DNA of 64,000 nt from an uncultured Opitutales bacterium (GCA_944389175.1 CALXLK010000005.1:10848-74847), one strand, 5' to 3'. Numbered from the stretch's first letter, positions 1 to 64,000 are shown. Notes: generated by a model from the letters alone, not told the origin. Numbers and translations are program-made.

Positions 1-368
1 ACTACGAGCATTTCAGGGAAACGCCTCTTAACTGCCGCGATTGCCCTGTTGGCAAGCGACATCGGATTAAACGCCTCGCGCGCGTCGAGCGATTTATCGG
101 CCGCGTCGACCATCGGGAAAGGCGCTATGGCCTTTATGTCGGCTTTTAGTGCCGCCTCGCAGTAATGCAGGAGGGAGTCGATTGTATGCCTGTGTATGTT
201 GGGCATCGACGGTATCTCTTTCGAGCCTTTGAGCCCTTCCTGAATGAATACCGGCAAAATTAGATCTTTTGGGCAAATGCGGTTTTCGGCGCACAAATCC
301 AATATGGCCGCGCTTCTGCGCAAGCGCCTGGGCCGCGACGGGAGATATAGCTTGAAATTTTTGTTCAT
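1..368 (-). CDS. hemB: porphobilinogen synthase (delta-aminolevulinate dehydratase), N-terminal part; 3' end outside the window
   Basis: Not in the ORF track because it runs off the left edge. Minus-strand translation from ATG 368-366 gives MNKNFKLYLPSRPRRLRRSAAILDLCAENRICPKDLILPVFIQEGLKGSKEIPSMPNIHRHTIDSL...AIAPFPMV...AVKRRFPEMLV. RPRRLR, LILPVFxxEG, SMP and FPE motifs match the conserved HemB N-terminus. Confidence 0.85.
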   Translation of the reverse strand, partial: MNKNFKLYLPSRPRRLRRSAAILDLCAENRICPKDLILPVFIQEGLKGSKEIPSMPNIHRHTIDSLLHYCEAALKADIKAIAPFPMVDAADKSLDAREAFNPMSLANRAIAAVKRRFPEMLV

Positions 369-414
369 AATGCCTTTAATTGTTCGACACATTAATGAAA
401 ATCGCAAACTAAAA

Positions 415-1824
415 ATGAAGCCGAGCATATACAATACCCTCACAAGGCGAAAAGAGGAGCTTGAACAGACCTCTGGAGAATTTGGAATGTACTGCTGCGG
501 GCCCACGGTATACGGCCCGGCCCACATCGGAAACTTTAGAACTTTTTTGGCCCAGGACGTCCTGCGCAGGACGCTCGAATGCGCCGGATACAATGTCAAG
601 CATGTGCGCAACATAACCGACGTGGACGATAAGACCATTCGGGAAAGCCAAAAGCAGGGGCTGAGCCTCAAAGAGTTCACCTCGCGCTGGGAAGACAAAT
701 TCCACAGCGACTGCAAAAAGCTCAACATGCTGCCTCCGACCGTGGAGCCGCGCGCCACAGAGCACATAAAAGAGCAGCTGGAAATGGTCCAGAAGCTCGT
801 CGATAAGGGTTTTGCCTATCCGACGAAGGACGGCAGCGTCTATTTCAAGATTTCGGCCTTTCCCGAATACGGGCAACTGACGGGGCTCGACTTCGAGCAT
901 ATGGCAACCCAGTCGACCAACTCGGCCGGCGAGGCCAACAATGCCGACGAATACGACAGGGAAAACGTTGCGGATTTCGCGCTATGGAAAGGCAGAAAGC
1001 CCGAAGACGGCCCGAATTTTTGGAAGTCGCCGTGGGGCGAAGGCAGGCCCGGCTGGCACATAGAGTGCTCGGCGATGTCCTCAAAATACCTCGGCGATAC
1101 TTTTGACCTTCACGGCGGCGGCATAGACCTGTGCTTCCCGCACCACGAAAACGAGATAGCCCAAAGCCAGTGCGCCACGGGCAAGTCGCCTTACGTGCGC
1201 TACTGGTTCCACAGCGCGCATCTGATGGTGGAGGGGCAAAAGATGTCAAAGAGCCTCGGCAACCTCTACACGCTCGACCAGCTAGTGGAGAAAGGATACA
1301 CTCCCGCCCAGATACGCTACGCACTAATATCGGGCCATTACCGCCAGCAGCTTAATTTCACGTTCAAAGGCCTCGACGACGCAAAAAGCGCCATGTCGAA
1401 AATGAAGAAAGGCCTCGATGCCGCCCTGGAAAAAACGGGGGTTAGCGAGGACGAATTCAAGGCGTATATAAAGCCGGCAAACGCATTCGCCAATACGGTC
1501 TTTGAAGGCGCGTGGGAGGCATTGATAGACGACATCAACGTCCCAAAGGCGCTGGGCAAAATATTCTCGGCCCTGCCCGAGGCCTCGACAAAGGCCGACT
1601 TGCAGGCTTTCGGCGCGCTTCTGTACGCGCTTGGCATAGACTTGTTTGAAGACGCCGGACAGCACGGCGACATACCCGCCGAGGTCAGGCAACTCGCCCA
1701 GGCCCGCTGGGACGCTAAAAAGGCCAAGGATTGGGCTAAGGCGGACGAGTTCAGGGCGAAAATAAAGTCCCTCGGGTATGAAGTTTTCGACAGCAAAGAT
1801 GGATTCGATATCAAAAAGGCCTAA
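415..1824 (+). CDS. cysS: cysteine--tRNA ligase
   Basis: Class I aaRS motifs HIGN (GPAHIGNFRT) and KMSKS (QKMSKSLGN). N-terminus MKPSIYNTLTRRKEEL resembles E. coli CysS. The ORF-track start at 244 is an in-frame upstream extension overlapping the divergent hemB start, so ATG 415 is preferred. Confidence 0.95.
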   Translation: MKPSIYNTLTRRKEELEQTSGEFGMYCCGPTVYGPAHIGNFRTFLAQDVLRRTLECAGYNVKHVRNITDVDDKTIRESQKQGLSLKEFTSRWEDKFHSDCKKLNMLPPTVEPRATEHIKEQLEMVQKLVDKGFAYPTKDGSVYFKISAFPEYGQLTGLDFEHMATQSTNSAGEANNADEYDRENVADFALWKGRKPEDGPNFWKSPWGEGRPGWHIECSAMSSKYLGDTFDLHGGGIDLCFPHHENEIAQSQCATGKSPYVRYWFHSAHLMVEGQKMSKSLGNLYTLDQLVEKGYTPAQIRYALISGHYRQQLNFTFKGLDDAKSAMSKMKKGLDAALEKTGVSEDEFKAYIKPANAFANTVFEGAWEALIDDINVPKALGKIFSALPEASTKADLQAFGALLYALGIDLFEDAGQHGDIPAEVRQLAQARWDAKKAKDWAKADEFRAKIKSLGYEVFDSKDGFDIKKA

Positions 1825-1825
1825 A

Positions 1826-2698
1826 ATGAAAGTCTTAAGAGCCAAAAGCGCAGGCTTCTGTTTCGGAGTCGAGCGCGCAATAGGGATAGCCACAACGTGC
1901 ACCGAAAACGGGAAGCGCAGGGTCTTTACCGACGGCCCGCTTATCCACAATTCGCAAATGATGGAGCTTCTCGAAAAAAGCGGGGTAAAGGAAATAGGCG
2001 ACTATGCCAGCAAGACGGCAATCGACGCCGATATCAAAGACGCAAAAGACGCAATGCTTGTAATACGGGCACACGGAGTATCCCCGCAGAGGCGCGCTTA
2101 TCTGAAATCGCTGGGGTTGCCCTGCAAAGACGCCACTTGCCCCGACGTCGGCAAGATAGCAGGCACAATAAAAATCCACGCCATAAAAGATTACAACGTC
2201 GTCATAGTAGGCGACCCGAAACACCCGGAAGTCATAGGCCTTCTCGGGTATGCGAAGCCCGGCAAGGGATTTGTCATAAAGAATAAGCAGGACGTCGACA
2301 ACCTCGGCCAAATTGAGGGCCCCTGCTGCATAGTGTCGCAATCGACGATGTTCCCCGACGATTTTGAAGAATTGGCCGAATACTTTAAAAGCCGCTTCCC
2401 TGACACGAAGATAGTCGACACCATATGCGGGGCGACAAAAGAGCGCCAGAATGAAGTAGTGCGCCTTGCAAAAAACGGCGCGCAGGCTATAATAGTCATA
2501 GGCGGAAAACACTCCGCAAACACGGTGAAACTGGCCCTTCTTGTAAAGCGCACCGGGCTTGCCTGCTTCCATATTGAAACAATCAACGAGTTGGATATGG
2601 ACGCCATAAGCAAATTTCAGGTAGTGGGGGTTACGGCGGGCGCATCGACCCCCGCATTTCTCATAGACGAGGTTTGCAACAAGCTTGAAAGTCTCTAA
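1826..2698 (+). CDS. ispH: 4-hydroxy-3-methylbut-2-enyl diphosphate reductase
   Basis: LytB/IspH signature GFCFGVERAI plus conserved Cys in ATCPDV and TICGAT. ATG 1826 lies 1 nt after the cysS stop. The track start at 1778 would overlap cysS. Confidence 0.93.
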   Translation: MKVLRAKSAGFCFGVERAIGIATTCTENGKRRVFTDGPLIHNSQMMELLEKSGVKEIGDYASKTAIDADIKDAKDAMLVIRAHGVSPQRRAYLKSLGLPCKDATCPDVGKIAGTIKIHAIKDYNVVIVGDPKHPEVIGLLGYAKPGKGFVIKNKQDVDNLGQIEGPCCIVSQSTMFPDDFEELAEYFKSRFPDTKIVDTICGATKERQNEVVRLAKNGAQAIIVIGGKHSANTVKLALLVKRTGLACFHIETINELDMDAISKFQVVGVTAGASTPAFLIDEVCNKLESL

Positions 2699-2716
2699 AA
2701 GAACCGGAATTTTACA

Positions 2717-3133
2717 ATGAACCGAAAAAAGACGCCAAGGGCATTCAGTTTATTTGAACTATTGCTCATACTTGCCTCTGTTGTGCTGCTTGGCTTCTTT
2801 GTGTTTAAAAACCTCGATATTTTTTCTGACTATCGGAAAAACACCCGGGCAAAGGCGTACGTAAGCCAGACTCTCGCCGCACCTCTTATGGCATTCAAAC
2901 TTTCCATCGGCAGGTACCCCACGACGCAAGAAGGTCTGCGCGCGCTCGTGGCGCCACCCAAAGACGTAGCCGATAAGTGGACGGGGCCCTACATAAACGA
3001 TATCGAACCCGACCCGTGGCAGCGCACGTACAACTACCGCTTCCCGGCAAAGAACAGCCCCGAAGGTTACGACCTCTGGTCAAACGGCGCTGACGGCAAA
3101 CCTGAAACGAACGACGACGTAGGCAACTGGTAG
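2717..3133 (+). CDS. type II secretion GspG-like pseudopilin (orphan)
   Basis: Prepilin-type N-terminus (KKTPRAF-SLFELLL, Glu at +5, hydrophobic helix). GspG-like C-terminus DPWQRTYNYRFP...GYDLWSNGADGKPETNDDVGNW. No other T2SS genes nearby. Confidence 0.8.
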   Translation: MNRKKTPRAFSLFELLLILASVVLLGFFVFKNLDIFSDYRKNTRAKAYVSQTLAAPLMAFKLSIGRYPTTQEGLRALVAPPKDVADKWTGPYINDIEPDPWQRTYNYRFPAKNSPEGYDLWSNGADGKPETNDDVGNW

Positions 3134-3454
3134 CCTGCCCGCCCCCTTGAGCAACTCGGCACCTCCGCGCGCTATGGAAATATCAAATTTAAAACTATGC
3201 GCGCGTGTTGTTTTCGTTCTCCTTTGTCGGGCAGGCTAAAAAACGCAAAAAAACAGAGACGCGCATACATTCATATCGATGAGTCTATGACAGCATAAAT
3301 TAGGCAAAGGCGCTCAAATTTTCGATTCTCCAACAGATAAAAAACCTGCGGCGGCTTACCGCATGGAAGATAGCGATGTGGCATTGCACATAGTTTTGGG
3401 AGGCCGCCCGATGCTTGCAAATTGCAATAACTTCCAAGCGGCGCTCAAAATGCA

Positions 3455-3485
3455 AAATAAAAAGCGCCCCGCTTCTGGAGGCGCT
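3455..3485 (-). terminator. intrinsic terminator downstream of rubrerythrin gene
   Basis: Minus-strand reading AGCGCCTCCAGAAGCGGGGCGCT followed by TTTTTATTTT. GC-rich stem with one bulge plus a T tract, about 40 nt after the stop. Confidence 0.55.
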
Positions 3486-3521
3486 TTACCTTCTACTTCC
3501 CCTTTCTATTGAGAGGGCAAA

Positions 3522-4073
3522 CTACTTGTTAAAGTAGCGATTTAACAGGCCCTGGAATGCGCAGCCATGACGGGCTTCGTCCTTGCACATCTCATGCACT
3601 GTGTCGTGAATTGCGTCGTACCCGAGTTCCTTGGCGCGCTTTGCAAGGGCCAATTTGCCGGCGGTAGCGCCATTTTCGGCCTCCACGCGAGCGGTGAGGT
3701 TTTTCTTTGTATCTGCCTCGACGCACTCGCCGAGCAATTCGGCAAACTTTGCCGCGTGTTCGGCCTCCTCGAAAGCTATGCGCTTGTAGGCCTCGGCGAC
3801 TTCCGGATAGCCCTCTCTGTCGGCCTGGCGGCTCATTGCAAGGTACATGCCCACTTCGGTGCATTCGCCCGTAAAGTTGGCGCGCAGTCCCTCAACGACC
3901 TCAGCGTCAAGACCCTTGGCGACCCCTATCCTGTGCTCATCGGCCCAAGAAAGTTTCTTCGCGTCTTCAACCACGACGAACTTCGACCTTGGCGCCTTGC
4001 ACTGTGGGCAAACCTCGGGAAGGTTTTCCGAATCCATTACATATCCGCAAACTGAACATACTACTTTTGCCAT
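3522..4073 (-). CDS. rubrerythrin, reverse domain order (N-terminal rubredoxin-like domain)
   Basis: N-terminal CSVCGY...CPQCKAP (CxxC...CxxC) followed by a ferritin-like bundle with two ExxH motifs (EAEH, EARH). Confidence 0.9.
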
Positions 4074-4133
4074 TGTTTTTCCTTTTTTTATTTTTGGAAG
4101 ACGGTACTTCCGCCTTCTTGTTATTGTGAAAAA

Positions 4134-5477
4134 TTATTTCATGTAGCCCTTGATTAGCTCCTTTACCTTTGAATAGCAGGATTGCGGAACCGCATGGCGA
4201 GCCTCGGGATTTGTTATGAGAGTCTTGGGCGCTTTTATATTGGCGTATGCCGCAAAGCACGAGGAAGGCTGGCAGACATCGTCGGAAAGGTCAACTACAA
4301 ATATAACAGGAGCCTTTATAAGGGGGGCAAAGTTCATGGCGTCAACGTACCTTATCGCCTCAAACAAATTCTTGTCATACTGCCCGTACTTGCCGTCTTT
4401 GTCCGGCTTTATGTAATGAGGCCAGCCGTTTATGCGGTTCTTTACCATTCCGGTCTGGTCGCACAAGGCGGGAACGAAAGCGCAAACCAGGCTTACCTTA
4501 TCGCGATAAAGGCCGCCGGCTGCAAGAGCCTGTGCCCCGCCCTGGCTCGTGCCGTAAACTATCAGGTTTTTGCCGTCCCACTGCGGTTGGGCCATGCCCA
4601 CGTCCATGGCGCGGCAAAGGCGCAGATACATGGTGCGAAAGAAATTTGTATCCCTGTTGTCGGCCTTTTTAAGCCAATAGCCGGCATTCTCTTTCTTAAG
4701 CTCCTTAAGCCTTTCCTGCGTGCCGTCGCTGTCCAGCCCGAGAGCGTTGAAGTCTATGGCCATATAGCCGGCGGCGGCAAACTCCACGCCGTAACAAAAG
4801 CGGCTATAGCGCACCCCGGCGCCATGCGGAAGGATAACCAGCGGCAGCGACTTTGCCTTGGCGTTTTTGGGCATAAACAGGTAGGCGTCAAGAATGCCGT
4901 TGAAAGTGTCGGCCTTGACTATGTACACGTCTATGGCGTCCTTTATTTTCTTTGGCAGGCTCTTGTCCTCGGCGAGGACATTGTTGCGCAGCTGCAACTT
5001 CATGTTCATGGGAATCTTTGCAAGCATCGCTTTTTGGGCATCCCAATACGACTGGAAATCCTCGGGCGCGGGAAGGCTCGGCAGAATCTTTTCGGGCTCG
5101 AAACCAGCCCCGCAAAGCATGGCAAGCTGTTTCTTTTGGTCGGGAAACTTTACCGATACCGCGCACTTGAGAAACCCCGGCTCGTCCAAAGAACCGATAA
5201 ACTTATGCACAGACCCCGAATTGGACACCTTTTTCTTGGACAACGGAGCGACGCCGTCTTTGGATATCACGCACGAAAGCTCGGCTCCGTCAAACGGCTT
5301 GCCATCTTTAAAAATTTTTATTTCGAATTCGGCCTTATCCCCCACTTTGTATATGGAGTCAGGCTTCGTAGTCTTTAGCGAAACAACGTAATCGCCGAGC
5401 CTTTTTGTTTCGGAGAATGAAGAGTACGCGCCAAATAGGCAGACAACCGAAACTACAACGATTCTGAAAATACTCAT
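4134..5477 (-). CDS. secreted acetyl-xylan esterase / cephalosporin-C deacetylase-like (carbohydrate esterase family 7-like)
   Basis: Signal peptide MSIFRIVVVSVVCLFGAYS. C-terminal alpha/beta hydrolase with GTSQGG nucleophile elbow (the GxSQG of CE7/AXE1). Extra N-terminal beta-rich region of about 190 aa. Confidence 0.78.
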   Translation of the reverse strand: MSIFRIVVVSVVCLFGAYSSFSETKRLGDYVVSLKTTKPDSIYKVGDKAEFEIKIFKDGKPFDGAELSCVISKDGVAPLSKKKVSNSGSVHKFIGSLDEPGFLKCAVSVKFPDQKKQLAMLCGAGFEPEKILPSLPAPEDFQSYWDAQKAMLAKIPMNMKLQLRNNVLAEDKSLPKKIKDAIDVYIVKADTFNGILDAYLFMPKNAKAKSLPLVILPHGAGVRYSRFCYGVEFAAAGYMAIDFNALGLDSDGTQERLKELKKENAGYWLKKADNRDTNFFRTMYLRLCRAMDVGMAQPQWDGKNLIVYGTSQGGAQALAAGGLYRDKVSLVCAFVPALCDQTGMVKNRINGWPHYIKPDKDGKYGQYDKNLFEAIRYVDAMNFAPLIKAPVIFVVDLSDDVCQPSSCFAAYANIKAPKTLITNPEARHAVPQSCYSKVKELIKGYMK

Positions 5478-5619
5478 AGCTTCGACTACCTACCCCCACC
5501 ATGCTGATTGTCAACAAATATTTTGCCGCCAAAACCGATTAAATATCATACGCCGGAAAAATCTTTAAGAAGGTTTAACCGCCGAAAAAAAGGCGCATGC
5601 CCAAAGCTCGCACAATGGC

Positions 5620-5649
5620 TTGACAAGCGCCTCCAAACATCGACAATGT
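5620..5649 (+). promoter_or_regulatory. candidate sigma70-type promoter of nadA
   Basis: TTGACA (5620-5625), 18-nt spacer, CAATGT (5644-5649), about 30 nt upstream of ATG 5680, which has a GGAAG RBS. The -10 is weak. Confidence 0.35.
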
Positions 5650-5679
5650 AGGCCTTTTAAATAGAACAGATGGAAGAAA

Positions 5680-6648
5680 ATGCAGACAATAGTATATCCG
5701 CCTCTTAATCTCTGTCCCAAAAGCCAGCTAAGCGACGTCCAAAAAAAGATTCTGGACGCAAAAAAGCGCCGCAATGCCGTAATATTGGCCCATAATTACG
5801 TATGCCGGGAAATTCAGGAGATAGCCGACTACGTCGGAGACTCGCTCGGCCTGTCGCGCCAGGCTAAAAAAACCGACGCCGATGTGATAGCCTTCGCCGG
5901 AGTCGACTTCATGGCCGAAACCGCCAAAATACTCAATCCCTCAAAAACCGTAGTTTTGCCCGACCACGCCGCCGGCTGCACGCTTGAGGAGCTTTGCGAT
6001 CCGATAGAGCTTGCGTATTTTAAAAAGCAACACCCCGGGGCCCTCGTAATTTCCTACATAAACTGCAGCGCGAAAGTCAAAGAGCTAAGCGACATAATAT
6101 GCACAAGCGGCAACGCCCTGGACATAGTCAGCCAAATACCAAAAGACAGGGAAATAATTTTTGCCCCCGACCAGCACCTCGGGTCGTGGATCATGGAAAA
6201 GACGGGGCGCCAGATGATTCTCTGGCACGGCTACTGCTGGGCCCACACCCAGTATAAGGCCCAGGAACTTATTGCGCTAAAAAAGGCCTTCAAGGGCGCG
6301 CCCCTGGTATGCCATCCCGAATGCCCCAAAGAAGTCCGCGACGTGGCAGACGAGGTCTGCAGCACGGAAAAGATGATTTCCTTCTGCCGAAACCACGCCT
6401 CTGACAGGATAATTGTGGCGACGGTCGTTGAAATGATACACCGCCTGCGCCGCGAAATACCCGAAAAGACATTCATAGCGGCAATATCCTCGGGCAAGCC
6501 CGCCCAGCACTGCCGAAACATGCTTATGAACACGCCCGAAAAGCTGCTGGCCTGCCTGGAAAATCTGGAGCCGCGCATAGAGCTCGACGAGCAGACCATA
6601 AAGAATGCACTCGTGCCGATAGAGCGCATGTTGGAGATGTCAAAATAG
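5680..6648 (+). CDS. nadA: quinolinate synthase
   Basis: NadA motifs ILAHNY, ADYVGDSLGLS and GVDFMAETAKILNP, with conserved Cys residues for the 4Fe-4S cluster. Confidence 0.93.
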   Translation: MQTIVYPPLNLCPKSQLSDVQKKILDAKKRRNAVILAHNYVCREIQEIADYVGDSLGLSRQAKKTDADVIAFAGVDFMAETAKILNPSKTVVLPDHAAGCTLEELCDPIELAYFKKQHPGALVISYINCSAKVKELSDIICTSGNALDIVSQIPKDREIIFAPDQHLGSWIMEKTGRQMILWHGYCWAHTQYKAQELIALKKAFKGAPLVCHPECPKEVRDVADEVCSTEKMISFCRNHASDRIIVATVVEMIHRLRREIPEKTFIAAISSGKPAQHCRNMLMNTPEKLLACLENLEPRIELDEQTIKNALVPIERMLEMSK

Positions 6649-6732
6649 CCCTTTTCTCGCTCCGCGGCGGTCAAAATTTTGTTGCCATGGACTTGCGAAA
6701 GAATAATAAAGATTAAAAATTTGTAAAAGAAG

Positions 6733-8223
6733 ATGAGTCAGGAAAACACGAAGATTGAAGACAACAGCCATGATTTGTGGGCGGTGCGCAAGGCCAAGCT
6801 CGACAACATGCGCGCCTCCGGATTCGACCCGTACAGGGAGAATTGGAACCAGACGCACACTAGCAAGACGGCCATAGAATCGTACGACCCCTCCACGCCG
6901 GAGGGCGAGAACTCGCAGCACGAGGTTTCCGTCGCCGGCAGGGTGATAATTTTCCGCCTCATGGGCAAGGCGAGCTTTCTAAAGATATTGGACAGAGACG
7001 GCATCATCCAGCTGTACGTTTCCAGGGACGGCCTGCCCGAGGGCGTATACAACAACGATTTCAAGAAGAACCTCGACGTAGGCGACATTATCGGGGCCCG
7101 CGGCAAGCTTTTCAAGACCAAGACCGGCGAAATCACCGTCAGGGTAAGCGAGTACAAGATGCTCAGCAAAAGCATGCGCCCCCTGCCCGAGAAATTCCAC
7201 GGCTTGACAGACAGCGAGCAGATTTACCGCCAGCGCTATCTCGACCTCATCATGAACGGGGAATCGCGCAAGCGCTTCAAGATGAGGAGCGCCATAATCC
7301 GCGAGATACGCCAATTTTTGTGGGAACGCGACTTCACCGAGGTGGAGACGCCCGTTCTCCACGGCGTCGCCGGCGGAGCGGCCGCCAGGCCCTTTGTGAC
7401 GCACTTTAACGCACTCGACTGCCAGTTCTATCTGCGCATAGCCCTGGAGCTGTATTTAAAGCGCATGCTCATAGGCGGATTCGACAGGGTCTTTGAAATG
7501 GGCCGGGTCTTCAGGAACGAGGGCTTGGATCGCAAGCACAATCCCGAATTTACGATGCTTGAAGTCTACCAGGCCTACACCGACCATTTCGGCATGATGG
7601 AGCTTGTAAAGTCGCTAATCGGCAGGCTCTGCAAAAACGTGCTTGGCACGACGAGCATACCGAGGGCCGACGGCGGCACGATAGAGCTCGGCGGAGAATG
7701 GAGGCAAGTCGACTACAAGGATCTCATCATAGAGGCCACCGGCGACAAGGACTGGTTTAGCAGGACGAAGCAGGAGAAGCTGCAGGCCTGCCAAAAGCTC
7801 GGCATACAAGTCGATCCGTCCCTCGACGACTACGAAGTCACGGAGAACGTCTACGGCAAGCTCGTCGAGCCGAGCCTAATCCAACCGACGTTTGTAATGC
7901 ATATTCCGAAGCAGCTTTGCCCGCTTGCCAAGCTCAACAAGAAGGATCCGAGCGTTCTCGACGTGTTTGAACTGTGCATAAACGGCCAGGAGATAGCCCC
8001 CGCCTATTCCGAACAAAACGATCCCTTTATCCAGCGCGAAATGTTTGAGGCGCAAGTTGGCGAGGAGAAGCAGAACCTCGACGAGGACTTCCTGGTAGCA
8101 ATGGAACACGGCATGCCCCCGGCCGGAGGAATGGGCATAGGCATAGACCGCCTCGTGATTTTGCTCACCAGCGCGGCCAACATAAGAGACACAATCCTCT
8201 TCCCCTCTTTGCGCCCCGAATAA
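6733..8223 (+). CDS. lysS: lysine--tRNA ligase (class II)
   Basis: N-terminal OB fold (VAGRV..R.MGKASFLKILDRDGIIQLY). Class II motif 2 FRNEG and motif 3 GGMGIGIDRLVILL. Confidence 0.95.
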   Translation: MSQENTKIEDNSHDLWAVRKAKLDNMRASGFDPYRENWNQTHTSKTAIESYDPSTPEGENSQHEVSVAGRVIIFRLMGKASFLKILDRDGIIQLYVSRDGLPEGVYNNDFKKNLDVGDIIGARGKLFKTKTGEITVRVSEYKMLSKSMRPLPEKFHGLTDSEQIYRQRYLDLIMNGESRKRFKMRSAIIREIRQFLWERDFTEVETPVLHGVAGGAAARPFVTHFNALDCQFYLRIALELYLKRMLIGGFDRVFEMGRVFRNEGLDRKHNPEFTMLEVYQAYTDHFGMMELVKSLIGRLCKNVLGTTSIPRADGGTIELGGEWRQVDYKDLIIEATGDKDWFSRTKQEKLQACQKLGIQVDPSLDDYEVTENVYGKLVEPSLIQPTFVMHIPKQLCPLAKLNKKDPSVLDVFELCINGQEIAPAYSEQNDPFIQREMFEAQVGEEKQNLDEDFLVAMEHGMPPAGGMGIGIDRLVILLTSAANIRDTILFPSLRPE

Positions 8224-8228
8224 AGCCT

Positions 8229-9455
8229 ATGCCGTGGTGGTTGTACATAGCCCTCAAGCAGCTCTTTCCCAGCGGAAAAATCATTTCGTTTTTCGCGGCA
8301 GTGTCGATTCTCGGCGTGGCTCTTGGGGTGTTGGGGCTGTTTGGGACACAGAGCGTGATGAACGGCTTCCACGAAAGAATAGGCGAAAAATTGCGCGACA
8401 CCACAGGCGACGTTCTAATACGCAATTTCGGGCAGCCCATATACGACTGCGAAAAGCTCTGCTCTAGGCTCGAAAAGCTCCCAGGGGTAAAGGCGGTCGA
8501 GCGCGTTGCAAGCGGGCCGGTCATGATGGTGTGCAACAATGTGCCCGTCTTTCCGATGCTGCGCAGCTACGACACCGTCAAAAACGAATCGGCGCTTCCC
8601 TTTGAGCAGAAGAACTACATAAAGATGGGCAAACTCGACGACCTCGACGACGACGGCATAATACTCGGTTCGAGACTCGCCGCCCAAAACGGAATATCCG
8701 TAGGCGACACCGTCGAGATATTTTCGCCGACGATGCTCGACAAACTAAAGAAGGACGAAGTGCCCATGCCCGCCTCGCTGAAGGTTGTCGGGCTGCTAAA
8801 TACCGACTACTCGGAAGTGGACGGCAACGTGGCACTTGTTTCGCTGCGGCGCATGCGCGATCTCTACGGGCTGGGCGAAGCCGTGCATGCTATCGTTCTG
8901 CGCCTGGGCGCAAATGCCGACTGCGAAGACTTTGCCCAAAAGCTGCGCTACAAAGAGGCAATTCCGTATCGGATAACCACGTGGCTGACGGCGAACGAGG
9001 GCTTTCTGCGCGTCATAAAAATGGAAAAGGTTATGATGTCGCTTATAATATTTTTGATAATAATAGTGGCGTCGTTTTCGATATGCATTTCGCTATACAC
9101 TTCGGTGCTGCGCAAGACGCGCGAAATCGGCCTGGTGGGAGCCATGGGGGCGCGCGCGTGGCAGATTGCCCTCACGTACTGCTTCCAGGGCTTTGTAATA
9201 GGCCTGCTGGGGTCGGCGGCGGGGCTGGCGCTGACGTGGCTGGTGCTCACCTTTAGGGAGTCGTTGGTCAAGGTGATAGTCGGACAGGAAGCCCTCATAG
9301 AATTTTACCACTTCGCAAGCCTGCCGGTAAAATACGACCCTTCGGACGCCCTGAGAGCCTGCGTGTTCGCAGTGTTCTTGTGCACGCTCGCGGGCGTTTT
9401 TCCGGCCGTGCGCGCGGCAAGGCTAAAGATATCGGAGGCTATGCGCAATGAGTGA
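8229..9455 (+). CDS. ABC transporter permease, FtsX/LolC-LolE family
   Basis: 408 aa. TM1, a large periplasmic loop and three C-terminal TMs, the typical LolCE/MacB topology. Overlaps the downstream ATPase gene by 8 nt. Confidence 0.85.
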   Translation: MPWWLYIALKQLFPSGKIISFFAAVSILGVALGVLGLFGTQSVMNGFHERIGEKLRDTTGDVLIRNFGQPIYDCEKLCSRLEKLPGVKAVERVASGPVMMVCNNVPVFPMLRSYDTVKNESALPFEQKNYIKMGKLDDLDDDGIILGSRLAAQNGISVGDTVEIFSPTMLDKLKKDEVPMPASLKVVGLLNTDYSEVDGNVALVSLRRMRDLYGLGEAVHAIVLRLGANADCEDFAQKLRYKEAIPYRITTWLTANEGFLRVIKMEKVMMSLIIFLIIIVASFSICISLYTSVLRKTREIGLVGAMGARAWQIALTYCFQGFVIGLLGSAAGLALTWLVLTFRESLVKVIVGQEALIEFYHFASLPVKYDPSDALRACVFAVFLCTLAGVFPAVRAARLKISEAMRNE

Positions 9456-10161
9456 AAATGCGGAAAATTCCGGGGCGGCAGCGCCCGTGCTTGAGGCCGC
9501 GGGGATAAGGAAGTCTTTCGCATCCCCGGACGGTTCGTCCATAGAGATTCTCAAAGGCGCATCGCTCAGGGTAAACGAGGGGGAAAGCGTGGCCCTGCGA
9601 GGCGAAAGCGGAGCGGGAAAAACGACGTTTATGAACATACTCTCAGGATTTGAAAACCCCACGTCGGGGGAGGTCCGCTGGGCTGGAAAGAGAATCGACG
9701 GTCTGTCGAATTCTGCCCAAGCGCGGCTGAGGGCGGGCTTCATGGGATTTGTCTTTCAGCAGTATTGCCTGCTGCCGGAGCTTACCGCCCTTGAAAACGT
9801 CGAGCTTTCAAGCAGAATTTTGGGTAGATTCGACAGGCGCGCCAAATCGAAGGCGAAAGAGCTGCTTGAGCGCGTCGGGCTAAAGGATAGAATAAACTAT
9901 ATGCCATACAAGCTTAGCGGCGGTGAAAAACAGCGGGTGGCCATAGCCAGGGCGGTTATGAACTCGCCAAAGGTGCTCCTCGCCGACGAACCTACGGGGA
10001 ATCTCGACGAAGATACGGCAAAAAACGTAATGGAAATGATGCTTGGCCTATGCAGGGAAAACAAGGCCGCCTTGATGTTGATAACCCACAATATAGATTT
10101 TGCAAAAATGACGGATAAAGAAGTATTTCTATCACAGGGAGAAATAACTGAAATCCGTTAA
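9448..10161 (+). CDS. ABC transporter ATP-binding protein, LolD/MacB-like
   Basis: Walker [13 protein letters not shown] signature LSGGEKQR, Walker [12 protein letters not shown]. Confidence 0.9.
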
Positions 10162-10313
10162 AAAATTGCTTGATAAAGGCCTGCCGGAGCGTAGTCTCCG
10201 AGTTGATTTGACGTTCGACATTCTGTCGGGGCGCGCCGCCTCTGTTGCGTTATTTTTTTGCGATAAGGCGGTTGGGAAGCTGCGATAAAATGCCCGCGCG
10301 GGGCTAAAACGTG

Positions 10314-10342
10314 TTGACAATGACGCCCCTGCGTGAAAAAAT
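10314..10342 (+). promoter_or_regulatory. candidate promoter of the mce-mmd-scpC operon
   Basis: Perfect TTGACA (10314-10319), 17-nt spacer, AAAAAT (10337-10342). Lies upstream of ATG 10374. Confidence 0.35.
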
Positions 10343-10373
10343 GCGTGAATATTTCACAGAAAGGATAGGTATC

Positions 10374-10775
10374 ATGATTGGAAAAATCGACCATATTGGC
10401 ATAGCAGTTAAATCTCTCGATGAAGCTGTAAAGTATTACGAAAACGCTCTGGGCTTGAAATGCGAAGGCATTGAAGAGGTCGCAGACCAGAAGGTGAAGA
10501 CGGCGTTCTTCAACGTCGGCGGCACGCATGTGGAACTTTTGGAGCCCACGTCGGCAGACAGCCCGATTGCCAAATACCTGGAAAAGAATCCCAGGGGCGG
10601 AATCCACCATGTGGCCTTCAACAGCAACGACATAATCGCCGACCTGGCCAAGGCCAAGGACGCCGGCGTAATATTGTTGAACGAGACGCCCAAGATCGGC
10701 GCGCACTCCAAGAAGATAGCCTTCTTGCACCCGAAATCGACATTCGGCGTTCTCACTGAAATCTGCCAAGACTAA
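10374..10775 (+). CDS. mce: methylmalonyl-CoA epimerase
   Basis: VOC/glyoxalase fold with KIDHIGIAV, HVELLEP and GGIHHVAF. ATG 10374 is preceded by an AGGA RBS. The track start 10311 (GTG) falls inside the putative promoter. Confidence 0.88.
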   Translation: MIGKIDHIGIAVKSLDEAVKYYENALGLKCEGIEEVADQKVKTAFFNVGGTHVELLEPTSADSPIAKYLEKNPRGGIHHVAFNSNDIIADLAKAKDAGVILLNETPKIGAHSKKIAFLHPKSTFGVLTEICQD

Positions 10776-10799
10776 TTTTTAGCAAACGCAGGTAAGAAT

Positions 10800-12362
10800 A
10801 TGGCAATATCCAAGGAAAAGATGCAGGAGCTGGCGGAGCGCAGGGAAACGGCGCTCAACGCCGGCGGCAAAGAAAAAATCGAGGCGCGCCACCAGAAGGG
10901 TTTGCTATCGGCCCGCGAAAGGCTGATGGCATTCTTTGACGAGGGCTCGTTTCAGGAATTCGGCATGCACGTGCAGCACGACTGCCACAACTTCGGCATG
11001 GAGAAGAAGAAGCTCCCCACCGACGGCGTCGTGTGCGGAACCGGGTTGGTAAACGGCCGTCCGGTTGCGGCCTTCAGCCAGGATTTCACGGTATCGGGCG
11101 GATCTCTCGGAGCAAACCACGCGAAGAAGATTGTCGATATAATGCAGTTTGCCGCAAAGACGGGCATGCCCGTAGTGGGCGTCAACGACAGCGGCGGCGC
11201 GCGCATTCAGGAAGGCGTCGCTTCGCTTTCCGGGTATGCGCAGATATTCCGCGCCAATGTCGAAAACTCGGGCGTAATTCCGCAGATTTCAATCATAGCA
11301 GGCCCCTGCGCGGGCGGAGCAGCCTACAGCCCCGCGCTCATGGACTTCATCATAATGACCGAAAAGAACTCCGACTTGTTCATATGCGGCCCCCAGGTCA
11401 TCAAAGCCGCCATGGGCGAAGAGGCAACGCTTGATATGTTTGCAACCGCAAACGCCCACGCGACGGTATCGGGCAACATACACTTGGTGGCCCGCGACGA
11501 CAAGCACGCGCTTGAGCTGGCGGCCAAGCTGCTTTCCTACCTGCCCTCGAACAACATGCAGGAGCCCCCGCACGATTTGTCGCAGCCGGTGGTGATGGAC
11601 TACGATCCCGTTCTAAACGACATTGTCCCGCCGGACTCAAACACCGGGTACAACGTAAAGGACGTCATCTCGAGGCTCGTCGACGGCGGAGAATTCTTCG
11701 AAATACAGGAGCACTTTGCAAAGAACGTAGTTGTGGGTTTTGCCAGGATTCAGGGAGTTGTCATAGGCATCATAGCCAACCAGCCCAACTTCAAGGCCGG
11801 CTGCCTCGACATAGACGCCTCCGACAAGGCCGCCAGGTTCATACTCACTTGCAACGCGTACAACATTCCCATGCTTACGCTCGTGGACGTTCCCGGCTTC
11901 ATGCCCGGCTTGGCGCAGGAGCGAGGCGGCATAATCCGCCACGGTGCCAAAGTTCTCTACGCATATGCGGCCTCGACGGTTCCGATGATTTCGCTTGTGA
12001 TGCGCAAAGCCTACGGCGGCGCGTACATTGCAATGTGCTGCAAGGATCTCGGCGCAGACATGTCGTTTGCGTGGCCGACGGCCGAAATAGCCGTTATGGG
12101 CGCCAAGGGCGCAATAAACGTCCTTTACGGAAAAGAGCTCAAGAAAATTGAGGATCCCAAAGAAAAGGCGGAAACGGCGGCAAAATACAGGGCAGAATAC
12201 AGCGCAAAGTTTGAAAGCCCCTACCAGGCGGCGGGTCTGGGCAAGGTTACAGACGTAATAGAGCCCGCGCAGTCGCGCGGAGTGCTGGCGATGGCCTTTA
12301 GGGCTACGCTTTCAAAGCGCGCCGTCACGACGCCCAAGAAAAACGGCAACATGCCCGTCTAA
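10800..12362 (+). CDS. mmdA: methylmalonyl-CoA decarboxylase alpha subunit / carboxyltransferase (PccB-12S family)
   Basis: 520 aa. Carboxyltransferase motifs NDSGGARIQEGV and VDVPGFMPG. Operon context with BCCP and the Na+-pump beta subunit. Confidence 0.92.
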   Translation: MAISKEKMQELAERRETALNAGGKEKIEARHQKGLLSARERLMAFFDEGSFQEFGMHVQHDCHNFGMEKKKLPTDGVVCGTGLVNGRPVAAFSQDFTVSGGSLGANHAKKIVDIMQFAAKTGMPVVGVNDSGGARIQEGVASLSGYAQIFRANVENSGVIPQISIIAGPCAGGAAYSPALMDFIIMTEKNSDLFICGPQVIKAAMGEEATLDMFATANAHATVSGNIHLVARDDKHALELAAKLLSYLPSNNMQEPPHDLSQPVVMDYDPVLNDIVPPDSNTGYNVKDVISRLVDGGEFFEIQEHFAKNVVVGFARIQGVVIGIIANQPNFKAGCLDIDASDKAARFILTCNAYNIPMLTLVDVPGFMPGLAQERGGIIRHGAKVLYAYAASTVPMISLVMRKAYGGAYIAMCCKDLGADMSFAWPTAEIAVMGAKGAINVLYGKELKKIEDPKEKAETAAKYRAEYSAKFESPYQAAGLGKVTDVIEPAQSRGVLAMAFRATLSKRAVTTPKKNGNMPV

Positions 12363-12379
12363 AAAAGGAAGGCAATACG

Positions 12380-12820
12380 ATGCACTTAATGGCAGTTATT
12401 CCGCTAAGGCCGGAGATGGAAGACATAATATCGTTTTCCATGTCGGGCTTTCTACTGGTGATGATTGTCTTGGCGCTATTGTCGACGATGACGTCGATAA
12501 TAGGCCAGGCATTCATCTTTGCCGACAAGGCAAAGGCCGCGAAAGCCAAAGCAAAGGCCTCCCCTGCGGAAGCGGCGCCCAAGGGGGTATCCGACGACCA
12601 CGCCAGGGTAATAGCCGCGGCAGTGGCCTCGGTCATGCCCGAATTGGAAAACGACTCCGCCAAACTCGTCGCGGTGCTTTCGGCCGCAGCGGCCGTGGCC
12701 CTCGACGAAGAATGCAGGGTTGTAAACTACAAGCCAATATCGGGAGAATTTTCCAAGTTCGGCAGGGAGCAAATCTTTGCCTCGCACAATTACACACCAA
12801 GCAAATTTAACAACAAATAA
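12380..12820 (+). CDS. OadG/MmdD-family small membrane subunit of the Na+-translocating decarboxylase
   Basis: Single N-terminal TM (FSMSGFLLVMIVLALLSTM) followed by an Ala/Lys-rich linker. AGGAAGG RBS 8 nt upstream. Position between mmdA and the BCCP gene matches mmd/oad operons. Confidence 0.6.
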   Translation: MHLMAVIPLRPEMEDIISFSMSGFLLVMIVLALLSTMTSIIGQAFIFADKAKAAKAKAKASPAEAAPKGVSDDHARVIAAAVASVMPELENDSAKLVAVLSAAAAVALDEECRVVNYKPISGEFSKFGREQIFASHNYTPSKFNNK

Positions 12821-12839
12821 CGGATAGGTAAAAATATTT

Positions 12840-13232
12840 ATGAAAAAATTACGCATTACAGTTGACGGTAAAACGTACGAAGTTGAAGTGGAAATTCTCG
12901 GTTCGAGAATTTCGTCGGTAGCCCCTGTTGCTCCCGCTGTTGCAGCGCCGGCTCCGGTGGTAGCCCCGGCGGCTCCGGCTCCGGCGGCAAAGCCCGCAGT
13001 GGCGGCGGCCAAGGCCCAGGCAGGCGACGTGGCATGCCCCCTGGCGGCGACGATTGTCAACGTTGCAGTTAAGGAAGGCCAGCAGGTTAAGGCGGGCGAT
13101 CTCTTGGTGATGCTTGAGGCCATGAAGATGAACACACCCGTAAACGCAGTCGTCGACGGCACCGTCACGAAAGTCTACGTATCGGCCGGCCAGAGCGTAC
13201 AGGAAGGCGAACCGCTGGTAGCTCTCTCATAA
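12840..13232 (+). CDS. mmdC: biotin carboxyl carrier protein subunit
   Basis: C-terminal biotinyl domain with EAMKM biotinylation motif ([10 protein letters not shown]), preceded by an Ala/Pro-rich linker. Confidence 0.9.
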
Positions 13233-13271
13233 TCGCCGCCGATATTTCGGCGCGCCAACTTAACGCAAACC

Positions 13272-14852
13272 ATGTTAAACAGTTTAAAAGAACTATTCTT
13301 CGAGACGGGTTTTTGCTACGTAGATTGGCGAATGCTTGTTATGTGGATGGTGGTCGCGGTTCTGATGTATTTGGCCGTGTACCGCCAGTACGAACCGCTG
13401 CTGCTGGTTCCCATAGCATTCGGCGCGCTAATAGCAAATCTCCCGACCGAAGGAGTAATAAACAAGCCCGCCACGTACCTGATTTCGCCTGTCGACGGCA
13501 TAGTCAACCAGGTGTACGTAAAAGAGGGCGATTCGGCTTTCGTGCCGCGAATGGTCAAGCAAATTCCCACGAGGATTGCAGACGTAGTCAAGACTGCGGA
13601 GTCGGCGCAGGCCGACATTCAGTCGTACTTGAACTTCGTCGAGGATATGACCTCCAAGAGCGCGCGCGAAGACGTCTTTAAAAAGGCAAAGGGCGTTCCG
13701 GACCTCATGGCCTTCGTCTCCCCGGGGACATTCACTCCGAAGAGGGACGCCGAAAAGGCTATTCAGGGGAAGAAGTTCCTAGTCAAATTCAAAGGCAAGG
13801 AAACGGTGGTTGACGCCTCTTCCATGTTCGTGTGGGCCCAGTCGTCGGGCAAGGTAACCGAAGTCGCGGCGAAAGCCGGAGACAAGGTTCTGACCGGCAC
13901 AAAGATGATAGACGTCTACAGCGCGCGAACCGGAGGCCTGTACTACTATCTGCAGATGGGCGTTCTTCTGGAATTGTTCCCGCCGCTAATATTCTTGGGC
14001 GTGGGAGCGTTGACAGACTTCGGGCCGCTAATTGCAAATCCTAAGACGCTGCTTCTAGGCGGCGCGGCGCAGTTTGGCGTATTTGCCACGCTCATGGGGG
14101 CTCTGGCTCTTGGATTCACCTCGCCCGAAGCAGCATCGATAGGCATTATCGGAGGCGCCGACGGCCCGACGTCTATATTCACGACGAACAAACTGGCCCC
14201 GCACCTGCTGGCGCCAATAGCGGTGGCAGCTTACAGCTATATGGCGCTCGTCCCGATTATCCAGCCGCCGCTTATGCGAATGCTGACGACAATGAAAGAG
14301 CGCAAGATAAAGATGAAGAGCCTGCGTAAAGTCACAAAGCTTGAAAAGTTGATCTTTGCGCTTGTAGTGGCCATAGCCTGCATACTTCTGACGCCCGACG
14401 TATCGGCGCTTATCTGCATGCTGATGCTGGGCAACTTCCTCAAGGAAAGCGGAGTCTGCGATAGGCTCACAAAAGCCGCACAGAACGAGGTAATCAACGT
14501 GGTGACCATCTTCCTTGGAACGTCGGTTGGCATAACCATGACAGGCGACAGGTTCATCAGAACGGAGACGATTTTCATTCTGCTTCTCGGCGTTGTGGCC
14601 TTTGGCTTCTCGACGATAGCAGGTGTTCTGATGGCAAAGGGAATGAACTTGTTCCTCAAGGAAAAGATAAATCCGCTAATCGGCTCGGCCGGCGTTTCGG
14701 CGGTGCCGATGGCAGCCCGCGTGTCGCAGGTTGAGGGCGCGAAAGCCGACCCGTCAAACTTCCTGCTCATGCACGCCATGGGCCCGAATGTTGCCGGTGT
14801 TATAGGCACGGCGCTGGTGGCGGGTTACTTCATAGCAACCCTGGGGCATTAA
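13272..14852 (+). CDS. mmdB: Na+-translocating decarboxylase beta subunit (OadB/MmdB/GcdB family) with enlarged loop
   Basis: Family motifs [57 protein letters not shown] and [15 protein letters not shown]. At 526 aa it is longer than the 433-aa Klebsiella OadB as I recall it. Confidence 0.9.
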
Positions 14853-14873
14853 AAAAAATAAATACAAAAGGAA

Positions 14874-14915
14874 ATTCGGCGACGTCGCCAGCTGGCGCGC
14901 GCCGAATACATTTTT
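14874..14915 (+). terminator. GC-rich hairpin plus short T tract between mmdB and scpC (possible attenuator or partial terminator)
   Basis: ATTCGGCG(14874-14881)...CGCCGAAT(14900-14907), an 8-bp stem with further inner pairing, then ACATTTTTA. Confidence 0.35.
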
Positions 14916-14933
14916 ATACGAAGAAAACATACA

Positions 14934-16415
14934 ATGAGCTACAACTACATTACAGCTGAAGAAGCAGCCAGCCTGATAAAAAACGGGCAGCAAATTGCCT
15001 TTAGCGGATTCACACCCGCGGGCGCTACAAAAGTAATTCCCTCGGCCATAGCCGCGAAGGCTGAACAAGAGCATGCCCAGGGCAGAGAATTCAAAATTGC
15101 CGTCGTCACCGGCGCGTCGTCGGGCGATCTCTGCGAAGGCGTTCTGGCCAGAGCCAAGGCGATAAGCTACAGGGCTCCGTACCAAACCAACGCCGATATC
15201 CGCAAGGCTGCAAACGCAAACGAAATCCGCTATACCGACCTGCACCTGTCCATGACGCCCCAGTACATGAACTACGGCTTCATGGGAAAATTCGACTGGG
15301 CCATAGTGGAAGCCGCCGACGTCAGCGACAACGGCGAAATATTGCTGACGACGTCTGTGGGCATCTCCCCGACGGGCCTAAAGCTCGCCGACAAAATACT
15401 AATAGAGCTTAATGCCCACCAATCGAAGGGGCTCTACGGCATCCACGACATATACGAGACGGCAAACCCGCCGCTGCGCCGCGAAATTCCGATTTATGCA
15501 GCCGGCGACAGAATCGGCTCTCCGGTGGTGAAGGTCGACCCGAAAAAGATTGTCGGCATAGTCAAGACAGACATGCCCGACCAGGTTGCCCCGTTTAAGC
15601 CCAGCGATCCGGTAACGCAGAAGATTGGCCAAAACGTAGCCGATTTCCTGGCCGCCGAAGTCAAGGCCGGCAGAATTCCCCAGTGCTTCCTTCCGATTCA
15701 AAGCGGCGTAGGCAACATCGCAAACGCAGTTTTGGGCGCTCTCGGAGAAAACCCGGACATTCCGCAGTTCTGCATGTACTCGGAAGTGCTGCAAGACTCC
15801 GTCATCGAATTGATAGAGCACGGGCACATAAAGTGCGCCTCGGCCACGTCGCTTACGTGCACGGCCGGGAAGATCGACGAAGTTTACCAAAATATAGACT
15901 TTTTCAAGGATAAGCTCGTTCTCCGCCCGCAGGAGATATCGAACAGCCCCGAGGTTGCCCGCAGAATAGGCGTGATATCAATGAACACGGCAATCGAGGT
16001 CGACCTGTCCGGCAACGTCAACAGCTCGCATATCATGGGGCAGAAGATAATGAACGGCATAGGCGGCTCGGGAGACTTCACGAGGGCGGCGTACCTGTCT
16101 ATATATACGTGTCCTTCGGTTGCCAAGGGCGGCCTGATTAGCGCGATAGTTCCGAATGTTTCGCACTGCGACCACACCGAACACAGCGTAAACGTCATAG
16201 TCACCGAAAATGGCGTTGCCGACCTGAGGGGCAAGACCCCCGTGGAAAGGGCCCACCTCATAATAGAGAAGTGCGCCGGCGAAGACTATAAGCCCCTGTT
16301 GCGCGACTTCCTAAAGGCCGTGCCCTGCGGCCACACTCCGCAGACTCTGGCAAAAGCGTACGCCATGCACGAGGCGTTCGTGCAACAAGGCGATATGCGC
16401 CTGGCAAAGTTCTAA
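14934..16415 (+). CDS. scpC: succinate/propionate CoA-transferase (acetyl-CoA hydrolase/transferase family, ScpC/YgfH-like)
   Basis: 493 aa. N-terminus ITAEEAASLIKNGQQIAFSGFTPAGATK and overall length fit the AcetylCoA_hydro/transferase family. Last gene of the mmd operon. Confidence 0.85.
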   Translation: MSYNYITAEEAASLIKNGQQIAFSGFTPAGATKVIPSAIAAKAEQEHAQGREFKIAVVTGASSGDLCEGVLARAKAISYRAPYQTNADIRKAANANEIRYTDLHLSMTPQYMNYGFMGKFDWAIVEAADVSDNGEILLTTSVGISPTGLKLADKILIELNAHQSKGLYGIHDIYETANPPLRREIPIYAAGDRIGSPVVKVDPKKIVGIVKTDMPDQVAPFKPSDPVTQKIGQNVADFLAAEVKAGRIPQCFLPIQSGVGNIANAVLGALGENPDIPQFCMYSEVLQDSVIELIEHGHIKCASATSLTCTAGKIDEVYQNIDFFKDKLVLRPQEISNSPEVARRIGVISMNTAIEVDLSGNVNSSHIMGQKIMNGIGGSGDFTRAAYLSIYTCPSVAKGGLISAIVPNVSHCDHTEHSVNVIVTENGVADLRGKTPVERAHLIIEKCAGEDYKPLLRDFLKAVPCGHTPQTLAKAYAMHEAFVQQGDMRLAKF

Positions 16416-16432
16416 TAGTTGCCAATTAAAAG

Positions 16433-16458
16433 GCCGCCCATACGGGCGGCTTTTTTTA
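16433..16458 (+). terminator. intrinsic terminator after scpC
   Basis: GGCCGCCC-ATAC-GGGCGGC followed by T7. Confidence 0.8.
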
Positions 16459-16611
16459 TGCGTTTCTATTTCCTTTTTTCCCACGTATTCTCATTTCCCG
16501 CATCATAAAACGGATAAAGGCCCACTCAATAAAAATTGGGGCAAAATATAAGAGCAAAAGCGCCCCACCAGCCGATAAAAATGGACGTATCCCGCACTGA
16601 GCATATGGGAA

Positions 16612-16730
16612 GCGGCGGTGTGTATGTTGGAAGAGTAAAAAAAAGAAAAATAAAAGAGGCGCTCATTACTAATTAAGCCCCGTGAGAGTGCAACTGACAT
16701 GGCTTGTTTTTCAAAATTTCTCTTAAGGTA
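16612..16730. repeat. purine-rich intergenic repeat family, copy A (most degenerate)
   Basis: GCGGCGGTGTGTATGTTGGAAGAGTAAAAAAAAGAAAAATAAAAGAGG aligns with the GCGGCG..GTGTGTATG plus purine-tract core of copies B and D. Confidence 0.45.
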
Positions 16731-16914
16731 TAAAAATTTTTCTGATAACCATACCGCCGGTTCTTAAGACATTTTCATACGCTCCATTAACCCCCAGTGA
16801 AAAGTTTTTTTATCCGCAGACGCTACTTTTCGATGCAATAAAAAAGCAAATGGACGCACATGCTAAAGACAATGCGCAAAAGCGCGGCAAAGAAACCGCA
16901 TAGGCGCCCTAATA

Positions 16915-16972
16915 AAACAATAAAAAGCCCCTCCCTTTTTTGCGGAAATGCGGCCGCGCGAAGGGAGAGGGG
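16915..16972 (-). terminator. intrinsic terminator downstream of the 17-kb FAD oxidoreductase gene
   Basis: Arms CCCCTCCCTT (16928-16937) and AAGGGAGAGGGG (16961-16972) form about 10 bp with a 2-nt bulge. The minus strand continues CTTTTTATTGTTTTATT. Confidence 0.55.
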
Positions 16973-17015
16973 ATGGAAAAAAAAAGAAAAAAAAGATCAA
17001 ATCGGCGGGGGGCGT

Positions 17016-18944
17016 CTAATACGCCCTTACCTCGAATATGGAAGCGTATTCCGAGCCGTTGGTCGCAAGGCACTTTACCATAAGCGCCTTGGCCTCCGTC
17101 GCGTCAAAATCGGCTATTACCAATTTCTGGTAATTGCCGCGCACTTCCTTTAGCGTCTTTTCGGAACCGTCCGGCAAGACGGCGACTATGTCAAAATCGC
17201 GCAAAGTCTCGGGCTGTGGAGCGTGAATCATCGCCTTGACAAACGACACCTGGGAGGTCTGCGTTATCATCCTGCAGCCGGTATCCAAATTTAGGCGCAC
17301 CTGCGAAATGCAAACGGGCTTTTCCCACGAGAGCTCAAGAACGGGCTTCTCGTCGATGGGGGCAAGCCACTTGTTATCGTTGCGGTCCTTGAAATCATAC
17401 GCCACGCCGTTTAAGACGTTGGAAGCTGACGTGCCAAGCGCGGAAGAAACATTCGAGACAGCCTTTGCCTTGCGCGCCAAGTCGGCCTCGTCCTCATTTT
17501 TAAACCCGACGACGATATTGCCGTCTTTGATGAGCTTCTGGCGCAGGCGCGAAAGCGCGGCTGCGTCTTTGTCAAGCTGTCTCGCCGTCATGTTTTCTCT
17601 CGCGCACATCGCCGCCGCATTGCCGACGACCTCTCCGGCAAGAGCGCCGGTATTCATGACTCTTGTGGACGTGAAGGCTATGTGGCTTGTATTCATGTTG
17701 CGCCCGGCCATCATGAGATTGTCGATATCGCAGGAATACATCGTGCTGAAGGGCAGATTGTAAAACGGCGTCTTGCCCCCGTATATGGAGGGCTTGCCTT
17801 TGAAATAAAAACCGTCGGAGGGCTGGTCCTCCATGGGCCAGCCGACTGTTATTATTTGATCGGGCCTGTCCTTCCACTTGCCGTCTATGTCGTGCTGGGT
17901 AAAAATGTCGTAGCCCTTGATCCTGTTTGTGTCGCGGCGGGCCGGGAACATGGCGACAAAGTCGAGGTCGAGATTCTTAGTCTGCGGATACTTGCCGCTA
18001 TTTTTTAGATATCCCCAAACTCCCAACAATATCGAAAGCAACTCGCGGCGGATTATCTCGGTATCGTGGATTATATCAAGCTTGCCGCCGAAAGATATAA
18101 ACCAATAGCCGTAGAGAAAATCGCTGGGCTCCCTAAACTTGAGGTTTTCCTCGGTTATCTTGTGCGCCCACGACGGCGGGGTAAACTTTACCTGGCAACC
18201 GGCGTCGTGTGAGGTAAACATCATCGAACAGCAGAGGTGGTCGCCCTTGGTAAACACGCCCGCCAGACTCTCGCCGTACTTTTCCGGACCGTCGCGCCCC
18301 GACATCACCTCGGCGCCGGCCTCGAGCCCAAGGCGGCAGTCGCCGGTGCAATCTATGAACTGCTTCGCCGAAATTATATAGTTTGTCAAAGACATATCGC
18401 AGCGGGCGTAGGCGCGCGTTATCTTTCTGTCGCAGACGTCGGCCCCGTAGACGGTGGTGTCCAGCAGCAATGTTATGTTTTCCTCGCAGCGGATTTTGTC
18501 GTAAAGCATCACGTCCCATACGACCCAGCTCAACTGCGTGTTTTCCACTATGTTTTTAAGCTTCAGCTCCTCGAGTATTCCGCTTTCCCTAAAGCCCACC
18601 TTGTTCGAGTCTATGCCGAGGGCGTGCATTCTGACTTCCGAGCTCGAATTGCCGCCCAGGCGCGACCTGTTCTGCACGAGCACGACCTTAGCGCCGCTCC
18701 TGGCCGCCGCCAAAGACGCGCAAACCCCCGTAAGCCCGCCGCCTGCCACGAGAACGTCGCAGTCCAACTTTACATTCTGCATAGTGCTCTGCCCGAACGT
18801 AGGTTCGCAGCCGCGCTTCTGGCCCGCAGCGTCCGCCTTTTTACAGCACTCCCCAACGCCCGCCGAAGGCTCGTCGACGCTTACCATCAGCGAGTATCCC
18901 AGCAGCCCCATAGCCGCAGTGCTTAAAAATTCCCTGTCTTTCAT
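17016..18944 (-). CDS. FAD-dependent oxidoreductase with C-terminal beta-sandwich-like domain (paralog of 55075-57009)
   Basis: Rossmann dinucleotide motif VLVAGGGLTGVCASLAAARSGAKVVLVQNRSRLGGN. Collinear similarity to the 55-kb paralog over the full length. The N-terminal signal-like region has DR instead of RR. Confidence 0.8.
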   Translation of the reverse strand: MKDREFLSTAAMGLLGYSLMVSVDEPSAGVGECCKKADAAGQKRGCEPTFGQSTMQNVKLDCDVLVAGGGLTGVCASLAAARSGAKVVLVQNRSRLGGNSSSEVRMHALGIDSNKVGFRESGILEELKLKNIVENTQLSWVVWDVMLYDKIRCEENITLLLDTTVYGADVCDRKITRAYARCDMSLTNYIISAKQFIDCTGDCRLGLEAGAEVMSGRDGPEKYGESLAGVFTKGDHLCCSMMFTSHDAGCQVKFTPPSWAHKITEENLKFREPSDFLYGYWFISFGGKLDIIHDTEIIRRELLSILLGVWGYLKNSGKYPQTKNLDLDFVAMFPARRDTNRIKGYDIFTQHDIDGKWKDRPDQIITVGWPMEDQPSDGFYFKGKPSIYGGKTPFYNLPFSTMYSCDIDNLMMAGRNMNTSHIAFTSTRVMNTGALAGEVVGNAAAMCARENMTARQLDKDAAALSRLRQKLIKDGNIVVGFKNEDEADLARKAKAVSNVSSALGTSASNVLNGVAYDFKDRNDNKWLAPIDEKPVLELSWEKPVCISQVRLNLDTGCRMITQTSQVSFVKAMIHAPQPETLRDFDIVAVLPDGSEKTLKEVRGNYQKLVIADFDATEAKALMVKCLATNGSEYASIFEVRAY

Positions 18945-18965
18945 GATGCGGTATTCCTTTCGTAT

Positions 18966-19280
18966 TTACAACGCCCCCGCCACAAACGACGGCAGTTTTA
19001 CGGGTTTATTCAACAATTTGTCCTCAGCAAGCTTCAAGAGCCACGGCTTATTGCATGAAATTGCGCGGGCTATCAAAACTTTCCCCGATTCGACGTCGCG
19101 AATTTCAAACTTGTCAATGCTAAACTCTATGCGCGAATCCTCGCCGGCGAGAGTCGCGCCGATTTTTAAATAGCAGTCCTGAGTGTTTAAATCTGCGGTA
19201 AAGTCGTTCGACTGCAGATATGCGCCGTATTTGTTGCGCACGTAGCCCTCGAGAGCCGCCGATCTGATTTTGTCCAACAT
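18966..19280 (-). CDS. hypothetical protein (104 aa)
   Basis: Tightly packed between the djlA-like gene (3-nt gap) and the FAD oxidoreductase gene (21-nt gap). No recognisable motif. Confidence 0.5.
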   Translation of the reverse strand: MLDKIRSAALEGYVRNKYGAYLQSNDFTADLNTQDCYLKIGATLAGEDSRIEFSIDKFEIRDVESGKVLIARAISCNKPWLLKLAEDKLLNKPVKLPSFVAGAL

Positions 19281-19283
19281 ATA

Positions 19284-20069
19284 TTATTTCCTGTACTTTT
19301 TTATCGTCGAATATGCGTCGTTGACGCGCGAAAGTTCCTGCTCGAGAGCCCTAACTGCTATATCGCCGAGCCCCTTGCTGCGCATTAGGTCGGGATGCAA
19401 CTCCTTGCACCTGCGCCGATAGGCCTTTTTTATCTCCTCGTCGCCGGCGTTTGCCGAAACGCCCAATGTGGCGTAGGCGCTCTCGAGTTCCGACGGCTGC
19501 ACGTAGGAGCTCGCCGAAGAGGCTCCGCCTCGACCACCGCTATACTCCCCGCCATAGCCGGAAGACCGCCCCGACGAATAATCCGTCCACACAAATTCGC
19601 CTATGTCAAAACCCAAAATTTTTGCCGTATTCGAGAGCACGGCCAGCTCCATGCGCGAAATGCCCCCGTCGGCTGCGGCGACGCGGCAAAGGATTATCAT
19701 GTAGGCCCTGCGCGCGAAGTAGTCTGTAAACTCGCCCGCAAAAGACTCGGTAATGTCCTCTAGCGTTTCTGAGGACATCTTGGAGGCGTTGAAAATTTCT
19801 ATCGCCCGCCTGCGCGCCTGCGAATCTATATTGAAAGCCCTAAAAAATTCCTCGACGGCGTCGATTTCCTCGCGCGTTACTCTGCCGTCAATTCTTGCGA
19901 TTTTTGCCAGAGCCCTGCAGACATACTTAAAGTAGAGCTCTTTCCGCGCGCGTTTTTTGGGCGAATCCCAGACAATATGGCCCAAAATAGCCCCCAACAA
20001 GGCTCCCCATATGCCCTTGAGCGCCCAAAGCCCCACAAAAAAACCTACCAATTTGCCAAGCATGATCAA
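19284..20069 (-). CDS. DjlA-like membrane-anchored J-domain co-chaperone
   Basis: Gly-rich N-terminal TM helix (LVGFFVGLWALKGIWGALLGAILG), central TerB-like region, and a C-terminal J domain with HPD (KELHPDL). Confidence 0.75.
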   Translation of the reverse strand: MIMLGKLVGFFVGLWALKGIWGALLGAILGHIVWDSPKKRARKELYFKYVCRALAKIARIDGRVTREEIDAVEEFFRAFNIDSQARRRAIEIFNASKMSSETLEDITESFAGEFTDYFARRAYMIILCRVAAADGGISRMELAVLSNTAKILGFDIGEFVWTDYSSGRSSGYGGEYSGGRGGASSASSYVQPSELESAYATLGVSANAGDEEIKKAYRRRCKELHPDLMRSKGLGDIAVRALEQELSRVNDAYSTIKKYRK

Positions 20070-20705
20070 TCGCCGAATTTTCTAAAGGAAAAACGGGGCG
20101 TTAATCAACAAAAAACGCTTCAAAAAACTTCGCAGACATTCTCAATACAAACAGCGCCAAAACAACGCACATTCCGCATGCCGCCCCATAGATACCGCAT
20201 ATGCGTTGGGAAAATTTTTCCAAAAAACGCCTTTTACTTCCCCGTAAATGCGCAAAACTTTTGCGCCCGCCTTCCGAGAGAGTTTTGGGAAAAGTAAAAG
20301 CGTTCACTTTAGCGACGGTGAAAACGGCATCCGCGCAAGGGAGCGTTCAAAAAGCATTTTAACCTGCAACAACCCAACAAGCCTTTAACCCCGGGTTGAC
20401 ATGGGTACAAACACACGGCAAAGCGCAAAACAATACCAAGAAATAATAAAAAGCAAAAATGGGCAAGTAGCGGAAAATGTTTTAACCGACAAAGGCCTCA
20501 TAAATGCAAAAACCCCGCGCACACAAGTGCGGCGCAAGCGCAAGACAAATCGAGAAAATAAAGACCTGCAAACGAGTTAACTTGCGCCTATGAAAGGGCG
20601 CGCAGAAGCGCAAAAAAAAATAAAAAGAGTTGAAAAGAAAGCGCTATTCTGCCTAAATGGGGAGTGTTATTTTTTGTAAAGACAACCGAAACAAAAATCA
20701 TAGGT

Positions 20706-21539
20706 ATGAAAAAATTAATTCTGACACCGCTGATAAAGAAGTTTGTGATGGCAGTTACCGGCTTTGTGCTGGCGTCCTTCCTTCTTATACACATGCTGGG
20801 AAACCTGCAAGTGCTCGAAGGGCCCAAGGCCATAAATGTGTACGCAAACTTCCTGCAAACGCTGCCTTGGGAGATACTCTGGGGCTTTAGAATCGGGCTG
20901 GCAGCCTGCTTCGTAATCCATTTCTGCTTGGCATATTTGCTGGTGGTGGAAAACGCCAAGGCCAGGCCGCAGTCGTACTCGGTCAAGAAGTCGCAGGCGT
21001 GCACGCTCGCGGCCCGTACCATGATATATACGGGAACTCTCGTATTGCTGTTTGCGGTAATACATATACTCCACTACACGGTGCTGTGCCTAAACCCCGA
21101 ATTTTCCCAACTCGAATGGAAATATGAAGGCAAGGCAATCCACGACGTGTACGCCATGCTCATTCTGGGGTTCTCAAACGAGTGGGTGTCGCTGGGCTAC
21201 ATAGTGGCGATGATTGCAATATCGTTCCACCTTTCGCATGGCGTGACGAGCATGTTCCAGAGCATCGGTTTTAGAAACGAGACTTGGAGGTATTTTCTAA
21301 ACAAAGTCGCCGTGGCCTACTGCATAATCATAGGGATCGGCTTCTGCGTAAACCCCGCGGTTGTTCTGATATCGAGCTATACGGACTGCCAGATAGTCCC
21401 GGCCAAGTGCGTAATCAAGCAGTATGAAGCCCAGAAAGACAAAAAGGGGCCAATTTTCATAAAGTACGCGTGCCCGAAGACGGCTGCCACATGCACAATT
21501 TCCGTCGCGCCCGCAACGAAAACCAACACAGCAAAATAA
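20706..21539 (+). CDS. sdhC: succinate dehydrogenase/fumarate reductase cytochrome b subunit (b558-type) with Cys-rich C-terminal tail
   Basis: Five predicted TM helices with conserved His (LLIHMLGN, HFCLAY, ILHYT, FHLSHG). Immediately upstream of the flavoprotein gene. ATG 20706 (MKKLILTPL) is preferred to track start 20664. Confidence 0.85.
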   Translation: MKKLILTPLIKKFVMAVTGFVLASFLLIHMLGNLQVLEGPKAINVYANFLQTLPWEILWGFRIGLAACFVIHFCLAYLLVVENAKARPQSYSVKKSQACTLAARTMIYTGTLVLLFAVIHILHYTVLCLNPEFSQLEWKYEGKAIHDVYAMLILGFSNEWVSLGYIVAMIAISFHLSHGVTSMFQSIGFRNETWRYFLNKVAVAYCIIIGIGFCVNPAVVLISSYTDCQIVPAKCVIKQYEAQKDKKGPIFIKYACPKTAATCTISVAPATKTNTAK

Positions 21540-21548
21540 AGGTTTAAT

Positions 21549-23495
<1,947 letters not shown>

Positions 23496-23513
23496 TATAA
23501 CATAGGTATCGAA

Positions 23514-24266
23514 ATGAAAATTCATCTTAAAGTTTGGAGACAAAAAGACGCCAACGACAAGGGGCACTTCGAAAAGTACACTGTCGACAATGTAAGCGAA
23601 GAGAGTTCGTTCCTTGAAATGTTCGATATTCTGAACGAACAGCTCGTTGCCCAGGACAAAGAACCCATAGTTTTCGACCACGACTGCCGCGAAGGCATTT
23701 GCGGAATGTGCTCGATGACCATAAACGGCGTGCCGCACGGGCCTGAAGCAGAAACCACGGTTTGCCAGCTGCATATGCGCAAGTTTAAGGACGGAGACAC
23801 GATAGTTGTGGAACCTTGGAGAGCCGGTCCGTTCCCGGTAAAGAAGGACCTCATCGTCTCGCGCGACGCCCTCGACCTCATACAGCAGGCCGGCGGCTAC
23901 ATTTCTGTGCGCACGGGTTCTGCGCGCGACGCCAACGAAATTCCGATTCCCAAGGAAGTGGCGGACAAGTCCATGGACGCGGCCCAGTGCATCGGTTGCG
24001 GCGCGTGCGTGGCGGCCTGCCCGAACGCATCGGCCATGCTGTTTACGGCCGCCAAGGTCTGCCACCTAAACTACCTGCCGCAGGGCGCGCCCGAAAAGGA
24101 CAAGCGCACAATCGCGATGGTGGAAAAGATGCAGGAACTGGGCTTTGGCAACTGCTCGAACTATGGCGAGTGCCAGGCTGTCTGCCCGAAGGGAATCACG
24201 CTTGACTTCATCGCGAAAATGAACCGCGACTACGCCCTTGCAAAGGCGCGGCAGTTCTTGAAGTAA
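23514..24266 (+). CDS. sdhB: succinate dehydrogenase/fumarate reductase iron-sulfur subunit
   Basis: 2Fe-2[10 protein letters not shown], 4Fe-4[13 protein letters not shown], 3Fe-4[13 protein letters not shown]. Confidence 0.96.
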
Positions 24267-24286
24267 TAAAAAGTTTTAAAGACGAA

Positions 24287-24316
24287 AGCGCTCCGATGAG
24301 GGGCGCTTTTTTTTAT
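24287..24316 (+). terminator. intrinsic terminator after sdhB
   Basis: AGCGCTCC-GATGA-GGGGCGCT (one G-U pair) followed by T9. Confidence 0.7.
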
Positions 24317-24398
24317 ATAAAAAACTTGCTCGACCTTGGATATTTTGGCACTCTAAGCGCACTGGGCGGCTCTCGCCAAACAGGAGGAATATCGTATT

Positions 24399-26873
24399 AT
24401 GGATAGGGAAAAATTAAGAAAATTTATGTTTGCGGGGCTTATGGCAGTCTCCGGCGCGCTAGTAGTCGGGGCTGAGCTGACGCCGGTATCCTTCGACAAG
24501 GTCAAATTGCAGGATACATTCTGGCTTGAAAGAATGAAGGCGCAAAAGAATGTGCTCATACCGCTTGCGTTTGAAAAAACGGCCGTGGGGCTTGAAAATC
24601 TGCGCATAGCAGGGCGCGTGCAAAAAGCCGACACTAACATTCGCTCGGGGCGTTCTTTTTTCGACACGTCCGATCTTTACAAAGTCATAGAGGGCGCCGC
24701 ATACCTGCTAAAGATAGAGCGCGACGATGCCCTGGAGGCGAAAATAGACTCGATATCCAAAGACATAGCCTCTGCAATGGAGCCCGACGGGTATCTCTAC
24801 CCGCCGATAACGGGCAAAGCATATGACAAAGCGCGCTACGGCGACATAGCCTTCGGGCACGAGCTCTACAACGTGGGGCACCTATACGAGGCCGCTGTGG
24901 CCTACTATCTTGCCACCGGCAAGCGCAACTTGCTCGACATCGCCGAAAAAAACGCCAGGCATGTCAACAAAGCTTTTTTCATAGGCGGCGACGAGAAGTA
25001 CAACGGCGGCAAGCCGGTCAACCAGGCGCCAGGGCACCAAGAAATAGAACTTGCGCTTGTAAAGCTCTATAAGGCCACGGGCGATAGGCTATACCTCGAT
25101 ATGGCAAAGCGTTTTTTGGATATCCGGGCCCTCACATACGTGGCCCCGCCAAAGAACTCGCAACCGCCCAAATACGCGAGGCTACTTCGGCCCGAATACG
25201 CCCAGCAGGACAAGCCCGTCAGGGAATTGAGGGAAGTTAGCGGGCACTGTGTGAGAGCATGCTACATGTACGCGGCGATGGCCGACGTCGGCTCTGCCGC
25301 GGGCGATCCGACTTTCAAAACCGCCCTTGAAAGCCTGTGGGCCGACATAGTTGACACCCGCATGCACATAACAGGCGGCATAGGAGCCGTCCGCGAAATA
25401 GAGGGCTTCGGCCCGAAATACGTTTTGCCAAACGAGACAGCCTACGATGAAACGTGCGCGGCAATAGCAAACATGTTTTTCAATTTTAGAATGTTTCTGC
25501 TTGAGCTCGACGCCAAGTATATGGACGTCGCCGAGGTGGCGCTTCTAAACAATGTACTGGCCGGGGTAAATCTCGCAGGCGACAGGTTTTTCTACGACAA
25601 TCCGCTGGAATGTTATTCGACAAAAGGGCGCTCAAAATGGTTCGGCTGCGCGTGTTGCCCGACAAACCTTGCGCGCGTAATACCGCAGGTGCCGGGCATG
25701 ATGTACGCCTACAGCGCCGACGAGGCGTATCTGTGCCTCTACGCCTCGAGCCAAACGGAAATACCGCTTGAATTGGGCAAAGTAAGAATCGAACAAAAGT
25801 CGGACTACCCTCTCGACGGCAAGGTTCAAATAAGGGTGTACCCGCAAAAAGGCGAATCAAAATTCGCTTTGATGCTTAGAATTCCGAGCTGGGCCACAAA
25901 ACAATTCGTGCCCGGAAAGCTCTACTATTACACAGGCAAAGAGCCCCGGCAGAAATGGTCGCTTAAGATAAACGGGGAAGAGATAAGTGATGTCAAAATG
26001 AGCAAGGGCTTCGCCCGCATAGAAAGGACGTGGCGCTCAGGCGACACCGCAGAGCTCAACCTGCCCATGCCCGTGCGTTTCAACAAGGCCGTAAACGAGG
26101 TGGAGGCCGACAGGGGGCGCGTTGCCCTGACCCGCGGGCCGCTCGTGCTATGCGCCGAGGGCATAGACAACGAAGCGCCACCAAATGCAATAGCCCTGTG
26201 CGATTTTTCCCAAACTCCCAACGTAGAGAGAATAAAGAAAGGCCCGCTAAAAGGAATCCCCAGAGCGAGCCTCGAGAAGGCAAATTACATAGACGCCAAA
26301 GGCAGATGGCTGCCGACGAAATGTTCTCTCATACCCTACTATGCGTGGAATAACCGCGGAAATTATCCGATGAACGTATGGTTTGCCGACAGCAGGCAGT
26401 CACTAGAAAAAAATGTGAATTTAAGCCGCGTTTACAAAAGCGAGGAAATAGTCGGGGAAATTTCCGCCCCGAGGGGAGACGGCGACATAAAATCTACGGT
26501 CAAAAAATCTACCCCGCTATCATCAAAAGATATTGAAAGCGGGGGGTGGATATGCGGGGAAAACGCTTCGAAGATAGTCGTCGAATACGAGTTTAAACGC
26601 GTAATAAACCTGTGGGAAATCGGCATATACTGGGCCGACGGTGTCAACGGCGCGAAAGCGCCCCGCAGTTGGACTGCCCTCTACCGCGAACCCGAGACGA
26701 AAACGTGGTACGCCTACCCGAAATATTTGACCGAGGACTACGGCACGCTGAAAGACCAGCTCAACACCGTAAAGTCGGCGCGCAATTTTATATCAACCGA
26801 CGCCGTTAGAATAGTAATAACTCCCCAAGACGGCACCCGCGCCGGCATTCTGCGCGCCAGATTTTCCGAATAG
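24399..26873 (+). CDS. secreted glycoside hydrolase family 127-like (beta-L-arabinofuranosidase/DUF1680) with C-terminal beta-sandwich domain
   Basis: Signal peptide. YDETCAAIANM (Glu-x-Cys) and GCACCPTNLARV (Cys-Cys) match the Zn/Cys active-site residues described for GH127 HypBA1. AGGAGG RBS upstream. Confidence 0.85.
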   Translation: MDREKLRKFMFAGLMAVSGALVVGAELTPVSFDKVKLQDTFWLERMKAQKNVLIPLAFEKTAVGLENLRIAGRVQKADTNIRSGRSFFDTSDLYKVIEGAAYLLKIERDDALEAKIDSISKDIASAMEPDGYLYPPITGKAYDKARYGDIAFGHELYNVGHLYEAAVAYYLATGKRNLLDIAEKNARHVNKAFFIGGDEKYNGGKPVNQAPGHQEIELALVKLYKATGDRLYLDMAKRFLDIRALTYVAPPKNSQPPKYARLLRPEYAQQDKPVRELREVSGHCVRACYMYAAMADVGSAAGDPTFKTALESLWADIVDTRMHITGGIGAVREIEGFGPKYVLPNETAYDETCAAIANMFFNFRMFLLELDAKYMDVAEVALLNNVLAGVNLAGDRFFYDNPLECYSTKGRSKWFGCACCPTNLARVIPQVPGMMYAYSADEAYLCLYASSQTEIPLELGKVRIEQKSDYPLDGKVQIRVYPQKGESKFALMLRIPSWATKQFVPGKLYYYTGKEPRQKWSLKINGEEISDVKMSKGFARIERTWRSGDTAELNLPMPVRFNKAVNEVEADRGRVALTRGPLVLCAEGIDNEAPPNAIALCDFSQTPNVERIKKGPLKGIPRASLEKANYIDAKGRWLPTKCSLIPYYAWNNRGNYPMNVWFADSRQSLEKNVNLSRVYKSEEIVGEISAPRGDGDIKSTVKKSTPLSSKDIESGGWICGENASKIVVEYEFKRVINLWEIGIYWADGVNGAKAPRSWTALYREPETKTWYAYPKYLTEDYGTLKDQLNTVKSARNFISTDAVRIVITPQDGTRAGILRARFSE

Positions 26874-26902
26874 AGGGCGCGCGGGATTTTCAGCACATTG
26901 CA

Positions 26903-26940
26903 AGCGCCCCCGACAAGAGGGCGCTTCTTTTAGTTTTTAT
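26903..26940 (+). terminator. intrinsic terminator after the GH127 gene
   Basis: AGCGCCC-CCGACAAGA-GGGCGCT followed by the T-rich run TCTTTTAGTTTTT. Confidence 0.5.
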
Positions 26941-27047
26941 TTTGCCGATAAGGATAAAATTCGGGGAAAAATACAAGGCGCCCCAGGAGCCTCGGGAGGG
27001 CGATAAACAAGCAAAAAAAGCTTGCATTGAAGGGGGAAAAAAACGAG

Positions 27048-27053
27048 TATTAA
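27048..27053 (+). promoter_or_regulatory. candidate -10 box (TATTAA) for the SRP RNA
   Basis: TATTAA lies 7 nt upstream of the G (27060) that begins the closing helix of the SRP RNA. The possible -35 boxes TTGAAG and TTGCAT have non-ideal spacing. Confidence 0.4.
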
Positions 27054-27059
27054 AAACAA

Positions 27060-27160
27060 GGTCGGGCCCTATGCAATTTGCGAAGTCGCCAACCCCGCCA
27101 GGTTCGGAAGAAAGCAACGGTAACGTTCTTCCAGATGTGCCGTAGGTAGCCTGACCCCCT
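27060..27160 (+). ncRNA. ffs: signal recognition particle RNA (small 4.5S type)
   Basis: About 100-nt imperfect hairpin. The closing helix GGTCGGGC/GCCTGACC pairs 27060-27067 with 27149-27156. The apical motif CCGCCAGGTTC-GGAA-GAAAGCAACGG has the GGAA tetraloop at 27106-27109, three closing pairs, and the same non-canonical set as the E. coli domain IV symmetric loop (G.A, G.G, A.C, C.A from 5'-CAGG / 3'-AGCA). A T tract follows. Confidence 0.72.
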
Positions 27161-27170
27161 TTCCGTTTTT

Positions 27171-27905
27171 ATGAGCCTTCACAAAGCAAAAATGAATATA
27201 CCGCGTCATATTGCCATAATTATGGACGGCAACGGCCGCTGGGCGAAGAAGAAAGGCAAGACGCGCATAGAAGGCCACAAAAAGGGCGCCGAACAGATAC
27301 GCCACGTTTTGAGCGCGGCCAAAAAGCTCGGCGTCGAGTACGTGACGCTCTACGCGTTTTCATCGGAGAACTGGAATAGGCCTAAAAGCGAGGTTACGGC
27401 GCTGATGAGGCTTCTCGAGGCGTCGATAAAGGCGAACGAAAAGCTGTTTGTAAAAAACGGTGTAAGGTTTGAGACCATAGGCGATACAACCGCCCTGCCC
27501 GCCTACTGCCAAAAGGCAATATCGCACATAAAAGCGGCCACTAAAAACTGCAAAAACCAGACGCTGGTGCTGGCCCTAAACTACGGTTCGCGCGATGAAA
27601 TTGCGAGGGTTGTAAACGAAATAGCCAGGGAGGCAGCCGAGGGGAAACTAAAAAAAGCCCCCCTTGAATACGGCGACATCGCCGCGAGGCTCGACACGGC
27701 GCAAATTCCCGATCCCGACCTGATAATAAGGACCTCGGGCGAACAGCGTCTCAGCAATTATTTGATGCTCCAAGGGGCCTATTCGGAGTTGTACTTCACC
27801 GACGTGCTCTGGCCGGACTTCGGCGAAAAAGAGCTCGAAAAAGCCGTGGCAGAATACTCAAAACGCGAACGCCGCTACGGTTTAACCTCGGAACAACTCA
27901 AATGA
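27171..27905 (+). CDS. uppS: undecaprenyl diphosphate synthase
   Basis: HIAIIMDGNGRWA, YVTLYAFSSENWNRP and DLIIRTSGEQRLSNYL motifs. The start could alternatively be ATG 27192 (MNIPRH). Confidence 0.93.
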   Translation: MSLHKAKMNIPRHIAIIMDGNGRWAKKKGKTRIEGHKKGAEQIRHVLSAAKKLGVEYVTLYAFSSENWNRPKSEVTALMRLLEASIKANEKLFVKNGVRFETIGDTTALPAYCQKAISHIKAATKNCKNQTLVLALNYGSRDEIARVVNEIAREAAEGKLKKAPLEYGDIAARLDTAQIPDPDLIIRTSGEQRLSNYLMLQGAYSELYFTDVLWPDFGEKELEKAVAEYSKRERRYGLTSEQLK

Positions 27906-28780
27906 TGCAAAAGAGAATTTTTAGCACGATAGCATTATGGGCGATAGCCGTGCTGGCCATAGTCTACGGAGCAAGCGCAGGCTTTACGCTGATTGTCTGC
28001 GCGCTTGCTCTCGGAGCCAATTACGAAGTTTGCCAGCTGCTGAGGAAAGCGGGGTTCGAGCCGAAGTTAAAATACATACAGGTTTCAACCGTTCTTATTT
28101 TCTTGCTTAGCGGGGTAGACTTCTACCGCTACACGAACCTCTTAAACGCCTGCGCGCTGTCGCAGTCGGGCGCAGACATAGTCGCGGCGTTATCGGTGGC
28201 AATTGTGTCGGTCATGGCGCTAAGAGACCCGTACGGGCCATACTTTAAAAAGACGGTTCTGCCTACAGCCGCAATTATTGTGGCGATTCCGTTCATGTTA
28301 AAATGGTATGTAGTAGTGGGCGCTTCATCGGGCGAATATGTTGATATAATGCTTGCCGTGTGGATAATCGCGGCGGCGAAATTCTCCGACGTGGGCGCAT
28401 ACGTCATAGGGGCCGCGTTCGGACGGCATAAAATGGCCCCGAACATAAGCCCCAACAAGACGTGGGAGGGCGCAGTCGGAGGCGTGTTGTCATCGGCGGC
28501 AATAGGCGCTGCAATTTCGTGGATATGCGGAATGTACAATATTTTCCCGCAGGCGCTCACGCCTCTTGCCACGGCGGCGGCATCGCTTTTCATAGGCGCG
28601 GCCGCGGTGGTAAGCGACTTGCTTGAATCGCTTTTAAAGCGCAGGGTCGGGGTAAAGGACTCGGGCGCGGCGATACCCGGCATAGGCGGAATACTCGATT
28701 TGGCCGATTCGCTGATTTTGTGCGCGCCGCTGGCCGCGGCAATGAAATATGCATTCGTTATAATTTATCTAAACGCGTAA
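27902..28780 (+). CDS. cdsA: phosphatidate cytidylyltransferase
   Basis: Polytopic membrane protein with CTP-transferase signature SDVGAYVIGAAFGRHKMAPNISPNKTWEGAVGG and KRRVGVKDSG..IPGIGGILD. 4-nt overlap with uppS. Confidence 0.88.
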   Translation: MMQKRIFSTIALWAIAVLAIVYGASAGFTLIVCALALGANYEVCQLLRKAGFEPKLKYIQVSTVLIFLLSGVDFYRYTNLLNACALSQSGADIVAALSVAIVSVMALRDPYGPYFKKTVLPTAAIIVAIPFMLKWYVVVGASSGEYVDIMLAVWIIAAAKFSDVGAYVIGAAFGRHKMAPNISPNKTWEGAVGGVLSSAAIGAAISWICGMYNIFPQALTPLATAAASLFIGAAAVVSDLLESLLKRRVGVKDSGAAIPGIGGILDLADSLILCAPLAAAMKYAFVIIYLNA

Positions 28781-29952
28781 TGAAACTTGTAAGAAAACTT
28801 TCAATTTTGGGCGCGACCGGATCAATCGGGGACAACACGCTCTCCGTGGTCAGGGCCAATCCCGACAGGCTAAAGGTCGTCGGCATCGCAGGCAGGAAAA
28901 ATTTTCAAAAGCTTGCGCGCATAGCGGCGGAATTCGGCGTCAAAGACGTCGCCATACGCGACGAAGAAGCCTACGAGCAAGCCAAGGCCTCAAAATTATT
29001 TTCCGCCGACACCCGTCTTTATTGCGGGACGGAAGGGCTGACTGCGGTTGCCACATTGCCAGAAGCCGACACTGTCGTTGCTGCGGTAGTGGGAACATCG
29101 GCCCTGAGGCCTACGCTTGCGGCCATAGAGGCCGGCAAAGACATCGCCCTGGCGAATAAAGAGCTGCTTGTAATGGCCGGCAAATTTGTAATGGGCGCGG
29201 CAAAGGAAAAGGGGGTCGACATGCTGCCCCTTGACAGCGAGCACAACGCCATATTCCAGTGCCTTGTCGGAGAGCGGATCGACGACGTGGCAAAGCTGCT
29301 GATAACGGCCTCGGGGGGAATGTTCCGCGATTACAGCGTAGAGCAGATGAAACAAATAAAGCCCGCGCAGGCGCTAAAGCACCCGAACTGGAACATGGGC
29401 CCCAAAGTGACGATAGACTCGTCGACGCTGGCAAACAAGGGCCTTGAGGTCATAGAGGCAAAATGGTTGTTTGGGGTCAGCCCGGAACAGATACAGGTGG
29501 TTGTGCAAAAGCAAAGCCTGGTGCATTCGATGGTGCAGTTTAAAGACGGCTCGATAAAGGCGCACTTCTCGCCCCCGTCGATGACTTTTGCGATATCGCA
29601 CAGCCTTCTCTACGGCAAGCGCGGGCTCCCCGCGGTCGAGACGCTCGACTTTTGCAAACCCATGCAAATAGATTTTGCCCCTCCGGACACGGCGCGCTTT
29701 CCGTGCCTAAAACACGCCTATGCTGCGCTGAGAGCCGGCGGGACGGCGACTACGTGTTTTAATGCGGCAAACGAACAGGCAGTGGCTAGCTTCATCAAAG
29801 GAGGCCTGCCGTGGATAAACATAGCCGACGTCGTCGGGCAGACGCTTGAAAAGACCCCGCATGTCGACCCGCAATCGCTTGAAGAAGTCTTGCAATACGA
29901 CAGCCTCGCGCGCCAAAACGCCGACGCCATAATTGCTAAAATGGGATATTAG
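28780..29952 (+). CDS. dxr: 1-deoxy-D-xylulose 5-phosphate reductoisomerase
   Basis: LSILGATGSIG, LANKE, DSEHNAIFQ, ITASGG.FR and HPNWNMGPKVTIDSSTLANKGLEVIEA. ATG 28780 overlaps the cdsA stop (TAATG). Track start 28720 is an extension into cdsA. Confidence 0.95.
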   Translation: MKLVRKLSILGATGSIGDNTLSVVRANPDRLKVVGIAGRKNFQKLARIAAEFGVKDVAIRDEEAYEQAKASKLFSADTRLYCGTEGLTAVATLPEADTVVAAVVGTSALRPTLAAIEAGKDIALANKELLVMAGKFVMGAAKEKGVDMLPLDSEHNAIFQCLVGERIDDVAKLLITASGGMFRDYSVEQMKQIKPAQALKHPNWNMGPKVTIDSSTLANKGLEVIEAKWLFGVSPEQIQVVVQKQSLVHSMVQFKDGSIKAHFSPPSMTFAISHSLLYGKRGLPAVETLDFCKPMQIDFAPPDTARFPCLKHAYAALRAGGTATTCFNAANEQAVASFIKGGLPWINIADVVGQTLEKTPHVDPQSLEEVLQYDSLARQNADAIIAKMGY

Positions 29953-29955
29953 GCC

Positions 29956-31686
29956 ATGGAATATTTTTCCGGAACGTGGGGAATTGTGCTGATAGTTTTG
30001 CTATTCGGCGGCTCAATTTTTGTGCACGAGTTCGGACATTTTCTTGCGGCGAAAGCCTTCGGGCTGAAGGTGCTCAGATTCTCGATAGGCTTTGGGCCGA
30101 CGCTGTTTGAATGGAAGGGCAAGGACGGCTGCAAATATATGATATCGCTGCTGCCGCTTGGCGGATATGTCGCAATACCGCAGTTGGTATCGCTCGGAAA
30201 GCTCGAGGGCGAAGAGGAAGGCGACGCCGAATCGACGGCGGGTCTGCCCAAGGCGGGGTGCCTTGCAAAAATATGCGTATCCGCCGCGGGAGCGCTTTTT
30301 AACTTGATTCTGGCGTTCGCGCTGGCGGCGGTTGTCTACGCGGTGGGAGTGCCCTCGCAGGAAATTCTGCAGACGACGGTCGTGGGCTCTCTTTCCGATA
30401 TAACCGACGCAAACGGCCTAAAGTACGAGTCTCCGGCGCGGCTTGCAGGCATAAGGGAGGGAGACAAGATAATTTCAATCGACGGGAAAAAGGCGGACAA
30501 TTTTGAAAACATAATTGAGCTTGTGGCTATAGGCTCTGGCCGCGGAAGCGACGGCAAACCGCTTGCAAAGATACGCGTTGAGCGCGGCGGCAAAAATATC
30601 GACTTCGACGTAAAGCCAAAGTTAATAGTCACGAACCCCACTTCCGGCGACGAAATAAGAATGATAGGCGTGCAGCCGGCGATGAAAATGCTCGTGGGCC
30701 AAATAATGAAAAACTCCCCGGCGCAAAAGGCGGGGTTGAAGGAGGGCGATATTGTTTTGGGATTCAACTCAAAGCCCATATACTCGCCGGCGCACATGTC
30801 GGCGGCTACCGAGGCCTACGCGGGGAAGACGATAAAGCTCGATATCGTGCGCGGCGGCAAAAAGATGGCCATAGACATAGTCCCGCAGCGGGTAAATCTG
30901 ACAAAGCCCCTTCTGAAAATCTCGTTTGATTCCAACCAGATATCAGTCTTGGAAACGGGCGGCGAGAGCGGCGTAAAATGCGTAAGGGTGCTTTCGGCAA
31001 AGGGCCTAAAAGGCGTCGGAGCCTCCGATATCCTCTACCAGATAGACGATGCGAAAGTATCGTCGCTTGCCGACGTAGAAAAGGCCTTTGCGCAAAAGAA
31101 AAAAGTGCGCCAGCTTAAATTTTCCGACGATCAATTCAACCTCAAAGAGGTGCCCGCCCGAGGCGCGGTTTTGGAGGCCCAAAAGCCGCAAACGAGGGTA
31201 ATGCTCGGATACGCGCTCAAGGGCGACGAGACAATCCGCCACATTCCCATCTCCGAACAGTTCGCCGACTCCCTGTGGAAAGTCTACAATGCTATAACGT
31301 CCCTGGCAAATCCCAAGAGCGATATCGGGATAAGCTCGCTTGCGGGCCCCGTCGATATCGGGAGGCTGATATACAGGCTCTCGTACACGGGCATAATGGC
31401 GGTGCTTTCGTTTACGGTGCTATTAAACATAAACCTGGCCGTGCTTAATATGCTGCCCATTCCGGTGTTAGACGGCGGGCACATAGTCTTTGCAATAATA
31501 GAAAAACTGCGCGGCAGACCGTTGCCTGCGGCGGTGTTTGCGGGAATACAAACGGCTTTCTCGCTAATGTTTCTGGCGCTTATGGGCTATGTCGTCTACA
31601 TAGGCTTCGCCCGTTGGGACGGCGACAACGCCAGGGAAAAACAATCTGAAATTTACAACCAATACTACGAAAAAATAAAGTTTTAG
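29956..31686 (+). CDS. rseP: RIP site-2 zinc metalloprotease RseP
   Basis: HEFGHF zinc motif in TM1, PDZ-like repeats (REGDKIISIDG, KEGDIVLGFNS) and the C-terminal motif NMLPIPVLDGGH. 576 aa, a long periplasmic region. Confidence 0.88.
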   Translation: MEYFSGTWGIVLIVLLFGGSIFVHEFGHFLAAKAFGLKVLRFSIGFGPTLFEWKGKDGCKYMISLLPLGGYVAIPQLVSLGKLEGEEEGDAESTAGLPKAGCLAKICVSAAGALFNLILAFALAAVVYAVGVPSQEILQTTVVGSLSDITDANGLKYESPARLAGIREGDKIISIDGKKADNFENIIELVAIGSGRGSDGKPLAKIRVERGGKNIDFDVKPKLIVTNPTSGDEIRMIGVQPAMKMLVGQIMKNSPAQKAGLKEGDIVLGFNSKPIYSPAHMSAATEAYAGKTIKLDIVRGGKKMAIDIVPQRVNLTKPLLKISFDSNQISVLETGGESGVKCVRVLSAKGLKGVGASDILYQIDDAKVSSLADVEKAFAQKKKVRQLKFSDDQFNLKEVPARGAVLEAQKPQTRVMLGYALKGDETIRHIPISEQFADSLWKVYNAITSLANPKSDIGISSLAGPVDIGRLIYRLSYTGIMAVLSFTVLLNINLAVLNMLPIPVLDGGHIVFAIIEKLRGRPLPAAVFAGIQTAFSLMFLALMGYVVYIGFARWDGDNAREKQSEIYNQYYEKIKF

Positions 31687-31689
31687 ACC

Positions 31690-33492
31690 ATGGAAAGCTA
31701 TTGCAAATCGAGAGTAAACTGCGTGAGAACCCCAAACCGCCAAGTTGACGTGGGCGGGGTCAAGATAGGCGGCGGGGCGCCCATTGTTGTGCAGTCGATG
31801 ACAAACACCAAAACTTGCGACGTTGAAGCCTCCGTAAAACAATGCATAGCCCTGGCCGAGGCCGGCTGCCAAATAATAAGGCTTACCGCACAAAATCTCG
31901 AAGCGGCAAAGGCGCTAAAAGACATATCAAAAAAATTCCGCGCCGCCGGATTTTCAAATCCGCTGGTAGCCGATATACACTTTCTGCCGCAAACGGCGAT
32001 GGAGGCCGTCGAACACGTCGAAAAGATAAGAATAAATCCCGGCAATTTTACCGACAAACGCCTGACATCAGCCAAGGACTATACCGACGCCGAATACGAG
32101 GAGGAGCTTGAAAAAATCCGCGAAAAATTTACGCCGCTTGTGCTCAGGTGCAAAGAGCTCGGGCGCGCGCTGCGCATAGGCACAAACCACGGCTCTCTCT
32201 CCGACAGAATCGTGCGGCGCTATGGCGACACTTCTTACGGCATGGTCGAGGCCGCATTTGAATTTGCGCGCATCTGCAGAGATCTGGATTTCCACAATTT
32301 TGTCTTTTCATTTAAATCGAGCAACACGCGCGTCATGGTGGAAACGTACAGACTGGCAGCCAAGAGAATGTCCGAAGAGGGCTTTTCGTATCCCCTGCAC
32401 CTCGGCGTCACCGAGGCCGGATTCGGCATAGACGCGCGCATAAAAAGCGCCATGGGCATAGGAGGGCTGCTTTTCGACGGCATAGGCGACACAATACGCG
32501 TGTCCCTCACGGAGGATCCCGTCGCCGAAGTTCCTGTTGCGAAGAATCTGGCCGCGCTCGTAGACAAAATTAGGAGCCAAAAGCCGCTTCCGCAGCCTGA
32601 GGAGGGCATAGATTTCTATTCATACAACAGGAGGGAATCGATAGTGGTCGACTGCTCGAAGTTCAAAGTCGGCGGCAACGATGTGCCTGCGGTGATATCG
32701 GCGGGCAAGTCGACGAAAGCCGACGCGTCGCTCGAAAACTCGGCGGCTGTCCTTTCCGACGGCAGAAAGCTAAAGCTGGCCAAATACGACTGCCCGTGCG
32801 CGCTTGAAGACGACCTTAAAGAAGGCGTCGTCGCCGCGGAGGTGACCATTGAACTTCTGCCAAAATGCAAACACCTTTTCAACAATACCAATCTTATATT
32901 TGTGGCGCCGCCGCCCTCCGGGGGCAGACATGCCGTGGGGCAAGCCAGAGAATTTGCCGCGAAGCTTAGGCAGCTTGGCTCAAAGAATCCTATTTGGCTG
33001 AGGTTTGGCGCCGACAAGCTTGTTGACAAAAGCGTGGGCGAGATGGAAAAGCTAAACGAGGCCGCCATATATCTCGGATCGCTTTTGGTCGACGGCATAG
33101 GCGATATTGTTTCAGTGGAAATATCCGGCGACCCCGAGAAGGACGCCGAATACGCCTTGGCTATTTTGCAGGGGGCTCGGGCGAGGCGCTCAAAGGCCGA
33201 ATACATAGCCTGCCCCAGTTGCGGCAGGACGCTCTACAACATACAGGAGGCCGTCGCCAAAATCGAAGAGGCCACGAAGCACCTCAAGAACATAACAATA
33301 GGCGTAATGGGCTGCATAGTAAACGGGCCTGGAGAAATGGCCGACGCCGACTACGGGTACGTGGGCGGCGCGCCCGGAAAGATAAACTTGTACAAGGGCA
33401 AGAAATGCGTAGCCGTAAACATTCCGCAGGAGGAGGCCATAGAACGCCTTGTGGAATTGATAAAATCTGAAGGCAGATGGACGGACAAATAA
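31690..33492 (+). CDS. ispG: 4-hydroxy-3-methylbut-2-en-1-yl diphosphate synthase, long form with insert domain
   Basis: IVVQSMTNT, RINPGN and C-terminal CPSCGRT...GCIVNGPGE. At 600 aa there is a large insertion between the TIM barrel and the Fe-S domain. Confidence 0.93.
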   Translation: MESYCKSRVNCVRTPNRQVDVGGVKIGGGAPIVVQSMTNTKTCDVEASVKQCIALAEAGCQIIRLTAQNLEAAKALKDISKKFRAAGFSNPLVADIHFLPQTAMEAVEHVEKIRINPGNFTDKRLTSAKDYTDAEYEEELEKIREKFTPLVLRCKELGRALRIGTNHGSLSDRIVRRYGDTSYGMVEAAFEFARICRDLDFHNFVFSFKSSNTRVMVETYRLAAKRMSEEGFSYPLHLGVTEAGFGIDARIKSAMGIGGLLFDGIGDTIRVSLTEDPVAEVPVAKNLAALVDKIRSQKPLPQPEEGIDFYSYNRRESIVVDCSKFKVGGNDVPAVISAGKSTKADASLENSAAVLSDGRKLKLAKYDCPCALEDDLKEGVVAAEVTIELLPKCKHLFNNTNLIFVAPPPSGGRHAVGQAREFAAKLRQLGSKNPIWLRFGADKLVDKSVGEMEKLNEAAIYLGSLLVDGIGDIVSVEISGDPEKDAEYALAILQGARARRSKAEYIACPSCGRTLYNIQEAVAKIEEATKHLKNITIGVMGCIVNGPGEMADADYGYVGGAPGKINLYKGKKCVAVNIPQEEAIERLVELIKSEGRWTDK

Positions 33493-33514
33493 CATTTTCC
33501 AAAGCGAATAAAAG

Positions 33515-33541
33515 CGCCCGATTTTTCGGGCGTTTTTTTTT
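33515..33541 (+). terminator. intrinsic terminator after ispG
   Basis: CGCCCGA-TTTT-TCGGGCG followed by T9. Confidence 0.8.
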
Positions 33542-33688
33542 ACTTTCAGGGAGAAGCGCGGTGTAAAATTTAGGGTCTAAAGTTTCCCGAAATTGCATGC
33601 AATTTTTTTGGGATATGAGGGCGCTGAAAACGCGCGTGAACGGAGCCTGCAAACGCGCAAAAAAAACGCTTTTTTTTCAATAAAAGTG

Positions 33689-33717
33689 TTGCCAAGAAAA
33701 GCGGCGTAAAATATGGT
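33689..33717 (+). promoter_or_regulatory. candidate gyrBA promoter
   Basis: TTGCCA (33689-33694), 17-nt spacer, TATGGT (33712-33717). About 120 nt upstream of the gyrB ATG. Confidence 0.4.
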
Positions 33718-33830
33718 ATTTACAAGCGCTGGCCAAAATGGCCGAGTGCGCGTTGCAAGGCCGTTTTTGAGGGTGTTGTAGAGGGATAAAAAACCTGATA
33801 AAACGGGCGATTTTTTTTAAAAAATGATAA

Positions 33831-36326
<2,496 letters not shown>

Positions 36327-36340
36327 GAAAGGCATTTTAG

Positions 36341-38794
36341 ATGTACACGGAAAACGAGAAGATAACAGATTCTGGCATTACGCAGATAATGCAGACGGCC
36401 TATATAGACTATTCCATGTCTGTAATAGTCTCCCGCGCGCTTCCCGACGTGCGCGACGGCCTAAAGCCGGTACAGCGCAGGGTGCTTTACGCGATGTTGC
36501 GCGAAGGGCTTTTGCACAACCGCTCATTCGACAAGTGCGCAGGCGTCGTCGGCGAAGTGCTCAAGAACTACCACCCGCACGGAGACAGCTCGGTTTACGA
36601 CACGCTCACGAGGCTCGCCCAAGACTGGGTGATGCGCTACCCGCTGGTCATACCGCAGGGCAATTTCGGCTCGATAGAGGGCGACTCGCCCGCGGCCTAC
36701 CGATACACCGAATGTAAGCTGGCCGAGCTTGCCGAAGACATGATTGCCGATATCGATTGCGATACGGTTGACTTCATGCCGAACTACAAGGAGACCACTA
36801 CGGAACCCGTCGTGCTTCCCGCGGCGCTGCCGATGTTGCTGATGAACGGCTCTACGGGCATTGCAGTCGGCATGACCACTAACATTCCCCCGCACAATGT
36901 AGGCGAGCTCATCGACGCCATATGCATGCTCATCGACGCGCCGAACACTTCGATAACCGAGCTCATGCAGGTAATCAAGGGGCCCGATTTTCCGACGGGC
37001 GGGGTAATAGTTGGCAAAAGCGGCATAGAAAGCTACATGAAGACCGGGCGCGGCATAGTAAAGATGCGCGGCGTCGCGCGGGTCGAGGAGCTAAAAAACG
37101 GCAAGGAGCAGATTGTAATAACGGAGATACCCTACAACGTAAACAGGGCCTCCCTCGTGGAAAACATAGCGGAGCTCGTGCACGAAAAGATACTTTCAGA
37201 GGTAAGCGATGTCCGCAACGAATCCGACGAAAATACGCGCATAGTAATAGAGCTAAAGCGCGGTGAATCGCCGCGCGTTGTGATGAACAAGCTTTTCAAG
37301 CACACGCAGCTTGAGAGCTCGTTCGGCGTGATATTGCTTGCCCTTGACAAGCGCACGCCCAAGCAGATGAACATACGCGAAATGCTCGAGTGCTACATAG
37401 AGCACCGCAGGGAGGTGACGTACCGCAGGGTTAGTTTTCTGCTCAAGAAGGCCGAAGACCGCGCGCACATTCTCGAGGGCTACAAGATAGCCTTCAACAA
37501 CATTGACGACTTCATAAAGATAATAAAAGACTCAAAGAGCAAGGACGACGCCAAAGTTGCCCTGATGGCAAAATATCCGCTCTCTGAGCGCCAGACAAAC
37601 GCCATTCTCGACCTTCGCCTGCACCAGCTCACCGGGCTTGAAATCGAGGCCATAGAAACCGAATACCGCGATCTCATGCGCAAGATTCAGGAGTTTAAGT
37701 CGATTCTCGAAAACGAGAAGAAGCTTTTGGGCGTGATAAAGAAAGAGCTGGGCGCCATGAAAGAGAAGTACCAGTCGCCGCGCAAAACGCAGCTGATTGC
37801 CGCCGAGGGCGAATTTAGAATGGAAGACGTCATAGCGAACGAGGGCTGCATAATAAGCGTATCCCACAACGGCTTCATCAAGCGCACAAGCGTAAGCTCG
37901 TACCGCTCCCAAAAGCGCGGCGGCAAGGGCGTAATCGGCAGCGGCCAATACGACGAGGACTTCATAGAACATATTTTTACGGCCTCCACCCACGACAACA
38001 TCATGTTCTTTATGAACAACGGCAGAGTCTACGTGGAGAAGGTGTATGAAATTCCGGAAGGCAGCCGCATATCGAAGGGGCGCTCCATCAAGAACGTGCT
38101 CGAGCTCAAAGGCGACGAGAAGATTGCCGCTATGATTTGCGCCAAGAATCTCGACGATCCCAAGTACGCGCTCGTAATGGCCACGAAGAACGGCGTCGTT
38201 AAAAAGACGATGCTTTCCGAGTACAAAAATTGCCGCAAAGGCGGCATAAAGGGCATATCGCTCGACGAGGGCGACGACCTCATCGGCGTGGTAATGACCG
38301 AACCCGACTCAAACATCGTCCTCGTCACGCACGAAGGCATGTCAATACGCTTTAGCGAGGCCGATTTGCGCGCGCTCAGCCGCGACACGAGGGGCGTGCG
38401 CGGCGTGACGCTGAAAAAAGACAACGACTGCGTCAAGGCGATAGTCGTTGTCGACCCGAACTCAACGCTATTGATAGCCGGTGAAAACGGCCAGGGCAAA
38501 CGCTCCGCATACGACGAATACAGGGTTCAAAACAGGGGCGGTTCGGGCGTTATCGCAATGAAGACAAACGGCGTGGCGGGCGCCCTATCGGTGCGCGAAG
38601 ACGACGAAATAATGATGTTTACCCACGACGGGCAAGCGGTCCGCTCCCCGGTAAAGGACATCCGCGTAATCGGAAGAACCACGCAGGGCGTGCGCCTAAT
38701 CAATCTCGCCGAATCCGACAAGCTTATAGGCATATGCAGAATTGTCGATATCCGCGACGACGCAGGGCCGTCGGCCGACGCACCTCAGCAGTAG
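36341..38794 (+). CDS. gyrA: DNA gyrase subunit A
   Basis: AYIDYSMSVIVSRALPDVRDGLKPVQRR, catalytic Tyr context AAYRYTE, and GyrA-box-like QKRGGKG. Confidence 0.98.
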   Translation: MYTENEKITDSGITQIMQTAYIDYSMSVIVSRALPDVRDGLKPVQRRVLYAMLREGLLHNRSFDKCAGVVGEVLKNYHPHGDSSVYDTLTRLAQDWVMRYPLVIPQGNFGSIEGDSPAAYRYTECKLAELAEDMIADIDCDTVDFMPNYKETTTEPVVLPAALPMLLMNGSTGIAVGMTTNIPPHNVGELIDAICMLIDAPNTSITELMQVIKGPDFPTGGVIVGKSGIESYMKTGRGIVKMRGVARVEELKNGKEQIVITEIPYNVNRASLVENIAELVHEKILSEVSDVRNESDENTRIVIELKRGESPRVVMNKLFKHTQLESSFGVILLALDKRTPKQMNIREMLECYIEHRREVTYRRVSFLLKKAEDRAHILEGYKIAFNNIDDFIKIIKDSKSKDDAKVALMAKYPLSERQTNAILDLRLHQLTGLEIEAIETEYRDLMRKIQEFKSILENEKKLLGVIKKELGAMKEKYQSPRKTQLIAAEGEFRMEDVIANEGCIISVSHNGFIKRTSVSSYRSQKRGGKGVIGSGQYDEDFIEHIFTASTHDNIMFFMNNGRVYVEKVYEIPEGSRISKGRSIKNVLELKGDEKIAAMICAKNLDDPKYALVMATKNGVVKKTMLSEYKNCRKGGIKGISLDEGDDLIGVVMTEPDSNIVLVTHEGMSIRFSEADLRALSRDTRGVRGVTLKKDNDCVKAIVVVDPNSTLLIAGENGQGKRSAYDEYRVQNRGGSGVIAMKTNGVAGALSVREDDEIMMFTHDGQAVRSPVKDIRVIGRTTQGVRLINLAESDKLIGICRIVDIRDDAGPSADAPQQ

Positions 38795-38839
38795 CCTAAG
38801 CGCAACATCAGGCGCCGAAAAAAAATAAGCACATTAAAA

Positions 38840-38868
38840 GCCCCGATTTTTTTACGGGGCTTTTTTTT
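38840..38868 (+). terminator. intrinsic terminator after gyrA
   Basis: GCCCCG-ATTTTTTTA-CGGGGC followed by T8. Confidence 0.8.
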
Positions 38869-38918
38869 ACGCTTAGAACAGGCGCATACATACTTAGCTG
38901 TGCTCTTGTGTGCAGTAT

Positions 38919-39091
38919 GCGGCGCGCGCGTGGTGTGTGTATGGGGGGGGGAAAAAAGAGAGAGAGAAAAAAAGAAAATTAGGGGAAGATAAAAAAAAGA
39001 AATTTGGCAATTAAAAGGTATAAAACGAGGGAAAATCATTTTTAGGCAATTTTAATCCATTCAATTTCGCATCGCGGGAGATTATTTTAAG
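38919..39091. repeat. purine-rich intergenic repeat family, copy B (reference copy)
   Basis: GCGGCGCGCGCGTGGTGTGTGTATG, then G9 (38943-38951), A6, (GA)5 (38958-38967) and an A/G-rich tract. About 90 nt later comes CCATTCAATTTCGCATCGCGGGAGATTATTTTAAG. Collinear with copies C and D. Confidence 0.6.
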
Positions 39092-39401
39092 AATTCACCC
39101 CGATAAGAGCCGTTCATTAAAAGCCCAAATACATTTTACGCGCCGCTTGCACACAAAGAGAAATTTTTGGCGCACCCCCATAAAAAACAAGACGCAAAAC
39201 TTCATTGCAACGCGCAGAATAAAAAAGGCTCTCTTCTACCCTTCCCACACGCTAGGCGCAAAAAAGTTTTTTTTATTTTCAATTAAACAAGGGAAAGAGT
39301 GAAAAAACTTCGACTGCCCATTCCACAAAATCTGCGGCAATCCGCCGCCATAAGCGGCGCAGGCCACACTTAAACGGAATAGCGCGGCTCTAAATTTAGT
39401 C

Positions 39402-39427
39402 AAAAAAAAAGCCGCGCATTGCGCGGC
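39402..39427 (-). terminator. intrinsic terminator downstream of the nucleoside hydrolase gene
   Basis: Minus strand reads GCCGCGC-AAT-GCGCGGC followed by T9. Confidence 0.78.
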
Positions 39428-39448
39428 CTTCAAAGAAGAAAAGAGAGG

Positions 39449-40513
39449 CTATTTTACGTTCAGGGGCGTTGTCTTAGAAAGATCGACACAGCGCTTTAAA
39501 ATAGTCTTCCAATTTTGCTCGGGCGCAATCATATAGCGGACTTTCCCCTTCTTGCTGTCCATGAAAACGGTAGTTCCGTTTCTGGCGACTTCGACATCGC
39601 CGTTGCCCGAAAGGGTGAAAAGCTCGGGCTCAAAGACATATAGAACACTCGTTAAATCCCAAATGTGGCGGTCGAGCTCGGCGGTTTGCTTTTTGCGCTC
39701 AAACAGCCACTGCAATAACACCTTGCAGGCATAGGCGGCGGGATTGTTCGGGGCGTCGTAGAAGCCGTGCTCCACATAGTAGTACGGAAAGCGCATATTC
39801 ATTCCCAATTCAAACGGGCTCAATATAATCGGGCAAGGCGGATTCTCCAATATCCTTTTGGTCGCGGGAATATCTATCCTTGCGTTATATTCGGGGCGCA
39901 CATGTGTGGCGCGCGCGTTCCATATCGGAATGTCAAACGTCGCAAAACCTCCGGCCATGGCGGAGACGTATTTGACCTTCTTTGCAATCAGCTCGGCCCC
40001 CGTAAGCGGAGAAATATCGTCGGCGGGCGAGTCCGCAAGGCGCGCCAAGTTGGTAAAAAATCCTATGGAAATATACACGACCGAATTGTCGGGCTGGGCC
40101 GCCAACACTTTGCGAAGCCCCTTTATGCTTTCCTCGTATTTCTCGTCGGGATTCTTAAGCTTGAACTTTAACGAGCCGTCGGGGTTCTTGGCCTCCACAG
40201 TGCGGCGCAAAAATGGACCGTCCTTGTGCTCATATCCGTTTTCCACCCTGAAAATCGGAATGTCGTCGAAACCGTAATATTGGCAAATCAAGCTTATGAG
40301 CTGCGGAGAGCACGGGTTGTCCTTATTCGAGGCTATGCACAACAGCTTCGCCTTGCCCTGCTTCACGTAGTCAAACAACATAACCTGCGCTATGGCGTCG
40401 TCGCAATCGTTCCCCATGTCGGTGTCGAAAATTATGGACTGCGGCTGCGTCGCCGCGGAGCCGACAAGCACAAAGGCGAAAGCGGCAAAGAATGATGTAA
40501 TAGTTTTTATCAT
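39449..40513 (-). CDS. secreted nucleoside hydrolase (inosine-uridine-preferring family-like)
   Basis: Signal peptide, then IIFDTDMGNDCDDAIA, the DxDxxxDD aspartate cluster of IU-nucleoside hydrolases. Confidence 0.78.
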   Translation of the reverse strand: MIKTITSFFAAFAFVLVGSAATQPQSIIFDTDMGNDCDDAIAQVMLFDYVKQGKAKLLCIASNKDNPCSPQLISLICQYYGFDDIPIFRVENGYEHKDGPFLRRTVEAKNPDGSLKFKLKNPDEKYEESIKGLRKVLAAQPDNSVVYISIGFFTNLARLADSPADDISPLTGAELIAKKVKYVSAMAGGFATFDIPIWNARATHVRPEYNARIDIPATKRILENPPCPIILSPFELGMNMRFPYYYVEHGFYDAPNNPAAYACKVLLQWLFERKKQTAELDRHIWDLTSVLYVFEPELFTLSGNGDVEVARNGTTVFMDSKKGKVRYMIAPEQNWKTILKRCVDLSKTTPLNVK

Positions 40514-41388
40514 TTATTATCCTCCAATATTATTCCGTGTTTTAGATTGAAAAAGGTCTGGCGTATGCATCCGGCTTTAAGAAACAGGCAAAGCCTGTGC
40601 ATGGTGAGGAATGCGGCAGCTATTATGTCGGAACGCGAGGGCTCTATTGAGTATTTGCCGACAAGCTCTTCGGGCGTTGAAGAGAGCGCAATCCGGGCCA
40701 TATTTTGAAGGTCCGTGGCGCTTATTATAGCCGGATTGTCTCCAGGGCAAATGCGTTCTTTCATAAATCGCGCCGCGGCCACCGCCCCGCCTGCGCCTAT
40801 CAAATCTGCGCCGGAGGGCATGTTTGATAGATTTTCCCAAAAGACTCCGTCGAGGTATTCCGACAATTTTTTTGCACCGCCGCAAGATTCGCCGGTTAAA
40901 AATTTTTTAGTCATGCGGACCGCCCCGACGGGCATGCTGCATGAAAGAACGGGCTTTTTGCCGTCCCCGTAGACGACTTCGAGACTGCCGCCGCCCAAGT
41001 CGAAATACGTGCACGGCCGCGGGTTGTCCATTCCGCTGACAGCCCCTTTGTAAGACAGGAAAGCCTCCTCTTCCCCGCTTAGAACGCGTATCTTCTCCCC
41101 GGTAAGCCTCATCACCTCGGCTACGACGGAATCCCTCTGGGGAGAGTCGCGCAGGGCGCTCGTTGCTACAACTTCGGTTTCAAAATGTTTCGAAATCCCC
41201 GAGGCAATCTTCTTAAAATGCGATATTGCCCCCGCAATCATAACCGCGGCGCGGGGGACGAGAGAATTGCCGTCGGCACAGATGCGCAACCCGAGAGTCT
41301 GCTCGAATGCGGAGGATACCCTTCCCCCCACATTCTCTCCGAGAATGCCTTTTATGGTGTTTGAGCCGATATCTATGGCAAGCTTCAC
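40510..41388 (-). CDS. Ppx/GppA-family phosphatase (short, N-terminal domains only)
   Basis: ASKHA-fold motifs MKLAIDIGSNTIKG and DLGGGSLEVV. 292 aa. Confidence 0.8.
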   Translation of the reverse strand: MKLAIDIGSNTIKGILGENVGGRVSSAFEQTLGLRICADGNSLVPRAAVMIAGAISHFKKIASGISKHFETEVVATSALRDSPQRDSVVAEVMRLTGEKIRVLSGEEEAFLSYKGAVSGMDNPRPCTYFDLGGGSLEVVYGDGKKPVLSCSMPVGAVRMTKKFLTGESCGGAKKLSEYLDGVFWENLSNMPSGADLIGAGGAVAAARFMKERICPGDNPAIISATDLQNMARIALSSTPEELVGKYSIEPSRSDIIAAAFLTMHRLCLFLKAGCIRQTFFNLKHGIILEDNK

Positions 41389-42074
41389 AGGCTATATCCC
41401 TCCGGGGCTATCATCACCACGAATTCGCCCTTTGTGGAGGCCTTTTCAAGCTCGCCCCGCACGTCGGCCATGCGCCCTATAAAAAAGCGCTCGTACACTT
41501 TTGAAATTTCTTTGGCAAAGCATACCGTGCGGTCGGGGCCAAAAATCTCGAGGGCATCGTCTGCAAACTTCTGTATGCGGTACGGCGACTCGTAGAAAAT
41601 AAGGGTGTGCCCAAAATCGTAATATTTTTGAAAGAAGGCCTTTCGGGCCGCAGTCTTGGCGGGCAGAAACCCGGCGAATAAAAACGAGTCGCTTGGCAAA
41701 CCCGACGCCGAAAGAGCCGCCACAAAAGCGCACGCGCCGGGAACGGGTATGACATTTATGCCCTCGGCCCGGCACGCGCGCACTATTCTAAAGCCGGGAT
41801 CGCTAATGCAGGGTGTACCCGCATCGCTTACAAGCGCTATGTTTTGCCCCGAGCGAAGTTTCTCAAGCAGCTGGCCGCACACGGCCCTCTCCCGCGAGTC
41901 TTCGTTTACAAACATCGGCTTGGAAATGTCGAATTTTTTCAGAAGCGCGCCGGTCAAGCGGGTGTCTTCGCATACGACGAGGTCGCACGAGCGCAAAATT
42001 TCGAGCGCGCGCGCGCTGATGTCGGCCAAATTCCCTATCGGCGTGGCTACTATGTAGAGAGTTCCCTCTTCCAT
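41385..42074 (-). CDS. rsmI: 16S rRNA (cytidine1402-2'-O)-methyltransferase
   Basis: TLYIVATPIGNLADIS N-terminus and tetrapyrrole-methylase fold. ATG 42074 lies 1 nt after the folK stop. Track start 42167 would overlap folK by 92 nt. Confidence 0.9.
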   Translation of the reverse strand: MEEGTLYIVATPIGNLADISARALEILRSCDLVVCEDTRLTGALLKKFDISKPMFVNEDSRERAVCGQLLEKLRSGQNIALVSDAGTPCISDPGFRIVRACRAEGINVIPVPGACAFVAALSASGLPSDSFLFAGFLPAKTAARKAFFQKYYDFGHTLIFYESPYRIQKFADDALEIFGPDRTVCFAKEISKVYERFFIGRMADVRGELEKASTKGEFVVMIAPEGYSL

Positions 42075-42075
42075 G

Positions 42076-42561
42076 CTAAAGCGTGCAAATTGTCTTATAG
42101 GCGCGCCTCTTCGTGCGGAGTATCCGCTCGGCCTCCGGGAAATTTGCGCCCGATATGAGGCCATCATCTAGCAAATCCAGCAGCGGGGCAAGAACAAAAT
42201 CGCGCTCCGACCACCCCGCATGCGGTATTACCAGTCTCTGGGAAATGCAATCGCCGCCCTCGTAAAAGATTATGTCAACGTCTATGGGGCGCGGGGCGTT
42301 TCTAAAAGAGGGCACACGCCCCATCTCTTTTTCCACCTGCTTGCAGATATCAAGCAGATCCAAAGGTTCGACTTCGGCGGAAACAGCCAAAGCCGAATTG
42401 TAAAAATCGGGCTGGTCCAAATAGAAGGCCGGCGGCGTTTTATACACGCCTGCGCATCCTAAAATCGGGAATCGCTCTGATAAAAGACTCTTGGCGCGCC
42501 GCAGATTTCCAATGCAGTCGCCGACATTCGAGCCCAGGGCCAGAATCGCCGTTCCCCTCAT
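42076..42561 (-). CDS. folK: 2-amino-4-hydroxy-6-hydroxymethyldihydropteridine diphosphokinase
   Basis: HPPK pattern AILALGSNVGD...R.IDVDII...LVIPH. Confidence 0.9.
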   Translation of the reverse strand: MRGTAILALGSNVGDCIGNLRRAKSLLSERFPILGCAGVYKTPPAFYLDQPDFYNSALAVSAEVEPLDLLDICKQVEKEMGRVPSFRNAPRPIDVDIIFYEGGDCISQRLVIPHAGWSERDFVLAPLLDLLDDGLISGANFPEAERILRTKRRAYKTICTL

Positions 42562-42569
42562 AAGCGCCC

Positions 42570-42947
42570 CTATCCCTTTATGTAGTCTTCGCGCCTTCTG
42601 TGTATTTTCACCGATATGCGCGAAAACCTATAACCCACGTCAACGTTCTTTTTAACGACCTCTATTTCGGCCTCCCTGAGCAATTCAAAGCGCACGAAGA
42701 GCCTTTCGGCTATAATGTCGGCAAGTTTCTCAATTAGCCTGACGCTCTCGCCCTCCAAAACTCCCTCGGCTATTGCCATAGCCTTGGGATAATCTATGGT
42801 ATCCTCGAGCGAATCGGTCTTTGCGGCGCGGCTTGTATCGAGAAAAAGACGCATCGACACCTCAAAATCCCTCCACTCGTCGCGCTCGGCCGCAAAACAG
42901 CCGTGCTTTCCCTGGAGCTGAAGCCCCTCTATAAAAATTTCGTCCAT
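42570..42947 (-). CDS. folB: dihydroneopterin aldolase
   Basis: 125 aa. Begins with the FolB-type pattern IFIEGLQLQGKHGCF..ER, followed by DTIDY. Position between folP and folK. Confidence 0.85.
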   Translation of the reverse strand: MDEIFIEGLQLQGKHGCFAAERDEWRDFEVSMRLFLDTSRAAKTDSLEDTIDYPKAMAIAEGVLEGESVRLIEKLADIIAERLFVRFELLREAEIEVVKKNVDVGYRFSRISVKIHRRREDYIKG

Positions 42948-42948
42948 A

Positions 42949-43782
42949 TTACAAAAGTTTCAAAATAGTTTTCATTGCCGCGATGTTTGCCGCGACGTTG
43001 TGCACGCGCAAAATCTGGGCAGATTTAAAGTACGCGCAATACGCCGATACGGCGCAGGTTGCCGCGTCGAGCTCCTCTATGGAAGGCCCGGCAACACCAT
43101 AAAAAAGCGACTTGCGCGATACTCCAAGCAATACCGCGCATCCGAATTCTTCCATGAGCGGAAGATTTTTTACAAGCTCAAAATTTTGTTCCCGGGTCTT
43201 TCCGAACCCCACTCCGGGATCGAGAATTATGTTGTCCTTTTGCATGCCCTCGCCGAGAGCCTCATTTAGACGGCTCTCCATACCGCCTAGGAAAAAATCC
43301 ATAAAATTCCCGAGACAAATTTCACCCCTGCAAGAGTGCGTGAGCACAAGCGGCGCCCCCAGATGCGCGGCGACGCGCGCCATCGGATAGCCGCCTGCAT
43401 CGCGGTATGCGTAGACGTCGTTTATTATGTCGGCGCCCTCTTCCACCGCTATTTGGGCAACCTCCGGCTTATATGTGTCCACGGATATGGGCATCTCGGG
43501 GAAATGGGCGCGCACAGACTTCAACTTGGGTATAAGAATTCCAAGCTCTTCATCCAAAGAAACGGGCTGCGCGCCCGGGCGCGTGGATTCAGCGCCGATG
43601 TCGATTATGTCGGCGCCCTGCTCGGCCATTTCCCCAGCGCGGGCGAGCGCCTCGGCGTCGCCCGAGTAGAGGCCGCCGTCGCTAAACGAGCCGCTCCCGA
43701 CATTGAGCACTCCCATAACAAGGGGCATCGCCTCCGGCGAAGGCAACTCCCTACCGTGGGGACTTTTCCATTTCATCAGCAT
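42949..43782 (-). CDS. folP: dihydropteroate synthase
   Basis: VMGVLNVGSGSFSDGG and DIGAESTRPG motifs. The start is uncertain (43782, 43776 or 43728). The first two overlap the upstream TPR gene. Confidence 0.9.
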   Translation of the reverse strand: MLMKWKSPHGRELPSPEAMPLVMGVLNVGSGSFSDGGLYSGDAEALARAGEMAEQGADIIDIGAESTRPGAQPVSLDEELGILIPKLKSVRAHFPEMPISVDTYKPEVAQIAVEEGADIINDVYAYRDAGGYPMARVAAHLGAPLVLTHSCRGEICLGNFMDFFLGGMESRLNEALGEGMQKDNIILDPGVGFGKTREQNFELVKNLPLMEEFGCAVLLGVSRKSLFYGVAGPSIEELDAATCAVSAYCAYFKSAQILRVHNVAANIAAMKTILKLL

Positions 43783-45007
43783 ACTCTCTCAATTTTTTTC
43801 CCACCTTTTCGATTTCGCGCGACGGGTATTTTTGCGCTATCTCCTCCGCATACGCCACAGCCTGCGCATAGCTCTTGCGCGCCACGGCCGAACGCAATAG
43901 GCCGTACAAGGCCGTCTTCTCCCGCGAAGGGTCGGCGCGCAGGCGCGCAAACATGGCCGCGCTTGAAACGTAGTCTTTAAGGCTAAAATACACCTCGGCC
44001 AGTTCCGCCGTCACGAGCATATCCGTCTTGTTCTTTTTAAGGTAGGATTCCAACTTTTCCTTTGCCTCCCAGTTCTTCGAGGCTCTGGCGGCCGCCAATC
44101 CCGACACCCTGAGGCGCAGGGGCTCGTCTGCAATTTTCGATGCGGCGATCCGGGCGGTTTGAAAATCTCCGGCGTTTAGCGACGCAAATGCCGCATTTGC
44201 AAGCTTTGTATCGCTAAACGGAGCCCTCGCATACAAATCTACGGCTTTTGCGCGCGCGCCGATAGAGAGGTAGAGATCCCCCATTAAAAACAAATCCGAC
44301 CTCTCAAGCGTATCTAAGGCCCCGAACATCTCCATGTACGAGAGCGCTCCGGGCTTGTCGCCGAGCTCTACTGCGCACATGGCGCATATTTTAAGGAATC
44401 TGCTCTGCCCTGTCTTTTCAAACGCCGCAAACGCCGCGGATATGGCGCTTGAAAACATGCCAGTTTTTGAAAGGAAAAGGCTTTGCGCGTACATCAAATC
44501 GGCATTGTCGGGCTGGTAGATGAGCGCCTGAGCGCACATGGCAAGCGCCGCCGTATAATCGCCATTGCCGGCACTATTGTCCGCCAGCCACATCAGGCAT
44601 TGCACGTCGGAATTGCCCGAAATTGCAAGGGCCTTCAAAAACGCCCGGCGCGCCTCGGGAAGTTTAGATTGGGCGGCGAGGGCGTAGCCTAAATTCTTAT
44701 AGCAGGCAAAAAACTTTTGTTTTTCGAGCGCTTTTTTGTAATGCTGCTCCGCCTCCGAGTAGCGGCCGCCCTTGTAGGAAATATTGCCCAAATTAAACAA
44801 AAGCGGCGCACCCGCCCAGCTCTTTGACGAATGTTCCGACAACAAAGCATAGGCTTTTTTATCGTCGTTAAGCTTCTGCGCCTCCGATATTATCTCAGCC
44901 TCATACTTGTTCATCGTCGGCTTTTCCAGAAGCTCCCCGACGACGCCCTGTCCGAAACACGGCGGCAACGTAAACAATGCTGCTATTATGCAAAGTAGGT
45001 ATTTCAT
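43751..45007 (-). CDS. secreted TPR-repeat protein (TtpD-like position in a TonB2-type cluster)
   Basis: Signal peptide plus multiple TPR-like helical repeats (A..Y.KAL...P....A). 4-nt overlap with the upstream tonB. Confidence 0.72.
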   Translation of the reverse strand: MKYLLCIIAALFTLPPCFGQGVVGELLEKPTMNKYEAEIISEAQKLNDDKKAYALLSEHSSKSWAGAPLLFNLGNISYKGGRYSEAEQHYKKALEKQKFFACYKNLGYALAAQSKLPEARRAFLKALAISGNSDVQCLMWLADNSAGNGDYTAALAMCAQALIYQPDNADLMYAQSLFLSKTGMFSSAISAAFAAFEKTGQSRFLKICAMCAVELGDKPGALSYMEMFGALDTLERSDLFLMGDLYLSIGARAKAVDLYARAPFSDTKLANAAFASLNAGDFQTARIAASKIADEPLRLRVSGLAAARASKNWEAKEKLESYLKKNKTDMLVTAELAEVYFSLKDYVSSAAMFARLRADPSREKTALYGLLRSAVARKSYAQAVAYAEEIAQKYPSREIEKVGKKLREYADEMEKSPR

Positions 45008-45669
45008 CTTACAATTCTAAACGGTATTGGCAAAACAAAGCGCGCCTTGACTGTCTTGCCGTTTTTCGTAGGCGGTTCGTAAACGAAGCGCGAAGCCGCC
45101 TCGACGGCGCTGTCCCTGAAAAATTTGTTCGTGGCCTTTATTACCTTTTCCACGACTATCGAGCCCGACGTGTCTATTACCACGAGCAAATCCACCTCTC
45201 CCTCGACTCCCCTCTTGAGCATTTGCCTCGGATATTCGACGCGCGCGTTGTCGAGCCTCTTGGGAACCTTGTCAAGCATGTCGATGTCGAAAATTTCCAC
45301 GTCCATATCCTCGCCCGACGGCGCCGAAAACGCCGCAAACGAAAATTCGTCAATTTTCCCCTGGGATGAGCTCAGCGAGTATTCCGGGATTGAAAAGTCG
45401 GAGGCCGAATGGGCGGGTATATCCACAGGCAACGCCTCCGAAGCGGCTCCATATACTGCCTTCAACTCGGTCTCTGCGGGCTTTTTGCTCTCTCTTTTTG
45501 GCTGGTTTTGCCGCTTTGGCTCAAGGCTCTTTAACTGAAAGAGCTCAACTTCCGGGCGCGATACGGAAAGCGAATAGGCCTGCAAAATAAACAGCGCCGC
45601 AACCGCCGCGACCGCAAGCCCGGCGCGCGCGCACTTCGATGAAAAAACAATTTCCGACAACGGCCTCAT
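45004..45669 (-). CDS. tonB: TonB-family energy transducer
   Basis: N-terminal TM anchor, a Pro/Lys/Glu-rich spacer, and a C-terminal TonB domain VEYPRQMLKRGVEGEVDLLVVIDTSGSIV...FVYEPPTKNGKTV. Confidence 0.78.
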   Translation of the reverse strand: MRPLSEIVFSSKCARAGLAVAAVAALFILQAYSLSVSRPEVELFQLKSLEPKRQNQPKRESKKPAETELKAVYGAASEALPVDIPAHSASDFSIPEYSLSSSQGKIDEFSFAAFSAPSGEDMDVEIFDIDMLDKVPKRLDNARVEYPRQMLKRGVEGEVDLLVVIDTSGSIVVEKVIKATNKFFRDSAVEAASRFVYEPPTKNGKTVKARFVLPIPFRIVR

Positions 45670-46064
45670 TTTTTCACAGTCGCCACGAATACGGATTTAA
45701 CGCCCGCAGATTTAACCTCGTCAAAAACCGAGACGAGCAGATCCGCGCGCGTGGACTTGTCGGCGTAGACCACCACTTTTGACGGCTTCATGCGCGCAAT
45801 CTTTAACGATAGCGCCGAAATCGGGCAAGGCTGCCCGCCGACGTATATTTTGCCGCCGCCGTCTATCTCGACCGTGGCCGAATCGGCAGGCAAAGCGCCC
45901 GAATTATCGGCAGAAGGCACGTCCAAATCGAGGGCGTTTTTGTTGGAAAAAGACATAGTAACTATGAAGAATATCAGCAGTATGAATATGACGTCTATAA
46001 GCGGCGAAATATTTATTTCGGCCGACGCGCCTTCATCGTTAAAATCTTTGTCAAACTTTCTCAT
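45666..46064 (-). CDS. exbD: ExbD/TolR-family biopolymer transport protein
   Basis: INISPLIDVIFILLIFFIV TM with the conserved Asp, then a periplasmic domain. 132 aa. Confidence 0.88.
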   Translation of the reverse strand: MRKFDKDFNDEGASAEINISPLIDVIFILLIFFIVTMSFSNKNALDLDVPSADNSGALPADSATVEIDGGGKIYVGGQPCPISALSLKIARMKPSKVVVYADKSTRADLLVSVFDEVKSAGVKSVFVATVKK

Positions 46065-46483
46065 CGGGCAGTCTCGGAAGCGTTAAATTCAATTTCCAGC
46101 GTTTTGATTTTCGAGGCGATAACAATGGCTGCAATCCATTCGGGTATGGCCAACACAAGCCCCGTCTGCGTGGTTAAAAGCGCGCACGAAATGCCCTCGG
46201 CTACGGCCTGGGCGCTTCCCGAGGCCCCCACGCACTCGCCGATGCCCACGACCGTTCCAAGCAACCCCAACATGGGGGACGCTCCGGCGAGCACTTTGAG
46301 CGTAAACACATCTCTGCGGGCCCTTGCAAACGCCTCGGCTGACGGGCTCCTTGCAAGCACTTTAAGCGTCCAAACGCACGAAAAGACCATGTAAAAAGCG
46401 CACAGCGAAGCCAGCGCCAACGCCGACATTAAAATCGGCGCAGACTCAAATATCGAAACTATGGCCCCGCTTATCGACTCCAT
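46061..46483 (-). CDS. exbB: short MotA/TolQ/ExbB-family proton channel protein
   Basis: Family signature SPMLGLLGTVVGI and ALLTTQTGLVLAIP. 140 aa. Confidence 0.8.
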   Translation of the reverse strand: MESISGAIVSIFESAPILMSALALASLCAFYMVFSCVWTLKVLARSPSAEAFARARRDVFTLKVLAGASPMLGLLGTVVGIGECVGASGSAQAVAEGISCALLTTQTGLVLAIPEWIAAIVIASKIKTLEIEFNASETAR

Positions 46484-47688
46484 TATTTTCCGCCCCCGAT
46501 TCTAATCCGCGCAAACTCCCTCAAAGGCGAGATCCTGTTGCCTGCCATTCCCGAAAGCAGAGCCGCCAATATCAGAGCCGGTATTGCCACAATCAAGCCA
46601 TACTCGGTAGTTATCAGCGCCTCGGCGATTCCGTCGCTTATCCTGCGGGATTGGTCTGCAGCCGCGGATAAATCCGCAAAGGTCTTGATGATACCGCTTA
46701 CGGTACCAAGCAGCCCGAATAGCGGAGCCACCGCCGCCGTGATGCTTAGCAGGCTTATTCCATATTTTAGGCTGGCTGACGCCCTCGATATCTCGACAAA
46801 CGCCGCGTCCTCCTTTTCTTGGGACCCGTCTGCGGCGTCGATTGCCGAGGCAAGGCTATCGAAAGGCTTTGCAAGAGATCCGTCCTTCAGATACGCAGAT
46901 CTCGGAAACAATGCAATCTGAACGAATTTAACGATCGCTGCAACCAGGGAGAGAGCACCGAGAATTAGAATCGGGACAAGCCACACCCCGCCCTTTTCAA
47001 TCTGCGTTAGTATGTCCATCTGCGACCTCTCCCTCAGAAGCAATTCGCCAAAGCTCGTATCCGCGGGAATCTTGCCCGACTTAGTTTTTGCAAACTCCTT
47101 TATCTGCGGCGCGTATTCCTCGCCGTAGAGGGCATTGTCTGCGCCCAAAAAGCCGGCGCGGTCCTCCGATACAAAATAGCGAAGGGCTCCGACCCTAAAC
47201 GAACGCCCGTAGAGCTTTTGGGAATCCCTTACCGCCGTCGCCGCAACAGGAACCTCCGAAAGGGGGTTCTTAAGCCCGTCAAAATACTCGTTCAAATTTT
47301 TCTTGAAAGCGTAGAATATCTCCGAGGCCGAAACGGCGGGTTCGGCGGCGGCCGGGAAAGCCCTGGCAAATTCAAGCGAGAGCTCGGCGCATACGGCCTT
47401 GCCCTGCGATACCTCGGCCGAGAGGTTTTCCAATCGCAGAGCCTCCCGTTTCTGGGCGTCGAGCTTCTTTTCAACCTCGTTTATTTTCGCGCAGAGGCTC
47501 TCGAACTCGGCCGTCTTCTGGGCGTTGAGCTTTTCCGCGTTGTCGAGCGCCTGTGCATATTCCTTGCGCGCGCTTTCAAGCTGCGCTTCGGCGGCGGGCA
47601 AAAGCGCCTGGGAAGCGTCGGCCCGGGATATTTTTGCGACTATCCAGCACACTAGCGCGGCGGCTATTAACATCAAAATGCGCATCAT
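46483..47688 (-). CDS. large MotA/TolQ/ExbB-family protein with N-terminal periplasmic coiled-coil domain (TtpC-like)
   Basis: Signal/TM, about 200 aa of coiled-coil-rich periplasmic region, and a C-terminal channel domain with APLFGLLGTVSGII and ALITTEYGLIVAIP. Confidence 0.75.
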   Translation of the reverse strand: MMRILMLIAAALVCWIVAKISRADASQALLPAAEAQLESARKEYAQALDNAEKLNAQKTAEFESLCAKINEVEKKLDAQKREALRLENLSAEVSQGKAVCAELSLEFARAFPAAAEPAVSASEIFYAFKKNLNEYFDGLKNPLSEVPVAATAVRDSQKLYGRSFRVGALRYFVSEDRAGFLGADNALYGEEYAPQIKEFAKTKSGKIPADTSFGELLLRERSQMDILTQIEKGGVWLVPILILGALSLVAAIVKFVQIALFPRSAYLKDGSLAKPFDSLASAIDAADGSQEKEDAAFVEISRASASLKYGISLLSITAAVAPLFGLLGTVSGIIKTFADLSAAADQSRRISDGIAEALITTEYGLIVAIPALILAALLSGMAGNRISPLREFARIRIGGGK

Positions 47689-48266
47689 TTTAAACCTCCC
47701 TTCCCCGAAACCTCAAGCACGGAGACCTCCCCTTTGACCGGGCCGCGGGCGCGCACAAAAACACCCGTGCAGAATTCGCCGTTTTCAAGCACGCGCGCCT
47801 GGCAATCGCAGTCCTTTAGACTCTGCAGCAGAGCCAGCACCGCGCGCAGTTTTTCCGGCAGCAGCTTGCCGTCGAGATTTTTTGCGGGCTCTTTACCCGC
47901 AGGGAAAGTTCCTGAGGGTACTTCCGAGAGGATGCGGGCGTAAAAGCCGTCGAGAAAGCGCGAAAACGCCGCCAAAGCGTCGGCGTCACGCGCGAGAGCG
48001 CGGCTAGTTTGTTTGAGAGCCTCCCTGCGTTCATCGTTCGCCTTTTTTAGGGCCTCCAGGTCGGTTTCGAGCGCGGCCAAATGCGCCCGCGCGGCTCCTA
48101 TTAGGCGGTCCAGGTTCGCAGCCTGCTCCGCGCCAAGGGCAGATGTCTTTGCCGTCAGCTGGCAAATCCTCACCGACTCCCTAAAGGCCTCGCGCGCCTG
48201 CGAAGCCTCCGAGGCGACCGCCAAATGCCCCAGCGCCAAAATTGCACACAAAATTAAAATTCTCAT
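47685..48266 (-). CDS. secreted coiled-coil protein (DUF3450/TtpB-like by position)
   Basis: Signal peptide and Ala/Leu/Glu-rich heptad-like segments. 4-nt overlaps with both neighbours. The family assignment rests on synteny only. Confidence 0.5.
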   Translation of the reverse strand: MRILILCAILALGHLAVASEASQAREAFRESVRICQLTAKTSALGAEQAANLDRLIGAARAHLAALETDLEALKKANDERREALKQTSRALARDADALAAFSRFLDGFYARILSEVPSGTFPAGKEPAKNLDGKLLPEKLRAVLALLQSLKDCDCQARVLENGEFCTGVFVRARGPVKGEVSVLEVSGKGGLK

Positions 48267-49654
48267 TTTTTTACGTTTATTTTTACAAGTTTAGTTCCTT
48301 CCGGGGCTTCGGCCAATATGACAAGCTGGCGCGCGTCGGCACCCAGATTGTCAATCAACTTTACGGCTTCCTCAAAAGAGCCCACGTGTTGCGAATTTAT
48401 TTCCCTTATGAGATCTCCGTCGGCCAAAGTCGAAGAAGCCGCACCCTCGCGCTTGTTCAGCTCCGGCCCGACATAGTCGACCACGCATCCCTTCGGCGAA
48501 GCGTCCATTGCGCCCAAGCGCTCGGAATCGTCCATTAGCATCTCGCGCACGGCAAAGCCGAGGTTTTTGTAGTATTTGGCCTTACATTGCCTGTAAGTCT
48601 TGGGCCTGGGGCCGACGAATACCTCCACGTCTTTTTTCTCGGCCCCGTCAAATATTTTCAATCTCAGCGGCTCCCCGATTCTCTTCGAATCTATCGCCGC
48701 GGAAAAAGCGTCCAAAGTCTGCTGCGCCATCGGGCTGTTGGGGATATTCTTTCCGTCCACCTCGAGCACTATGTCGCCCTGTTTGAGCCCGGCGCGCTCG
48801 GCCGGGGAATTTTTGAGAACATCGCCGATTGTCAGAGCCGCGGAATCCCCCAAACCCATGAGGCGCGCCGCGCCCCTGTCCATTATGCCTACATTGTAAA
48901 CGCCAATCCAGCAGGATTTCGACTCCTCGGGACTCTTCGGCGCCCGCCGCACAGCCGCCGCCACAGACTCTGCAGAAAGTACGATATTTGGGATGTCATA
49001 CATCTCCAGAGGGATTTTTTCCGTATCGCCTCCCTGCGAAACGAGTACTGTCCGCGCCGACGAATCCGCCGTTATGCCGGCAAAGGCTCCTGATTTGTCA
49101 AAGACGGGCTCGCCCATTCTCGATACTCCCGAGCATAAGATATGGCGCCTGTTGACCCCGTCGAAGCTAATCGAAACTTTAGAAGAGTAAAATTCGGCGA
49201 CATGACAATTGGACGCCTCCGCAAGCGCCGCCCCCCAAACGTCGTCGGCCACATTCAGCTTTTCCCTGCGCGGCAGATCGCCCACGGGGAAGAGCTCCTT
49301 TGCGGGGTTGTCCAATTTTAGGAAGCCCAGTCCGGAAATTTCATCAAAGCCCAAAAAGCGGGCCTTTAGGCCGAGCTCGTCGCCGCCTTTAAAAAATACG
49401 CGGAAATCTCTGATATCGGCAAAGCGCATGCGCATGGGAATGTCGCTATAGCAAAAGATTGCAAGCCCGTCGGAACTCCAAAAAGTGCCCCTGAGAAATA
49501 TTTTAGATTCGCCGTCGTAGCCCGAGTGCTTAAAGGTAATGGCTAGGCACGAGGTGCTGCGCTGCCGGAATAATTCGGGCAAATTCTCCGCGCATAGCAC
49601 CCCCGCGCGGCAACAGATAAAGACTAAAAATAAGGCCAGAGCTCTGTACAGCAT
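48263..49654 (-). CDS. secreted HtrA-like protein with two PDZ domains and an apparently degenerate protease domain
   Basis: Start moved to ATG 49654 (MLYRALALFLVFICC..., a signal peptide), which overlaps the pepP stop by 1 nt (TAATG). PDZ motifs LKNSPAERAGLKQGDIVLEVDG and LADGDLIREINS. No GNSGG-type catalytic Ser motif is visible. Confidence 0.7.
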   Translation of the reverse strand: MLYRALALFLVFICCRAGVLCAENLPELFRQRSTSCLAITFKHSGYDGESKIFLRGTFWSSDGLAIFCYSDIPMRMRFADIRDFRVFFKGGDELGLKARFLGFDEISGLGFLKLDNPAKELFPVGDLPRREKLNVADDVWGAALAEASNCHVAEFYSSKVSISFDGVNRRHILCSGVSRMGEPVFDKSGAFAGITADSSARTVLVSQGGDTEKIPLEMYDIPNIVLSAESVAAAVRRAPKSPEESKSCWIGVYNVGIMDRGAARLMGLGDSAALTIGDVLKNSPAERAGLKQGDIVLEVDGKNIPNSPMAQQTLDAFSAAIDSKRIGEPLRLKIFDGAEKKDVEVFVGPRPKTYRQCKAKYYKNLGFAVREMLMDDSERLGAMDASPKGCVVDYVGPELNKREGAASSTLADGDLIREINSQHVGSFEEAVKLIDNLGADARQLVILAEAPEGTKLVKINVKK

Positions 49655-50772
49655 TATTCGATAACCCAGTTGTAGTGATATTTCGAGAGCATGCGCGCCC
49701 CGCCCTGCTCGACGAGGACATTGTCCTCTATTCTGCAGCCGCCTATTTCCCTGTAATACAGGCCGGGTTCCACAGTTACTACGTTGCCGCTTTCGAGAAT
49801 GCACCTGCGGGTACCAAGCGACGGCCCCTCATGAACCTCCAAGCCCAGTCCGTGCCCTGTCGAGTGGAAAAATCCCCCCCAGTGTCCCCTGGAAAATTTC
49901 GTCTTAAAGCCGTCGGCCTCGAAAGAGTCAACCACCGCCGAATGGACCTTAGCCCCGTCAACGCCCTCGGCTATCATATCAAGCGCCCTAGACTGCGCCC
50001 TCAGAACCGATTCCACGAGCCTTATCTGTTTTTGGTTGGGCGTCCCCTTCAAAAACGTGCGCGTCATGTCGCCGAAGTAGCCCGACGAGCGCAGGCGCGG
50101 GAAAATATCGAATACTATTAGCGAATTGGGCTTGACCGGCCCGCTGCCGGCCTCGTGCGGATCGCAGGCCTGAATGCCGGAGGCGGCAATTGTATCGAGG
50201 GCGTCGGCGCCCAGCGATATGGACAACTTCTCTATCTCGGTGCGGAGAAATTCGCTGGTGAGAATCTCCCCCTGGTATATCAGGCGGTCTCCGCGAATCT
50301 CGCTGGAGCGCAAAATTTCCTCGGCCAGGCAAAAGCAGGCGGAGGCCACGTCGTTTGCCTTGGCTATTTCAGCCTGCTCAAAGGCGCTTTTTCTTTCCCT
50401 CTCCGGGAATATTTGAGACTGGCATATTTCTATGTCGAAGCCCTCCTCGAGAAAATTCTCCAACATCGCCGCGGGAAAATCTTTCGGAACGGCAAATGAG
50501 CGTATGCGAGCCTTGCGCAAGATGTACACGGCGGCGTCAAAATACGATTTCTGGTGTTTGCCGGGCATGGCGGCGCAAACCTCGTTAAAGTCGAAAATTT
50601 CGTCGAGGGTCGACGTGCGGCGCGCGCGCCCTATTTCAAGCGGACTCAGAAGCGCGCATTTGCGGCCCTTTTTTGTAAAGAAAAAGTAGTCGTCATGAAT
50701 TGGCATTCCGCAAAAATAACGAATGTCGGCGCTATTTCTTGTGTTTCCGAATAAAAGTATCTGGTTTTTCAT
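49654..50772 (-). CDS. pepP: Xaa-Pro aminopeptidase/dipeptidase (M24B)
   Basis: M24 metal-ligand contexts FDIFPRLRSSGYFGDMTRT, HSTGHGLGLEVHE and CRIEDNVLV. Confidence 0.88.
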   Translation of the reverse strand: MKNQILLFGNTRNSADIRYFCGMPIHDDYFFFTKKGRKCALLSPLEIGRARRTSTLDEIFDFNEVCAAMPGKHQKSYFDAAVYILRKARIRSFAVPKDFPAAMLENFLEEGFDIEICQSQIFPERERKSAFEQAEIAKANDVASACFCLAEEILRSSEIRGDRLIYQGEILTSEFLRTEIEKLSISLGADALDTIAASGIQACDPHEAGSGPVKPNSLIVFDIFPRLRSSGYFGDMTRTFLKGTPNQKQIRLVESVLRAQSRALDMIAEGVDGAKVHSAVVDSFEADGFKTKFSRGHWGGFFHSTGHGLGLEVHEGPSLGTRRCILESGNVVTVEPGLYYREIGGCRIEDNVLVEQGGARMLSKYHYNWVIE

Positions 50773-50828
50773 ACGAAACTTTCAAAATTTATATTGCCTA
50801 ATCCGTTCCGATTTACAACATTAAACTA

Positions 50829-51329
50829 ATGTTTTTTGCACGTATAAAATCGATTGCGGCGCTGCTGTTTGGCGCTATGTGCATCTCGTGCGCGCCCAAA
50901 GAGGCGGCGGCGCCCTTTGACGCGGTGTTTGAGATTGGCCTCGGGGGGAAAAGCCTCGAATGCCAGATAGCCGTTTCGCCGTATGAAAAGGCGCGGGGGC
51001 TCATGTTTAGGGAATCTCTGGGCAAGAACGCGGCTATGGTGTTTGTCCTGGGCGCTCCGCAAAGGGCCTCGTTCTGGATGAAAAACACGCAGATTCCGCT
51101 GGATATCGCCTTTCTGGACAAAGACGGCCGCATAACCGAGATACGCAAAATGTACCCGTTTGACCTCAATGCGGTAAGCTCGGCGAGCGATAAAATCTGC
51201 TATTGCATAGAGACGAACCAAGGTTGGTTTGCCGACAATAAAATAACGGCGGGAGACGCCATCGACATGGACGCGTTCCTGTCCGCGCTGAAAAAGAGAA
51301 AACTCTGGAATGAAAAGGGTTCCAATTAG
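50829..51329 (+). CDS. DUF192 domain protein (lipoprotein-like signal)
   Basis: ARGLMFRESL...FWMKNTQIPLDIAFLDKDGRITEI matches the DUF192 (COG1430) core. N-terminal LFGAMCISC resembles a lipobox. Confidence 0.8.
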   Translation: MFFARIKSIAALLFGAMCISCAPKEAAAPFDAVFEIGLGGKSLECQIAVSPYEKARGLMFRESLGKNAAMVFVLGAPQRASFWMKNTQIPLDIAFLDKDGRITEIRKMYPFDLNAVSSASDKICYCIETNQGWFADNKITAGDAIDMDAFLSALKKRKLWNEKGSN

Positions 51330-51576
51330 GCTAAAACTGTTTCTCTTTGCAGTCGGCGCCGCCGTGGCGTGCGCGGTGGCGCTCGTTTACTACGAAGGGG
51401 CCTCGAGGAATATGACGCCGTGGCAGCGCGAACAAAAGATAGACTTTCAAAAGCAGACCGGCTCCACAAAGTTTGAAGCCCTTATAGAGTCGATGATAGC
51501 CGGCGGGCTGGCCTTCTGCCTGACCGCAATCGGCGCAACGGCAGCGTACAAAATTTACTTGAAAGGCAAAAGATGA
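51310..51576 (+). CDS. small two-TM membrane protein (88 aa), hypothetical
   Basis: Two hydrophobic helices. Overlaps the upstream gene by 20 nt and mnmE by 4 nt, which suggests translational coupling. Confidence 0.45.
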   Translation: MKRVPIRLKLFLFAVGAAVACAVALVYYEGASRNMTPWQREQKIDFQKQTGSTKFEALIESMIAGGLAFCLTAIGATAAYKIYLKGKR

Positions 51577-52919
51577 GCACAACAATCGTCGCCCCTGCGA
51601 CACCCACGGGCGAATCGGCCATAGCGGTAGTCAGGCTTAGCGGCCCCGAATGCGGGCGCTTTGCCAAAGAGGTATTCGGCAAACTGCCCGAACCCAGGAA
51701 ATCGGTCTTTGCGCATTACCGGGATGTGGACGGCAACACCATAGACGAATGCACGTTTGTTTTTTTTAAAGGCCCCGCCTCGTACACCGGGGAGGATTCT
51801 CTTGAAATATCCACCCACGGCAATCCATTCATAGTAAAAGCCGTCTTGGACGACCTCTGCCGCCGCGGCGCCGTCCTGGCCGACCACGGCGAATTTACGC
51901 GAAGGGCCTTCTTGAACAACAAGATGGATTTAAGCCAGGCCGAGGCCGTTTCCCTCGCCATAGGCGCGCGTTCAAACAAGGCTCTAAAAGCAGCCCAAAA
52001 ACAGCTATCGGGAGAGCTCGGCAGGCGCATAAACGAAATGTCGGCGCGCCTGCTCGATGCGCTCGCCCTCGCCGAGGCCTACATAGATTTTCCCGAGGAG
52101 GAGCTTCCCGAGGAGGACATCGGCCTGTTTGAAAACAGCCTTTACCAAACGCTCGGGCAAATACAAAGCCTGGTCGAAACGGCAAAGATCACCCCGCTTG
52201 TGCACGGCGGAATCGACATTGTCATAGCGGGGGCCCCCAATGCGGGAAAATCCTCGCTTTTAAACGCACTTTTAGGCGACGAGCGCGCGATAGTAAGCGA
52301 CATAGCGGGCACCACGCGCGATTTCATCCGCGAACGCACCGCCTTTGGCGACTACGCCGTCAATCTGACCGACACCGCAGGCCTGCGCCGCGGCGCGGAC
52401 GCCCTTGAAAGCGAGGGCATCAGGCGCGCCATGGAAAAGATTTCCGGGGCAGACATATGCCTGATGGTCGTCGATGCGGCCGCGCCCTCCGCCGAAGCTC
52501 TCGAGGGCGCCTACAAGCTTTCCCCAAATAACTCGATAATTGTCCTAAACAAGTGCGACGCAGCCGGACAAACTTCGGATATTGAAGAAAAATTCCAGGG
52601 GTTTTGCCTGTGCAAGGTTTCGTGCCTCAAACGCGAAGGAATAGACGAATTAAAGAGCGCGGTTATAGAGCTGATAAAGAAATTCCACATCACCGCCTCG
52701 GCCGACGATATTTTGGTATCGGCGCGCCACGCGTCCGCCCTATCGAAAGCGGCCGAATTTATCAACCAGGCGCTCGAAAACTCCAAAATGCGCGCTCCGG
52801 CGGAAATTACCGCAAGCGACCTGCGGAGCGCCCTCGAGAGCCTCGGCGAAATAGTCGGCAAAGTCGACAACGAGGAGGTCTTGGACAGGATCTTCTCAAA
52901 GTTTTGCATAGGCAAATAA
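51573..52919 (+). CDS. mnmE: tRNA uridine-5-carboxymethylaminomethyl modification GTPase
   Basis: N-terminus IVAPATPTGESAIAVVRLSG, G1 GAPNAGKSSL, DTAGLR, NKCD and the C-terminal CIGK tetrapeptide. Confidence 0.95.
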   Translation: MSTTIVAPATPTGESAIAVVRLSGPECGRFAKEVFGKLPEPRKSVFAHYRDVDGNTIDECTFVFFKGPASYTGEDSLEISTHGNPFIVKAVLDDLCRRGAVLADHGEFTRRAFLNNKMDLSQAEAVSLAIGARSNKALKAAQKQLSGELGRRINEMSARLLDALALAEAYIDFPEEELPEEDIGLFENSLYQTLGQIQSLVETAKITPLVHGGIDIVIAGAPNAGKSSLLNALLGDERAIVSDIAGTTRDFIRERTAFGDYAVNLTDTAGLRRGADALESEGIRRAMEKISGADICLMVVDAAAPSAEALEGAYKLSPNNSIIVLNKCDAAGQTSDIEEKFQGFCLCKVSCLKREGIDELKSAVIELIKKFHITASADDILVSARHASALSKAAEFINQALENSKMRAPAEITASDLRSALESLGEIVGKVDNEEVLDRIFSKFCIGK

Positions 52920-52988
52920 TTGGCCAATCCCTGCAAAAGGCAACGCCCGCCGCCAGAAACTCTCCCCGCCGCATTTTCGTACTTTTTT

Positions 52989-53150
52989 GCGTGTCTTGTG
53001 CGTTAAAAATAGGGGAAAAGGAGGAAGGGAAAGGAGTGTGCCCATATCGGAAGTGAAAAAAAAGCGCGTGGAGGGAGGGGGAATAGCATGTCTAAGAGGA
53101 AATAGAAAACTCCTTGCCACCATGCATTGCGCGGGCTTGAAATTTTAAAG
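52989..53150. repeat. purine-rich intergenic repeat family, copy C
   Basis: GCGTGTCTTGTGCG, then the purine tract AAAAATAGGGGAAAAGGAGGAAGGGAAAGGAG...GGAGGGAGGGGG, then CCTTGCCACCATGCATTGCGCGGGCTTGAAATTTTAAAG. Collinear with copies B and D. Confidence 0.55.
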
Positions 53151-53394
53151 CTATTTGGCGCTTATGCCCCCGCAAGATTTTCCACTGTGCGCCAAGCCAA
53201 ACCCCGCTCAACAAAAGAGATCCTCCCGCCGACATATCGCCCCGCGCCAATAAAAGCCTCTTTTTGCTTTTTTTTGCATTTATATTTGCAATAGATAGGC
53301 TCGCCACATGCCCAAGACAAAATAGCAAAAAAAGCAAGAAATACGTTCGTGGGGCGCAGTTATTAGGGGGGAGTCCGAACCGGGCGGCGGAATA

Positions 53395-54366
53395 TCAATT
53401 AGCCTTCTGCGCCCTCTTAAGGCCCGTGGGAATGTCGACGTAAACGGGGCGGTGGTCGCTCGCCTCGGGCGGGCACGCCAGAACAACCGCGCGCGGCAAC
53501 GTCTTAAAATTGGCCGCGACAAAGAAATCGTATTGGTAAAAAATATTCTTTTTTGCCCAGTAGTGCGTATAGTTTAGGCCGAAGGAGTCGGACTGCGGCA
53601 CTACCTGATAGCCTTTAAGGTTTCGCATGATAGACTTTGTGGGCTCGGCGTTGAAATCGCCTGCTATTAGCGTTTTCTCGGAGCCTGCCACGGATTTTAT
53701 CCTCGCCGAAATGGCCCTGAGTTCGGCATGGCGAAACGGCGCGAACTGCTCGTCGCGCTTTCTCGCGCCCACCTTGCTTTTTAGATGTACTGCAAAGACG
53801 TACATTTGAAGGTCGGCAACGCTTACTTTCACGCCGATAGTTCCCCGCGGCGATACGACATTTCCGCCGTCAAAGGCAAATTTCGTGTACGAGAAATCAA
53901 AGACCCTATCCGGGGGAATCTTTGACAAGATGGCAAGCCTTGAGGGCGCATCGCGTTTTGCGACAATGCCGAAGGCGTACTTTAGGCCGAGCTTTTCGAG
54001 TCGGCTGCGCAGATCCTCGAGGAACGTCTCATCGCCCATTTCTTCTATTAGCACTATGTCGGCGTCGATGTTTTTTAAGACTTGGCAGACTTCCCGCCGC
54101 TCGTTTTCGGGTTTCGGGTACGATTGCCATAGTTTATTGACTCTTCGGTTGGAAACATTGTAGTTTCGCACATTCCAAGTGCACACCCGCACCGAGTCGG
54201 ACGGCGTATATGCGGGGTATTGCCGAGCCGTAAAATACTTTTCCAGCTCGCCCGAGTTTTCGGGCGAAAACAGCAAATAAAAGACGTAGGCTATCAGCGA
54301 TATCAGAAGCGCATAGAAGCGCTTTTTCGGGAAAACCCCGGCGTGCCTTCTGGCTCTGCGCGGCAT
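53395..54366 (-). CDS. membrane-anchored endonuclease/exonuclease/phosphatase (EEP) family protein
   Basis: N-terminal TM, then VCTWNVRNY, DIVLIEEMG, LIAGDFN and the C-terminal SDHRPVYVDI, which are typical EEP motifs. Confidence 0.75.
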   Translation of the reverse strand: MPRRARRHAGVFPKKRFYALLISLIAYVFYLLFSPENSGELEKYFTARQYPAYTPSDSVRVCTWNVRNYNVSNRRVNKLWQSYPKPENERREVCQVLKNIDADIVLIEEMGDETFLEDLRSRLEKLGLKYAFGIVAKRDAPSRLAILSKIPPDRVFDFSYTKFAFDGGNVVSPRGTIGVKVSVADLQMYVFAVHLKSKVGARKRDEQFAPFRHAELRAISARIKSVAGSEKTLIAGDFNAEPTKSIMRNLKGYQVVPQSDSFGLNYTHYWAKKNIFYQYDFFVAANFKTLPRAVVLACPPEASDHRPVYVDIPTGLKRAQKAN

Positions 54367-54369
54367 AGA

Positions 54370-54987
54370 TTAGGGCTGGTAGGGGGATTTTTCGCGGTTT
54401 CCCGAGGCGACTTTTTCAGCGTATTTTGCCAGAATGTCGTATTCTACGTTGACATACTTGCCGACAGCGCACTCGCAAAGATTTGTCACCTCGAGCGTGT
54501 GGGGAATAAGCCAGACTCCCACATAATCGTCGATTGCATCTGCTATCGTGAGGGAAATGCCGTCGATTGCGATGCTGCCTTTGTACACGCAATACTTCCT
54601 AAACTCGCTCCCCACTGCTATGCGCAGATAAACATTCTTGCCCTTTTGGCTAAATTCCAACACGCGCGAGCGCTCGTCGATGTGCCCCGTGACAAAATGC
54701 CCGCCCAGGCGCGCGCCCGCGGCAAGGGGGCGCTCCAAATTGACCAAGGCCCCATTTGAAATTCCCTCGAAATCGGTCAGGCGGATAGTCTCCTCCAAAA
54801 GTTCGAAAGAGAGCGTGTTTAAGTCCTTGCCGACAACCGTCAGGCAGCAGCCGTTGCAAGCCAAAGAATCGCCCTGCTTAAGCGAATCCGCTATAAATTG
54901 CCCGACCGACAGTTTCAACAACCAAGCGGCTTTTTTTTCCTCGAACGAGACAACCTTCCCCGTCGCCTCAACTATGCCAGTAAACAT
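54370..54987 (-). CDS. ribE: riboflavin synthase
   Basis: MFTGIVE start and two lumazine-binding repeats (GDSLACNGCCLTV, GSIAIDGISLTI). Confidence 0.93.
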   Translation of the reverse strand: MFTGIVEATGKVVSFEEKKAAWLLKLSVGQFIADSLKQGDSLACNGCCLTVVGKDLNTLSFELLEETIRLTDFEGISNGALVNLERPLAAGARLGGHFVTGHIDERSRVLEFSQKGKNVYLRIAVGSEFRKYCVYKGSIAIDGISLTIADAIDDYVGVWLIPHTLEVTNLCECAVGKYVNVEYDILAKYAEKVASGNREKSPYQP

Positions 54988-55018
54988 GTAATACCTTATA
55001 TCTTAGCGTTTAATTTTG

Positions 55019-55047
55019 TTGACTGGGTTCTCTAGAGAATATACAAT
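55019..55047 (+). promoter_or_regulatory. candidate sigma70-type promoter of the 55-kb FAD oxidoreductase gene
   Basis: TTGACT (55019-55024), 17-nt spacer, TACAAT (55042-55047). This implies the real start is ATG 55075, not track start 55051. Confidence 0.5.
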
Positions 55048-55074
55048 TTCTTGTCAACATTATTGAAGGACGGC

Positions 55075-57009
55075 ATGCAAAGGAGGAAATTTCTAACATC
55101 TATTTCGGGCGCAATGGCGGGGTACGGTCTGTTTGTATCGGCTCCGCAAACAATTGGGGCGGCCGAAATAAAATACAAACGCGGAGGCGCAAAAGCTTCA
55201 AAGGCCGCAGGGGGCTCGTACGAGGAGGATCCGCTAATGGATAAGACCGAGCTCGAATGCGATCTTTTCATATGCGGGGGCGGCCTTGCCGGGGTATGCG
55301 CTGCGATAGCGGCAGCCAGGGGCGGCGCGAAAGTCGTCTTGATGCAGGATCGCTCGAGGCTCGGTGGAAACGCAAGTTCTGAAATCAAAATGCATCCCCT
55401 GGGCGTAAACTCAAAGGCTGTCGGCTGGAGAGAGGGCGGAATTCTCGAAGAATTGGAAATAGAAAACGCCCTGCGCAACCCGACCTTTTCGTGGGAGATT
55501 TGGGATTTGCTACTCTACGACAAATGCATTTGCCAGCCAAACATAAGGCTTTTTCTGGATACCGACGTATACAAAGCCGAAGTAAAAGACGGCAATATAA
55601 CATGCGCATGGGCGCGCTCCGACTCCACCAGAAACGTATACAAAGTAAAGGCGAAAATTTACGCCGATTGCTCCGGAGACAGCCGCATGGGGCTGTCGGC
55701 GGGAGCCAACTACTTTAGCGGGCGGGAGGGCTCAAAACTCTACGGAGAGTCGCTTGCCGACTTCGACCCGATAGGAACCAGGCAGGGATCCTCGCTCATG
55801 TTCACCTCTAAGATGTGCGATTTTCCCGTCCCCTTCAAAGCCCCCTCATGGGCAAAAAAAATAACGCCCGAGATGCTGAAATACCGCAGGGTTGGAGATA
55901 TTTTTTACGGAATGTGGTGGATAGAGCTCGGAGGCGTCTACGACGCGATAAAAGACAACGAGCAGCTTCGCTTTGAGCTTTTGTCGATAGCGCTTGGAGT
56001 TTGGGACCACGTAAAAAACAGCGGGCAGTACAAGGGTGTTGAGAACGTCGCCCTCGATACGATAGGCATGCTGCCGGGGCGGCGCGAAACTTACCGCCTC
56101 GAGGGTAACTACGTATTGAAACAGCAGGATATAGAGGGATTGTGGAGGCGCTTTCCCGACGCCGTAAGCGTAGGCGGCTGGACTATGGACGACCACCCCG
56201 CGGAGGGCTTTTACGCCTTCGACAGGAAACCCTGCAGGCAGGCAAAAATACCCGGGCCCTACAATATTCCCTACAGGTGCATATGCTCTAAAAACATCGG
56301 CAATCTAATGATGGCGGGCAGGAACATATCGTGTTCGCACGTGGCGTTTACATCGACGAGGGTCATGGGCACGTGCGCATCTTTGGGCCAGGCTCTTGGC
56401 ACGGCGGCTGCAATATGCCTAAGCGCGGGAGTTTCGCCGAAACAGCTCGGCGAAAATCAAAAGCTTGTAAATAGGCTCCAGCAGAATCTCCTTCGCGACG
56501 GGTTGGCCATACTCAACGTTAAAAACAACGATGAAAACGACGTTGCCCGATTTGCAGAAATAACTGCCTCTGAGTCCATAGGCGGTTCGGCCGCCGAAAA
56601 CGTGGTATCGGGAGTCGTCCTCGACAAGCCGGGCGAAAACAAAAACAGGTGGGTCGCCTCGGCGGCGAATAAGCCGTATTTGAACTTTGAATTTAAGCAG
56701 CCCCAAAGAATAAAAAACATACATGTGGTCTTCGACGCCGGCTGCTATGTCCTGACGCAGACCGGACAGCGCAACTTGCTCAGAAACATTCCCCGCGGCA
56801 GGCAGCCCGACATCGTCAAGTCGTTTAATGCGACGGCCGAACTTGCCGACGGATCGAAAAAAACGCTCGTGCGCGAAACGGACAACGCCGCAAAAATAGT
56901 CGACTACAAAATTCCGGGAGACCTGTACAAGTCAATACGTTTCGATTTTTTGCAAACCAACGGTTCTGAGTCGGTTATAGTCAAGGAAATCAGGCTTGAG
57001 ATAGCTTGA
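55075..57009 (+). CDS. Tat-exported FAD-dependent oxidoreductase with C-terminal beta-sandwich-like domain
   Basis: Twin-arginine signal MQRRKFLTSISGAMAGYGLFVSAPQTIGA. Rossmann motif LFICGGGLAGVCAAIAAARGGAKVVLMQDRSRLGGN. Full-length paralog of 17016-18944. Confidence 0.85.
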   Translation: MQRRKFLTSISGAMAGYGLFVSAPQTIGAAEIKYKRGGAKASKAAGGSYEEDPLMDKTELECDLFICGGGLAGVCAAIAAARGGAKVVLMQDRSRLGGNASSEIKMHPLGVNSKAVGWREGGILEELEIENALRNPTFSWEIWDLLLYDKCICQPNIRLFLDTDVYKAEVKDGNITCAWARSDSTRNVYKVKAKIYADCSGDSRMGLSAGANYFSGREGSKLYGESLADFDPIGTRQGSSLMFTSKMCDFPVPFKAPSWAKKITPEMLKYRRVGDIFYGMWWIELGGVYDAIKDNEQLRFELLSIALGVWDHVKNSGQYKGVENVALDTIGMLPGRRETYRLEGNYVLKQQDIEGLWRRFPDAVSVGGWTMDDHPAEGFYAFDRKPCRQAKIPGPYNIPYRCICSKNIGNLMMAGRNISCSHVAFTSTRVMGTCASLGQALGTAAAICLSAGVSPKQLGENQKLVNRLQQNLLRDGLAILNVKNNDENDVARFAEITASESIGGSAAENVVSGVVLDKPGENKNRWVASAANKPYLNFEFKQPQRIKNIHVVFDAGCYVLTQTGQRNLLRNIPRGRQPDIVKSFNATAELADGSKKTLVRETDNAAKIVDYKIPGDLYKSIRFDFLQTNGSESVIVKEIRLEIA

Positions 57010-57041
57010 GAAATTTGAGGCCAGAAAATCCAACACAATTG

Positions 57042-57070
57042 TTGACATGCAAAAAAGCATGTGTTCTAAT
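57042..57070 (+). promoter_or_regulatory. candidate promoter with embedded palindrome upstream of the U32-like gene
   Basis: TTGACA (57042-57047), 17-nt spacer, TCTAAT (57065-57070). The spacer holds the perfect inverted repeat ACATGC-A6-GCATGT (57045-57062). The GCATGT half-site recurs at 57081-57086. Confidence 0.5.
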
Positions 57071-57096
57071 CCACAAAAGCGCATGTCTGGGCATAG

Positions 57097-58095
57097 ATGA
57101 AATTCACCGTAGGATACCAAGCAAACGACGACTTGAAAGAGGCCGTTATCGAGAACCGGGGGAAAATTACAGAAATATACTTCCCCTGGGGCGGCTTTAC
57201 GAGCGGGCGCGGAGTGGTAGTTGATAAATTTGAGCAACGCAAAATGGAGGAGGATCTCGACGAGTACGTCGCCGAAGGCCTCGGGGCGAATTTGCTGCTA
57301 AACGGCAACTGCTACGGGCGCCATGCGCAATCGAGGGCGTTTTTCAACAGCATTGGCGACACTGTAGAAGAGCTCGTCGGGCGCTACAAGCTCGGCTCTG
57401 TGACGACGACTTCGCCGCTGATAGCCAAATTTTTGAAGGTTAATTTTCCCTCGATAGAGGTTCGCGCCTCGATAAACATGGAGATAGGCGCCATAGACGG
57501 CTTTGAGTACATAGCCGAATGGTTTGACAGCTATTATCTCAGGCGCGAGTACAACTATTATCTTTCAAAGCTCAAGGCCGCGAAAAAGTGGTGCGAAGAG
57601 AACGGCAAAAAACTCTATCTGCTTGCAAACAGCGGCTGTATGAATTTCTGCTCGGCGCACAATTTCCACGACAACCTTGTGGCGCACCAGCACGAGATAG
57701 CCGAAATGGACAACGCCTACGATTTTCGCGGTATATGCCACGGATTTTTCTCGAAGCAGCAGAACAAGAAGTCGATGTTGCGCCACTCGAATTTTATACG
57801 GCCCGAGGATGTGGACCTGTACGAAGGTCTGTGCGAGGGCATGAAGCTTGCGACGCGCACGAACCGGTCGCCCGGCGATGTACTCAGGGCGTACTGCCGG
57901 GGGCATTACAGCGCGAACATACTCGATCTTACCGAGCCGAGTTTTGCCGGGCATCTGTACCCGTCGGTGATAGAGAACGGCAAGATAAGCCCAGAGTACG
58001 CCAGGCACAGGCTCTCATGCGATAAAGATTGCCGCAGATGCTCGTTCTGCGAGGACGTCCAGGAGAAAGCGACGGTGAATCTCGAGCAGACCTGA
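57097..58095 (+). CDS. peptidase-U32-like TIM-barrel Fe-S protein (UbiU/UbiV/TrhP/RlhA-family-like; tentative)
   Basis: LKEAVIENRGKITEIYFPWGG resembles the U32 N-terminus (..LKAAIENGADAVY.G). LYLLANSGCMNFCSAHNFH resembles the U32 Cys-containing signature region. There is an additional C-terminal CX3CX2CX2C (CDKDCRRCSFC). Confidence 0.5.
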   Translation: MKFTVGYQANDDLKEAVIENRGKITEIYFPWGGFTSGRGVVVDKFEQRKMEEDLDEYVAEGLGANLLLNGNCYGRHAQSRAFFNSIGDTVEELVGRYKLGSVTTTSPLIAKFLKVNFPSIEVRASINMEIGAIDGFEYIAEWFDSYYLRREYNYYLSKLKAAKKWCEENGKKLYLLANSGCMNFCSAHNFHDNLVAHQHEIAEMDNAYDFRGICHGFFSKQQNKKSMLRHSNFIRPEDVDLYEGLCEGMKLATRTNRSPGDVLRAYCRGHYSANILDLTEPSFAGHLYPSVIENGKISPEYARHRLSCDKDCRRCSFCEDVQEKATVNLEQT

Positions 58096-58228
58096 CGCTC
58101 ATTTCCCCCGCAAAACAGTGGACAAAACGCGGGAGGGTCGAAAATAAAAATTTCAAAAACCAAGCTGACTTATCGGTCGTGTTGGCGGAGAAAGAAACAA
58201 CCCAACTTGTATATAGGAGGACAGATAA

Positions 58229-59311
58229 ATGTTAACAAGCCAAATGGTAAAGAAGGCAGCTCTTGCAGCGGGCGCCGACGCGTGCGGCATAAGCGATATG
58301 AATCGATTTGAGACCGCGCCGAAGGAACTCGATCCCAGGGAGCTGTTTCCTGAAGCCAAATCAGTAATAGGTATGCTCTTCCGCATTCCGAGAGGATTGC
58401 AGAGGGGCATTGAGGAGGGTACGCAGTTTTACCAGTATCCCTCCATGGCGTACGGCGGCATAAACGAAATATCGGCGCCGGCCGTGCTTTATAAAGTGGG
58501 CAAGCTCATAGAGGACCACGGCTACGAGGCGTTTGCCTACCGCAATACCGGCGCGCGCGGCTGCGTATCCGACATGGACGGCAAGCCCGGCAAGACGGTA
58601 TCGCCGGAAGAGCACGCTGAGATAACAGAGCTCATAAACAGCGGCGCTCCGCTGTGGAAGCACGACTACAACCGTTCCGCGATGGCGCGTCCGGCGCGTC
58701 CGGGGCAGGTTCCGCCAGACTTGCTCATACACTTCCGCCTTGTCGGCGTGGCGTGCGGTCTCGGCGAAATAGGGTGGTCGAAGATGTTCCTAAGCCCCCA
58801 GTTTGGCTCGAGGCAGCGCCTGGCGTTCATATTCACCGACGCCGAGCTTGAGCCGGATCCGCTGTACTCGGGGAAGCCCCTGTGCCGCCGTTGCTATGCG
58901 TGCGTGAGGGAATGTCCGGGACACTGCATAAGCCAGACGGAAAGCATAAAGGTTACAGTAGGCGGCAAAGTTTGCGAATGGGGCAAGCTCGACGAATGGA
59001 AGTGCTACGCCTTCTATACGCACGGCGGCCCGAAGTACAACCCGTTTGTCCCGAAGGAAGTCTGGGACAACGACCCCAACGGCGACCTCGATTTGCTCAA
59101 GGGCAAGAAAGCCGCCAATGTCGAGGAATGCTTAAAGGCCTATGGAAATCTGGAAAAGTATTTCCCGTCGTGGGTGGGCTACAACATGGCAAAATGCGGC
59201 GGCTGCCTGCGCGGCTGCGAAAGCATGCTGGAAAAGAAGGGCGGCACGCTCTACGGCAAGTTTGAACATCCGCTGCGCCACAGAGCAAAACCCTGGGCAA
59301 TGGATAGATAG
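58229..59311 (+). CDS. QueG/reductive-dehalogenase-superfamily-like Fe-S protein, paralog 1 (360 aa)
   Basis: QueG-like N-terminus MVKKAALAAGADACGISD. Core ACGLGEIGWSKMFLSPQFGSRQRLAFIFTDAELEPDP, then LCRRCYACVRECPGHCIS (CxxCxxCxxxCP). Distal Cys: WKCYAFY and CGGCLRGC. AGGAGG RBS. Confidence 0.75.
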   Translation: MLTSQMVKKAALAAGADACGISDMNRFETAPKELDPRELFPEAKSVIGMLFRIPRGLQRGIEEGTQFYQYPSMAYGGINEISAPAVLYKVGKLIEDHGYEAFAYRNTGARGCVSDMDGKPGKTVSPEEHAEITELINSGAPLWKHDYNRSAMARPARPGQVPPDLLIHFRLVGVACGLGEIGWSKMFLSPQFGSRQRLAFIFTDAELEPDPLYSGKPLCRRCYACVRECPGHCISQTESIKVTVGGKVCEWGKLDEWKCYAFYTHGGPKYNPFVPKEVWDNDPNGDLDLLKGKKAANVEECLKAYGNLEKYFPSWVGYNMAKCGGCLRGCESMLEKKGGTLYGKFEHPLRHRAKPWAMDR

Positions 59312-59319
59312 GAGGCACC

Positions 59320-60228
59320 ATGATAAACGCACAAATCATAAAGCAAAAAGCTATTGAGTTCGGTGCCGTAGCCTGCGGTATCGGAGATATAAAATATTTT
59401 GAAGGCACAAATCCGCAGAGGGATCCCAAATCGATACTTCCGTGGGCCAAGTGTGTAATCGGCTTTGCATTCCGCGTCCCCAAGGCGCTCTACCGCGTTA
59501 TGGACGAAGGCAAGCAGTTCTTCAACTACACGCAGCTGGGCACGAAATTCATAGACGAGGAAATGTCGGAAGTATTCCTGTTGAGGATGAGCTCGCTCAT
59601 TGAAGACGAGGGGTACGACGCCTGTCTGCAAAGAAACGTCTCCAACTTGAGAATCAAGGGCGACAAGACGACGAACCCGGAACTTGGCGACACCTACGAG
59701 CTCATACACGTGCAGCCGGTTGAGCCCGGCAAGCCCGCGCCGGAAATCATAATGGACTTCAACCAGGCCGCGCAAATTTGCGGTTTGGGCGCGGCTGGAA
59801 AGAACGGCCATGTAATTATGCCCAAGTTTGGCCCGTACGTCCGTTTCGTATTCATCGTCACCGACGCTCCGCTCGAATGCGACGAGCCCTTCAAGGGCAA
59901 TCTCTGCGACGGTTGCGACGAGTGCGTCAAGGCCTGCCCCGGGCACGCCATAGCCGAGGACGGCACTATAAACACATGGCAGTGCGCCGTGTATTACCGC
60001 GGCGCTCACAAGTCTAATCCGTTCATGACCGACGACTTCCTCAAGGGCGATCCCGAGAGGGAGGCAATCATCAACGGCGACAAGGTTTTCGACAGAGAAT
60101 CGGCTCGCCAGATATACAAGAAGATAGACTTTCTGCCCTGCCATCCGACCGGATACTCGCCGTGTCTGTGCGGCAAGAAGTGCGATACAGTCTGCTATAA
60201 ACACCTAAAGGAAAAGAACGTTTTATGA
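59320..60228 (+). CDS. QueG/reductive-dehalogenase-superfamily-like Fe-S protein, paralog 2 (302 aa)
   Basis: IIKQKAIEFGAVACGIGD, ICGLGAAGKNGHVIMPKFGPYVRFVFIVTDAPLECDEP, LCDGCDECVKACPGHAIAEDGTINTWQCAVYY, and the distal cluster CLCGKKCDTVCY. AGGAGG RBS. Confidence 0.78.
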   Translation: MINAQIIKQKAIEFGAVACGIGDIKYFEGTNPQRDPKSILPWAKCVIGFAFRVPKALYRVMDEGKQFFNYTQLGTKFIDEEMSEVFLLRMSSLIEDEGYDACLQRNVSNLRIKGDKTTNPELGDTYELIHVQPVEPGKPAPEIIMDFNQAAQICGLGAAGKNGHVIMPKFGPYVRFVFIVTDAPLECDEPFKGNLCDGCDECVKACPGHAIAEDGTINTWQCAVYYRGAHKSNPFMTDDFLKGDPEREAIINGDKVFDRESARQIYKKIDFLPCHPTGYSPCLCGKKCDTVCYKHLKEKNVL

Positions 60229-61166
60229 GTACTTTGAAGGAAAAGATAATCGAAGAAATCAAGAGTGCCGGTGCGGACATAGCCGTATTTGGCAATGCCG
60301 ACCGCTTTCGCGACAAGAACGTGAAGTTTTTGTCGCCGAATGCCAAGACGGTTATCTGCATAGCCGCGCGTTCGCTCAGAGGCAGCCGCAGGGGTGTCGA
60401 GGAGGGCACGTCGTACCACCACTTCACGACGGTCGGCCTGGAAACGCTCGAGGAGACGATTCTGCCCATGGCGCTTATGAGGGTCTGCAACGTGCTTGAA
60501 GACGCCGGCTTTGAGGCTCTTCCCCAGCGCAGGAACCAGCTTGTAATGTCGGAGGACGACAGCACGAACCCCGAGGTCAGCTACAAAAAGATCTACCGCG
60601 GGAAGAAGGCCGAGCACACGCTCGACTTTGAAGAGTGCGCAGTCGACGCCGGGCTTGGCGAGCGCGGCCTGCACGGGACGATTCTCACCGACGAATACGG
60701 CCCGTTCCAGCGCTATGCCTTTGTAATAACAGATGCGGAAATAGAGCCCGATCCCGTGGTGAAGCCCCACTTGTGCGACAAGTGCGGGGAGTGCGTCAAA
60801 GCCTGCCCCGGACACGCCATCGCCGAAGACGGCACGCTCAACCGCTGGCAGTGCGCCGCCTACTACGTCGGCGCAAACGGCACGAAGAACCCCTTCATGC
60901 CCGACTACGCCTTCGAGAACGAGCCCGACCGCATGGATATCATTCACGGCAAGGTCTCTCTGACGCCCGAGCGCGCCAGAGAGATCATCGACCAGGTGAA
61001 CTTCTATCCGCCCATACGCCACGCGTATTGCTCGAGCATATGCGGCAAAGCCTGCGACACGGCCTGCTACATTCACCTCGAGAAGAAGGGCGTTTTGTCC
61101 AAGAAGTTTGAAACGCCTTTCAGGAAACGTCCTGAATGGTTTATTCCCTTCGAAGACAAGAAATAG
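60225..61166 (+). CDS. QueG/reductive-dehalogenase-superfamily-like Fe-S protein, paralog 3 (313 aa)
   Basis: IIEEIKSAGADIAVFGN, DAGLGERGLHGTILTDEYGPFQRYAFVITDAEIEPDP, LCDKCGECVKACPGHAIAEDGTLNRWQCAAYY, and the distal cluster CSSICGKACDTACY. 4-nt ATGA overlap with paralog 2. Confidence 0.78.
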   Translation: MSTLKEKIIEEIKSAGADIAVFGNADRFRDKNVKFLSPNAKTVICIAARSLRGSRRGVEEGTSYHHFTTVGLETLEETILPMALMRVCNVLEDAGFEALPQRRNQLVMSEDDSTNPEVSYKKIYRGKKAEHTLDFEECAVDAGLGERGLHGTILTDEYGPFQRYAFVITDAEIEPDPVVKPHLCDKCGECVKACPGHAIAEDGTLNRWQCAAYYVGANGTKNPFMPDYAFENEPDRMDIIHGKVSLTPERAREIIDQVNFYPPIRHAYCSSICGKACDTACYIHLEKKGVLSKKFETPFRKRPEWFIPFEDKK

Positions 61167-61176
61167 CATAAATTGC

Positions 61177-61216
61177 AGGACGCCGCGCGGCATTATTGTG
61201 CGGCGTCCTTTATTTT
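61177..61216 (+). terminator. strong intrinsic terminator after the third Fe-S paralog
   Basis: Perfect 10-bp stem AGGACGCCGC/GCGGCGTCCT with a 13-nt loop, followed by TTATTTT. Confidence 0.8.
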
Positions 61217-61273
61217 GATTTGGCAAATTTCACATCGTAGCGCATACGCATATTACACCGACGAAAGGAAGAA

Positions 61274-62587
61274 ATGGACGATTTAACTAACTTCGCAAGC
61301 ACACTTAGCAGCGCGCAGAGAAAGAAGTACCGAATCTTGGCGTACGCCTCAACATGGTTCGGCAATTTCTCCGACGTGATGATAGACAGCAGCGCCATAC
61401 TCATTCTATACTTTACCATGCTTGGCAGTTCGAGCTCGATGGTGATGCTGACGACGAGCTTAACGGGATTGACGTCCATGTTTCTTTTTATCCCGTCGGC
61501 GGGAATAGTAAACAAGTTCGGGCCGAAAAAGGTTATAGAATACTCGTGTTATTTAGGCACGATTTCGCTCTTGTTTGTGGCCGTAAGCCCGTTTTTTGGC
61601 GAGACGCTAGACCAATACATAGCGTTTGCCGGCTGCCTGTTCTACTGTATTTCCAAGGCAATCTGGCCGCCAGCTTGGTATCCGATTCTCAACAGCATAC
61701 TCCTGCCTAAAGAGCGCGCCGGCTTTTTCGGTTTTCTCAGGTTCAGCTACTTTATTCTGACTGGTTCAGTGTTTTGGCTTATCGGCCACTTCATGGGAGA
61801 GAAACCGCCAGTATGGTTTCTTCAGCTAGTAATCGGCATAATAGGCGTCATGGTAATGGGCAGGCACTTCTGCCTGGTAAGAATCCCGTTGCCTGAAATA
61901 AAATCGGAATCGACGAATATAAAAGAGTCGCTCATTGCGACAATAAAAAATTCGTCGCTTGTGGGCTTTTCGGTGTATATATGCATTCTGCTGTTTGCGT
62001 TTTCGCCGGTGCTGCCGTTGGCTCTAAAATACTTAAAAAGCGGCCTGAATTTGGGCGACGGCTTCGTGCAGGAAGTTTCGGCTTTCGGCATTGCCGGCAT
62101 GGTATTGGGCTATCTTTTGTACAGCACTATTTTAAGGCTCATCGGAATGAGAGCCCTTCAGCTGTCCGTCCACGCGCTTTACTTTGTCGTGCCGGTCGGA
62201 ATTTTCTTCTTTGGCGCAAACCATATAGCGGTGACCCTGCTGTACTTCGTGGGAAGTTTCGCGTATGCATGCTTCTGGTGCATGATGTCGCAGGAAATTT
62301 TGGCGCTGGCAAATCCCAAAAGCTTCGCGATGGGAAGCGCCTTTGTCCAAACATACCAGATGATAGGCATGGGGCTAGGCCGCGTTGCCTCGTCTGTCCT
62401 GCTATGCGGAATGCTCGCGGTTACATGGGACTGGAAAGTAGATTTGGGCTTTATTGACATTACACTTACCATCAGCCAGTACCAAACAATATTCCTTTTC
62501 TGCGGCGCGATGAGCCTGCTTTCGGCCATATTTATAGTATGCCTGCCAAGCATCGTCCCGCAGCACGACGATTACTACAACCCGTAA
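61274..62587 (+). CDS. MFS-type permease (GPH/MelB-like), 12 predicted TM
   Basis: 437 aa, hydrophobic throughout with about 12 helices. A PKERAGFFGFLRF loop follows TM4-5, as in MFS/GPH symporters. GGAAG RBS. Confidence 0.82.
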   Translation: MDDLTNFASTLSSAQRKKYRILAYASTWFGNFSDVMIDSSAILILYFTMLGSSSSMVMLTTSLTGLTSMFLFIPSAGIVNKFGPKKVIEYSCYLGTISLLFVAVSPFFGETLDQYIAFAGCLFYCISKAIWPPAWYPILNSILLPKERAGFFGFLRFSYFILTGSVFWLIGHFMGEKPPVWFLQLVIGIIGVMVMGRHFCLVRIPLPEIKSESTNIKESLIATIKNSSLVGFSVYICILLFAFSPVLPLALKYLKSGLNLGDGFVQEVSAFGIAGMVLGYLLYSTILRLIGMRALQLSVHALYFVVPVGIFFFGANHIAVTLLYFVGSFAYACFWCMMSQEILALANPKSFAMGSAFVQTYQMIGMGLGRVASSVLLCGMLAVTWDWKVDLGFIDITLTISQYQTIFLFCGAMSLLSAIFIVCLPSIVPQHDDYYNP

Positions 62588-62605
62588 AAACATTTAACAA
62601 AAAAA

Positions 62606-62643
62606 CGGCAAGCGTACATATATGCGCCTTGCCGTTTTTTTTT
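62606..62643 (+). terminator. intrinsic terminator after the MFS gene
   Basis: CGGCAAG...CTTGCCG stem followed by T9. Confidence 0.8.
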
Positions 62644-63137
62644 GCGCCCGAAACCAAAACGCAAGGCGCAAAACCTGATGGGCCTAGAACCATTGAAGGC
62701 CTAAGAATGGCGCGCCGCGCTTCAACAAAGAATATTGATCCATCCGCATTGCCCTCTCCTCTTTAACAACGAGCATTGTTCCATCCACGTCGCGTTAATA
62801 CAGATGGAAACTTCCAAGCTCACGCAAACGAAATAAAGGCAACATACAAGCTATTTTGCCCAAACTGCTTGAGGTCGTCGGCAATTTTTGCGGCGATAAT
62901 TGGGGCGATTTGCAATTAACGCGCGCCTAATGACGTTGTCTCCAAACCTGCCACGCCGCAGGCCAAGGGCCGCGCCTTCTTTACAAAACCGCCACAGCGG
63001 CGTTTTCTTGAAAAAACTTAGCCAAACAAAAGTCGGGCTGGCTAAAATTTTAACTAAACCTACAAGACTCCCGTAGCCTCCATACATCAATTTATTAGAG
63101 CAAGACACGCATAAACATAATCCCATTATGAAAAAAT

Positions 63138-63320
63138 GGCGGCGGCGCGGCACACATGTATGTACATGGGGGGGGGAGAGAGAGAAAAATTTATTTTTTA
63201 CGTGTAAAACGTATGTTAAAAAAGTGTTATAAAAAGAAATAGAGAAATGTGAATAAAGAAGCAGCAAGGCCAAAAGCACCGATTTCTCCTTGCACGCCAC
63301 CATGCATTGCAGGCAAGCAA
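63138..63320. repeat. purine-rich intergenic repeat family, copy D
   Basis: GGCGGCGGCGCGGCACACATGTATGTACATG, then G9 (63168-63176), (AG)4 (63177-63184) and an A-rich tract. About 100 nt later comes CTCCTTGCACGCCACCATGCATTGCAGGCAAGC. Collinear with copies B and C. Confidence 0.6.
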
Positions 63321-63408
63321 TAAACAAGCCCAAAAGCGAATCTGCATTTCTAAAGGCGCCGTATAATATCGCTTTTCCCCTCCCCGAACGGCGACCCTCC
63401 CCCGGCAC

Positions 63409-63434
63409 AAAAAAAGCGCCGCTTTTGCGGCGCC
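63409..63434 (-). terminator. intrinsic terminator downstream of the last minus-strand gene
   Basis: Minus strand reads GCGCCGC-AAAA-GCGGCGC followed by T7. Confidence 0.75.
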
Positions 63435-63439
63435 TAAAA

Positions 63440-64000
63440 TCAATCGCGAACGGCCTTTAAGCCTCTCAAGAGTCTCGTTCTTCCGCCGTTGTTTGCGGAA
63501 CAGAAAGCGCGGATACCCTTCATTTCGTCCTGGTTTATTTTTTCATCTTTTCCCTTAAAGACAATCATATTGACGACCGGAGGCTTTAGGTTGCGGTCAT
63601 AATATATCTCTTTCAACAAATTTTTGTGGTAGAAATTAAAGATGCCCTTGGCCCCGTAAGACTTGTAGCGCACCACCGGAGCCTTAACTTTAATAGCCGG
63701 CGGTTTTTCACCCTCATACTTGGGGATAAGTTTCTGCTCGTGCGCGGCGTCCTGCGGAGTGCCGACGTACAATGGAATGCCTTTCGCGGCTCTTTCCTTG
63801 TTTGTATTGCGAACCCAGTCGCGGCCTTTCTTTATGCCCTCGGCGTAGAGCTTCCGAGTCTTAAAAAGATATAACGCCTGGTCTTCGAGAGTCCATTTGG
63901 CGGCCTTGCGCGCCTTTTCTACATCGTTCTGGTATTTCTCGTTGCGCTTCTGCAGGGAGATAATCTGGGCGTCGGTAATGGGCTGCTGCACTCTGTCAGG
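63440..64000 (-). CDS. hypothetical Lys-rich protein; N-terminus possibly outside the window
   Basis: The open frame continues to the window edge with no stop upstream of the GTG at 63991. No recognisable motif. A good terminator lies downstream. Confidence 0.5.
   Translation of the reverse strand, partial: PDRVQQPITDAQIISLQKRNEKYQNDVEKARKAAKWTLEDQALYLFKTRKLYAEGIKKGRDWVRNTNKERAAKGIPLYVGTPQDAAHEQKLIPKYEGEKPPAIKVKAPVVRYKSYGAKGIFNFYHKNLLKEIYYDRNLKPPVVNMIVFKGKDEKINQDEMKGIRAFCSANNGGRTRLLRGLKAVRD

Follow-up and report, generated by a model that had tools for sequence, protein, structure and literature searches.

The closest described systems to the locus analysed here are the U32 oxidases, whose O2-independent hydroxylation depends on prephenate, and the QueG/RdhA superfamily. 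The U32 oxidases UbiU/UbiV, TrhP and RlhA carry a canonical four-cysteine motif, CX6CX15CX3C, which binds a [4Fe-4S] cluster (PMC11574389). In the QueG/RdhA superfamily, two [4Fe-4S] clusters are bound by an eight-cysteine pattern (PMC5175355), and QueG is further defined by a C-terminal HEAT-repeat domain that binds tRNA (PMC5175355, PMC4646009). In the window, i.e., the whole 64,000-nt stretch of DNA from an uncultured Opitutales bacterium that was analysed, a U32-like protein is encoded together with three QueG/RdhA-fold paralogs, here termed A, B and C. As the initial annotation had stated, no described pathway joins these families; our literature search retrieved none, nor any paper on the four-gene block, which matches no described pathway.

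The open reading frames reported previously were all confirmed, as were the 133-nt spacer that separates paralog A from the U32-like gene, the two AGGAGG sites, the 4-nt overlap of the paralog C start with the paralog B stop, the Tat-type FAD protein and the terminator, which closes the four-gene operon U32-like-A-B-C (Table 1). The promoter-like sequence with a palindrome is likewise present. Its TTGACA overlaps the palindrome ACATGCaaaaaaGCATGT (6+6, 57045-57062) and was found at an equal distance from the ATG in five Opitutales/Verrucomicrobia relatives (L005, L006, L007, L008 and L088), whereas the palindrome was not conserved in the relatives compared. A strict consensus promoter scan did not call the site at 57042 because its -10 box, TCTAAT, lacks an A at position 2.

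Table 1. Features of the cassette and of the adjoining accessory genes (positions in the window).
Feature	Coordinates	Strand	Description
FAD-dependent oxidoreductase, accessory	55051-57009	+	652 aa; PF12831 FAD_oxidored (E 8e-78)
Promoter-like element	57042-57070	+	TTGACA, 17 nt, TCTAAT
U32-like Fe-S TIM-barrel protein (predicted fold)	57097-58095	+	332 aa; fold match to 5d88
AGGAGG ribosome-binding site	58216-58221	+	before paralog A
Paralog A, QueG/RdhA-fold	58229-59311	+	360 aa
AGGAGG ribosome-binding site	59311-59316	+	before paralog B
Paralog B, QueG/RdhA-fold	59320-60228	+	302 aa
Paralog C, QueG/RdhA-fold	60225-61166	+	313 aa
Intrinsic terminator	61177-61209	+	perfect 10-bp arms AGGACGCCGC/GCGGCGTCCT, then T run
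MFS permease, accessory	61274-62587	+	437 aa; Pfam MFS_1 (E 3e-10)

The U32-like protein of the window gave no match in Pfam (PF01136 included), NCBIfam or PDB sequence searches. Weak PF01136 matches were observed in 21 of 45 relatives (best E 3.8e-4), and the distant members P0466 and P0504 passed that model with 25.3 and 35.7 bits, respectively (cut-off 22.4 bits); judged by sequence, the family grades into PF01136. In Foldseek, the AlphaFold (AF2) model of the protein (pLDDT 93.5) retrieved as top match 5d88, the U32 peptidase structure Mk0906 (E 1.2e-10, TM 0.72 normalised to target), followed by generic TIM barrels with E-values of at least 5e-5. In line with the U32-like label given initially, the model identifies a predicted, very divergent U32-type TIM barrel, a fold common to UbiU/UbiV, TrhP, RlhA and 5d88, and hhalign to UbiU or UbiV was not significant. 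The canonical CX6CX15CX3C motif of the U32 oxidases is absent; instead, the protein harbors C72 and C181-x3-C185-x28-C214, with all four cysteines 100% conserved among 54 genomes. An arrangement C166-x14-C181-x3-C185 also exists, with C166 conserved in just 85%. The GC-x3-C segment is collinear with the U32 signature, the invariant cysteines follow beta-strands on the catalytic face and, similarly to UbiV, one ligand candidate comes from an N-terminal strand. In contrast to the U32 oxidases, there is an additional C-terminal CX3CX2CX2C motif (C308-x3-C312-x2-C315-x2-C318; 98% conserved in the 54 genomes), and three QueG-like proteins take the place of UbiT or of another U32 protein as the partner.

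Paralogs A, B and C belong to the QueG/RdhA superfamily of class III cobalamin enzymes, as had been proposed, an assignment that profile and Foldseek matches support at the superfamily level only. Profile matches of their core to QueG and RdhA had E-values from 1e-10 to 2e-14, and the collinear motifs described previously are present in all three and kept across orthologues. The eight Fe-S cysteines are 98-100% conserved in each paralog (54 genomes). With regard to structure, an AF2 model of paralog C (pLDDT 89.9) matched only QueG, RdhA and MMACHC at E<=1e-3, with CblC and CblD next (E 1.4e-3 to 3.8e-3), and TM-scores to QueG and RdhA were modest (0.42-0.48). The model of paralog C has a CblC-like fold of the cobalamin-binding type ahead of its ferredoxin domain, and the N-terminal ~180 residues that correspond to it are retained and strongly conserved in each paralog; on the grounds of fold, the paralogs may bind a cobamide. 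Mean pairwise identity among the 54 genomes was 77% for A, 65% for B, 61% for C and 52% for the U32-like protein, and A displayed 123 invariant columns, along with two inserts, one of ~14 aa that follows the first Cys motif and a longer one within the N-terminal domain. Between loci, the same subunit is 70-75% identical, compared to ~35% for A against B and C; the three are separate, ancient and non-interchangeable orthogroups.

The analysis of related genomes showed that the locus is not an orphan, as it had been called initially. Gene-neighbourhood conservation, the check proposed at that time, revealed a U32-like-A-B-C order, or a permutation keeping A-B-C together, in about 70 of the 84 loci retrieved by searching with the U32-like protein, and the four-gene block in 31 of the 33 loci found with paralog C; three loci had a U32-like gene without A-B-C adjoining. 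Median intergenic gaps in the cassette were 14.5, 12 and -4 nt, with the B-C overlap being the modal arrangement. As these data show, the four genes are inherited together, keep a fixed order and are translationally coupled. No gene fusions among the four proteins were found in the relatives searched, and it is synteny that suggests their physical association. The block is carried by hundreds of anaerobes of the gut and rumen. The loci with the conserved order come from Opitutales, Lentisphaeria, Planctomycetia and many Clostridia, and essentially all titled sources are MAGs from gut, rumen or anaerobic digesters. This distribution is patchy across four phyla and the cross-phylum identity of paralog A is 67-75%, both of which fit a horizontally shared niche trait.

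Among 85 loci, the genes next to the cassette encoded AraC (34) and LacI (16) regulators, which were adjacent to it in approximately 50 of the loci, DUF5696 proteins (15) and MFS permeases (about 14, before or after the cassette). DUF5696 has a relative in the GH129 alpha-N-acetylgalactosaminidase 5wzn (E 3e-19), and GH129/101-like genes were found among the neighbours, as were genes for GH63-like, GH78, GH28, GH65 and CBM9 proteins, acetyl-xylan esterase, xylose-isomerase-like and Gfo/Idh/MocA proteins. A glycyl radical enzyme of the dehydratase type was also encoded nearby, along with its activase. None of the glycoside hydrolase families accompanied the cassette in all of the related loci, and neither AraC regulators nor MFS permeases are specific to sugars. 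Because it comprises AraC/LacI regulators, MFS permeases, glycoside-hydrolase-like and Gfo/Idh/MocA genes, this neighbourhood points to carbohydrate catabolism, not to nucleobases or organohalides, and the nucleobase/queuosine-like or halogenated substrate suggested initially finds no support in it.

Taken together, we favor the interpretation, at a probability of around 0.5, that the four genes form one operon for a single cytoplasmic, O2-sensitive, multi-cluster oxidoreductase acting on a carbohydrate-derived substrate in anaerobic gut and rumen bacteria; the enzyme is probably cobamide-dependent. Here, A, B and C would form a heteromer in which up to six [4Fe-4S] clusters relay low-potential electrons to one or more base-off cobamides, and which would carry out a reductive step at a C-O (or C-X) bond. 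Paralog A is the likely catalytic subunit, since its constraint far exceeds that of the others. The U32-like barrel could perform a coupled O2-independent hydroxylation/dehydration of the same substrate, or serve as a substrate-binding partner.

Several alternatives were weighed against this interpretation. QueG is the best structural and sequence match of the paralogs, which share with it the N-terminal alpha/beta cobalamin-binding fold followed by a ferredoxin domain (5d6s, 5d08), the core motif AGLGxxGxxxxxxxxxxGxxxR and an identical eight-Cys logic (CX2CX2CX3C, single C, CX2-3CX3C), and JGI labels some homologues 'epoxyqueuosine reductase'. Nevertheless, that they are triplicated, bona fide QueG proteins is hardly credible, and this assignment was rejected. 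Partial TIGR00276 matches of 31 (A), 56 (B) and 49 bits (C) lie far under the 200-bit equivalog cut-off and span only model positions ~135-211 of 337; hhalign of the paralog B family to E. coli QueG (probability 97.9%) covered QueG residues 8-267, and the global alignment of paralog C residues 7-290 only. The paralogs end 10-35 residues past the last Fe-S cysteine and, as judged from hhalign to E. coli QueG, all three lack the HEAT/tRNA-binding domain. The catalytic DYH is not conserved, being aligned to G-G-I in A, K-F/Y-I in B and E-T-L in C, and the Asp130/134 position to His in B, all in a region of low alignment confidence. Furthermore, ~60 extra residues separate the fifth cysteine of the paralogs from the sixth, and they are three distinct, obligatorily linked orthogroups, always found with the U32 barrel and in carbohydrate loci. 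Very unlikely, though less so, is that they are cytoplasmic catabolic dehalogenases like NpRdhA/BhbA, acting on dietary or host organohalides. Foldseek matches to PceA (4uqu) and NpRdhA (4ras) and profile matches to PceA and the RDH complex (8q4h; E 1.8e-14, with the core stretch ahead of the first Fe-S motif scoring best) indicate a common superfamily fold and redox-chain layout, and TIGR02486 was matched in part (E 1e-11 to 1e-12). However, the TIGR02486 matches amount to 44-46 bits against a 160-bit cut-off, over only ~70-105 of 314 model positions; PF13486 was not matched in the Pfam search, a fused reductase module is missing, and the cassette is surrounded by glycoside-hydrolase-like genes and regulators of the sugar type instead of an organohalide context. 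The N-termini (MLTSQMVKK..., MINAQIIKQ..., MSTLKEKII...) have no RR motif or Tat signal, and no gene for an RdhB-type small membrane protein was found in the operon, either in the window or in relatives, so that classical RdhA was rejected as well. No dehalogenase system known to us combines a U32 barrel with three paralogs that are obligatorily linked. The missing QueG C-terminal domain, Tat signal and RdhB had been recognized before, and no full-length, high-scoring match to an established family, named initially as the outcome that would overturn the proposal, was found, TIGR00276 and TIGR02486 both scoring under their cut-offs.

It is unlikely, in our view, that the U32-like protein is the sole catalyst, an O2-independent hydroxylase of the UbiU/V, TrhP or RlhA type, with the paralogs being a dedicated poly-ferredoxin wire that has lost cobamide binding and only brings electrons to the barrel or takes them away. 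Characterised U32 members are indeed Fe-S hydroxylases dependent on a redox partner (PMC11574389, PMC10990095), Pfam detected just Fer4-type motifs in the paralogs, the active-site DYH of QueG is missing from them, and no cobalamin riboswitch or B12 gene was found near the cassette in the window and in seven relatives. This contrasts with the conserved N-terminal region and the invariant columns of A, hard to explain for a wire, with the strongest RdhA/QueG similarity, which falls within the cobalamin domain just before the ferredoxin motif, and with the B12 chaperones CblC and CblD as structural matches after QueG and RdhA; moreover, the strongest constraint among the subunits is seen in A rather than in the U32-like protein. 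A biosynthetic role, e.g., anaerobic modification of a quinone, a cofactor, an RNA base or a cell-envelope sugar, seems unlikely to a greater degree. All characterised U32 oxidases and QueG function in biosynthesis or RNA modification (PMC11574389, PMC4646009), and the cassette of the window lies amid genes with housekeeping functions (mnmE, riboflavin synthase and gyrAB). On the other hand, the frequent AraC/LacI regulators, recurring glycoside-hydrolase-like genes and permeases are hallmarks of inducible catabolism, the paralogs lack the RNA-binding HEAT domain, and patchy occurrence in gut and rumen anaerobes only, with A well conserved between phyla, argues against such a role.

A further, rather doubtful reading is that the class III (QueG/RdhA/CblC-type) cobamide enzymes include a fourth functional class, represented by this cassette. 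The paralogs would then make up a cytoplasmic, heterotrimeric reductase that acts on sugars and is obligatorily paired with a U32-type Fe-S barrel of a new kind, and the two would rearrange C-O bonds of a carbohydrate-derived substrate, or deoxygenate it, without O2. For instance, hydroxylation could be coupled to reductive dehydroxylation and be redox-neutral overall. To our knowledge, such a reaction has no precedent in glycan catabolism, and, if true, this would be chemistry new to that field.

Neither the MFS permease nor the FAD oxidoreductase belongs to the core, both being accessories that vary between loci; PF12831 proteins adjoined the cassette in just about 6 of the 85 loci. In this window, the substrate might enter via the adjacent permease and might be pre-oxidised in the periplasm by the upstream flavoprotein, whose N-terminus, MQRRKFL, is a twin-arginine (Tat) signal. 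The true start of this oxidoreductase is probably the ATG at 55075, which gives MQRRKFL, and its C-terminal region is weakly DUF7402-like.

The view of this stretch as an orphan redox locus, taken in the initial annotation, was not borne out, since the block formed by the U32-like gene and the three QueG/RdhA-like paralogs that follow it (A, B and C) recurs in many genomes. A scan of species-representative genomes yielded at least 575 confirmed cassette loci, and protein clusters of the cassette number in the thousands across gut and rumen metagenomes (3256 for the U32-like protein, 2592 for A and 2036 for C, at 90% clustering). Among the matches listed, the closest belonged to Candidatus Merdousia and Opitutales (78%), which makes an Opitutales-like gut verrucomicrobium the probable source of the window; they were followed by Lentisphaeria/Victivallales, Planctomycetia and many Clostridia (Oscillospiraceae, Acutalibacteraceae, Christensenellaceae), and almost all of the sources were gut, rumen or digesters. 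Conservation of the neighbourhood, which had been proposed as a check, was confirmed: the order U32-like–A–B–C was present in approximately 70 of 84 loci, the rest being mostly contig-end cuts or simple permutations with A-B-C kept together, and, with paralog C as the starting point in metagenome contigs, the U32-like gene was found in 31 of the 33 loci with enough upstream DNA. This fixed gene order is accompanied by translational coupling, with median intergenic distances of 14.5, 12 and -4 nt for U32-like/A, A/B and B/C, respectively. Three loci (L049, L063 and L064) carried a U32-like gene without adjoining A-B-C, and its neighbours there were an acetyl-xylan esterase, or GH65 together with HAD and two PHP-domain genes, or a Zn ABC transporter.

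With regard to the paralogs, their placement in the QueG/RdhA superfamily was borne out by profile matches over the core and by the fold of paralog C. The NCBIfam QueG/RDH match was limited to the core, namely the first Fe-S motif and the stretch immediately preceding it, with scores of 31–56 bits against cut-offs of 200 (QueG) and 160 (RDH), while searches of PDB sequences retrieved QueG with an E value of 1e-10 and RdhA with values of up to 1.8e-14 when a profile was used. The AlphaFold model of paralog C (pLDDT 89.9) matched only QueG, then RdhA (PceA, an RDH complex and NpRdhA) and then the B12 chaperones MMACHC/CblC/CblD. In all three paralogs, the eight cysteine ligands of the two-cluster pattern were invariant. 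In a global profile alignment with E. coli QueG (probability 97.9%), the B family covered only QueG residues 8–267, i.e., the cobalamin and ferredoxin domains, and left the HEAT tRNA-binding domain uncovered (domain limits from PMC5175355). Unlike in QueG, the DYH motif (PMC4646009) was not conserved in A, B or C; moreover, all three lacked a Tat signal, and the cassette was accompanied by no rdhB-like gene. The features tested thus excluded both a bona fide QueG (scores, lack of the HEAT domain and of DYH) and a classical RdhA (scores, lack of a Tat signal and of rdhB).

The same subunit was 70–75% identical between loci, compared with about 35% between A and B or C; as judged from their sequences, the three paralogs represent separate, ancient orthogroups. 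Within the same set of 54 genomes, mean pairwise identity was 77% for A, 65% for B, 61% for C and 52% for the U32-like protein, and A, having the highest value, is therefore the most constrained subunit. Across four phyla, A remained approximately 70% identical.

The first protein of the cassette gave no match in Pfam, NCBIfam or PDB sequences. Its AlphaFold model, built on a 45-sequence alignment (mean pLDDT 93.5), had the U32 peptidase Mk0906 (5d88) as top structural match (E 1.2e-10, TM 0.72 normalised to the target), followed by generic TIM barrels with E values of 5e-5 or worse. In addition, PF01136 was matched weakly by 21 of the 45 family members, and distant members recovered in an exhaustive profile search exceeded the Pfam threshold for it. 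On account of these PF01136 matches and of the match to 5d88, the protein is a far-diverged U32-superfamily barrel, and its earlier assignment to U32 was right at the superfamily level, with the family grading into PF01136. Invariant cysteines in the alignments were C72, C181, C185 and C214, plus C308/C312/C315/C318. The active sites of barrels are located after beta-strands, and C72, C181 and C185 each come after a beta-strand in the model. The protein differs from the U32 oxidases in that their canonical CX6CX15CX3C motif (PMC11574389) is missing from it. A direct sequence link to UbiU and UbiV was discarded, the hhalign E values of 0.065 and 0.12 not being significant, and against PDB sequences the family profile reached 5d88 at an E value of only 0.53. 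No fusion to a QueG-like domain was found among 150 representatives of the family, in which the longer proteins bear TPR, M50 or ABC pieces.

At the level of the DNA, the six open reading frames initially annotated were recovered at the same coordinates (see the table), together with the spacer of 133 nt that separates the U32-like gene from A, two AGGAGG sites, the 4-nt overlap of B and C, the terminator after C, the upstream Tat-type flavoprotein and the downstream MFS permease. The proposed promoter with a palindrome was upheld in part. Five Opitutales/Verrucomicrobia relatives (L005, L006, L007, L008 and L088) have a TTGACA equally far from the start codon, whereas no related locus had the palindrome ahead of the cassette. 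A strict consensus promoter scan of the window missed this promoter on account of its -10 box, TCTAAT. Given the median of 14.5 nt in relatives, the spacer is unusually long (about ten-fold), and neither an Rfam family nor a terminator was found within it. Similarly, the surroundings of the cassette, both in the window and in seven relatives, yielded no Rfam family, cobalamin riboswitches included. A length-based ORF picker preferred the antisense frames opposite B and C, as it also did in around 20 related loci; these long frames are a gene-caller trap and do not speak for antisense genes.

Features of the locus and of its surroundings in the window
Feature	Position	Strand	Remarks
Methylmalonyl-CoA carboxyltransferase and Na+-translocating decarboxylase beta subunit, then fumarate reductase/succinate dehydrogenase flavoprotein	10800-14852 and 21549-23495	+	
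Second PF12831 FAD-dependent oxidoreductase	17016-18944	-	642 aa; E 2.5e-58; 38 kb upstream of cassette
GH127 beta-L-arabinofuranosidase-like gene	24399-26873	+	E 1e-90; amid housekeeping genes, upstream of cassette
Bacterial small SRP RNA	27060-27159	+	Rfam RF00169, 65.6 bits; sole Rfam family in window
PF12831 flavoprotein	55051-57009	+	652 aa; E 8e-78; twin-arginine leader MQRRKFL
U32-like gene	57097-58095	+	332 aa
Spacer	58096-58228		133 nt
Paralog A	58229-59311	+	360 aa
Antisense ORF	59251-60204	-	317 aa; exceeds the real gene in length
Paralog B	59320-60228	+	302 aa
Antisense ORF	60195-61226	-	343 aa; exceeds the real gene in length
Paralog C	60225-61166	+	313 aa
Terminator	61177-61209		perfect 10-bp arms and T run
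MFS permease	61274-62587	+	437 aa

The neighbours of the cassette, counted from profile-anchored gene calls, point to inducible carbohydrate-utilisation loci. AraC-type regulators, mostly divergent and upstream, were present in 34 loci and LacI-type regulators in 16; 15 loci had DUF5696 proteins, relatives of GH101 and of the GH129 alpha-N-acetylgalactosaminidase 5wzn (E 3e-19), next to the cassette, and 14 had an MFS permease. Rarer neighbours were GH63/MGH1-like, GH78, GH28, GH65, GH42-like, CBM9 and acetyl-xylan esterase proteins, PF12831 flavoproteins, Gfo/Idh/MocA dehydrogenases and barrels of the xylose-isomerase-like type; a glycyl radical enzyme of the dehydratase type, accompanied by its activase, also belongs to this group. 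This set is unlike that of nucleobase/queuosine salvage or organohalide respiration, and the nucleobase/queuosine-like or halogenated substrates suggested initially found no support in it. No glycoside hydrolase family or pathway enzyme was universal among the cassette loci and, because no single hydrolase family was, naming the substrate from the neighbours was ruled out. Of the neighbours, the glycyl-radical, Gfo/Idh/MocA and xylose-isomerase-like proteins matched NCBIfam only below threshold.

In ten Clostridia loci (L033, L036, L039, L042, L046, L048, L056, L071, L074 and L082), a Cupin_2 protein of 113–120 aa is encoded between A and B; it may represent a fifth subunit or a lineage-specific sugar isomerase/epimerase. 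The glycyl radical enzyme and its activase lie directly upstream of the AraC regulator in L039 and L042, where a Gfo/Idh/MocA gene is also present, and directly downstream of C in L028; in these three loci, the enzyme may act on the same substrate in a second, radical-based anaerobic step.

Considering the folds and cysteine ligands, the fixed and translationally coupled gene order and the carbohydrate-type neighbours, we propose that the four proteins would form one cytoplasmic multi-cluster oxidoreductase. In the QueG/RdhA-like heteromer, at least one base-off cobamide would receive low-potential electrons for a reductive step at a C-O (or C-X) bond, and catalysis would probably take place on A. 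The U32-like barrel would either bind the substrate or catalyse, in a coupled reaction independent of oxygen, its hydroxylation or dehydration. The main rival reading is that the paralogs have lost cobamide and act as a mere electron wire for a U32-type hydroxylase; however, the N-terminal cobalamin-fold halves of the paralogs are strongly conserved, which makes this reading less likely.

Full-text literature searches retrieved no paper describing a block of U32-like and QueG/RdhA-like genes, and public annotations read 'hypothetical protein', '4Fe-4S binding protein' or 'ferredoxin', and sporadically 'epoxyqueuosine reductase' or 'U32 family peptidase'. Taken singly, the components are divergent members of known superfamilies, and novelty lies in their obligatory combination, in the triplicated, heteromeric QueG-like set and in the carbohydrate context. 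The initial description was accurate, apart from the orphan label and the suggested substrates. To our knowledge, QueG/RdhA/CblC-type B12 enzymes and U32 Fe-S proteins have only three known functions each, all outside carbohydrate metabolism, and the cassette unites both families in one operon. Its function, once found, would provide new anaerobic chemistry for the breakdown of glycans or dietary compounds, a new cobamide-dependent trait for gut ecology and a further activity for the U32 family. With four small, soluble proteins and a clear inducible context, the cassette is a clean target.

In the window, the cassette sits in a housekeeping region (mnmE, riboflavin synthase, gyrB/gyrA, ispG). 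The GH127 gene fits a plant-glycan-degrading gut verrucomicrobium, and the carboxyltransferase, decarboxylase and fumarate reductase genes suggest a host with succinate/propionate-type fermentation. Finally, the second FAD-dependent oxidoreductase suggests that this genome has an expanded PF12831 family.
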